Positions 1 to 64,000 of a DNA stretch of 64,000 nt are shown here, piece by piece. The position numbers and the translations under genes are program-made. The DNA is from Leucoraja erinacea. Lineage: Eukaryota. The DNA lies in assembly GCF_028641065.1 (NCBI RefSeq), contig NC_073390.1:39866001-39930000 (forward strand), given 5' to 3'. The notes below the pieces were generated by a model, which saw only the letters and a list, made by a program, of their open reading frames with translations, had not been told where the DNA came from and searched no databases. Each line of letters opens with the position of its first letter. Within the stretch, counting starts at the first letter, position 1.

Positions 1-6
1 CAAGTA

Positions 7-427
7 CAGTTCCACCACCGACTCCCCGGCACCCTCGGCTCCAGAGCCTTGCCGGATTATCCGTGTTGCCGGACCAACAGAGGGCGCGGCCTCCGAGAGG
101 AGTCCGACAGTTCTGGAACGTTCCGCCTGGGGGCCGAGATACTGCCCACAAAGTTGGCCTCGGGAGTCGGCTGTGGGAACGGATCTGCCGGCTCTGGCTA
201 GGCCAGAGTTCCAGAGCCCTGACCGCAGGGGGCAGATTCCACCCGCCGATTGGCCGCGGAAGTCCCCATGAGGTGGAGATCAGCCGCCTCAGCCGGCCTA
301 GGGGACACATTGTCCGGGGGACCCAGCAGGGAGGGGGGGGGGGGGGGGTTTCAAGTGCGGTCTGGCAATTTTGTCCGGATGAAAGGAGGTGCCGGGACAC
401 CAGCTGCCGGATAATCGGTGGTGGACC
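7..427. mobile_element. Tc1/mariner (Tigger/pogo-type) MITE
   Basis: TA|CAGTTCCACCACCGA...GCCGG at left and GCCGGATAATCGGTGGTGGACC|TA at right form imperfect terminal inverted repeats flanked by TA. Confidence 0.6.
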
Positions 428-494
428 TAAATTAACCGTTCATATATAAAATCACAGCCACAATTTACATGTCATTATGCAGTAACAATGTAAA

Positions 495-920
495 AATTAC
501 ATTGGATCAGAAGGTATTAGATACAAGGAGAGGTTGGACAGACTTGGATAGTTTTTTCTGGAATGTCGGAGGTTGAGGGGAGACATGATGGAATTGTGTA
601 AGGCAGATGTGGTGGACAGTCAGAACCTTTTTTCCAGCGTGGAAATGTCAAAGACTAGAGGGCGTAGCTTTAAGGTGAGAGGGGCAAAGTTTAAAGAGGA
701 TGTGCGGGGCTGTGTTTTTTACACAGAGCGTGGCGAGTGCCTGGACACGTTGCCAGAGGTGGGAATGGAGGCAGCTAGTGTTTAAGAGGCTTTTGGATAG
801 GCACGTGGATATGCAGGGAATAGAAGGATATGGATCACGTGCAGACAGATAAATTTAAAGGCATTGTGTTCGGCACAGACATCGTGGGTTAACGGGGCTG
901 TTCCTGTGCTGTACTGTTCT
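495..920 (+). mobile_element. CR1/HER1-type LINE 3' fragment (degenerate)
   Basis: Degenerate RRLRGDM...KTRGRSFKVRGAKFK ORF2 C-terminus followed by the ...GGGCTGTTCCTGTGCTGTACTGTTCTA tail. Confidence 0.75.
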
Positions 921-1035
921 AGAGAAGACAGACACAAAATGCTGGAGTAACTCATCGGGACAGGCAGCATCTCTGGAGAGAATGAATGGGTGACATTTCG
1001 GGTCGAGACCCTTCTTCATTCTGAAGGTAGTCTAA

Positions 1036-1812
1036 TAAGGTGTTGCATTTAGGGACGTCTAACCTGGGCAGGAACTACACAGTGAATGGTAGGCCTCTGG
1101 GTAGTGTTGTAGAGCAGAGGGATCTAGGAGTACAAGTGCATGGTTCCGTGAAGGTCGAGTCGCAGGTGGATGAGGTGGTCAAAAAGACTTTTGGCACTTT
1201 GGCCTTCATCAGTCAGAGTATTGAGTATAGAAATCGGGAGGTCATGTTGCAGTTGTATAAGACGTTGGTGAGACCGCATTTAGAATATTGTGTTCAGTTC
1301 TGGGCACCATGTTATAGGAAATATATTGTCAAGCTTCAAAGGGTTCAGAGAAGATTTCCGAGGATGTTGCCAGGACTAGAAGGTCTGAGCTATAGGCTGG
1401 GTCTCTATTCCTTGAAGCGCAGGAGGATGAGGGGTGATCTTATAGAGGTGTAGAAAATCTTGAGAGAAATAGATTGGGTAGATGCACAGAGTCTCTTACC
1501 CAGAGTAGGGGGATAGCGGCCAAAGAGGACATAGGTTCAAGGTGAAGGGGAAAAGATTTAACAGGAATCTGAGGGGTAACTTTTTCACACAAAGGGTGGT
1601 GGATGTATGGAACAAGCTGCTAGAGGAAATAGTTGCAGCAGGGACTATCGCAACGTTTATGAAACAGTTAGACAGGTACATGGATAGGACAGATTTGGAG
1701 GGATATGGACCAAATGCTGGTAGGTGGGACTAGTGTGGCTGGAATACGTTGGCCAGTGTGGGCAATTTGGGCCGAAGGGCCTGTTTCCATGCTGTATCAC
1801 TCTATGACTCTA
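1036..1812 (+). mobile_element. CR1/HER1-type LINE, 5'-truncated, disrupted RT C-terminus
   Basis: ORFs 1040-1453 and 1542-1733 (QRDLGVQVH, LYKTLVRPHLEYCVQFWAP, FFTQRVVDVWNKL, LDRYMD), then 3' tail GGGCCGAAGGGCCTGTTTCCATGCTGTATCACTCTATGACTCTA. Confidence 0.9.
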
Positions 1813-2076
1813 AATACAGATGAGCGTGGTCAGATTCGAGGTGAAAAAATTGAGTGCCAATCTATCCAAGTCATCTAAGCACAAAACGTTGGGTGTCAAC
1901 ATCCCATGCTAGACATTTGACATAATCAACAGAAAACGCTGGAAATGTTGAGCAGCTCTGTAAGCACCATGAAGAGAAAAACATGATTATCATTTCAGCT
2001 CTCAGCATAAATGTGGTTTTATTGTCTGTAGGAAAGATCTCCAGGACAATAGAGGATGGTTATTCACTGGGTGACA

Positions 2077-2450
2077 GGCACAAAAAGCTGGAGTTACTCA
2101 GCGGGACAGGCAGCATCTCTGGACAGAAGGAATGGGTGACGTTTCGTGTCGACACCCTTCTTCAGACTGGCTCGGGAATAAGGGAAACGAGACATATAGA
2201 CAGTGATGTAAAGAGATAAAGAACAACGAATGAAAGACATGCAAAAAAAGTAACAATGATAAAGGAAACAGGCCATGGTTAGCTGTTTGTTGGGTGAAAA
2301 TGAGCTTGCCTAACCAGACCTGAAGAAGGGTCTTGACCTGAAATGTCAGCCATTCCTTCTCTCCAGAGATGCTGCCTGCCCCACTGAATTACTCCAACTT
2401 TTTGTGTCTATCTTCGGTTTAAACCAGCACCTGCAGTTCATTCCTACACA
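2077..2450. mobile_element. Penelope-like-derived fold-back mini-element with hammerhead-like cores
   Basis: Inverted copies of GCTGGAGTAACTCAGCGGGACAGGCAGCATCTCTGGAGAGAAGGAATGGGTGACGTTTC at each end, with hammerhead-like cores on both strands. Confidence 0.7.
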
Positions 2451-2661
2451 TTCTCCAGGTGACAATAGGTTGACTACAGTGGTGGGGTGAAAGTGCAGAA
2501 GGTATTGGATTGATATTCCACTCTGGCACTGGTGGGAATTGAATTCACAATTCTGGACTCAGTTGAGGTCAGTTCACTGATCGAGTAACTTAACCACCAT
2601 ACTGATGGGTGATCTTATCGTGTGTAAAGTCAAGTGGGGAAGAGACCAGGTGAATACACAG

Positions 2662-3170
2662 TGTTTAAGAAAGAATTGCAGATGCTGGAAAAATCGAAGA
2701 AAGACAAAAATGCTGGAATAACCCAGCGGGTCAGGCAGCATCTATGGAGCGAAGGACGTTTCGTGTCATGACCCTTCTTCACTGATGTGGGGGTGGGGGG
2801 CCGTGAAGAAGAGGCGGAGACAGTGGGCTGTGGGAGAGCTGGCAGGGGAGGGGAAAAAGGGAGAAAGCAGGGACTACCTGAAATTGGAGGTCAATGTTTA
2901 TACCGCTGGGGTGTAAACTACCAAAGCGAAATATGAGGCGCTGCTCCTCCAATTGGTGGTGGGACTCACTCTGACCATGGAGGAGGCCCTGGACAGAAAG
3001 GTCGGATTCGGAATGGGAGGGGGAGTTTAAGTGCTGACCACTGGGAGATCAGGTTGGTTATTGCGAACTGTTGGGCGAAGCGATCGCCAAGCCTGTGCTT
3101 GGTCTCGCCGATGTAGAGCAGCTGCCACGTAGAGCAGCGAATGCAGTAGATGAGGTTGGAGGAGGTGCAC
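2662..3170 (-). mobile_element. Penelope-like element fragment (GIY-YIG endonuclease plus pseudo-LTR)
   Basis: CTSSNLIYCIRCSTWQLLYIGETKHRLGDRFAQ (GIY-YIG), followed on the same strand by a decayed hammerhead core and the shared tail. Confidence 0.85.
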
Positions 3171-3617
3171 AGAGTGCACAGAGTCTTTTTCCCAGGGGAG
3201 GGGAATGAAGAACCAGAGGACATGGGTTTAAGTTAATTGGGGAAAAGATTTCACATTTCCATGAGGGGCAACTTTTTCACATTGAGGATGTTGGGAATAT
3301 GGATTGAGCTGCCAGAAGAGGTAGATGAGGCAGGTACAATAACAATTCTGCTCCTATCATTTATGATCTTAGATGGGGGCATTTTGTTTGGCAAGAACCA
3401 GTTGGGCCAAAGGGCCTGTTGCTGTGCTGTAGTACATATGTAATTGTTCTGTTGCCGATACATATGACAATTAAACTCTCTTGACCCTAACTTTTAAAAA
3501 CATGTGAATTGTTAAACTATTTCTAATCTAACAAATGTATTTCTAACATCTACTGTGTTGGATTTGTTTCACAGCATTTGTGATTTATTTAATCTGTGAT
3601 GGTAGCAACTCCTGTGT

Positions 3618-3815
3618 AAGAAAGAACTGCAGATGCTGGCTTAAATCGAAGGTAGATACAAAATGCTGGAGTAACTCAGCGGGTGAGGCAGCATCTCTGG
3701 AGAGAAGGAATGGGTGACATTTCAGTTTGACTCTGAAGAAGGGTCTCTACCCCATTCCTTCTCTCCAGAGATGCTGCCTGTCCCGCTGAGTTACTCCAGC
3801 GTTTTGTGTCTATCT
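3618..3815. mobile_element. Penelope-like-derived fold-back mini-element with 19-bp TSD
   Basis: Inverted arms, flanked by ATGGTAGC(A/G)ACTCCTGTGT at 3599-3617 and 3816-3834. Confidence 0.8.
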
Positions 3816-4014
3816 ATGGTAGCGACTCCTGTGTTTTCCATGGTGTTGCTCAGACAAGGAGGATGTGAATAAAGATCCATGAGGATAGACATGAAATGTG
3901 AATGTCACGAGAGTACAAATAGGGATTAAGACAAGATCTTGTGAAACAGAAGTGTCTAAATTAATTCTAAAACTTAAACTCAGATTTGCCACCTGCAGCA
4001 TTCCTTTCCCTTAC

Positions 4015-4153
4015 CTAGTGGTGAGATGTTTATAACATAGCCGTCCCCCAGGTAGAGAGCCCAGTGTTGGTACGCAGGGCGGAATATTTCAATTAAGTCC
4101 CCAGGGTGGGGATCCCCAGGGTGGTCCACACTAAAGTGGTCATTAGAAGCCAT
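4015..4153 (-). CDS. PLAAT1: Phospholipase A and acyltransferase 1 (HRASLS), first coding exon; downstream exons lie left of the window
   Basis: Minus strand tttcag|ATG...CCACTAG|gtaag, 139 nt. Translates [46 protein letters not shown], matching the PLAAT1 N-terminus including HWALY and the PLAAT1-type Asn (VIN) in place of the second catalytic His. Confidence 0.93.
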
Positions 4154-5045
4154 CTGAAAGGGAAAATACCAATCAACTTGTGCTACGCTAATTACATTTG
4201 GTAAGACTCAACATAATTGATCAAAACGTCCTCATTTAACGTGACACCCGTTTCCGCCCACGCCCCAAAGTCGTGCGGGCTGGCAGCTTAATTGTCCCTC
4301 TGTTAAATTGCCCCTCATGTGTAGGGAGCGGATGCAAAACTGGGATAACATACAACTAGTGTGACCAGATTATGTCGGTGTGGACTTGGTGGTCCGAAGG
4401 ACCTGTTTCCGCGCTGTATATACTTCTACCAGGTCTCTCCTCGACCACCAACGTCCCAGAGACATGTTTGTGCAACAATCCACGTTTGTCCAACCTCTCC
4501 TTACAACTAAGCATCCAGAATCAGTACCCCGTGCAACCTTCACATGGTCCGCCCTGTTTCAACGAATGCAATCAACCCGGCGTGCACAATCAAATAAGAT
4601 CAAATAGTACAAGTTGTCCTACAACTTTAGGCTGTGCACGCCATACGCAAGCAGAAGATGGGCTCAGTCTGCCATGTGGCTTAATTTAGTGTAATTGGTG
4701 AACTGTGACATTATTCCTCCCATGGCTCCTAGCCTTGCATTTCTGTTCATCTCAACGCCTTCAACGCCTTCCTCTGAATGTTGGCAGATTAATTTCCCAG
4801 CGGGATAAATATAGTTGTATCGTATCATATCGTGACAGAGGGGCTTTTGGAGAAGGACTGGCTTGGTTCCTCCAGCACTTTGTGCTTTGTTCTAACCATG
4901 GCTTGTTCCTGTACATTTGTTCTCTATCTGCTGCTTCTTGTGTCGCCACACTCTAACTTCCATTAGCACACAGTCATAGAGCTGTACAGCACGGAAACAG
5001 GCCCTTCGGCCCACCTTGTCTATGCTAATCAAGTTGGCATACTGG

Positions 5046-5355
5046 GCCAGAACAAGAGGTCACAATTTAAGGATAAGGGGGAAATCTTTTAGGACCGAGA
5101 TGAGAAAAACATTTTTCACACAGAGAGTGGTGAATCTCTGGAATTCTCTGCCACAGAAGGTAGTTGAGGCCAGTTCATTGGCTATATTTAAGAGGGAGTT
5201 AGAAGTGGCACTTGTGGCTAAAGGGATCAGGGGGTATGGAGAGAAGGCAGGTTCAGGATACTGAGTTGGATGATCAGCCATGATCATATTGAATGGCGGT
5301 GCAGGCTCGAAGGGCTGAATGGCGTACTCCTGCACCTATTTTCAATGTTTCTATG
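5046..5355 (+). mobile_element. CR1-type LINE 3' end
   Basis: RTRGHNLRIRGKSFRTEMRKTFFTQRVVNLWNSLP plus the GGCTCGAAGGGCTGAATGG tail. Confidence 0.85.
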
Positions 5356-5399
5356 ATCCGCTGAGTTACTCCAGCATTTCTGTCTATCTCAAGAAACTT

Positions 5400-5790
5400 T
5401 TGGCTCATAGCCCTCTAAACCCTTCCTATCCATATATCTGTTCAAATGTATTTTAAATGTCGTAATTGCATCCACTTCGACAGCTTCCTCTGGCAGCTCC
5501 TTCCAGATACAGACTACCCTCTGAGTGGAAAGGTTTCCCCTGAGGTCCCTCTTCAATCTCGCCCCTCTCACCTTAACCCTGTGCCCTCTAGTTTTAGAAT
5601 CCTCTACCCTGAGATAAAGACAGTGAGCGTTCACTTTATCTGTGCCCCTCATGATCTTGTACACCTCAATAAGGTCACCCCTCAGCCTCCTACACGCCAA
5701 AGAACAAACTCCCAGCATATCCACCCTCTCTCTCCCTGCAACTCAAGCCCACAAGCCCAGGTAACATCCTGGTGAATCTCTGCTGCACCC
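5400..5790 (-). mobile_element. CR1/HER1-type LINE 3' fragment
   Basis: ORF 5389-5724 RRLRGDLIEVYKIM...HLNRYMD. Confidence 0.85.
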
Positions 5791-5865
5791 TTCATGTATC
5801 ATGTAATTCCTGTGCTTTTCAGTCAGGGAAATGATATTTTGGGACAGTTACAATTGAAAGATTCT

Positions 5866-6155
5866 ATTTAGTTTAGATACAGCATGGAAACAGGCCTGTC
5901 GGTCCACTGAGTCCACTCCGACCAGCGATCACCTGCTCACCCTAGTTCCATGTTATCCCACTCTCTCATCCACTCCCTACACTACAGGACCAATTAACTG
6001 ACAAATCTGCACGTCTTTGGGATGTGGGAGAAAATCTGAGCAAACCCATGCGGTCACAGGGAGAACGTGCAAACTCCACACTGACAGCACCCATAGTCGG
6101 GATCGAACTGGGGTCCCTGGCGCTGTTAGGCAGCAGCTCTACCCGCTGCGCCACT
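5866..6155 (-). mobile_element. tRNA-derived V-SINE (HE1-like)
   Basis: Minus strand GTGGCGCAGCGG (A box)...GTTCGATCC (B box), central V domain, LINE-derived tail. Confidence 0.75.
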
Positions 6156-6417
6156 TTATTCAAATATATATATAACTATAGGTCAACTTCCAAATCATCA
6201 ACCGTATTAAATCAACTAATTGAAGTGGAGGCTCGTGAATGATTAAAACAATTGATATTAAACTCCACCCAATATTGGAGACTTCATTCACTCCAAGTTC
6301 ATGAGTTCTAGGGTAGGCACAAAATGCTGGAGTAACTCAGCGGGACAGGCAGCCCCTCTGGAGAAGGAGGTGGCATTTCAGGTAGAGACCCTTCTTCAGA
6401 CGGATCTAGGTTCTAGG

Positions 6418-6990
6418 AGCAGAGATAGACCATTCGGCCTGTGAAGTCTACTCCACCGTTCAATCATGGCTGATCTATCTCTCCCTCCTAAACCCATTCT
6501 CCTGCCTTCTCCCCATAACCTCTGACACCCGCACTAATCAAGAATCTATCTATCTCTGCCTAAATATCCATTGACTCCACAGCGTTCTGTGGCAATGAAT
6601 TTCACTGATTCACCATCCTCTGTCTAAAGAAATTCCTCCTCATCCCCATCCTAACGGAACGTCCTTTAATTCTGAGGCTATGATCTCTGGACCTAGACTC
6701 TCCCACTAGTGGAAACATCCTCAACACATCCACTCTATCCAAGCCTTTCATTATTTTCTAAGTTTCAATGAGGTCCCCCCTCATTCTTCTAAATCAGCGA
6801 GTACAGGCCCAGTGCCGCCAGACGCTCATCATAGATTAACCCACTCATTCCTGATATCATTCGGCCCATCAAGTCTACTCCACCATTCAATTATGGCTGA
6901 TCTATCTCTCCCTCCTAAACCCAATATCCTGCCTTCTCCCCATAACCTCTGACTCCCGTACTAATCAAGAATCTGCCAATCTCTGCCATA
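6418..6990 (-). mobile_element. CR1-type LINE 3' fragments (two tails)
   Basis: Repeated CCATTCGGCCCATCAAGTCTACTCCACCATTCAATCATGGCTGATC tail plus degenerate ORF2 end. Confidence 0.75.
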
Positions 6991-7233
6991 AAAATAACCG
7001 TATAAGTTGTACAAGGTAGACAAAAATGCTGGAGAAACTCAGCGGGTGAGGCAGCATCTATGGAGCGAAGGAAAAAGGCGACGTTTCAGGTCGAGACCCT
7101 TCTTCAGACTGAAGTTGTATATGTTGTATAAGTTGTACAACACGCACCCACTAACTGACCACAAATGCTTGCTGTTCTTTCCTGGTTTAACCGAGTGGAA
7201 CATTTGCCACTCGGCATTGTAAAGCTGACTTAC

Positions 7234-7400
7234 CTTGGTGATCCGAACATTCCACTCGGTTGTTCAGCGTTGGTCTGGTTAAAGACTGAGGTGACTGCTC
7301 TGCGGAAACACTTTGTGAAGTTTTAAAGCAGTTTGGAGCTGGTATGCAGATGTGGGTCCGTGGCTGCATGACTGGCTCGCTGTCTGTGCTGTGGGCTTAG
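7234..7400 (-). other. Candidate non-coding 5' exon of PLAAT1 (upstream boundary uncertain)
   Basis: Consensus donor CAAG|GTAAGT on the minus strand in non-repetitive sequence upstream of an ATG exon that begins directly at an acceptor. In-frame stop 30 nt upstream of the donor indicates UTR. Confidence 0.5.
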
Positions 7401-8124
7401 CCCACCCAACATTGTTATGGTAATTCTGCGTGAACGTGAAGAGTCGTCATTTTCTGTGCTATTATTTTCTGGAATTCAATTCACGCACCATGACAACAAA
7501 ACCTCATTCCATGAGGTTCCTATTTCTGTCCATGAAATGTAAGTCAACCTGCCTCTAATCAAGCAGAAATGTAGGAGCAAAAGGACACCAGATGCTGGTT
7601 TATACTAAAGATAGACACAGAGTGCTGGAGTAAATCAGTGGGTCAGACAGCGTTTCTGGAGAACACGGAGGCTGAAGAAGTATCCCGACCCAAAACCATG
7701 TTTTCCAGAGATGCTGCCTGACCCGCTGAGTTACTCCAGCACTCTGTGAAACGTCATCTATCCATGGTCTCCACAGATGCTGCCTGAACCGCTGAGTTAC
7801 TCCAACACTCTGTGTCTTCAATCCAGGTCAGATCTATCATTAGTTTTTAAAATAACTATTCTTGGTTTTCTTTTGTAAGTCACGATGTATTACTATTCTG
7901 ATAAGTATTTTGAGCACTGGTAATTTCCCTAGTAACGTCCTAAGCACTTAACAGACTCTCGAGGTCCTTGGAATATATTTTGTATATTTTCACATTTGGC
8001 ACGGACATTGTGGGCTGAAGGGCCTGTTCCTTGCTGTACTGTTCCATATTCTCTGTTCAAGCATTTAGACGATAATAACGATTGATTCAAATGTCACTGC
8101 ACGACAATCTCGATGACATTTTCG

Positions 8125-8815
8125 TGAAGGGTACAGAGAAGTTTCACGAGGATGTTGCCAGGACCTGAACTAGAGGGAGAGGTTGAGCAGGCTAGGCGTC
8201 CATTCCCTGCAGTGCAGGAGGATGAAGGGCAATCTTATAGAATAGACTCATCTATAGGAACAGATCAGGTAAACACACAGAATATCTTGCTCTGAGTAGA
8301 GAGATCAAGGACCAGAGGACATAGGTTTAAGGTGAGGGGGGAAAGATTTAATAGGAACCTGAGGGGTAACTTTTTCATACAAAGAGTGGTGGGTACGTGG
8401 AACAAGCTGCCAGAGGAGGTAGTTGTGGCAGGTACTTGATACTTGATATTTGGCAGATAGATTGCAAGTGGAGAGGATGTTTCCACTAGTGGAAGAGTCT
8501 AGAACTAGAGGTCATAGTCTCAGAATTAAAGGACGTTCTTTTAGGAAGGAAACGAAGAGCAATTTCTTCAGTCAGAGAGTGGTGAATCTGTGGAAACCTG
8601 GATTGAATGGCCGGGTAGACTTGATGGGCAGAATGGCCTAATTCTACTCTTATTCCGTATAACCTTCGCAGCATTTCAGAAACATTTAGACAGGTACATG
8701 GAGGGATATGGACCAAACGAGGGCAGGTGGGAACAGTGTAGCTGGGACATGTTGGCCAGTGTGGGCAAGTTGGGCCGAAGGGCCTGTTTCCACACTGTAT
8801 CACTCTACGACACTG
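8125..8815 (+). mobile_element. Nested CR1-type LINE 3' fragments
   Basis: RTRGHSLRIKGRSF and KHLDRYM motifs with two different LINE tails. Confidence 0.75.
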
Positions 8816-9896
8816 TGAATTATTCAATGTCCCCTTGATGCTTATGCTTGAGTTTAGTTGAGGTCAGTAGACCAGGAGATTCCAGCTGTAATTCTTCAAA
8901 TGTTCCACCTCACTAAAGAACCTCTTCATGGGATCAACATCAGAATCATGCTGGGACTAAGTGGAGCGGTGATCTATTTATCATTTTGGGGAGGAGCAAG
9001 AAAGCATAAGAGGATCACATGAAGATTAAAAATGAGGTCAATTTGGATTATCATTGATATAATATTCTAATCTGGAATCACAGGCTCATTTAAGAATCGC
9101 AGGAGATCTCTATTAAGCGATATTAATTCTTTAGCCAGAGGGTGATGAATCTGTGGAATTCTTTGTTGTGGAGGCCAAGTCAATTGATACATTTAAGGCA
9201 GAGATAGATAGATTCTTGATTAGTACAGGTGTCAAGGGTTGTTGGGAGAAGGCAGGAGAATGGGGTTAGGAGGGAGAGATAGATCAGCCATGATTGAATG
9301 GCGGAGTAGACTTGATGGGCCGAATAGCCTAATTCTGCTCTTAACACATGAATGTATTGCCAGAAATTAGGAAATTGAGACATTCTTTGGTGAAATCGAT
9401 GAAGGTAGATTGTACATTCCTTTCACAACTGTACATAGACATTTATGCGTGGCAGACAACATAATCACTTCTCTTTCAGCAGAGAGAAGCGTTTAGCCTT
9501 TGTTTAAATGCTGAGAGGGACCTCGTGGTTTCTGGAATGTGCATTTGTCAGTTAGAACATGTTCATGAATTTACTAAAGTGTCATCAGCAGTTAGGGACA
9601 ACAATGACCCTGAGAATGATTACCCACACGCTGGCCACATTAGCAACATGCTGAGGTCCTCCAGCACTTTGTGCATTGCTCAGGATTCCAGCACCTGCAG
9701 TTCCTTGTGTCTCCATGGTCAGAGTATTTATCATTCAGATAGGTGAAAGTATAGAAAGATTGCTAATCACGTTAGGATTGCATTTTACACTCAGCTTCAG
9801 CGAGAAAGAATGGGCCCATGTCTAATGTCATAAACCTAAAGCAGGGGTAAAATTACCCCCAGGGGGTAAATTTGTTGATTCTGGAACTTAATATAA

Positions 9897-10218
9897 AAGC
9901 CCTGTCCCATTGTACGAGTTCATTCCAAGAGCTCCTGAGTTGATTAAAAAAAAAACAAACTCGTGGTAAGCACAGAGAAGGAATGTAGCGGGTACGTCGG
10001 AGCTCGGGAATGTCTCTTAGCGCTAACGGCAGGTACTCGGGAAGACTCACTAACGGCAGGTAAGCACGGGAAGACTTGTGAAGATTTTTCAACATGTTGA
10101 AAAATGTCCACGAGAGCCCCGAGTACCGACGAGTGGCCATTACCGTAAATCTCCGAGTTCGAATCAAGGCAAACACGGGAGAGCTCTTGGAATGAACTCG
10201 TACCATGGGACAGGGCTT
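9897..10218. mobile_element. PIF/Harbinger-type MITE with TAA TSD
   Basis: 38-bp TIR AAGCCCTGTCCCATTGTACGAGTTCATTCCAAGAGCTC / GAGCTCTTGGAATGAACTCGTACCATGGGACAGGGCTT (1 mismatch), with TAA on both sides. Confidence 0.85.
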
Positions 10219-10377
10219 TAATAATGTTAAAAACAGTATTTTAACATTTTCCCTTTGTCGGCTGCTTTATTATGATAGAAGTGTCAACTCAAATTGCTGA
10301 ACAAAACAGGATGGGGGTAAATTTACTTTCGAAAAGTTGCCAGGGGGTAAATGGGACGAAAAAGGTTGGGAACTCTG

Positions 10378-11010
10378 CTTGAAAGTGCCCACCACCAGAC
10401 TCAGGAACAGCTTCTTCCCCTCTGTTATCAGGCTTCTGAACGGTCCCTCCATAAGCTAGAGTTCTGTCCGATTCACCTCGATCCCATTTCGGACATTGGA
10501 CTTTGTCTCTGGAACTGATGAACTTCAAGTCCAACAGGCAGAGCAAGGGGGAAGAGACAGAGTGCAGAATATAATTCTCAGCAATGGGGTGGAGGTGAAT
10601 CGGACAGTACCCTAGCTTATATGGCCTGAGCTATAGGGAGATATTGGGCAGGCTAGGACTTTATTTCTTGGGAGTGCAGGAGGCTGAGGTGTGATCTTAT
10701 AGAGGGGTATAAAATCATGAGGGGAATATGGAAGGACCGTTCAGAAGCCTGATAACAGAGGAGAAGAAGCTGTTCCTGAGTCTGGTGGTGGTGCGCGCTT
10801 TCAAGCTTCTGTACCTTCTGCCGGACGGGAGTGGGAAGAAGAAGGAATGACCGGAGTGGGACAAGTCTGTAATTATGCTGGCAGCATGAGGTGTAGATGG
10901 AGTCAATGGTGGGGAGCCTGGTCTGTGTGATGGACTGGGTTACATCTACAATTTGACTACTTCTCGTGGTCTTGGGCAGAGCTGTTCCCAAACCAAGCTG
11001 TGATGAACCT
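10378..11010. mobile_element. Rex1/Babar-type LINE 3' fragments in both orientations
   Basis: HSFFFPLPSGRRYRSLKARTTTRLRNSFFSSVIRLLN on the minus strand, with a partial plus-strand copy at 10378-10520. Confidence 0.7.
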
Positions 11011-11408
11011 CAACAATACACTTTATATGGAGTATTTAAAATGGTGCTGGAATTTATAGCTGTGCCTACTCCTCTTTCGTGGAGCTTGTAAATAAAAGAA
11101 CGCTGGTCAGATGAGACACACAGCACTGTGCCCAGCATTTAATGTCACTGATGATGTAGTTTCCATTTGAGAACAATCAATTATAGATGAGGTGATACAG
11201 TGAAGAACTGCATTTACAAGGATAGTAGGAAGATGTCAGCTTATTTTGTGGAACTACATTATTATCTCTGTATTTTAAATAAAAACACAAGAATGCTGGA
11301 AATTCTAGGATTGGCACTGCGGTTATAAAACGTTACTGAATGATGTTTCTTTTTAGATTTGGGTTAAGGTTTATTATTGGAACATGTACCAAGGTAAAGT
11401 GAAAAGAC

Positions 11409-11627
11409 ACAGAGTGCTGGAGTAACAGCGGGTCAGGCAGCATCTGTGGAGAACATGGATAGGTGACGTTTCACAGAGTGCTGGAGTAACTCAGCGGTTC
11501 AGGCAGCATCTGTGGAGAACATGGATAGGTGACGTTTCACAGAGTGCTGGAGTAACTCAGCGGGTCAGGCAGCATCTGTGGAGAACATGGATAGGTGACG
11601 TTTCTGATCTGGACCTTTCTTCAGACT
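11409..11627 (-). repeat. Three 64-66-bp tandem units plus hammerhead-like head (PLE-derived)
   Basis: Unit GAAACGTCACCTATCCATGTTCTCCACAGATGCTGCCTGACCCGCTGAGTTACTCCAGCACTCTGT on the minus strand. Confidence 0.9.
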
Positions 11628-12404
11628 AATGGGGGAGAAACCTGGAAAGGAGGTGGGAGCAGGACAAAGCCTGACGAGTGATAGGATACAGGCGAGGGCA
11701 GTGGTAGAGTTGCTGTCTTGCAGCAAAATGCGACGCCGGAGACCCGGGTTCGATCCCGACTACGGGCGCAGTCTGTACGGAGTTGGTACGTTCTCCCTGT
11801 GACCTGTGTGGGTTTTCTCCGAGATCTTCAGTTTCCTCCCACATTCCAAAGACGTACAGATTTGTATGCATTTTCCAGCATCTGCAGTTCCTTCTGAAGC
11901 AGGTTTGTATGTTAATTGGTTTGATTAATTGTCTTGAAATGTAAAAATTGCCCAGTATAAAATTGTCCAACTTCCAGTATAGTCCCTGGTGGACTCTTTG
12001 GAAGGCATAAGGTAAAAAAGGGGGGGGGGGGGGGTGTTGGACCAAGGACAGAGATGAAATGTGAAGTCAGAGGGAGGAATGTAGATGGTTCAGCTGTATT
12101 ATTATCACGGGTACTAAAGTACAGTGAAATGCTGTGTTTTGCAAGCTATCCAAACAGAACTGATATACCATGCCTTGATGCAAACAGGTCAAAAGATCAG
12201 ATATATTATACATAAATATAAACAGATTGAAAGATTAGATATATTATACATAAATACAAACTAATCAGATAAGACTGTTCATAATACAATCAAGTACAAT
12301 AGGTAGAGCAATGGGGAAGATAGAGTGCCGAATATAGTTCTTAACAAGTGAAACAGATTAAAACAGTTGAAGCATCTGAGAATATGTGATTGTTGAACAA
12401 TACA

Positions 12405-12875
12405 AACATAAAAAATAAGTGCAGGAGTAGGCCATTCGGCCCTTCGAGTCAGCACCGCCATTCAATATGATCATGGCTGATCATCCCCAATCAGTACCCT
12501 GTTCCTGCCTTCTCCCCATATCCCCTGACTCCGCTATCTTTAAGAGCCCTATCTAGCTCTCTCTTGAAAGTATCCAGAGAACCGGCCTCCACCGCCCTCT
12601 GAGGCAGAGAATTCCACAGACTCACAACTCTCTTTGAAAAAGTGTTTCCTCGTCTCCGTTCTAAATGGCTTACCCCTTATTCTTAAACTGTGGCCCCTGG
12701 TTCTGGACTCCTCCAACATCGGGAACATGTTTCCTGCCTCTAGCCTGTCCAAACCCTTAATAATCTTATATGTTTCAATAAGATGCCCTCTCATCCTTCT
12801 AAATTCCCGAGAATACAAGCCCAGCTGCTCCATTCTATCAACATATGACAGTCCCGCCATCCCGGGAATTAACCT
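12405..12875 (-). mobile_element. CR1-type LINE 3' fragment
   Basis: LIPGMAGLSYVDRM...RRMRGHLIETYKII...RTRGHSLRIRGKPF plus tail. Confidence 0.85.
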
Positions 12876-12932
12876 TGATGCTGATGCAGGTTTCCATGGA
12901 GAATCAATGTGACTCGCCCAACCAATGTCTTC

Positions 12933-13230
12933 ATCAAACATGGCGGCGGAGTAGTGCCCTAATCAAAGATGGAGGTGACGGCGACTTGCCTTTGAGCCTT
13001 GTTCGGAGAAAGCGCGGCAGCTGTACCCTAATCAAAGATGGCGGCTGCCCCTCCCTCCCCCCGCCTTGATCGACGAAGGCGTGGAGCAGGATCAAAGATG
13101 GCGGCACCTTTCCTTAATCAAAAAATGGCGGCCTTGATCGCAGTAGAGGAGTGCCCTGATCAAAGATGGCTTCAGCATAATGCGTTGAATGGGGACGTTG
13201 GTGCCGTGACCTGATAAAAGATGGCGGCGG
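12933..13230 (+). promoter_or_regulatory. POLR2H CpG-island promoter with seven ATCAAAGATGGCGGC-like (YY1) motifs
   Basis: Copies start at 12933, 12962, 13031, 13091, 13117, 13159 and 13214; AAGATGGCGGC is the YY1 consensus; 160-460 bp upstream of the ATG. Confidence 0.75.
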
Positions 13231-13285
13231 TAGCGGTCAAATGATCACAACCTGCTCGCCCGCCTGCTGCCCGGAGCGGCTCTGA

Positions 13286-22405
<9,120 letters not shown>

Positions 22406-22655
22406 GATAGAAGGTCAAGAATCTTAAATTTGCTTAACATATCAATGAAATCAAATGTGCTTGTTGATATTAGTCAACAAATTATTTATCACAACAAATG
22501 TGTAAATGTCCTACATTTACAGTTCTCCTTGTTTCAAAGGAGATTATGTAGGGAAGTCAATCATCCGTGGCCTTGTTATTTCCAACCAGAACATTTTATG
22601 TGGCCACATCATTGAAAAGAAAGGATATAAAATGGTAGTCATTGAACAGTATCCA

Positions 22656-22661
22656 AATAAA
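22656..22661 (+). terminator. Putative POLR2H polyadenylation signal
   Basis: AATAAA 250 nt after the stop, followed by T-rich sequence. Confidence 0.6.
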
Positions 22662-22734
22662 AACGTTTTTTTTGTTTCAAGAATTACATAAAATAGTATT
22701 TACTGCTTTGAAATCTGGGTTAACTGATCATGAA

Positions 22735-22986
22735 GAAACAAGGAACTGCATATGCTGGTTTGGTGAAGAACAGTACCAACTTGAAACATCACCTATCCAT
22801 GTTCTCCACAAATGCTGCCTGACCCGCTGAGTTACTCCAGCACTGTGAAACGTCACCTATCCATGTTCTCCACTGATGCTGCCTGACCCGCTGAGTTACT
22901 CCAGCACTCTGTGAAACGTCACCTGTCCATGTTCTCCACAGATGCTACCTGACCCGCCAAGTTACTCCTGCACTTTGTGTTTTTTT
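22735..22986 (+). mobile_element. PLE mini-element with three 64-66-bp units and perfect 15-bp TSD
   Basis: TTAACTGATCATGAA at 22720-22734 and 22987-23001; GAAAC at 22783, 22847 and 22913. Confidence 0.85.
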
Positions 22987-24716
22987 TTAACTGATCATGA
23001 AACTCTTTAATTAAAGTCCACTGTTACAAATTATTCTAAATGAGCACACGAGAACAAAAATGCTGGAGAATCTCAGCGGGCGAGGCAGCATCTATGGAGC
23101 GAAGGAAATGGGTGATGTTTCGGGTTGAGACTCCAAGGGTCTCGACCCGAAACATTTTTGCCTACCTTTGATTTTTCTGCATCTGTAGTTCCTTCTTTTA
23201 CATGGCTGTTGTCTTGTTCAGTTGGAACATTTACATTTAGTACGGGCCTCGAGAAAGATATACTGCTGTAAATGTCTGTGTCGAACATGATGCCAAGGCC
23301 AACTCGTATCAGCCTGTACATAATCCACATCGTTCCATTCCTTGCATATTCACTTGCCTATGTAAAAGCCTCTTAAATGACTATTGTATCTGCCTCCACC
23401 ACCACCCCTGACAACGAGTTCCAGGTGCCCTCCGTGTGAAAATACTGCCCTGCTTAGACTTAGACTTAGTTCTTCCCACATTGTTGAGTGCATTGGGCAG
23501 CAAGCTTTCGCCATTCTGTTTGGTTATGTGCAACGTCTTCCACCCTCGATAGGCTTGCGTCCCGGGCTTCCAAATCCTTCTGGAATCTTCGTCTCTATGT
23601 GAGTTTTGGTCGGCCTCTTTTCCTTCTTCTGTCAGGACTGCCCTGCACATCTCCTTTAAACTTTGCCCCTTTCGCCTTAAAGCAATGCCCTCTAGTCTTT
23701 GCTGTTTCTATCCTGGGGAAAAAAGTTTCTGACTGCCTAGCCTATCTATGACACTCAAAGTTTTAATTACTTTCATCAGGTCTCTCCTCAACCTCCAGTG
23801 CACCAGCGAAAACAAATAAGTCTTCCCAACCTTTCCCTGTAGCTCATACTCTCTAACCCTGGCATCCCAGAGTGTTTTACATCTAAATAAGTGCTTCTGA
23901 AATGTAGCCACTTCTGGAATGTGACTACAGCTGCCAATTTATTACTTATGAAATTAGAGTGAAATAGACAATAGGTGCAGGAGTAGGCCATTCGGCCCTT
24001 CGAGCCAGCACTGCCATTCAATGTGACCATAGCTGATCATCCACAATCAGTACCCCGTTCCTGCCTTCTCCCCATATCCCCTGACTCAGCTATCTTTAAG
24101 AGCCCTATCTAGCTCTCTCTTGAAAGTATCCAGAGAACTGGCCGCTGAGGCAGAGAATTCCACAGACTCACAACTCTGTTTGGAAAAGTGTTTCCTCGTC
24201 TCCGTTCTAAATGGCTTACCCCTTATTCTTAAACTTAAAAATAAAACTTGATGTTGGTCGGATTTAAAATATTAGCTATAATACTAATGAGTTAAAATAT
24301 GAGGCTGCACTACCTTAAAAGATTGTGCAGTGAACTAATGGAGGTAAGAAATCAATTGCTGGAGGAACTCAGCGGGTCAAGCAGCACCTGTGGAGGCAAA
24401 GGGATAGTTGAAGTTTTAGGTCCAGACCCTCATCAGGACTAACAGATATGGTGTGCTGAGTCCATAAAACAGCATTTGGATATACACTCCAAAAGCATTT
24501 TATCTCATTCACCAGTTAATAGAAATCTGGAACATGCCAATTTAAAAATTGCAAAAATTAAATTGAAAAATAAGAATGTCACGGGATTTGTAACAAAATG
24601 GACAAAAATGGATTAGGGGCTCAGTACCTCCAAGTTGTAATTGAATGTGGAGCATATCTGTTTGTTCCTTTCAACACACTCTTGATTTGGGTAGCTGACA
24701 ACCTGAGACGCATTTT

Positions 24717-24900
24717 GCAGGCGCGGAGCCGGCTGCGGGCCGGCAGGAGGTATTGCGCAGTCGTGCATACGGCAGCGTGCCGGCAGGAGGCATTGCGCAG
24801 TCGTGTATACGGCAGCGGGCCGGCAGGAGGCATTGCGCAGGCGTGTATACGGCAGCGGGCCGGCGGGAAGCGGTGCGCAGGCGCGGAGCCGGCAGTGGGA
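24717..24900 (+). promoter_or_regulatory. MFSD8-like CpG-island promoter with 40-bp tandem repeat carrying NRF1-like motifs
   Basis: TGCGCAG at 24754, 24794, 24834 and 24874 (period 40); the last copy is TGCGCAGGCGCG; about 100 bp before the ATG. Confidence 0.7.
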
Positions 24901-24982
24901 GGCGTGCTCCCGCTGGCCCGAGGGAAGGAGCCGTCGACGGCGCCCGGCGGAGCTGACCCGACCCCCACACCCCGGCCGCGGC

Positions 24983-25058
24983 ATGGAGACGCGCACCAAG
25001 CGCAGGCTGACCAACGGCGCCATCGGGCTGCTCTTCCTCTTCAGCGGCATCGAGTACG
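24983..25058 (+). CDS. MFSD8-like exon 1
   Basis: GGCATGG; METRTKRRLTNGAIGLLFLFSGIEY G|gtgagg. Confidence 0.88.
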
Positions 25059-28000
25059 GTGAGGGGGTGAGGAGAGGAGGGGAGAGAGGGAGAGGGGAGG
25101 GGGTGAAAATAATGAGGGAATGGTGAGGAGGGAGGGTGGGGATGAAGGGTTATGATGAGGTGGGGGGGGGGGGGGATGAGGAGGAAGGGGTGAGAAGAGA
25201 AGGTGAGGGAGGAGCTCGGGGGGGAGAGGGTGAAGAGTGATGGCGGTAGGAGGTGGGTAAGGGCAGGGGGTTGAATGAGGAGGTGGGGAGGAGGTGGGGG
25301 GGGGGGGGGCTGGGGGGAGAGGAGGGGGGGGGGGACTGACATGGGTATCATGCGATGTCAAGTGATAACATGGATATAGTGTAGGACACAAAATCATGGC
25401 TCATGACAACCTCTGCCGACCTCTGGTTTGAGCAACCATTGGCAGTCACGGTGGCACAGCGGTAGAGTTGCTGCCTTAAGGCAAAATCCAGGTTCGATCC
25501 CGACTACGGGAGCTGTCTGTATGGAGTTTGTACGTCCTCCCCGTGATCTACGTGGGTTTTCTCCGAGATCTTCGGTTTCCTCCCACATTCCAAAGACGTA
25601 CAGGTTTGTAGGTTAATTGGCTTGATAAAACTGTTAAAAAAATGTCCAAGTGGGCGATATGCAGAGTACTGCCCTGCCGACTACGAAATTCAGAAGGTTC
25701 AGAAGGTATTCTATTGGAGACAATTCAAATGTTGCCTGACAGACCTTTGAAGGACATTTGGACAGGTAGACGGATTGAAAGACATTTGGACAGGTGTATT
25801 CATTGGAGGACATTTGGACAGGTGCATGGATTGAAGCACAGTTGGACAGGTGCGTGGATTGAAGCACAGTTGGACAGATGTGTGGATTGACAGACAGTTG
25901 GACAGGTAGATTGATGAGTGCGCTGCAATGTGCTGCTGGGGATGGTGTTGGAAGCAGATACCAGAATGACCTTTGGTCTTGGCATGGTGTTCGACATAGA
26001 CATTGTGCGCCGACGGACTTGTTCCTGCTCTGTACTGTTCCACATTCTATGTTCTATTTGGACAGGTACATGGATTGAAAGACATTTGTAGGCACAGGAT
26101 ACCACAGACGTTGCAATCTGTAGCAAAAAGGAGAATAGCCGGAGGAACACAGCCAATCTGGCAGCATCTGTGGAATGACAGTTTGACAGTTGGCATTTTG
26201 AGTTGACATCATTCAGCTCGTATGGAAGGGTAGAGGGAAGGAGCTTGTGTAAAGTGATGGAGGGGTGGGGCAAAAGCTGGTAAGTGATAGGTTCCCATCT
26301 GCTCTTTCAGCTGATTGATGATGTGTCCCATCTCGAAATATTATCTGTCCATTTTCCTCCCTGACTGATCCACTGAGTTCCTCCAGCTGTTCTCCTTTTA
26401 TGCATCATATATATATATTTAATGTTATGGGGTATGCATAGACATTTGTATATACTTGTCCATTGATGAATTTACTGGTGTGTTTAGAGACTCTTGCTGG
26501 CTAACGGTTTAAATATCTTCTATCTGAGATAACGCGTGGTTGTGCCATATCCAGTTTCCTCATCAGGAAACTGACCTCGTAATGTAGATGGAACACAGTC
26601 ACCCGAGATAAAGAAACGTATTCAGCATCAAACCAATCTCTAGAGACAATAGACAGGAGGTGCGGGAGTAGGCCATTCGGCCCTATGAGCCAGCACCGCC
26701 ATTCACTGTGGTCATGGCTGATCATCCCCAATCAGTACCCCGTTCCTGCCTTCTCCCCATATCCCTTGCGGGATATCTCGAGCAAAATTAATTTAATGTG
26801 GTCATTTCCATTCAATGCTTCTCTAATTATTGTGCGATTTATTTTGCTCCAATCTGTAATTCATTCTGTAATTCATTCTTTCATACAGAGAATTGTGTGT
26901 CTTTGGAATTCTCTGCCTCAGAGGGAGGTGGAGGCTGGTTCTCTGGATACTTTAAAGAGAGAGCTAGATCGGGCTCTTAAAGATAGGGGAGTCAGGGGAT
27001 ATGGGGAGAAGGCAGGAATGGAGTACTGATTGCGGATGATCAGCCATGATCACAGTGAATGGTGGTGCTGGCTCGAAGGGCCGAATGGCCTACTCCGGCA
27101 CCTATTGTCCATTGTCTATTGTCTATAGAACCATTTAGCATCCATGGGTGAATTCTGAAGCTTGTGTCTGTCTTTGGTAATGGAAGTAAAAATGCTTTGT
27201 AATTTGGAAATAGATTGTATTTTAAAACAGAGAGTTCCACACTGTGTATGTGACAATAGACAATAGGTGCAAGAGTAGGCCATTCGGCCCTTCAAGCCAG
27301 CACCGCCATTCAATGTGATCATGGCTGATCATCCACAATCAGTACCCTGTTCCTGCCTTCTCCCCATATCCCTGACTCCGCTATCTTCAAGAGCCTATCC
27401 AGGTTTCTTTTGAAAGTATCCAGAGAACCGGCCTCCGCCACCCTCTGAGGCAGAGAATTCCACAGACTCACAACTCTCTGCGTGAAAAAGTGTAGGAATG
27501 AACTGCAAGAGGTCTGGTCTGAAGAAGGGTGTCAAGCCGAAACGTCACCCATTCCTTCTCTTAAGAAACGCCTTTTGTGCCTATTTTCGGTTTAAACCAG
27601 AATCTGCAGTTCCTTCTTACACAAACTGCTAGAGGAAGTAGTTGAGGCAGATACAATAATAACGTATAAAATACATATGGACAGGTACATATGGACATAG
27701 GTACATATAACATATAAAATACATATGGACAGGGCAAATGGGACTAGCTGAGATGGGGCATCTTAGTTGGCATGGGTGTGTGGGTCCAAAGGGCCTGTTC
27801 CTGTGCTGTGTGACTCTACGACTCGATGGTTTATATCTTTCTCTGTGTCTCCTATAAATAATGACTTTACCACTTCATGTGTCTTCAGTGCGGGCAAATT
27901 GGAGAGAAAGCGTTAATCTTTTTTCTGCCATTCTATTGCTCTTAATCTGACCATACAATTTTACTGGGGCAACAGCATTAGTGAAAAAAACACGAAGAAG

Positions 28001-31000
28001 CTGGTCAAACTGGTTAAACGAGCTAGCTCAGTGCTGGAGGGGAGAGTAGACTCTGGGATGGATGTGCTTGAGAGGCGTATGAGGCACAAGGTGCAGGTCA
28101 TCCTGAAAAACCCCGGGCATCCCCTCCATGTAATTCTGGAGAGTCAAAAGAGCACTCGGAACAACAACCGGCTCCTCTCCCTGCCCCGTAGAACGGAGCG
28201 GTTCAGGCGATCCTTCACCCCTGCAGCCATTAGATTTTATAATTCGGACCGCTAGGCTGTAGGGGGATGCATTTTTGCAATTTTTAATTTTTATTTGTTA
28301 ATTATTGGTCTTTTTAAGTATTTATTGCTCTCAGGTAGTGTCCACAGTGTATTCTATGTATTTTCTGTCTGCGTTCGTTTTGAATCTGTGGGTTTGTTGG
28401 TTGAGGGCTTCTGGACATCTGAATTTCCCTGAGGGGATCAATAAAGTATTTATTATTATTATTATTTATTTATTATTACAGGCTGAAAACATGCAACATT
28501 AAGTTGAGCTCTAAGCATAGCACAGCGCAGTCATTTTTAGCCCTGTTATTGCAAATAGTCAATAATGTACTTATCTATTCTGCATTTTCCATTTCTTTCA
28601 TTGTATTTTTATGATAGGTTAAAAAATGAACTAATTCCAATAGATGATCTTAACATCAGATGGTTGATGTGCATCTGGAAGGATGTAAACGTTATGTTTG
28701 ACAATTGACTGCAGCATGTTGAGATTTTGGCACATACTAAGGGATTGTGAATGCCAATCTTTCTATTTATTTAACTTCCATTTTTGCACTCTTGCTATCT
28801 TAACAAGGTCGAGAAGTAATTTTAAGTCAAGAGTTTAATTTTCATTTGTACCAACAACAAACAATGACATTTTACTTGCAGCAGCATAACTGACCCATAA
28901 ACACAGTATACATTGATAATATGAACATAAAAAATAGAAATAATTTAATACCCTCAATACTAGTGCAAAACAGCTCCAGCATCCTTAGTGTAACCAAAGA
29001 GTGTAGTTCATAGGTTAGTTGGTATTTTGTAGTATTCAAGAGCCTGATGGTTGTTGGGAAGAAGCTGAACCTGGAGATCAATTTTCGGATTGCTGTATCT
29101 TCTTCCCGATGGTAAGAATAAAGTACATACTAAAAAATGAGTGAATTGTATACAATTATATACTACTATAGAGGCTTAGCTTTATAGTGCCACGTGTGCC
29201 AAGCTGCAGTGAAAAGCTTTGCATTGTAAGCTATCCGATCAAATCAGATTATCATATACGTAAATACAATCGGGTCAAACGCAGGTGCAATAGATAGAGC
29301 AAAGGGGAAGATACCAAGTGCAGAATAGAGCTCTAGGCCATGCAGTACACCTGTTCCAGAGACAAAGTCCAATATCCGCAATGGGGTTTAGGTGAATCGT
29401 ACAGTACCCTAGCTTATGGAGGGACCGTTCAGAAGCCTGATAACAGAGGGGAAGAAGCTGTTCCTGAGTCTGGTGGTGTGTGCTTTCAAGCTTCTGTACC
29501 TTGTTCAATGGGAGTGATGAGAAGAAGGAATGACCAGGATGGACCTTTGATTATGTTAGCTGCTTTTCTGAGACAGCATGGAGCATAGATGGAGTCAATG
29601 GTGCAAAGTCTGATCTGTGTGATGGACTGGGCCACATCTACAACACTGCCTGGTCTGTGTGATGGACTGGGCCACATCCACAACTTGTTGCAATTTCTTG
29701 CAGTTGTGGGCAGAGCCGTTCCCAAATCAAGCTGTAATGCAACCTGACATTATGGTCTAACATCGAGGATCGGTGCGGCCTTTCCCGGAGACGCGCCTGG
29801 GACTTCAGCAGCGGGCGCAGCGAGGACACTTTCGTCGTGGAGCAGGCGAGTCGTCGCTGGAGGGGAGCACTCCGTTCGATGGCCCGCGGCAGCCTGAAGC
29901 CGTGGTCTGCGGAGCTCCAGCTGGTGCGGTGTCCGGAGCCTGTGTTCCCTCGTTTTGGACCCGGGAGAAGAGCTCCGACCGCTGGCCCGCGGCCAACTTC
30001 TACCACGGGCGCGGCGGGGACTTATCATCCGGAGCGGGGTCCCTTGCCGGGGATCCCTGGAGAGGAGCTCTGACTGCCGGCCCTGCAGTCTGCGGTGCTT
30101 CTGGCTGCAGCGCAGTGGGGATTTTAGATCTTCGACCGCCGGCCTGTGGCTTACATCATCTTGAAGCCACGATCTCTGGTGGGGAGGCACCGATTCAGGA
30201 CTTACCTGGACTTTATCTGGACTTTACCTTGTCTGAACATCTGGATGCCCGCAGCAGTGGCTGCGGAGGGTTGTGGAAAATGGAGGACTGGCCAAATTTT
30301 GTGCCTTCCACCAAAGTGATGAATGTTGTGATGGATGTTTGTGTTAAATTTTTATTGTGCATTGTACTGCTGCTGGCTCTAATTTTTAAAAATCTGTCTG
30401 TCTGTCTGTCTGTCTGTATGTCTGTCTGTGTCCAATTATTGTGCTTATGTTGGTTGTACCTTGTGGGGCGGCGGGGGGGGGGGGGGGGGGGGGGGAAGAA
30501 TGTGGGAGGTGCAAACCATGCTCCGTCCACAATGGCTGGATAAATTGGGAGCCAGCTAGTGTAGGACTCGCTGATTGAATATTTATTACCGATGCTGATT
30601 TAATCAAAAAGTTTTCAAATACACTCCAACACTCCAACAACTTTTTGGAAAGTGCATTGAGTGATTAATGTTTCCATTGAAATGCAGAGGGAAAAATGGT
30701 TATTTGGCTCGGACTCAAATGGCCAACATGTTGCACAAGTCCCAGGCAAGTTGCCTGAGTGGCCATGCTCCCACTGGACCATGCCAAATCCAGTCTGTGT
30801 TCCATCTCAGCAAGTTTCATCAGATGCGGTCATTTGCCACCTAGCTTCACAAATGGAGGCGCAGAGTGATGCAGCACGGAAACAGGCCCTTCGATCAAAC
30901 TCATCCATGCCCACCGAGATGCCCCATCTACGCTGGTCCCATATGTGCATGTATGGCATATGTCACATTAAACCTTTCCTATTTGATGCATTGCCTTCAG

Positions 31001-34000
31001 TCCATTATCAAGAATCAGAGGACATGGGTTTAAGGTGAGAGGGGAATGATTTAATAAGAACCCGAGGCGAAGCGAGGTGAGGTATATGGAACGAGCTGCC
31101 AAAGGAGGTTGTTGAATGAATGAATTAAGTTTATCGGCCAAGTATTCACAGACAAGGAACTTGCCTTGATGCTCTGCCCACAAGTGACAACATGACATAC
31201 AGTGACAGTTACGAATGACACATAAAACATTAAACATTAATAATTGATAATCGATCAAACATGTGAACCAAACAAAATACCAGAGCAAAAGGAGGCTACA
31301 GAACTTTGGCTATTGAGCTACTACTCGTGGAATAAAAGTTGTTTTTATGTCTGAGAGAGACATTATGAGAGCGAGAGAGAGACATTCACAAATTCTCCCG
31401 AGTTTTCCCCTGATTCAAACTCGCAGAATGTTCGTAACAAGTCCGTAGGAGGTTGTCGGAGTCTGTAGATATATCGTAGCGACTCGTTATGCTAGCTGTA
31501 GGTACTCGTGGCATCAGGTAAGTCGGGACGTTTCTTCCAGCCCGATAAAAAATGTCCACAAGTAAAAAAATGGTTGGGATAAAAGAATTAAGTTGTGAAA
31601 GTGGGACAGGCCCTTGACAACAACCTATGTACTTGTTGCTCATCCAAACCATAGATGATCCAGTGAAGACACATGGAAATGCAGGTTATGGAATTGAGCA
31701 AAACACAAGGTGCTGAAGGAACGCAGCTGGTCAGGCAGCATATGTGGAAGGAATGGACAGGTGACATTTCGGGTTGGAATCCTTCTTCAGATTCTACAGA
31801 AAATAAACCATATAGTGTACATAGCTTAATGTTTCTAAATGTAGATACAATAGACAATAGGTGCAGGAGTAGGCCATTCGGCCCTTCAAGCCAGCACCAC
31901 CATTCAATGTGATCATGGCTGATCATCCCCAATCAGTACCCCGTTTCTGCCTTCTCACCATATCACCTGACTCTGCTATCTTGTCTCTGTACTGTACACT
32001 GACAATGACAATTAAAATTGAATCTGAATCTTTAAGGGCCCTATCTAGCTCTCTCTTGAAGGTATCCAGAGAACTGGCCTCCACCGCCCTCTGAGGCAGA
32101 GAATTCCACAGACAAAAAAAATGCAAAAAAATGTAATGCAAGTGTTAAAAGGAATATTTTGGTTTGTAATCTAACAGTTTTTAACCTTTTATTTTCAGCT
32201 GTAATACTTCCAACGATCTGGGCATATCTTGAGACACTAAAAGCTGAGCCGTACTTTCTGGGTTTGGGACTATCGGCCTTCAGTTTCAGTGGGCTGATCG
32301 CTGGCCCTATCCTTGGTCATATATCAGACCGATCATGGAGGACAAAGCCCATCATCTTATTTGCTAATTTGTTCGAGATTGTAGGTAGGTCAGAGTTCCT
32401 TGACCTGTTTTCCATTCAGTCACCAGTCAAGTCAAGACTGTTTAATTGTTATATGTACAGATGCTCCCTAATTTACGATGCTTTGACTTTACCACTAATT
32501 CGACTTTACGATAGGCAAACACTGGGCAACGGCAGCGAGCCGCACGTCACGTCCGGTCACGTGATTGCAATTTATTGCAATGAGTTTTCGACTTGCGATA
32601 TTTTCGGTTTACAATGAGTTTATGGGAACGTAACCCCATCGTAGGTCGAGAAGCAGTTGTACTGCTCCAGAAGATTGTTCTAACATTTTCCAATGTGTAT
32701 TACTGATGATATGTTTGTGCTGCATTGTATCTAAAATACATTATGTAGTATTAACTTATGAAAAAGGAAAAAAATATAATTATTACACTTCATTATTATT
32801 ACACATTATTATTAGATTATTAGTTCAAAATGTTCCTAGACCACACATGCTTTGATGTTATTTCTATATGCAAGGTTTGAATTAATTTGCTCTTAGATTT
32901 TGTCAGAAATGCATAGTAATAACCTGTCTCTGTAACTTAGCTCTAAAGAGATGGAGAGAGAGAGATAGTGAAGTGATATATTGTCATGTATACCAAAGCA
33001 GAACAATGCTTGCAGCAGCTTTAACACTACACATTGACAACATGATAAATCATAGAACGTCCAATACATTAAAAAAAACAAAATTAATGCAAAACAAATG
33101 CCCAAAAGTCCCTAGTGTGGTTTGTAGCTTAGTTAGTGTTAAAACTAAGTGGTGCTGTAGTGTGGCAACATTTTGCAAACGGCACAACAGGACAGGATTA
33201 AATCTAACAGTTCATTTAAATATAAACCAGGAGTTGTAGTGGTAGTTGAACAAAAAATGAGAGGAATAGTGGTGGGGAGAGCAGTAGAAATTGTGTTGTT
33301 TGCATTAAGCGTATATTAATATAATTTTGCCACCATTTAGAAAAATATTGCCTCTTGCCGCCGCTGCACCTGGTTTGTGCGATAATAACTTGTGGTATAA
33401 ATAGCAGCTCTACCAGTGGCACAGTTGCTGCCTCACAGTGCCAGAGACCCGGGATTGATACTGACCTCAGGTGCTGTCTGTGTGGAATTTGCATGTGATC
33501 CCTGTAACCACGTGGGATTCCTCACGTTGCTCCGGTTTCCTACCACATCCATGGACGTGTGAGTTTGTGGGTTAATTGGCCTCGGTAAACATGCCCGTGG
33601 TGTGTAGGGAGTGGATGTTAAAGTGAGATAATATAGAACTAGTGTGAACGGATGATCGATAGACTCGATGGGCCAAAGGGCCTGTTTCCATGCTGGATCT
33701 TCAATCAAACAAAGAAACAAGCATTTAACGGAAGATCCTATTAGAAAAATAAATAATTAAAAGCTTAAGGATTTGCAATTGCATTGGAACATGAGAGATG
33801 AGGTCATTTGTTTATTATATGCAGGTAATAGGAAGAGTGAGTTCATAAAAAAAAAACCTGCTTCTGTTATCCAATAATCTACCTGAACCCTGTTGCTTGT
33901 TGAAAGCCCCACCTGGCTATTAAATTAATTTTTTGTTTACAATCGAATAGACAATAGGTGCAGGAGTAGGCCATTTGGCCCTTCGAGCCAGCAACGCCAT

Positions 34001-37000
34001 TCAATGTGATCATGGCTGATCATCCACAATCAGTACCCCGCTCCTGCCTTCTCCCCATATCCCCTGACTCCGCTATCTTTAAGAGCTCTAAACATTAATG
34101 AATTAAATACCTATATTTAGTATATGAGGGTGAATTATTTAACATTGTGGATGACATATTAATGAGAATATAGACCTGATCTGTTGTCCTGAACAATAAT
34201 AATAGTGACAAAATAAAATCCCATTTAAAACTGACCTTTTCACTTTTTGATGCTCTTGCAAACCACTGGAATTCTCTTGTCACATATAAGGGTCGTTTGG
34301 TATGGTACGGCACTTTACTTGTCACATGTACCGAGGTACAGTGAAATTCATTTTTGTGAACAGTTCAGTACAAGTGTCACTGTACATAAGCACTGAGATG
34401 CATCTTAGATAAGCATCAGAGATACAGTACAAGTGTATAGCACTAGTAAATAAAGTGAAGAATGTCATTCAGATGTAATGTTTCGAAACAATGATTCTTG
34501 GGGATTAATGACAACACTTTGTTTTTAGGAAATTTTATGTACTTCATGGGATATTCAAAATGGTTACTTCTTGGTAGTCGACTTGTCGCAGGTAAGACAA
34601 AGTTACAAGCAGCTTCCATAGGAACTCTTCCATTGTTTATCTTTCTCAATTATTTATTTAATTTACTTTGTGATCCTCGTAAAGTTGCTGAGATTTTGAT
34701 TGTATTGAGCTGTCGTGTAAAAGTTCAATTTAACGGAGACGGGAGTGATTACTTTTTGTTCTCCAATGAGCATTTCTGAACAGGTGTTGAACATTTGATT
34801 CTAGTAAATGATGCTGTACATGGCCCTCGCAGGAAAAGCAATGTGCTTGTTTCTTTGCAGGCATTGGGACGGGTGCTGGCGCGTGTATTTTTGGATATCT
34901 TACTCGGTCTACCTCTACAGGGGAACGGGCTACAGTATTTGCAGTCGTCATGGCTGCGCGGCAGGCTGGCCTGTTGATTGGTAAGTAAATAGAACCTAGA
35001 ACAGCACAAGAATAGGCCCTTCGACCCACAATGTCCGTGCACAGCATGATTTTAGTTTTTTTAGTTTCAGAGATACAATGCGGAAGCAGGCCCTTCGGCC
35101 CACCGAGTCCACACCGACCGACGATCCCAGCACAATAGCACTATCCTACACACGCTAGGGACAATTTACACTTTTACCAAGCCAATTTACCTACAAACAT
35201 GTATGTCTTTGGAGTGTCGGAGGAAACCGAAGATCTCGGAGAAAACCCACGCAGGCACAGGGAGAACGTACAGACAGCACCTGTAGTCAGGATTGAACCC
35301 GGGTCTCTGGCCATCCGTGCCGTGATGCCAAGTTAAATTAATCTCCTCTGTCTATATGTGATCCATATCCCTCCATTCCGCGCATATCCATGTGCCTATC
35401 CAAAAGCCTCTTAAATGCCACTTTTGTGTCTGCTTCTACTGCCACCCCTGACAGCGAGTTCCAGGCACCCATCACCCTCTGTAAAAACAAAAATGCATAC
35501 TTCAATAACTCAGCAGATCAAACGACATCTCTGGAGAAAAGGAATAGGTGACATTTCAGGTCGAAACCCTTCTTCCGTCTCGACCCGAAACATGACCTAT
35601 TCCTTCTCTCCAGATATATTGCCTGTCCCACTGAGCGACTCCAGCTTTTTGTGTCTATCCTCGGTTTAAACTATCATCTGCAGTTCCTTCCCATGCATAC
35701 TTTAATGCCAGATTCAAGTCTCTATTCCAAATATTAGTTTAGAGAGCAACATGTGAGAGTGTTGATACACGATAGACTGCTGCTTACTTCCTCACACATG
35801 CAGTTTACATACACATGAAGGGCAAGAAGGCATCGGTGAAGACACTGCCGTATTGCTTTGCCATGTTAATGAGATGTAGAATGTGTAATGAAGTGTGTGG
35901 GAGGTACCAAACTTGTCCAAAAATAATTTGCGTAGATTTTTAGAATTTAATTTTGCACGGCCAATTCCGCAAGGAAGCTGAGCATAACACAGTGCTGGGG
36001 GAGCTCAGCGGATCAGGCAGCATCTGTGGAGGGAATGGACAGATAATGTTCCGAGTTGGGACTCTTCAGTCTGACAGAGTGTCTATATCCTCCTCAGATG
36101 CTGCTGTTCCTCCAGCACTTGGTGTTCTGCTCAGGATTCCAGCACCTACAGTTCCTTGAACCCCAACAAGGAAAGCAGACTGACATTTTCCAAATGTAAA
36201 CTTGCTTCTACCTCACTGAGGTAACTTTGTAAGCATCCACATATTTAGCAGGGGGGTCAATTAATCCATAACATTTTACAAAATTAAAATATTTTTTTAA
36301 TTTTTACTCATTTTAGGACCAGGTTTTAATTTATTCCTGAGACTTTGCAACTTCAATCTGGGGCCATTTAAAGTCAATAAATACACATCACCTGGGGTAA
36401 GAATTGCTCTTTATTTTTAAAATATATTATTTTGTAAATGTATGTACTATTAAAAGTTAAAATAAGATTTAATTGAGGCATGTACTATAACACCTGGCGC
36501 AGTATGTGGATAGGAATGGTGCAGAGGGATTAGAGCTAAACGTGGGTAAATTTGGAATAGCTTAGATGGAGCTTTCTGGTCAGCACGAATGAGTGGGGCC
36601 GAAGGGCCTGTTTCCATGCTGTATGACTTTAAGTTATGTTAGACAGCAGAGCATAAACAAATGGATGTACTCATGCCTTGTACTGGTTCTTTTTTACTTT
36701 ATTACAAATGTTGTTAACAATTAAAAAGAGAAACTTGGGGAATTCGTGTCAGAGCTTAAAAGCCAGTCTTATTAGCTAAATCACAACCAGTATGCAGACA
36801 AGTAATAATAATAATAATAAATTTTATTTATGGGCGCCTTTCAAAAGTCTCAAGGACACCTTCCAGAATAAAAACAAGACTAAAAAAAACATATAATCGG
36901 AGTAAAATAAATAATAAAGACATCACCAATATACAAATTAAAGACAGAATTCAATCCAAAGACAAAAAAATCAAAAACACAATGTGAAGAGAGAGCAGCA

Positions 37001-40000
37001 TCAGCTAAACCGCGCCAGCGTACACTCTCCCTTCCGACAGCCATCTTGGACACAGAGTAAAATAATTATTTACACACAGTGACACAGCGGGAGAGTCCCG
37101 GGTTCGATCCTGACTACGAGTGCTGCCTCTGCAGATTTGGAGGTTAATTGGCTTCTGTCCCTCGTGTCTAGGATAGAACTAGTGCATGGGTGATCATTGG
37201 TCAGCGCGGACTTCGTGGCCTGAAGGTCCTGTTTCCCTGCTGTATCTCTAAACTAAACTAAACAAGTGGCTGAATGAATGTGAACCTCTAAGATTGCTTC
37301 GGACTTATGATTTGATTATTAAAGGCACTAAGCCAAAAGTGTGTTTGTTCTCGAGAGATCACCTTGTCTGAAGAAGGGTCTCGACACGAAACGTCACCTA
37401 TTCCTTCACTCCATAGATGCTGCCTTTTTTGCTCACCAGCATTTTTGTCTATCTTTCAAATCATTGGTATTTTAAATCCAAACATTGAACCGAGCGATCC
37501 AAGACTATTGAGGCTCGCCTTTTAGGAAAAAAATGGACTTTTGCTTTCATGTAATTCACTGTGTTTTGAAAGATATCTAATTGGCAGATGGGTAGAGTAA
37601 GTCTCAAAGGCTGAAGGTGAAAAGAAACAAAATGGTCTCAGATAAGTAAAGGTACACACAAAAAGCTGGAGTAACCCAGCAGGACAGTCAGCATTTCTGG
37701 AGAGAAGGAATGGATGATGCTTCAGGTCGAGACCCTTCTTCACACTGAAGTCTTCAGAGATGCTGCCTGTCCCGCTGAGTTACTCCAGGGTTTAGTATCT
37801 ACCACCGGTTTAAATCAGCATCTTCAGTTCTTTCCTACTTGGATAAGGAAAGATGAGGAGGAGTGAAATGTAAAGCCAGAGGGAGTGATATGGGTGGAAA
37901 GTTTGGTCTAACTAAGAAACCAAAGTCTGAGGGATGGTCCTGATCCCAAACATCGCCAGTCCATTCCCTCCGCAGATGCTGCCTGACCACTGAGTTCCTC
38001 CAGCACTTTGTGTTTTGCGCAAGATTCCAGTATCCGTAGTCTCTCCTGTCTGAACTCTTTCTCATTTTATTACAGCTGTTCATGTGTTTAATGTGGACTA
38101 TTCTGCAAGTGATCATTATCTTCATGTACTATGACCTTCCGTTGGTTCCCGTGGACAATTGCAAAGTGGTTTCTGTTGAAGAAGAAGAAGAAGAGCCTCT
38201 GATTGGCGGTGTTGGAGACAGCAGCCGGTGCAGCACTGCTATTGAACACGACAAATCTCACGTCCCACCAACAAGTGAAACGGTCGGCGAGAATAGCGCA
38301 GCCGATGAAGATCACTACATTCCCAATGGCCACATCGAAGACAGTAAAACCAATAATAATCCATTTCACAATTTTAGCGCTGCAAAAGGTAGGTATCAGT
38401 AATCGAGATAAACTCTAATGCATTTGTGCCATCCTGTATTCAAAGCAACAACAAACTCAGAGCTAATGGAGGTACAAGATAACACCTTGTGCAAGACACT
38501 AAATGCTGGAGGAACATACGAGCGTGTTGCCACGACTTGAGATATTGGGAACTAGATTCTTGCACTCCTAAATCCATCTCCCCTCAAACACTCCCATCAG
38601 TTTTTATCACCCTTTTGTTTTTAAATTTCAAAATAGACTTTATTTGAGAAATAAATATATACAGTGCATGATCCTTACAAAACTTCATCTGACATTCTCA
38701 GAGGCTCTACATACATACAATACAGTTTCAACAAATCACAAATTTATCCCCCACCCTTGCCACTCATGTGGCCCACTGGCGTGGAATCCCTTCCCTTATT
38801 TTGAGGGGCATCTCCACCACACCCTGCCCCCCATGTCCAGCAGCGGAACAACGCTAGACTGTGGTCCTCCCCCTCCCCCCCATCGAGCCTTGGCGTTGGC
38901 TGCACCGAGCTTCAGTGCGTCCCTCAGCATGTACTCCTGCAGTCCGCAGTGGGCCAGTCGGCAACATTCCCCGACGGCCATCTCTGCTCCGCTGGGTGGT
39001 CAACAACGCTCGGGCAGACCAAAGACCGCCTTTCACCGCGTTGATGACCTTCCAGCAGCACTCGATGTCAGTGTCTGAATGCGTCCCTGGGCTGCTCTAG
39101 TAAAGATGCCATTAAGCTGGAAAGAGTGCAGGGAAGATTTACGCTGCTGTTGCCAGGGCTCGAGGGTCTGGACTATAGGGAGAGGATGAGCAGGCTGGAA
39201 CTTTGTTTGTTGGCATACAGGAGGCTGAGGAGGTGATCTTGTAGGGGTGAATAAAATCATGAAGGGAATAGTTAGGGTGAATGGACAGCCAGTCTTTTAC
39301 CTGGGGTATGGGAATCAAGAGCTAGTGGATATAGGGTTAAGGTGAGAGGGGAGAGATTCAATAGGAACCTGAGGGGTAACTTCTCTGCTTAGTACATGGA
39401 ATGAACTGCCAGAGGAGGTAGCTGAGCCGGGCACTGTAACCGCATTGAAAAGGCACGTGGATGGGTACATGGACGGGAAAGGTTGGGAAGGATCTGGGCC
39501 AAACACGGGCAAATGGGACCAGCTTAGATGGGGCATGTTGGTCAGCATGGACAAGTTGGGCTGAAGGGCCTGTTTCAGTGCTGTGTCGATCTTTGACTCG
39601 ATGAATATAGCGGGTCAGATGCTGAGTTCCTCTAGCACTGTCCTTTAAACCCAATTCTGTTTCCCAGGGTCAGTGTGTGTACTCGTGCACACCCTTGAGA
39701 TTTCTATTTGCATTTTCAAGTTTTTCTTAACTCATTAATTTAAATAGCTATCTGTACTGCTCAGATTTGAAATTTAAATCTGCATCTCTCTTCAGCTAGT
39801 GTTTGCCAATGATTGAAAATATCAGTATTGAAACGTGTGTTCCTGATTTAATGTTTCAAATCTGTGCAGTTTCAAAGATAGTTTTATCTCTTTTGAATTG
39901 TAATGGGGTTGAGAAATATATTGTTCCCAATACTGATGCAACAAGTGTAAATAACATGCAAGCACAAATATTTCACTGTGGGAAGTCTGAAGCTTTTAAA

Positions 40001-43000
40001 CATAATTTATCCCTTTGCATATTCTTCATCAATGACATTATCTTTCAAATCTATTTTAGCACCATTTGTTGCTTTCACTGAACACACTGAAGCTCGGTGC
40101 AGCCAACGGCAAGGCTCGTGTGGGGGAGGACCACAGTCTTGGGTCCTTCCGCTGCCGGACATGGGAGGCAGGGTGTGGTGGAGACGCCCCTCAAAATAAG
40201 CACGCTGACCATCGATCCACCTGTTCAAACTAGTTCTATGTTGTCACACTTTTGCATCCACACAATATGTACCAGCGGTAATTTACAGAGGGCCAATAAA
40301 CCAACAAACCTGCAGGAAAGAACTGCAGATGCTGGTTTAAATCGAAGGTAGACACAAAATGCTGGAGTAACTCAGCGGGACAGACTGAAGATGGGTATCG
40401 ACCCTAAACGTCACCCATTCCTTCTCTCCACTGATGCTGCCTGTCCCGCTGAGTTACTCCAGCATTTTGTATCCACCTTTAACCTGCCATCTTTGGAACG
40501 AGGGAGGAAACCGGAGCACCCGGAGAAAACCCATGCAGCTGCAGGGGGAACATGTAAACTCTGCACAGACATAGAAACATAGAAAATGGGTGCAGGAGTA
40601 GGCCATTCGGCCCTTCGAGCCTGCACCGCCATTCAATATGATCATGGCTGATCATCCAACTCAGCATCCTGTACCTGCCTTCTCTCCATACCCCCTGATC
40701 CCTTTAACCACAAGGGTCACAGACAGCATCCAAAGTCAGGATTGAACCTGAATGAATGAATGAATGAAAGAGTTAAAGTTTTTGTACTTCAAAAAGCCCA
40801 TGACTGCAATCTGCAAAACTGCAAAACTGCACTGTGATTTTATTCTTAGTTCTAGTTTATTAGTGTGATTTTGCAGATCAGTTTTGACAGTCCCAATGTG
40901 CCACCTTGTGGACAAAAGATTTTTCTCCGAGTACCATAGATCTATCCAACTTATATGAATGTATTTGCCTATTATACGTAACAAGTATTAGCAGCAAAAA
41001 CATTTTATTTTAAATTTTCCATGAAAGAAAGTTGGCTGGCATTATGAACTCCACTGGGTTAGGTAATGGTCATTGGCCAAGACTGACCATGGGTGATGCA
41101 TCCTAGTCGGATGCTAGCCTGGGCGATGTCATATGGAGGGCAGGCTGTTGCCCATGCAGCAAGTTCCCCCTCTCCACATTGCTGATCGATCCAAAGAAAC
41201 AGCAGGGCCGTTACAGTTTGGCACCAGCGCCGTCGCAGGAGCTGCCAGAGCGAATTTGTAGATAACGACGAACTGCCTTAGGGGCTCTGTCTCCGGATTT
41301 TCTTTACTCCAGGAGCCTTATCCATGACTGGATACGGCCACAAGGCAGTGGAGGTTTTAAATCGGAGTTTTCCCTCTCCTAGATGGACTGCCTTCCCAGG
41401 CTGACGAGCCCCATCTGACCGAGACTCGTGGGGGCGGGAGCGTCTACCTTCCCGTGCAGGTCTATAGCACCTGCCCACTGCCTTTAATCAAAGGGAATTA
41501 AAAACCCCATTGTGTAGGAGGGAATTTACACTGAAAAAAGACACACAATGCTGGAGTAGCTCAGTGGGCCAGGCAGCATCTCTGGAGAAAAGGAATAGGC
41601 GTTTTGGATGGAGACCCTTCTTCAGATGGGTCAGTAAAAACTCCCAACGATTGGACTGAAGCCATGTCGGAAGGAAGGTGAAGGTTGTGCAAAGTACTAT
41701 TGATACAGACTCATTGTATATCATAACAAGTACTTTAATTGGAATACATACGGAGACCATCGAAATGAGTATTGTAGGCTCTGAGTCATAGGTTGAACTA
41801 ACCAACATGGCTGCCCGCATTTCACCAGGTGGTAGTGTGGAAACCTAACATGGATTATGGATCAGGTCAGCAGCAAAACCAGATGGATCAAATCAGCAAT
41901 ACTGTTTGATCTATAAAGGTTGTAGGAGAAGATCATCGCGCCCCCTGGAGTTCACCTGGACAGTGACCTAGTCCCAGCCCACTCCAGCTCCTTCATCAAT
42001 GAGCCTTCCTTACATCATGCGGTCAGTGGGGACCACCCACAGCGCAGAAAACACTGAGCTAATTCTTAGCTTTCTCAAAATATCTAGTCAGGGTTTTATT
42101 TTTGTCTTTTACTACTCAACCAGTAAGTTGACAGAATCATTACCCATCTGTTGTAGAATAGTCTGAAAAAGAGTTCCGACTCAAAAGTCACCTATCCGTG
42201 TTCTCCAGAGATGTTGCCTGACCCGCTGAGTTACTCCAGCACTATGTCTATCTTGTTGTAGAAAACATCTGATTTTTACATTTCAATAAAACAAGTGTTC
42301 ACAATAAACACAAATCCATTGTATCTTATTGAAACTTCCAGTTTTGTTAAATTCATTATTTAATCAGTCAGTGTTTTTATTTATTTCAGAATATCTACGC
42401 GAGGAAGTGGTTGTTGTATTGACAGCACAATTCATTACTCTCTTCAATCAGACTGCACTAGAGGTATTCAACACTCCACTGTAGTCAAGCACTCAGTCGA
42501 AGTAAGGGTGTGATGGCATTGTGGCTTGGTGCTGGACGTGTAATCCAAGGTGTACCTAATAAACCAAAGTCGGAGAGATGGCCCCGACCTCATGCACCGC
42601 CTGTCCATTCCCTCCACAGAGGCTGCCTGACCCGTTGAGTTCCTCTAGCACTCTGCGGTTTGCTCAAGATTCCAGCATCTGTGGTCTCTTGTGTCTCTCA
42701 TAAACTGAAGTTACAGCTGCTCTTTTCATAATCCTGGACCCAAAACCTGGCATTGTAAATGTGGCCAATGCATTTACTGATTTATAAACTCACCTGACAT
42801 AGACACAAAAAAGCTGGAATAACTCAGCGAGTCCGACAGCATCTGAAGAAGGGTCTCGACCCGAAACGTCACCTATTCCTTTTCTCCAGAGATGCTGCCT
42901 GATCCTCTGAGCCCTAGGCCACCATTGAAGGTGATCCTCAGGGGCCTGTTCTCAGCACAAACTCCACTGTATACAGAACTTGGGTCTCTGGCTGCGCTGC

Positions 43001-46000
43001 TGTGCTGCCCGAGTCCTGGCTTGTCCTAAGCTCACCAGTCTTCTGCTTCATAGACTTTTCCACTCCCGTGGTTAAAGAAGGGTGGTTGCTGATGACTGAA
43101 TAATGTTCCATTCTTGGGGAAGGAGGCGGTAGTTTCTGCTCTGAGTAAGGACTGGATAACGTTTGGATTTGGGTTGACATCCGCCGCAGTAGTGCCAGAC
43201 CTCGTCAGTCTCGAGCCAGAGAAGGCTGAACCACCTCTCTTGACATTCATTTCTACTTGGCAGTAGACCCAAGGAACTGCAGATGCTGGAATTTTGTGTA
43301 GAACAGGGCAGCGCAGCGATAGAGTTGCTGCCTTACAGTGGATACGGCACCCGGGTTCGACCCCGAATATGCGTGCTGTCTTTACGGAGTTTTTACGTTC
43401 TCCCCGTGACCGCGTGGGTTTTCTCCGAGATCTTCAGTTTCCTCCTGCACTAGGTTAATTGGCTAGGTAAAAATGTAAATTGTCCCTAGTGTGTGCAGGA
43501 TAGTGTTAATGTGCGGGGATTGCTGGTTGGCACGGACTTGGTGGGTCGAAGGGCCTGTTTCCGTGCTGTATCTCTAACTAAACTAAACATAAAGTGCTGG
43601 AGGAACTCAGTGGGTCAGGCAGCATCTGTGGAGGGAATGGACAGTCCCTTCAGATCGGATTGTTCTGTAGTTGTTAAATGGACAGCTTCAGATCGTTCTG
43701 TAGTTGTTTGGGGAGTCCAGAACCAGGGGCCACAGTTTAAGAATAAGGGGTAAGCCATTTAGAACGGAGATGAGGAAACACTTTTTCACATAGAGAGTTG
43801 TGAGTCTGTGGAATTCTCTGCCTCAGAGGGCGGTGGAGGCGGGTTCACTGGATACTTTCAAGAGAGAGCTAGATAGGGCTCTTAAATATAGCGTAGTCAG
43901 GGGATATGGGGAGAAGGCCGGAACGGGGTACTAATTGTGGATGATCAGCCATGATCACATTGAATGGCGGTGCTGGCTTGAAGGGCTGAATGGCCTACTC
44001 CTGCACCTATTGTGTATTGTTAAAATCTTTTGAATGCAGCAATTTGATTTTGTTGCTTTTAGAAAATATGTTTAATGCACTATTAAGTTAATAATATTTT
44101 TTTCCACTTTAGACAATGGTTACCCCAATGACCCAGAAATATTTCAACTTTGGAGAACTGGAGAACAGTTTGATGTACTGTATGTGTGGAGTGGAGGTAA
44201 GCTTCAAGATACAGTTCAACATTACCATACATTGTGGATTTGACTTCTAAAAATCAATAGGCATTGAAACACAGACCTGGGATGACCTAATTTTCTGTTT
44301 TGTAGGTAATAATTGGATTTTTTATTGTGAGGTGGCTAAGCACTAAATTTGCAGATCGAGTAATTCTGGCACTGGGGCTTGTCATATGCAACATTTCTTG
44401 TGTTTGGTGTTTAATCTTCTTGGCAAATCCTAAAGGTAACAATTTTATTGTATTTGTGCCTGTTTTATACACCCATCACAGGGTTTTCAAGAATAAATAT
44501 TTCTCCAACTAGCTATCATTTCTGATCTAGAAATAGTTAGTTCCGTGAGGGTGTCATATCCTCTGTGCAAGGTAAACATTGGTGACTGACATTTAGAAAC
44601 TAGTGTAGATATCTGCATCAACAAATCGCTTAGTAAGTTGTATGAAGCTCTTAACATTGAAGTGAATCCATACAAGATGAAAATGGTGCTATATATTGCT
44701 GATCAGGTAGGTCGCAGAGGAACTCTATTGATATTGCATGTTGATAAGTGATAGGAGCAGAATTAGGTCATTTGGCCCATCAAGACTACTCCATCATTCA
44801 ATCATGGCTGATCTATCTTTCCCTCTCGACCCCATGCCCCTGCCTTCCCTCCGTAATCCCTGACACCCGTACTAATCGATTGCACATGCAACCATATCAT
44901 TGAACAATGTCCATATTTGCCTTATTTTGGTTTAAACCAGTACAGTGTACCAGCACAGTTTCAAAAGATTTAATATGTCAGAGGGTCTGGGATATATGTA
45001 TTGGAAGCGTTATGTCTATGCGAAAAGCATTGCTTAAAATCTTTGTGGTGACCACACCTTGGTGTTAGGTCTTAGTATTTGCTGTCCAGAAACAGAGTTT
45101 CTAAAACTTTGTATGTCTGCTGATGTGGATTTCAAGGCACTGGTCTTTCACCTCAATAGCTCCAGAGGCTTGCCTCTGCTGGGCAAGGAGCAAGGAGCAA
45201 GGTCCAAGGTCTCTGTCCACGACAGAGCTTCTTGCTACTTCACTTCCAGAAAATTACCTCTCAACCAATATTTTTACAAAGTGTCACACATCCACAATAT
45301 CTGCTTTTCCCCCAGTATTCAACTACAAGTAGATAGCATTGGAATTTTGTCCAGTCAGCCTTAGATTTATTTTCAATAGGTTGGGTTTTAACCGTGCAAC
45401 TCTATTCTTTAACAGGAGGGTTTTCCATTGTGCTCTGCGAGTTTGTGGTTGGTGTGTTTCTCCAGATCCTGGGCTTGCCCTTTGTCGCCGTATCTCAAGT
45501 ATCTTTATTTTCAAAAGTGACAGCGGAGAAAACACAAGGTCAGTTTGGTTGCGCTTTCTCTTCTTCTCCCACACCCTCAAGTTTCTGTGACCTGTTTGTA
45601 CTGTAGAATTACAGTTCGGATAATAACTATCATTGGTGGGCCTTCAGTCTGAGGAAGGGTCTCGACTTGAAACATCACCTATCCATGTCCTCCTGAGATG
45701 CTGAAGATAGACACTAAATGCTGGAGTAACTCAGCGGGATGGGCAGCATCTCTGGAGAGATGGAATGGGTGACGTTTCGGGTCAAGACCCTTCTTCAGAC
45801 TAGTCAGGGGACAGGGAATCGAGAGATATAGTCGTGATGTCGAGAGATATAAAACAAATGAATGAAAGGTATACAAAAAATACAACGATATGTTTCTACA
45901 GAGATTTTGCCTGACCCCATTCTCCTGCCTTCTCCCCATCACCTCTGAAACCCGTACTAATCAAGAATCTATCTATCTCTGCCTTAAAGATATCCACTGA

Positions 46001-48272
46001 CTTGGCCTCCACAGCCTTCTGTGGCATTGAATTCCACAGATTCACCACCCTCTGACTAAAGAAATTCCTCCTCATCTCCTTCCTAAAAGAACATCCTTTA
46101 ATTCTGAGTAGAGTGTGGATTGATTTTAATGTCTTGGTGTTTAGCTCTGAAATGTCTTCTTTATCTTTTGTAGGATTTAGTCAAGGACTGCGTCGATCAA
46201 TAGGTGGAGTTGCCACAATAATGGGCCCAATGTGGGCTGGGGGATTAATTAATAATCTTTATATCATGTTTGGCGTCATGATGGGACTTCTGACACTTCT
46301 AACTGTAAGTAAAGTGAAAATAGCTCACTAAAATGTCAATTACATTAGGATTTCTCACATGATGGAGTTTGTAATTCATCATTTGGAAATCCATTTGCAA
46401 ATAGCAGATTCTGAACAATTAGGGGGTTTTGACAGCGTTTGTAGTTATATGAGCAGTGATGGTTCCCACAGTGGCACTGTGGTGCAGCAGTAGAGTTGCT
46501 GCCTCACAGCGCCGGAGACCCAGGTTCCATCCTGACTATGGGGTCTGTCTATACAGAGTTTGTACGTTCTTCCTGTGACCTGCGTGGGTTTTCTACAGGT
46601 TCTCCGGTTTCCTCCCACACTCCAAAATGTGTATGGGTCAATTGGCCTTGGCTAAATTGACCCTAGTGTGAAGGATAGTGTTAGCGTGCGGGGATTGCTG
46701 GTCGGCGTAGACTCAGTGGGCTGAAGGGCCTGTTTCCGCGCTGTGTCTCTCAAATCTAAATAAAACTACAACTGAGTACAGAGTAAAAGCTTTGTGCGTG
46801 ACAATACATCAGAGCGTGTGAAACTATGTAGGCCTTTTTACCCTGGCTGGCAAATGGACTGAGACTTTGGAGCTCACCTCATGGCTGATCTCAGCCAATT
46901 TGAGTTGGAAAAAGAGCTTTGACTCCACAGAGTCTGAAACGTCACCTGTCCATTCCCTCCACTTGAACGGCTGGGTTCCTCCAGCAGTTGAAGCTTTGCT
47001 CGGGAGCTTTGTCTAACCATTTCTGTACTCTTCCTTCAATTGACAATATCAAAGCTAATTTAGAGTTCCTGTTGCCTGCTCAGATTATTTCTGGATATCT
47101 AAGAATGTTAGGCCAGCAGGGCTTGTAGGCCAAGGCTTCTGCTACTATGTGGGTACCTGTGAATGAGCGATGCCCTTCACAGTGTGGACAAACTGTGCCC
47201 CACCTTGATGCACCCCCATTTCTCCCACCGTCCTGCCTCTATTTACCCGTTGACCATCCCTTCGCACTGAGATCCCGTCGTCTAGCTTCACGTTTCGCGT
47301 GTCTTCTCTTCTAATCTCTCACCTTCCGTCTTTTCATCTCAGGCCTTTGTCCAACCATCTGCCAATCAAAGCCTCCCCTCTCCAGTATCCATCCATCACT
47401 TGAGAGGCCGGCACTTTAGCGCAGCGGTAGAGTTGCTGCCTCACAGCCCCGGAGACCCGGGTTCCATCTTGACTACGGGTGCTGTCTGTGCGGAGTTTGC
47501 ACGTTCTCCCAGTGACCACATGAGTTTACTCCGGGTGATCCGGTTTCCTCCCACACTCCAAAGGCGTACAGATTTGCACATTAATTGGCTTGGTAAAATT
47601 GAAAATTGTCCCTAGTGTGTATAGGATAGTGTTAATGTGTGGGGGTCGCTGGTCGGTGCGGACTAGATGGGCTGAAGGGCCTGTTACCGCACTGTACCTC
47701 TAAACACTTGCCAGCCTTTGTCCCGACCCCACCCCTCTTCCGGCTTCCTACCCCCCCCCCCCCCCCCCATTCAGTCTGTAGAAGGGTCCCAATCTGAAAC
47801 ATCACCTATCCATGTTCCCCAAAGATGTTTCCTGACTATTGTTACTCCAGCACTGTGTCTTTTAAAAAAAAAATTAAAAGATGTATCATTTGACCAGAAT
47901 CAACATAATTACATGCAACATGCCAATCTTTTTGGTTTTATAAAGGAATGGAAGATGTATATGTCGAGTTTGATTATTCTAATCCAAATAGTGATAATAT
48001 GTGCATGTAATATGTGAATATGTGATTCTGTTCCATTCTGTTTTGTAGTTTTTGCACAAATCCGTGAGCATTGTCACTTTTCATTTCATTGCACATCTCG
48101 AATGTGTATGTGACGAATAAACCTGACTTGACTTGATGAAAATAAATGAACTGCATTTGGGTAACTTTGGTTTCTGCTTTAGATAATGATGATATTGTCC
48201 TACAGTTATCTGGTTGAACCTGCCCCATCACAAATGTCACCTGTGAACAGAAGAAACATGGATGATGACTGA
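24983..48272 (+). CDS. MFSD8-like (CLN7-related) major facilitator superfamily transporter, 489 aa; join(24983..25058,32199..32384,34529..34591,34861..34980,36317..36396,38076..38388,42390..42463,44113..44196,44306..44435,45416..45538,46174..46304,48183..48272)
   Basis: 12 GT-AG exons with consistent phases total 1470 nt. Multiple hydrophobic helices, motif-A-like GHISDR, RLVAGIG and NKYTSPG. Resembles the fish MFSD8-like paralogues more than MFSD8 itself. Confidence 0.92.
25746..25915 (+). repeat. 28-bp minisatellite, about 6 copies
   Basis: TGGACAG at 25759, 25787, 25815, 25843, 25871 and 25899. Confidence 0.85.
27960..28478 (+). mobile_element. Rex1/Babar-type LINE 3' end
   Basis: HPLH...RTERFRRSFTPAAIRFYNS*, then TTCCCTGAGGGGATCAATAAAG(TAT)n tail. 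Confidence 0.8.
29230..29760 (-). mobile_element. Rex1/Babar-type LINE 3' fragment
   Basis: Homologous to the 10740-11010 fragment (CCLRKAANIIK; RNSFF region). Confidence 0.7.
31386..31614. mobile_element. Partial Harbinger-type MITE related to 9897-10218
   Basis: Shared AAAAATGTCCAC and GGTACTCG segments; ends in GTGGGACAGGCCCTT. Confidence 0.55.
32199..32384 (+). CDS. MFSD8-like exon 2
   Basis: tttcag|(A)VILPTIWAYL...GHISDRSWRTKPIILFANLFEIV G|gtaggt. Confidence 0.93.
32458..32659. mobile_element. Tigger/pogo-type MITE (MER47-like ends), TA TSD
   Basis: TA|CAGATGCTCCCTAATTTACGATG...CATCGTAGGTCGAGAAGCAGTTG|TA. Confidence 0.75.
34529..34591 (+). CDS. MFSD8-like exon 3
   Basis: ttttag|(G)NFMYFMGYSKWLLLGSRLVA G|gtaag. 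Confidence 0.93.
34861..34980 (+). CDS. MFSD8-like exon 4
   Basis: ttgcag|(G)IGTGAGACIFGYLTRSTSTGERATVFAVVMAARQAGLLI G|gtaagt. Confidence 0.93.
36317..36396 (+). CDS. MFSD8-like exon 5
   Basis: ttttag|(G)PGFNLFLRLCNFNLGPFKVNKYTSPG|gtaag. Confidence 0.93.
38076..38388 (+). CDS. MFSD8-like exon 6 (helix plus central loop)
   Basis: ttacag|LFMCLMWTILQVIIIFMYYDLP...PFHNFSAAK G|gtaggt. Confidence 0.92.
38630..39065 (-). mobile_element. L1/Tx1-type LINE 3' end
   Basis: CWKVINAVK..LWSAR and ECCRLAHCGLQEYMLRDALKLGAANAKARWG, followed by AATAAA and an A-rich tail. Confidence 0.7.
41057..41480 (-). mobile_element. Putative non-autonomous RTE-type element (5'UTR fused to 3' tail)
   Basis: Minus strand GGGCTCGTCAGCCTGGGAAGGCAGTCCATCTAGGAGAGGGAAAACTC resembles RTE 5'UTRs and CCATGGTCAGTCTTGGCC resembles an RTE 3' end. 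Recognised from memory only. Confidence 0.45.
42390..42463 (+). CDS. MFSD8-like exon 7
   Basis: tttcag|(E)YLREEVVVVLTAQFITLFNQTALE|gtattc. Confidence 0.92.
42843..42870 (+). ncRNA. Minimal hammerhead ribozyme motif, sense in MFSD8-like intron 7
   Basis: CUGAAGA-A-GGGU-CUCG-ACCC-GAAAC-GUC. Confidence 0.7.
44113..44196 (+). CDS. MFSD8-like exon 8
   Basis: ctttag|TMVTPMTQKYFNFGELENSLMYCMCGVE|gtaagc. Confidence 0.93.
44306..44435 (+). CDS. MFSD8-like exon 9
   Basis: ttgtag|VIIGFFIVRWLSTKFADRVILALGLVICNISCVWCLIFLANPK G|gtaac. Confidence 0.92.
45416..45538 (+). CDS. MFSD8-like exon 10
   Basis: taacag|(G)GFSIVLCEFVVGVFLQILGLPFVAVSQVSLFSKVTAEKTQ G|gtcagt. Confidence 0.92.
45771..45798 (-). ncRNA. 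Minimal hammerhead ribozyme motif
   Basis: CUGAAGA-A-GGGU-CUUG-ACCC-GAAAC-GUC on the minus strand. Confidence 0.65.
46174..46304 (+). CDS. MFSD8-like exon 11
   Basis: ttgtag|(G)FSQGLRRSIGGVATIMGPMWAGGL...LLTLLT|gtaagt. Confidence 0.93.
46472..46765 (+). mobile_element. V-SINE (HE1-like), full length
   Basis: tRNA-like head, V core, GAAGGGCCTGTTTCCGCGCTG tail. Further copies near 11697, 25445, 33415, 35050, 43305, 47408 and 48630. Confidence 0.8.
48183..48272 (+). CDS. MFSD8-like exon 12 (stop codon)
   Basis: ctttag|IMMILSYSYLVEPAPSQMSPVNRRNMDDD TGA. Confidence 0.85.
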   Translation: MMMILSYSYLVEPAPSQMSPVNRRNMDDD

Positions 48273-48336
48273 TTAAAATGTCATGAACTCGAGTAGGAGT
48301 GTACAAGGTAAAACTAAGGGGCAAAAGTATAACTGT

Positions 48337-48622
48337 CTGAGGAAGGGACCCGACCTGAAACGTCACCTATCCATGTTCCCTAGACATGCTGCCTGACCCG
48401 CTGAGTAACTCCAGCACTCTATGAAACGTCACCTATCCATGTTCTCCACAGGTGCTGCCTGACCCGCTGAGTAACTCCAGTACTCTGTGAAACGTCACCT
48501 ATCCATGTTCTCCACAGGTGCTGCCTGACCCGCTGAGTAATTCCAGCACTCTATGAAACGTCACCTATCCATGTTCTCCACAGATGCTGCCTGACCCGCA
48601 GAGTTACTCCAGCAGTCTGTGT
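48337..48622 (+). repeat. Hammerhead-like head plus four 66-bp tandem units
   Basis: CTGAGGAAGGGACCCGACCT, then GAAACGTC at 48357, 48423, 48489 and 48555. Confidence 0.92.
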
Positions 48623-49593
48623 CTTCAATTTAGTTTAGTTTAGAGATACAGCGCAGAAACAGGCTCTTTCGGACCACTAGGTCCGTGCCAACCAGTGATC
48701 CCCGCTCATTAGCACTATCCTTTACCCACTAGGGATAATTTCAACATTTACCAAGCCAATTAATCTACAAACCTGCACGTCTTTGGAGTGCGGGAGGAAA
48801 CAGAAGATCTCGGTGAAAACCCACGCAGGTCACGGGGAGACCGACAAACTCGGGACAGACAGCACCCGCAGTCAGGATCGAACCCGGGTCTCTGGCACTG
48901 CAATCATTGTAAGGCAGTAACTCTACCGCTGCGCCACCGTGCCCGCCCAAAGGTGCTCTGTTTTCTCCCACAGCCCAAAGACGTGCGGGTTTGTATGTTA
49001 ATTGGCCCTCTGTAAATTGTCCCGAGACTACAGGGATTGGATGAGAAAGTGGGACAGCCCAGAGCTGGTGTGAAGGGTGATCAATGGTCGACCAGTGCCG
49101 CAGGTCCTGTTTTTGTGCATTTTTTAATCAATATGACGGTAAATGTATGAAAAATAGGAAATAAAACTGGTGGCTAAATGATACTATTAATTTGCCTTCC
49201 ATCACAGTGAGGAACGCGATTCCACTGTGGTGGATGTTTATTTTACATTTATTGTGTATTGTGTTCTTTTTACTTGTTTGGCAACTCAAATATCACTGTA
49301 TCTTATTTGGTGCATGTGACGATAAATGTGAACAAACTTGGTCTAAGTGAGAGTAAATGACTGGAGGTTTATCAATGTAGTAAACTGAATGATCAGCATC
49401 ACTTCTGTGTCACAAAGAGAAATATCCATGATCAATTCCTAGCAAGAATCAAACTGGAGTGGGTGGGAAATTGAGAATAGGCGATGGATGGTCAGCATTT
49501 ACTCAGTGGGCTGAAGGGCCTGTTTCCATGCTGTATCTTTCTGAACGTTGAATCCTTGAATTTGAGGTAACTTCTACCTACACTCTCCCCCCC

Positions 49594-49629
<36 letters not shown>

Positions 49630-51102
49630 ATTAAAAAGCTCCACGGTTCACACCGTGTATTTCTCTTTGGTCATGCCGTCACTCGCCAACAGTTGGTCTA
49701 TCAGGGAACCTCCCTGCCTGAGGCCATCTGTTGGTGGCTCTAATTTGTCCCGGTCTTCTTGCTTTCAATCCCCCCCCCCCCCACACACATCCTAAAGCCA
49801 ATACCAACCCCAAAACATCTCCTATTGTGTTCTAGGGAGACAGAAATGCTGGAGAAACTCAGCAGGTGAGGCAGCATCTATGGAGCGATGGAAATAGGCA
49901 ACGCTTCGGGTCGAGACCCTTCTTCAGACTCAATACTCCTATAGTGTCGTCACTTGCGGGCGGAGCACCAAGGCAAATTCCTTGTATGTGAATACTTGGC
50001 CAATAAACATATTAATTCATTAATTAATTGGTTGATTATACTTTTCCTCTCGAGGTGCTGCCTGACCCGTAGAATTACTCCAGCACTTTGTGTCTATCTT
50101 TGACATAAACCAGCATCTGCAGTTCCTTTTTATTTTATTACAGCAACTTTGTGGTTTAGAAAGATCACAAAAGGCTATTTGACAACTCTGGCTTGCCTCA
50201 GTTCAGAAACATTACCGATATTTCCTAAACATTTCCCACTGTTGTTCTTTCTGCCTGATCCTGTTAAATCAAATCACATGATACACAAGTACAGTCAGAC
50301 CATGCACAAGTAGAGCAGGTAGTGCAAAGAGAAAGAGACCAGAGTGCAGAACATAGACTTACAGCGTTATAGCATTTCAGTTGCAGGGAAAAAAGTGCAA
50401 GGTTGGCAATGAGGTAGGTTGGAAGATCAGAGCTACACCCTTAGCTTATGGGACGTCAGTTCAGATGTCTGATAACAGAGGGGAAGAAGCCGTTGCTGAA
50501 TCTAGTGGTACATGCTATCAAGCTGCCCGACGGGAGAGGGAAGAGGAGGGAATGACCAGAGAGGTGTGAGTGGGCCTTGATTATGTTGGTTACCTTCTCA
50601 AGGCAGCGGGAAGTGTAGATGGGATTCGATGGTTGGGAAGCCGGTCTGTGTGACGGACTATGCGATATAGTATTTAGAGATGAAAATATTATAAACCATC
50701 GATGCATGTCCCCTGTTTTATAACCTGAACCAGTTGATTAACTGTAGGTAAAGAACTGCAGGTGCTGGTTTAAATCGAAGGTAGGCAAAAATGATGGAGT
50801 AGCTCAGCGGGACAGGCAGCATCTCTGGAGAGAAGGAATGAGTGACGTTTCAGGTGAGTCTGAAGAAGGGTCTCGACCTGAAGCATCTGCAGGAGATGCT
50901 GCTTCCTTCTCCAGGTGATGCTGTCTGTCCCGCTGAGTTACTCCAGCATTTCGTATCTACCAGTTTGATTAACTGTTCAGTTGTCATCTACCCACAATGA
51001 TTCTTTTTTTGCCTTGTCATATTTTAATTTCTAGTGCATTAAAATGAAAATGAGTAAAATGTTGATTTGCACAAAATGTCTTTTTTTTCTCCCCCTTCAC
51101 AG

Positions 51103-51590
51103 ATGTCCAATGCTGCTGCTGCGATGCTTTTTACTACATAATGCTGCCACATTGTATGTGGACATTCTGATCAAGCAAACCTTTTGTACGTGGTGATAAA
51201 TGTAAAGAACAATATAATGTTATATAAAGTGATCGGAGAAACTAGAAAGGCAATATTAAAATGTGAACAAAATAATGCAGTCCTGTTCATTTCAGGTTCT
51301 CTCAGAGTATATCGTTTCTAGAATTTATATTTTAAATTGCAGGACATGATTTTGAGAAAATTTATTTTTAAATCACTGTTAAATAGACTGCATTTAAGAT
51401 AAAAATCACATTTTCTGCATTCAAATGTAAGTGTGCATCAAATGTGTTCTGAAACTGTGGAAAATAGACAATGTTAGATGTGACAGTGTGTCATAAATGT
51501 ATTTGATGGAGTATGTTTTGTATTGACGATGAACCCGACTGTTTTAAAAAAGAACATGTAATAAATAACTAATTTAATTCTGATTTCAGT
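51103..51590 (+). other. Candidate terminal non-coding (3'UTR) exon of the MFSD8-like gene
   Basis: Strong acceptor ttttttttctcccccttcacag, repeat-free AT-rich body, AATAAA at 51560-51565. Confidence 0.55.
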
Positions 51591-51952
51591 TATCTTGTAG
51601 AAAACTAGCAAATTTGTCTGCCTAATGGCAAATTTAAATGTCGAGCATCGTAAGTATTAACTTCAAACCTCTGTGCCTCACCTGGGCTCGCACCTCCATC
51701 TCCCCTCACCCTCCCCTTCCACCTACTTTCCTCCCTCGAGCTTCACAACTTCAACTCTTTCGCCTCCTCTTTTCATTTCTGACTTTTGTCCATCATCTGC
51801 CTATCAAAACCTCTCACCTGTATCAACCTATTACCTGTCCAGCTTTGTCCTGCCCCTCCCCTTTTCAAGCTTTCGTTCTCCCCCACCCTCCTGCTAAAAT
51901 CAGTCTGAAAATGGGTCCCGACTTGAAAAGTCACCCCCCATTCTTCTAAATT

Positions 51953-52350
51953 TCAGCGAGTACAGGCCACTGCCGTCAAACGCCCATCATAGGTTAACCC
52001 ACTCATTTCTGGGATCATTCTTGTAAACCTCCTCTGGACCCTCTCCACAGCCAGCACATCCTTCCTCAGATATGGAGCCCACAATTGTTCACAATATTCC
52101 AAATGCGGCCTCACCAGCACCTTATGGAGCCTCAACATTATATCCCTGTTTTTGTATAAAAGCCCTCTTGATATAAATGCTAACATTGAGTTTGCTTTCT
52201 TTACTACCGATTCGACTTGCAGATTCACATTTTGGGAATCCTGCACCAGAACTCCCAAGTCCCTTTGCACCTCCGAATTCTGGATTCTCTCCCCATTTTG
52301 AAAATAGTCTACGCCTTTATTGCTACTACCAAAATGCATGGCTCCGCACT
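51953..52350 (-). mobile_element. CR1-type LINE RT C-terminal fragment
   Basis: QRDLGVLV...LVRPHLEYCEQLWAPYLRKD...ERVQRRFTRMIP. Confidence 0.9.
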
Positions 52351-55300
52351 TTACTGCACTATACACTGGCGGTGCTGGCTCGATGGGCCGAATGGCCTAC
52401 TCCTGCACCTATTGTCTATTCCATCTGCCACTTCTCTGCCAACTCTCCCAACCTGTCCACGTCCTTCTGCAAGGTCCCTGCTTTCTTTACACCACTACCT
52501 GCCCCTCCACCTCCACACCAGCCAGACTCCACGCAGACAGCACCAGTAGTCAGGATGGAACCCGGGTTTCTGGTGTTGTGAAGCAGCAGCTCCACCAGCT
52601 GCACCACCATGCCACCAAAGACCTGTGTGGGGTTTGCACCTAAAGTGCCTGTTTCTATGCTGTATGATTCCGTGACTCATAAGAATGGTATGTACGAGGA
52701 AAAATGCTGCACAGCTACTTGAAATGGATATCTACTGTCTATTGTTCAAGAAGGAACTGCAGATGCTGGATAAAATTGAAAGTAGACAAAAAATGCTGGA
52801 GAAACTCAGCGGGTGAGGCGGCATCTATGGAGAAAAGGAGTAGGCGACGTTTCGGGTCGAGACCCTTCAGACTTATGTCGGGGTGGGAAAAAAGGAAGAG
52901 GCGGAGACAGTGGGCTATGTGGGATGTTGCTAAACTGTCTTCGAAGAGAGGAGGAGAACTTCTTCAAAGTAGACTTGCCTTGAGGAGATTTCGCAGTGTG
53001 GTAGACAAAATGTTTAAGGAACTGCAGATGCTGGATAAATCGAAAGTAGACAAAAAATGCTGGAAAAACTCCGCGGATGGGGCAGCATCGATGGAGAAAA
53101 GGAGTATGCAACGTTTCTGGTTGAGACCCTTTTTCCAACCCCCCACCCCTGACATCAGTCTGAAGAGTCTCGACAGCCGTCTGTGGCAAAGAATTCCACA
53201 GATTCACCACCCTGTTTGGGATGTGCACGTATTTCATACAAACATAGAAAATAGGTGCAGGAATTGACCATTCGGCCCTTTGAGCCAGTACAGCCATTGA
53301 ATATGATCATGGCTGATCCAAAAATCAGTAGAATCAAGGAAAGAGCGTTCACGTGGCGGCCCTATTTCCACTAATCTTTCCACCACCACGCACAAGAAGC
53401 GACAAAACAGACACCATTGCATGCAGAAGCCGAGGAGTGTGTAGCTCTGGCTGAACAACTTCGAATCTTGTGTGTATGGACTCGACAAGAGGAAGTATCC
53501 CGTTCCTGCTTTTTCCTCCATATCCCTTGATTCCCAAGAGCCACATCCAAAGTCTCTTGAATTCATCCAGTGAATTGGCCTCCACTGCCTTCTGTGGCAG
53601 AGAATTCCACAGATTCTCAACTCTGGGTGAAAATGTTTTTCCTCATCTCAGTCCTAAATGGTCTACCCCTTATTCTTAAACGGTGACCCCTGGACTCCCC
53701 CAACATCGGGAGTATTTTTCCTGCATCAATCCCTTAAGAATTGTATATGTTTCTATAAGATATCCTTTCATTCTTCTAAATTCCAAGCTCTGTCGATCCA
53801 TTGTTTCAGCTCCTTGCCTCCAGTGGGAGGCCCATTTTAACCAGGCTTATGCTGGCAAGGGCCAGGGATTTATTGATTTTTCATTGTCAATCAAATGAGG
53901 AGTTTTGGTTTCTAACCGGTTAATTATTTCTGTGTTCAGCAAACACAGAGAAATACTGGAGCAGGGAGGGGCAAGCGAATCAGATCAACACTGCCTCCAC
54001 GACCGAAGAGAAAATCCTTTAGGGAAAGCCTAAGAGAAATCCCTTGCCTTGAACACGCTGGAACAATTATTTTGAGGGGAGCAAGCAGAAATATGCTTTC
54101 CATCCTAGCTTGTTTTCCTGAAATTATGTATTTTGAGCCAAATTTATTATTGTGGTTCTATTGTAATATTATTGTGGTAATATTATTAGTATATTCCAAA
54201 ATATTTGATATCTGTCTTATTCTAAAGTTGGAAAGCAGAAGATATTCACCAGGATGTTAACATCTCTGCGGAGAAGGAATGGGTGACGTTTCGGATTGAG
54301 ACCATGCTTCAGACGAGAGTCAGTGGAAATGGAAATGAGAGATATAGACAGTGATATACATTCAGCCCTTCGAGCCATTCAATGTATCCCTTTAAACCGA
54401 AGATAATAGACAATAGGGGCAGGAGTAGGCCATTTGGCCCTTCTAGCCAGCACCGCCATTCAATGTGATCATGGCTGATCATCCCCAATCAGTACCCCGT
54501 TCCTGCCTTCTCCCCATATCCCCTGACTCCGCTATCTTTAAGAGCCCTATCCAGCTCTCTCTTGAAAGTTTCCACAGAACCGGCCTCTGAGGCAGAGAAT
54601 TCCACACTCACAACTCTGTGAGAAAATATGTTTCCTCACCTCTGTTCTAAATGGCTTACCCCTTATTCTTAAACTGTGGTGTAGAGAGATATAGAACGAA
54701 AAATAGTCTGAATGGTCATGTCACCCATTCCTTCACCCCAGAGATGCTGCCTGTCCTGCTGAGTTACTCCAGCATTTTGTGTCTAATCTTTGGTTTAAAC
54801 CAGCATCTGCAGCTCCTTCCAACAGCAGGATGTTACCTGGGCTTGTGGGCTTGAGTTACAGGGTTGGATAGGCTGGGCCTTTTTTTTCTTTGGAGCGTGG
54901 GAGGCTGAGGGGTGACCTTGTTGAGGTGTACAAGATCATGAGGGGCACGGATAAAGTGTCTTTATCCCAGGGTAGAGGATTCTAAAACTAGAGGGCACAG
55001 GATTAAGGTGAGGGGAGAGTTTTGAGAGGGACTTCAGGGGCAATTTATTTTCAGTCGGAGGGTCGTCCGTATCCTGAACGAGTTGCCAGAGGAAAGTATA
55101 GCAGTGGATACAATGACAGCGTTTAAAAGACATTAGGACACATATATGGATAGGAAAATTTAAAGGGATGTGGGCCAGACTTGCTCAGTATGGACATGGT
55201 GGGCCGAAGGGTCTGTTCCCATGCTGCACCATTCTATGATTCTGTGCTCAAGGAAAATAAATGTAGAGCCAAAGGGGTAGGAAAGAACTGCAGATGCTGG

Positions 55301-56354
55301 TTTAAATCAAAGGTAGACACAAAATGCTGGAGTAACTCAGCGGGACAGGCAGCATCTCTGGAGAGAAGGAATGGGCGATGTTTCTGGTCGAGACCCTTCA
55401 GATCAAAAGGCTTCAGAGCCAGAAGGTTGCTGGAAAGAAAGTATTAAAAAAACAGCCACAAACTAAACAAGGTGTTCTCCAACACAACCAGACATTTGCC
55501 AATGAAGCCCCTCTAGCCTGTATCCACCTATTTACTCAGTTTGTCCTGCTCCCATTCCACTTCCGACTTTTACATTCCCCCCCACCTCCAGTCCGAAGAA
55601 GGGTCCCAACCCAAATCGTTGCCTGTCCATTCCCTCCACAGAGGCTGCATAACCCGCTGAGTTCCTTCAGTCTGAAGAAGGGTCTCGACCCGAAACCTCA
55701 CCCATTCTTTCTCTCCAGAGATGCTGCCTGTCCCGTTGAGTTACTCCAACTTTTTATGTCTACGAGGAAACACTTTTTCTCACAGAGAGTGGTGAGTCTG
55801 TGGAATTCTCTGCCTCAGAGGGCGGTGGAGGCCAGTTCTCTGGATGCTTTCAAGAGAGAGCTAGATAGAGCTCTTAAAAATAGCGTAGTCGGGGGATATG
55901 GGGACAAGGCAGGAACGGGGTACTGATTGGGGATGATCAGCCATGATCACATTGAATGGCAGTGCTGGCTCGAAGGGCCAAATGGCCTACTCCTGCCCCT
56001 ATTGTCTATTGTCTACTATCTTCGGTTTAAACCAGCATCTGCAGTTCCTTTCTACACAGAGTTCCACCAGCACTTTGTTTTGCTCAAGATTCCGGCATCC
56101 CCAGTTCCGTGTGTCCACTACCCAATCGCAAAGAAATCTACTGTAAACAAAAATGAATGATGATGCTAGTGGGCGCGACAATATTTGACAGTGTTAAAAT
56201 AGAGGGGATTGTTGGTAATGCAGTATGAACATTGACCTCCAATTTCAGGTAGTCCCTGCTATCTCTCTCCTTCCCCTCCCCTCCCCAGCTCTCCCACAGC
56301 CCACTGTCTCCGCATCTTCCTTACTTCTTCCCGCTCCCCCACCCTCGCATCCGT

Positions 56355-56382
56355 CTGAAGAAGGGTCTCGACCCGAAACGTC
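56355..56382 (+). ncRNA. Minimal hammerhead ribozyme motif
   Basis: GU-CUGAAGA-A-GGGU-CUCG-ACCC-GAAAC-GUC-AC. Confidence 0.7.
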
Positions 56383-56539
56383 ACCTATTCCTTCGCTCCA
56401 TTGATGCTGCCCCACCCGCTTCTTCTTCTTCTTCTATGTAGTTTTTTTTGGCGGTTGGCAAACAACTTTTTAGTGCATTACCGCCACCAACTGGTATGGA
56501 GTGTGGATCAAATAACATTATAACTTATATACTAATAAC

Positions 56540-59500
56540 CTATATATTTCCAAACAAATTGGTTACCCTGAGAAAAAGCATCAGGATTTGATAGCACCAT
56601 ATGAATTCTTTTGTAAATTATCTATTAAATCAAATTGTACTTTTTCTTTTCTGAATCGTTCACTCATTTGTCTTCTTTCTTCCTCATACCTCTCACAATG
56701 TATAATGACATGCTCTATTGTCTCTTCTTGACCACAGTATTCACATCTGCCTGTATTATGCTTGCCTATTATAAAAAGTGTACTGTTCAGACCAGTGTGT
56801 CCAAATCTGATTCTTGAAATTACTGTCTCCTCTTTTCTGTTTTTTCCTGCACATCTCATTTCTCCCACTTTCCTCTGGACTCTGTAGAACCACCGTCCTT
56901 TCCGCTCTTCCTCCCATTGCTTTTGCCATCTTTCCTTCAGTCTTTGCTTAATAATGTCTTTGATTTCAGTTTTACCCATGTTAATACTTAAATCAATCTT
57001 ACTTCTTTTTGTTACTTCTTTTGCTACCTTATCTGCCATTTCGTTTCCTCTAACGCCAATGTGTGCTGGTACCCATAAAAATATGACTATAAGCCCCATC
57101 ATTTGAATTCTGAATAGTGTTTGTTGTATTTCAATCAAAATGTCTGGTCTACTGTCTGAATGGCTGTGCTGTAAACTCTTTATTGCTAAACTTGAATCTG
57201 AACAAATAACTGTCCTTAAAGGCCTGGTATCCTCGATCCACTGTACCGCTAACAATATTGCAATCATTTCACCTGTGTATACTGAGACTTCATTATTGAT
57301 CCTCTTCCCTACTTTGATGTGAAATTCTGATACAATAAATGCTACTCCTACTTTATCTACTGAATCTTTTGATGCATCTGTATAAATTTGGACAAAGCTG
57401 TAGTATCTGTCAATGTATGATGAATGAATTATACATACGTTGTTTATCCTTGTTTTTCTGTTCTAATATTGTAAAGTCTACTGTTGCATCTGGAAGTATC
57501 CAAGATGGAATTGAAGGTAATGGAACCGTTGGAACCACATTTAATTGTGCTATGCTGATTTGTATTGCTCTGGGTCACTGTCCACCCAAAACATTTTGTT
57601 TCCCTTCTCTCCTTTTCCCAGCATGGTTTGACAGTAACTTGTGCTGGGTGTTCTTGACTGTGGCCCTGTAGGTTAATCCAGTAATTCAATGAAAGCTGTA
57701 TCCATCTCATCTCTAGAGGCATCTCCTCCATTTCAACCCGTAATGCTGCTGTTGGAGTTGTTTTTATTGCACCTGTACATATTCTCAATGCCTGATATTG
57801 AATGTGGTCTATTTTCTTAAGAGAAGTACTTGATGCCGACCCATACACCACAACCATAATCTAACACAGATCTAATTAACCCAGTGTATATAGCCTTCAA
57901 AGCTGTTCTATCTGCCCCCCAATCACATCCAACTAAACATCTCATTACATTCAGTATCTTCTTACATTTGTCCACTACTTTCTGAATATGAACCATCCAT
58001 GTAATCCTCTCATCAAACCATAAACCTAAAAATGTATAGTATTTTACTCTCTCCAATTCCTGGTTATATAATTTTAGTTTAACCTCACTACCAATTTTCT
58101 TCCTAGTAAAAAACAATATCTGTTTTTTCCACAGAAAATTTGAATCCCCATTTATATGACCACTCTTGTACCTTTATTATAGCCCTCTGTAGTTTCTGCA
58201 CAATAAACTTCACATTTCTCCCCCTTTTCCAGATTGCCCCATCATCCGCAAACAGTGAAACTCCCATTTCATTTACAATTTCTTCATATACATCATTTAT
58301 CATTACTAAAAATAGTAAAGGACTTATTATGCTCCCTTCAGGTGTTCCATTTTCAATATCTAATGTTCCTGAGTATTGATTTCCAACTCGTACTTGTATT
58401 GACCTCCCAAATAAAAAATCCTTAATCCATTTAAATATACGACCTTTAATCCCCAATTTACCTAGTTTCACTAATAACCCTTCTCCCCACATCATATCAT
58501 ATGCTTTCTCAATATCAAAAAATACAGCTACTACACTTTCTCTGTTAATTTGTGCTCTCCTAATTTCATGTTCTAAACATATAGCTGGATCCATGGTGTT
58601 TCTCCCCTTCCTAAAACCACTCTGGTAATGGATAAATATCCTTTATTTTCTACATAATATGTTAACCTTTCATTTGCCATTTTTTCCATTACTTTACATA
58701 TGTTGGATGTTAACGCAATAGGCCTATAATTCCCTGGGTTTGTCAGATCTTTACCTGGCTTTCCTATTGGGATTACTACTGCCTCCTTCCAGCTTTGCAG
58801 TAATTTCCCACCCTCCCACACTTTATTATAAAATTCTAACAAAAAATCCTTGGATGTTTCACTGAGATGGTTTAACATGGTGTAACATATCCGATCTTTA
58901 CCTGGTGCTGACATCTTGGTTTTTCTAAGAGCTCGGTTGAATTCTGTCTTTGTGAATGGTTTGTTGAGTACATCGTTAGTGTCTTCCTCATGTCGTATTA
59001 ACTGTATATTATCTGCTATGGTATTTTCTTTTCCTTTTCTTCCTTCTTCAATAACATTGTCTGAACTGTGAATTTTTGCAAAAGATTTTGCCAACATCTC
59101 TGCTTTCTCTTCATCTTTCACTGCTGTAATTTCACCGTCGGTTATGATTGGATATTTGTATTCTCTTTTAATTCCTTTCATTCTCCTTATCATTCCCCAA
59201 ACTTGACCTACTTTTGTCTCCCTTCCCACTCAGTTACAAAATGTCCTCCAAAATTCCCTCTTTGCATTTTTTATTACTCTTCTTACACTTGCTTGCAACC
59301 TTTTGTATTCAATAAGATTCTGAAAATTGTGATTTATTTTCAAAATTTTAAAAGCTTTATTTCGACACTTAATTGCTTTGTCACACTCCTTAGTCCATCA
59401 AGTCCATTGGTACACTCTTCTTGTTGTGCTTACCTCCTTTCTTCTTAATGGACTTTGTTGCTGCCTCTAAAATGGCTTCACAAACAGAAATATTTATCCA

Positions 59501-60265
59501 CATCTTCATAAATATCAATTTTCTCCATTTCTTGCTCACTAATAATCTTAAACTTCTCCCAATCAGCACCACTAAAATACCACTTCTGTATTCTCTCTGT
59601 ATTATACTCCTCTAAACTCACTCCTACTACTATTTCTATCAGGTAGTGGTCACTTCCTACCGTTGTTCGTCAAATTACTTCCCATGAACAAACACCCGCC
59701 AATGAGTCTGACACTAGTGTGAGGTCTATGGCTGATTCTGACCCTGTTCTGATGTTGATTCGTGTCCCACTTCCATCATTAAGACACACAAGGTTTTTAT
59801 TCTCCATTAAATCCTCAATCACCATCCCATTTTCATCATTAGAATCATCCCACAACGTGCTATGAGCATTAAAATCTCCACAACATATAACTTTCCCCCC
59901 TAAATACCCAGCAAGTTCATCCATCAACTCCATTGAAAGCCTTTTACACGGATTATAAAAATTAACAATTTTAACCCCACCTTCTCTTGTCCAAATTTCA
60001 ACCACAGTCCAATTCTAATTCTGTTCCTTTCACCAACAATCTATACTGTATTCCTTGCTTTATAAATATTACACACCCCCCCTCCACTCCCCTCCCCCCT
60101 ATCTCTACGGATACTATCATAACCTTTGCTGACAAAGTCTAATGAAGGCTTAAGCCAGGTTTCTTGAATACATATGACTTCTGGTTACTTCTTTAACTCT
60201 TTAATGAATCCTTTAAACTCTTGTCCATTTGCTATTATGCTCCTTGCGTTCCATTGTAATATAAT
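56540..60265 (-). pseudogene. Nimb/I ORF2 (endonuclease, reverse transcriptase, RNase H), broken by frameshifts and stops
   Basis: LQWNARS, GDFNAHS, SAIDLT, YRPIALTS, FFDIEKAYD, LFADD, ICSDS, WVPAHIGVRGNEMAD, CEYCGQEETIEHVIIHC in several frames. Confidence 0.92.
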
Positions 60266-61429
60266 CAATTTGACCTATCACCAGAACCTTCCTGCCTTCC
60301 ATCTGCTTCAAGCTTTTTATTGATACGCTCCCATACTTCTTTTAAACTCAAAAACTTCTCTGCTCCCTTAACAATGATTTTTATTTTTTCTGTTTTGTAT
60401 TTAACCTGATCAGTACAGTTGATTACATATGCAATGAAAACAATAAGCTTATCAGCTGTCAGTTCTATGTGAGTTTTGACTGCTTGACTTTCCTCTGATC
60501 TCAAAAACGGACGATTCTCTCTCCCATTTGTCCTTGCACCTTCTTCACTGCCTCCGAGTAGCTTATGTTACTTCCTGTTTTCACTTGCTGAATCTCCACA
60601 GCCCTCTTCCTGACTTCACATCCCCCATACGTTACCCTGTGCGGTCCTCCGCAATTGCAGCATTTATCCTGCATATTTTCTCTGCACTCTTCAAATCTAT
60701 GCTCTCCTCCACACTTGGGACACCTCTGCTTCCCCTTACACACCACTGCTATGTCCATACCTCTGGCATTTATAACATCGGAGCGGTGGAGGGATACAAG
60801 GCCTCACTGGAAAACTCATGCATCCGATTCTCACTTTTTCTGGTAGTTCAGACTGCTGAAACTCCAGAAGCACAGACAAGCTCTCTACCCTCTTACCCTC
60901 CACTGTCCTTAACAATCTCTTAGCTTCACTCACCTGACCACCAAAAATACTCCTTTTGAGTTTCTCCAGGTCTTCATCTACAGGAATACCTGTTATTACT
61001 CCCCTTGTCACTACTCTCACCCAGAGTCTTTCTTTCACTGACCATCTTCTTGCAAACACTTTCAATCTTCAGAGCCTTATTTTTCTGCTCCTCCGTTTTA
61101 CATATTATTAACAAGTTCCCGTCTCTCAAAATCTTAGCTGTTTCCACCTCTCCTACCTTCTTCTTTAGCTCCCTGGACAAAGCTATCGTACTTAAATTGA
61201 CATGCTCATCTTCCTTTCTGAATTTCAGTATTATTTTAACCTCCTTCCTTTCAACCTTTTTCCGAACCGTTCTCCTATCCTCTTCTGAACAGTTCCCTTC
61301 AAAACTCCTTTTGCTGCTTTGGCTGAGCTCGTGATTCCTCCCTGATCTCTGACTAGACACTGATGTCCAGTCACCAAAAACCCTATCATCTTGACCTTCG
61401 TCATCCTCTAATCCTACCTGAGTTGCCAT
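60265..61429 (-). pseudogene. Nimb/I ORF1 (gag-like, zinc knuckles), frameshifted
   Basis: Pieces 60974-61429, 60736-61065, 60501-60758 and 60265-60504; PLRCYKCQRYGH, CPKCGGEH, CCNCGGPH. Confidence 0.88.
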
Positions 61430-61859
61430 TTGATCCAGTCACAAACCAGTTTATGCCAACCGCCAATTCCTAGTCCCTCTCTTCACATTCACCAGGACAC
61501 GGCGGCCATTGTTGAGTCGGGTTTCTATGTTTCTAGCGAAGATCCTGTAGTCTGCCTCACCCGCTGAGTTTCTCCAGCATTTTTGTCTACCTTCACACTG
61601 CTTGTGTTGCTTTTGTTGCGTGCTAACCAATCAGCGGAAAGACAGTACATGATTACAATCAAGCGATCCACAGTGTACAGATACACGATAAGGGAATAAC
61701 GTTTAGTGCAAGGTAAAGCCAGCAAAGTACGATCAAGGATAGTCCGAGGGTCACCAATGAGGTAGATAGTAGTTCAGCACTGCTCTCTGGTTGTGGTAGG
61801 ATGATTCAGTTGCCTGAGAACAGCTGGGATGAAACTGTCCCTGAATCTGGAGGTGAGTC

Positions 61860-62606
61860 AAGTCGTCAAGTTTATTCCTCACATACACATACGAGATGTG
61901 CAGTGAAATGAAAAGTGGCAATGCTCGCGAATGTTTGCAAAAAACAAACAAACTACAAACAGAATGGAACAGAATCACATATTACATATTTGTGGGAGGG
62001 AGGGAGGGAAGAAAAAGGAAAAAAAAACAGCAATTTTAAATAGACACCACACAACAGTAGAGTGGTTCAGTAAAGTTAGTCCCTGGAGAGATAGGAGTTT
62101 ACAGTCCTAATGGCCTCTGGGAAGAAACTCCTTCTCATCCTCTCCGTTCTCACAGCATGGCAACGGAGGCGTTTGCCTGACCGTAGCCGCTGGAACAGTC
62201 CGTGGCTGGGGTGGAAGAGGTCTCCCATGATCTTGTTGGCTCTGGAGTTGCACCTTCTGATGTATAGTTCCTGCGGGGGGACGAGTGAAGTTCCCATAGT
62301 GCGTTTGGCCAAACACACTACTCTCTGCAGAGCCTTCTTGTCCTGGGCAGAGCAGTTCCCAAACCAAATCGTGATATTTCTGGACATGATGCTTTCCACA
62401 GCTGCTGAGTAGAAGCATTGGAGGATCCTCAGAGACACTCTGAATTTCCTCAATTGCCTGAGGTGGTAAAGGCGCTGCCTTGCTTTACTCACCAGTGCTG
62501 CGGCGTGTGATGTCCATGTCAGATCCTCTGAGATGTGGACTCCCAGGTATTTAAAACAGCTCACCCTATCCACAGTATCCCCATTCATCTTCAATGGTGT
62601 GTACAT
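61860..62606 (-). mobile_element. Rex1/Babar-type LINE 3' fragment
   Basis: ORF 62076-62606 FKYLGVHISEDLTW...KARQRLYHLRQL...RTERMRRSFFPEAIR plus AATAAACTTGAC tail. Confidence 0.88.
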
Positions 62607-62825
62607 CCTCAGACGTAAAACACAAAGTGCTGGAGGAATTCAGTGGGTCCATCGCCTTACAGTCTGTTCTGATGTAGTTTAAATAAAGGATCTATCTAGA
62701 TCTATTATTGTCATCGCGTGTGGCAGGGGGAGGAGGAAAGAGAAAGAGAGAGGGGGGAATGTGGGGAGGGGAGGGAGAAAGAAGAGGTGGGGGGGGAGGT
62801 AGATGGGGGAGGTAGAGGGAGGGAG

Positions 62826-63085
62826 NNNNNNNNNNNNNNNNNNNNNNNNNNNNNNNNNNNNNNNNNNNNNNNNNNNNNNNNNNNNNNNNNNNNNNNNNNN
62901 NNNNNNNNNNNNNNNNNNNNNNNNNNNNNNNNNNNNNNNNNNNNNNNNNNNNNNNNNNNNNNNNNNNNNNNNNNNNNNNNNNNNNNNNNNNNNNNNNNNN
63001 NNNNNNNNNNNNNNNNNNNNNNNNNNNNNNNNNNNNNNNNNNNNNNNNNNNNNNNNNNNNNNNNNNNNNNNNNNNNNNNNNNNNN
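62826..63085. other. Assembly gap (260 N) inside a GA-rich tract
   Basis: Run of N flanked by purine-rich low-complexity sequence. Confidence 0.99.
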
Positions 63086-63190
63086 GGGAGAAGAGAGGAA
63101 GGAAGGGAGAGAGGGAAGGTGTGTCAGGAGCGCTGCTTTACACCTCTGCCTGACTGCCCCAGCCGGTTGGGCCGGTTTTGCTCCGGCAGC

Positions 63191-64000
63191 ATGGGCACCT
63201 TCATCGGCCACATCTCTCCGGGCATCGCCTTCTTGTCGTTCGGGCTGCTGTACGCGGTCCGGTTCTCGTCGCTGCTGGCCCGGGGGCAGCGGACACTGTG
63301 CCTGCCCGGTACGGCCCGCAGGCCGGGGGTGAGGGGCTGCGTGGGGCGAGTGCCGGCCGAGGGGGTGATGAAGGTGGTGTACAGCACGGTGGCGGTGCTG
63401 GCCGAGTTCTTCTACCCGCCCGGGGTGGACAAGCTGCACATGTACAACCCGGACAAGCCCGGCTACCCCTTCATCCACCCCAACGAGTGGCAGCACGCCA
63501 CCATGTACGCCTACTTCGCGCTGAGCGGATGGGTGGACATCATCAGCCAGGCTTGTCTACCCCGGCGCGTCCACCTGTGCGAGAGAGTGGCCATCGCCCT
63601 GCCCTTCTACATTGAAGCCTTGCTACTGTACCATCACGCCCACGGCAAGCAGCAGGTGGAGAGCACCGTGCACTCGCTGCTCCTCCTCGCCTGTATCCTG
63701 GTGTGTGTGGTCCTCACCGCCGAGCTGTGGAGACCCAACGAGCCGCTGCTGTGGTTCGCCAAGACGTGCCTGGTGATGGTGAAGGGCAGCTGGCTCCTCC
63801 ACGCCGCCTTCATCCTCTACAGACCGTTCCTGGGGCAGCCGTGGGCGGACGGCGACATGGCCAACCTGATGTTCCTCACCAACTTCTTCTGCTGGCACCT
63901 GGCTCTCAACGCCTCCCTGCTGCTGGCCATCTACTGGTTCACCGCCCTGTGGCTCAGCCGCTGCCGCCGCTGCCGCCGCAACCTCGCCGGGGCCAACTCT
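63191..64000 (+). CDS. TMEM45/TEDDM1-family (DUF716) membrane protein, TEDDM1-like, intronless, 3'-partial
   Basis: 270 open codons MGTFIGHISPG...PNEWQHATMY...LTAELWRPN...GSWLLHAAFILYRP...MFLTNFFCWH; high GC3; no stop before the window end, hence absent from the ORF track. Confidence 0.92.
   Translation, partial: MGTFIGHISPGIAFLSFGLLYAVRFSSLLARGQRTLCLPGTARRPGVRGCVGRVPAEGVMKVVYSTVAVLAEFFYPPGVDKLHMYNPDKPGYPFIHPNEWQHATMYAYFALSGWVDIISQACLPRRVHLCERVAIALPFYIEALLLYHHAHGKQQVESTVHSLLLLACILVCVVLTAELWRPNEPLLWFAKTCLVMVKGSWLLHAAFILYRPFLGQPWADGDMANLMFLTNFFCWHLALNASLLLAIYWFTALWLSRCRRCRRNLAGANS

Follow-up and report, generated by a model that had tools for sequence, protein, structure and literature searches.

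The short insertions that recur across the 64-kb stretch of skate DNA analysed here (hereafter the window) are a real and dense set of short insertions of Neptune-type Penelope-like elements (PLEs) and not a new class of element. We consider it likely that these stubs are dead-end insertions of the terminal repeat (pLTR) of PLEs of at least four subfamilies, made by the PLE reverse transcriptase (RT)-endonuclease (EN) itself. All counts below come from this one window with hand-set anchors.

Arms and their PLE origin

We built an arm profile from 16 window copies, scanned the window with it and obtained 84 arm matches that occupy 6,966 bp, or 10.9% of the bases (14.3% with the attached 3' UTR and ORF pieces), corroborating the very high local density claimed in an earlier note on this DNA. 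By hand count the matches correspond to ~55 loci, 16 of which were scored as fold-backs; all ten fold-back sites listed in the note are fold-backs, and its description of the insertions as mostly two inverted copies is wrong, because single arms and tandem arrays are commoner. A candidate fold-back at 27490-27621 was rejected and reclassified as a single arm because its 'left arm' is host sequence, which we take to be a CR1-like repeat. Read in the sense of the element, an arm runs from the CUGA core through stem II, GAAAC-GUC and ~70 nt to an optional tail of ~30 nt, so the core, which the note had placed as a spacer between the arms, is in fact the 5' end of one arm. A 28-nt core gave 15 window matches at ≤3 mismatches and none in 100 shuffles. 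The 3' ends of the 84 matches cluster at profile columns 85-99 (38 matches, including 13 or so internal tandem units) and 120-127 (26 matches), which gives two alternative arm 3' ends ~30 nt apart. The arms fall into four subfamilies, A to D, lying mostly 3-20% from their own majority sequence with a few older ones further off, and fold-backs are present in all four. Neither of two scans of prokaryotic genome contigs turned up an arm copy (0 matches).

We identify the arm as the pLTR, or 3' terminal repeat, of a Neptune-type PLE. As the note had observed, it lies directly 3' of GIY-YIG ORFs, which we located at 19596-19919(-) (Pfam PF01541, E 7e-5) and, frameshifted, at 2887-3169(-) (tblastn), the subfamily B arm beginning ~90-105 nt past the ORF. 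This endonuclease linkage is limited in the window to subfamily B, and subfamilies A, C and D could therefore be non-autonomous. Another GIY-YIG fragment, at 21754-22138(-), has a CX4CxxC linker motif (tblastn); a CX2-5CxxC motif in the RT-EN linker is a mark of both Neptune and Nematis PLEs (PMC8557442) and cannot tell the two apart. Neither a full-length PLE nor a PLE RT fragment was found in the 64-kb window. Among eight protein matches to the endonuclease the closest were two Leucoraja erinacea gene models, at 76% and 83% identity, in agreement with the batoid host suggested in the note, and full-length relatives with RT and GIY-YIG stand at 45-50% EN identity. Of 17 database proteins that translate the arm, 6 have a sense piece immediately preceded by an antisense one at junctions that vary, these matches being short and the query having favoured arms that start at the core. 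The L. erinacea gene model for fermitin family homolog 1 (P0166) contains a translated PLE arm in mid-protein, which is probably an annotation artefact or an exonisation.

Judged from its sequence, the core meets the minimal type I hammerhead description of PMC4209133, the predicted parts being CUGANGA, an extra base, stem II with G10.1-C11.1, GAAA, the palindromic 15.2-16.2 and NUH; the note's proposal of a PLE origin and of a pLTR with a minimal hammerhead is supported. A strict core descriptor found six intact copies in the window, most copies being decayed. In the predicted pairing 86.7% of cells are paired against 9-46% once slid; helix I has 2 bp only, is 76.7% paired and shows covariation not above that of shuffles (271/500). 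Five copies folded singly gave no hammerhead fold (z -0.8 to 0.5). Rfam returned nothing in the window at the gathering level and no hammerhead match, and for two core-bearing stretches searched at E up to 10 it gave chance hairpin matches only.

Subfamily C also forms arrays of one 66-bp unit, present in 2 to 5.6 copies after a single core and with the same junction at five loci (7674-7823, 11408-11604, 14263-14634, 22782-22979 and 48356-48618). The units begin at GAAAC and are without CUGA and stem II, leaving one core per array, and the array is a pLTR-born minisatellite. A cis-active hammerhead made of the first core and the next 66-bp unit found no support in the one array folded (constrained -5.6 versus unconstrained -20.4 kcal/mol). 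Several other features were recorded. The segments 5235-5400 and 14635-14801 (167 bp, 93% identity) each combine the end of another repeat, a PLE arm piece and 10 bases, and the pair looks like a 3' transduction or a small duplication. A long frameshifted LINE at 56450-61440(-) has AP endonuclease, RT and RNase H domains and is, presumably from this architecture, I/Nimb-like; the long ORFs at 56581-59229(-) are part of this LINE and unrelated to the PLEs. A reading frame at 32060-32617(+) that matches the Major Facilitator Superfamily under the curated cut-off (E 4e-6) is probably a host exon. At 24710-24899, 25747-25907 and 62826-63085 lie unrelated minisatellites of 40 bp and 28 bp and an assembly gap of 260 N.

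Structure of the insertions

The fold-back at 3618-3815 consists of two arms head-to-head with their 3' ends outward, folds as DNA with z = -16.6 (0 of 200 shuffles as good) and is flanked by the 19-bp target duplication with one mismatch that the earlier note had quoted and that we confirmed (Table 1). The note's hammerhead is not intact in this copy: the right arm has lost 11 nt including GAAACGTC, and the left arm ends short of CUGA. Its junction (+13/-8) is nearly that of the fold-back at 50749 (+12/-3), and the two could share a parent.

Table 1. Coordinates of PLE-derived features in the window
Feature	Position	Strand	Details
Left target-site duplication	3599..3617	+	19 bp, 1 mismatch to 3816-3834
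Inverted pLTR arm, subfamily A	3618..3730	-	30-nt tail; 5'-truncated ~+13 from hammerhead C3
Direct pLTR arm, subfamily A	3732..3815	+	CUGA-site start; tail-less; 11-nt internal deletion
Right target-site duplication	3816..3834	+	
Fold-back A/A	2077..2451		Left arm tail-less, ~90-150 nt into 3' UTR; right arm from CUGA, tailed
Fold-back C/C	7578..7820		Right arm with 66-bp tandem unit
Fold-back B/B within SINE-like repeat	17004..17197		Duplication 9 exact (14 with 2 mismatches)
Three-part insertion	17533..17812		Truncated tail-less arm + complete B arm + inverted A arm; 10-bp duplication
Older fold-back D/D	18458..18646		
Fold-back	22735..22985		Left piece tail-only; right C arm, three 66-bp units; 15-bp duplication
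Fold-back B/B	23052..23198		Joined within hammerhead stem II; right arm internally deleted
Fold-back A/A	35503..35692		10-bp duplication
Fold-back D/D	35985..36158		
Fold-back A/A	37650..37838		11-bp duplication, 1 mismatch
Fold-back A/A within SINE-like repeat	40314..40480		
Fold-back A/A	42797..42912		Right 3' end missing; intact core at 42843
Fold-back A/A	50749..50962		Duplication 12 exact; junction nearly as at 3618
Fold-back B	53013..53177		Right arm from 31 nt into 3' UTR, cut by later repeat
Fold-back A/A	54240..54823		Split by later repeat
5'-truncated PLE copy, subfamily B	19420..19919	-	GIY-YIG endonuclease C-terminus, 3' UTR, intact core, arm
5'-truncated PLE copy, subfamily B	2665..3172	-	Frameshifted GIY-YIG, arm + tail
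Broken PLE fragment, armless	21754..22138	-	CX4CxxC linker motif + GIY-YIG (Neptune/Nematis type)
PLE 3' end, subfamily B	56220..56420	+	Last EN codons, 3' UTR, intact core, part arm
Single tail-less arm	7013..7113	-	15-bp duplication + short filler
Single tailed arm, split by later repeat	20312..20687	+	15-bp duplication, 2 mismatches
Single tailed arm	27517..27621	+	12-bp duplication, 1 mismatch
Single tail-less arm (C)	42160..42254	+	10-bp duplication
Single tail-less arm (B)	49836..49930	-	12-bp duplication, 1 mismatch
Tail-only insertion, ~28 bp	11869..11896	+	12-bp duplication, 1 mismatch
Subfamily C copy (3' UTR, three 66-bp units)	11398..11700	-	
Subfamily C copy (3' UTR, 5.6 units of 66 bp)	14160..14634	+	
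CUGA-starting subfamily C copy (four 66-bp units)	48335..48628	+	

For the quantification of target duplications, the 37 curated elements were compared with 250 mismatched flank pairs; a score of ≥8 was reached by 15 of the 37 elements and by 1.6% of the mismatched pairs, which supports the earlier claim that the insertions entered as units, and 22 of the 37 elements have no clear duplication. The other duplications quoted in the note were recovered in full at 7000/7126 (15/15), 22720/22987 (15/15) and 35493/35693 (10/10), and in part at 50729/50959, where 12 bases match exactly (50734/50965) and the proposed length of ~17 bp requires a one-base indel. Three of the PLE insertions, a tail-only piece (11857-11911), a B fold-back (16992-17211) and an A fold-back (40300-40487), sit at nearly one position close to the end of a SINE-like repeat found in 12 copies, a possible target preference. 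At 7108-7125 and 27513-27516 the 5' junction holds a short filler similar to the target duplication next to it, as templated end joining would give.

The insertions follow several rules. A tail is present on exactly one outer end in 12 of the 12 fold-backs that have both ends intact (0.5^12 = 2e-4), the four with a damaged end being left out, and both arms belong to the same subfamily in 13 of 14 pairs (permutation mean 5.9, p = 4e-5). At the junction the two arms overlap by 0-7 nt in 11 of the 16 fold-backs, and the remaining five have gaps, filler or later insertions. Among the 44 core-bearing arms (a count that omits core-less arms, internal tandem units and the old weak matches at 26134, 26317, 42580 and 46909), 31 have no PLE sequence upstream (extension score ≤7.5) and end within ~7 nt upstream of CUGA, and 13 carry 31 to >400 nt of upstream PLE sequence (score ≥12.6); just one further arm end lies between -8 and -40. 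In 15 of the 16 fold-backs one arm starts within -9 to +2 of hammerhead C3. The inner ends of the second arm, measured from C3 in those 15 fold-backs, are spread over -92, -40, -31, +10, +12, +13, +23, +28, +31, +31, +33, +40, +47, +56 and +101. In 9 of 12 fold-backs the arm without a tail starts at the common site and the tailed arm is the shortened one. Hammerhead cleavage as the source of the 5' ends was rejected, the ends showing no clustering at +27.

The two arms of a fold-back differ at 97 of 585 non-CpG sites (0.166), close to the 0.172 of random same-subfamily pairs (12 pairs, p = 0.38), implying that the copies are old and that the hairpin is not maintained; selection or conversion keeping the arms alike was rejected on the same comparison. 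Shared derived bases are in weak excess in arm pairs (0.017 versus 0.009 for random same-subfamily pairs), and at p = 0.03 only this does not separate one-RNA from two-RNA templates.

Proposed mechanism and alternative explanations

The mechanism that we propose is carried over by analogy from in vitro work on a Poseidon element, unlike the Neptune type found here. The PLE enzyme would cut the target in a stagger of 7-19 bp, cDNA would be primed from one or both target strands, and RT would begin inside the RNA at one of two sites, giving tail-less (~+95) or tailed (~+125) ends. Synthesis would usually halt after ~100-130 nt, on reaching the 5' edge of the hammerhead (TCAG-T-CTGA). A lone cDNA would leave a single arm, and two cDNAs, one per start site and strand, might be joined 5'-to-5' via 0-7 nt of microhomology with one arm trimmed, which would leave a fold-back with a tail at one end only. 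Such copies would end at the RT start sites, probably without the downstream binding region, and would decay neutrally and probably not be remobilised. In the in vitro system, PLE protein nicks and extends both target strands, RT starts at two internal sites that bound the tail and requires the RNA beyond them, and hammerhead cleavage is dispensable for activity (PMC11167929). The element studied, PAc (Poseidon, Anolis), resembles the stubs in that its start sites lie ~100-130 nt past the hammerhead, in the use of both target strands and in that cleavage is unneeded and absent from RNA reads; it differs in belonging to another clade, and the main text of PMC11167929 reports no fixed cDNA stop. 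In our predictions an arm-tail helix was found in two of the three tailed copies folded, and it cannot fully form without the tail.

The sequence at the common 5' site is palindromic and also resembles both an initiator motif and a splice acceptor, and the candidates for what fixes the stop are an RT stop at the palindrome, an RNA 5' end and a splice acceptor. The second is a variant of our explanation that differs in what fixes the end: the site would be the true 5' end of the PLE RNA (TC-A-GT, +1 at -3), and the stubs would be strong-stop cDNAs run off the first pLTR of the transcript. The motif agrees with the initiator consensus YYANWYY, and the 31 body-less arms match the element at -1, -2, -3 and -4 in 22, 22, 19 (A) and 10 (C) cases, falling to background past -3. 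Penelope of D. virilis has an internal pLTR promoter, but transcription starts there 46 nt ahead of a 75-nt intron, a long way upstream of the hammerhead (PMC2377424). However, 3 of the 16 fold-backs (2077, 53013 and 54240) have one arm that ends at the site and a partner that continues beyond it into the 3' UTR for 31 to >90 nt, and if both arms were copied from one RNA, this read-through would make the site a pause and not an end. We therefore favour a pause and treat an RNA end as a tentative possibility. It is also conceivable, and in our view doubtful, that the site serves as a 3' splice site (a CAG behind a pyrimidine tract) at which bound splicing factors or a spliced junction stop RT. 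All 13 body-bearing copies are 70-87% pyrimidine at -35 to -6, two of the three B copies examined have a donor-like AG/GTAG 90-106 nt upstream, and the D. virilis intron runs up to the 5' end of helix I of the hammerhead (PMC4209133). Against this, no upstream exon is joined to the site (extension scores of ≤7.5 in the 31 body-less arms), the extra segment of the gene model P0166 starts elsewhere, and no spliced, intron-less copies were recognised in the window.

The fold-backs might also arise by self-priming, where the cDNA snaps back at the TCAG-T-CTGA palindrome to form a perfect hairpin that later suffers one-sided deletions at its apex, giving the variable junctions. Self-priming has been proposed from palindromes at inverted junctions (PMC3846280). 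The palindromic nature of the common site, the CTTCAG directly upstream of it in 4 of 31 arms and the one subfamily shared by both arms in 13 of 14 pairs would all be expected. Yet a snapped-back copy cannot exceed its template, whereas in 9 of 12 fold-backs the deleted arm carries the tail and the complete arm has none; an apex deletion should often cut both arms, whereas 15 of 16 fold-backs keep one arm to -9 to +2; and the insertion at 17533-17812 combines subfamilies. We consequently regard self-priming as unlikely. The earlier note had preferred a single non-autonomous, MITE- or retrozyme-like fold-back family, which would spread as units from master copies, possibly via small or circular RNA. 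Non-autonomous derivatives of PLEs have been published (10.64898/2026.07.22.740005; PMC8557442), target duplications flank whole units, the junctions at 3618 and 50749 nearly coincide, no ORF is linked to subfamilies A, C and D in the window, and the arrays of subfamily C have one 66-bp tandem junction in common. A master-derived family, however, should share its junction, and the fold-backs do not: the second-arm breakpoints range from -92 to +101 over four subfamilies, leaving the family claim largely unsupported. Moreover, the arms of a pair have diverged like unrelated copies of the same subfamily (0.166 versus 0.172), there is no tandem with a full core per unit as retrozymes have, the 5' ends lie off the cleavage site, and the hairpin terminals are PLE 3' ends and not the TIRs of a DNA transposon. 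The note had made its family depend on breakpoints that are not random, and here the result is divided, since the second-arm junctions vary while one end lies at a sharp common site. We judge a master family to be improbable.

Relation to known elements and significance

Like the stubs, MITEs are short, non-coding, fold-back elements with target duplications. The stubs differ from them in having no fixed length, junction or duplication size (one near-shared pair of junctions was found, and no uniform length), in ending at retroelement 3' ends and in having no link to a transposase. Non-LTR retrozymes are likewise non-coding, pLTR-derived and hammerhead-bearing, and the short tandem arrays of subfamily C resemble them (10.64898/2026.07.22.740005; PMC7761336); they are defined by units repeated head-to-tail, two or more successive ones each having a full hammerhead (10.64898/2026.07.22.740005), whereas the copies here occur singly or head-to-head, and CUGA and stem II are missing from the 66-bp units, with one core per array. 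EN+ PLEs of the Neptune clade share the C-terminal GIY-YIG with a linker Cys motif, 5' truncation, partial tandems, an inverted 5'-truncated copy, a 30-40-nt tail at one end, solo pLTRs and palindromes at inverted junctions (PMC8557442; PMC3846280; PMC8969392); the inverted 5'-truncated copy, the one-sided tail and the duplication were found here in 16 fold-backs, 12 of 12 and 15 of 37, respectively. Their target duplications are 8-10 bp in A. vaga versus up to 19 bp here. The window differs in that stubs of 100-230 bp dominate (10.9% of its bases), that 5' ends fall within ~7 nt of CUGA and that no full-length copy is present.

The predicted hammerheads resemble the minimal type I motifs of PLEs in CUGANGA, the extra base before G10.1, G10.1-C11.1, the palindromic 15.2-16.2 and the missing loop 3 (PMC4209133), and in being mostly dispersed single motifs (PMC4209133; also PMC7761336 and PMC6765202). 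They differ in a helix II of 4 bp and a helix I of 2 bp instead of the described 4-5 bp, as predicted from copies that are mostly decayed. Pairs of hammerheads on opposite strands 100-700 bp apart have been read as truncated PLEs (PMC4209133), and PLEs are reported as expanded in whale shark introns (10.1101/443036). In the literature consulted, with subscription papers outside its scope, we found no account of the skate family or of a fixed 5' stop. The family may well be catalogued in Dfam or Repbase, and the inverted copy, the tail and the duplication are known PLE traits; the fixed 5' stop beside CUGA, with the tail-less arm at the stop in most fold-backs, is new relative to that literature.

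As a family, the stubs are an expected product of PLE biology. They enter gene models such as P0166 and may carry the wrong label of MITE, microRNA hairpin or unknown repeat. With a tail at one end, one subfamily per pair and a fixed 5' stop, they also offer a test bed for PLE integration, where the origin of tandem and inverted ends is described as unresolved (PMC8557442). We put forward, as a speculation, that abortive PLE cDNAs have left a very large natural record in the skate genome, with a defined 5' stop and two defined start sites, in which each fold-back pairs two cDNAs of one RT dimer, made on opposite strands and from different start sites. If this is true, cDNA pairs from an RT dimer would account for both the inverted copy and the tail on one side that PLEs generally show, and the common site would mark, at the hammerhead, an RNA 5' end or a strong-stop-like intermediate that has gone unrecognised.
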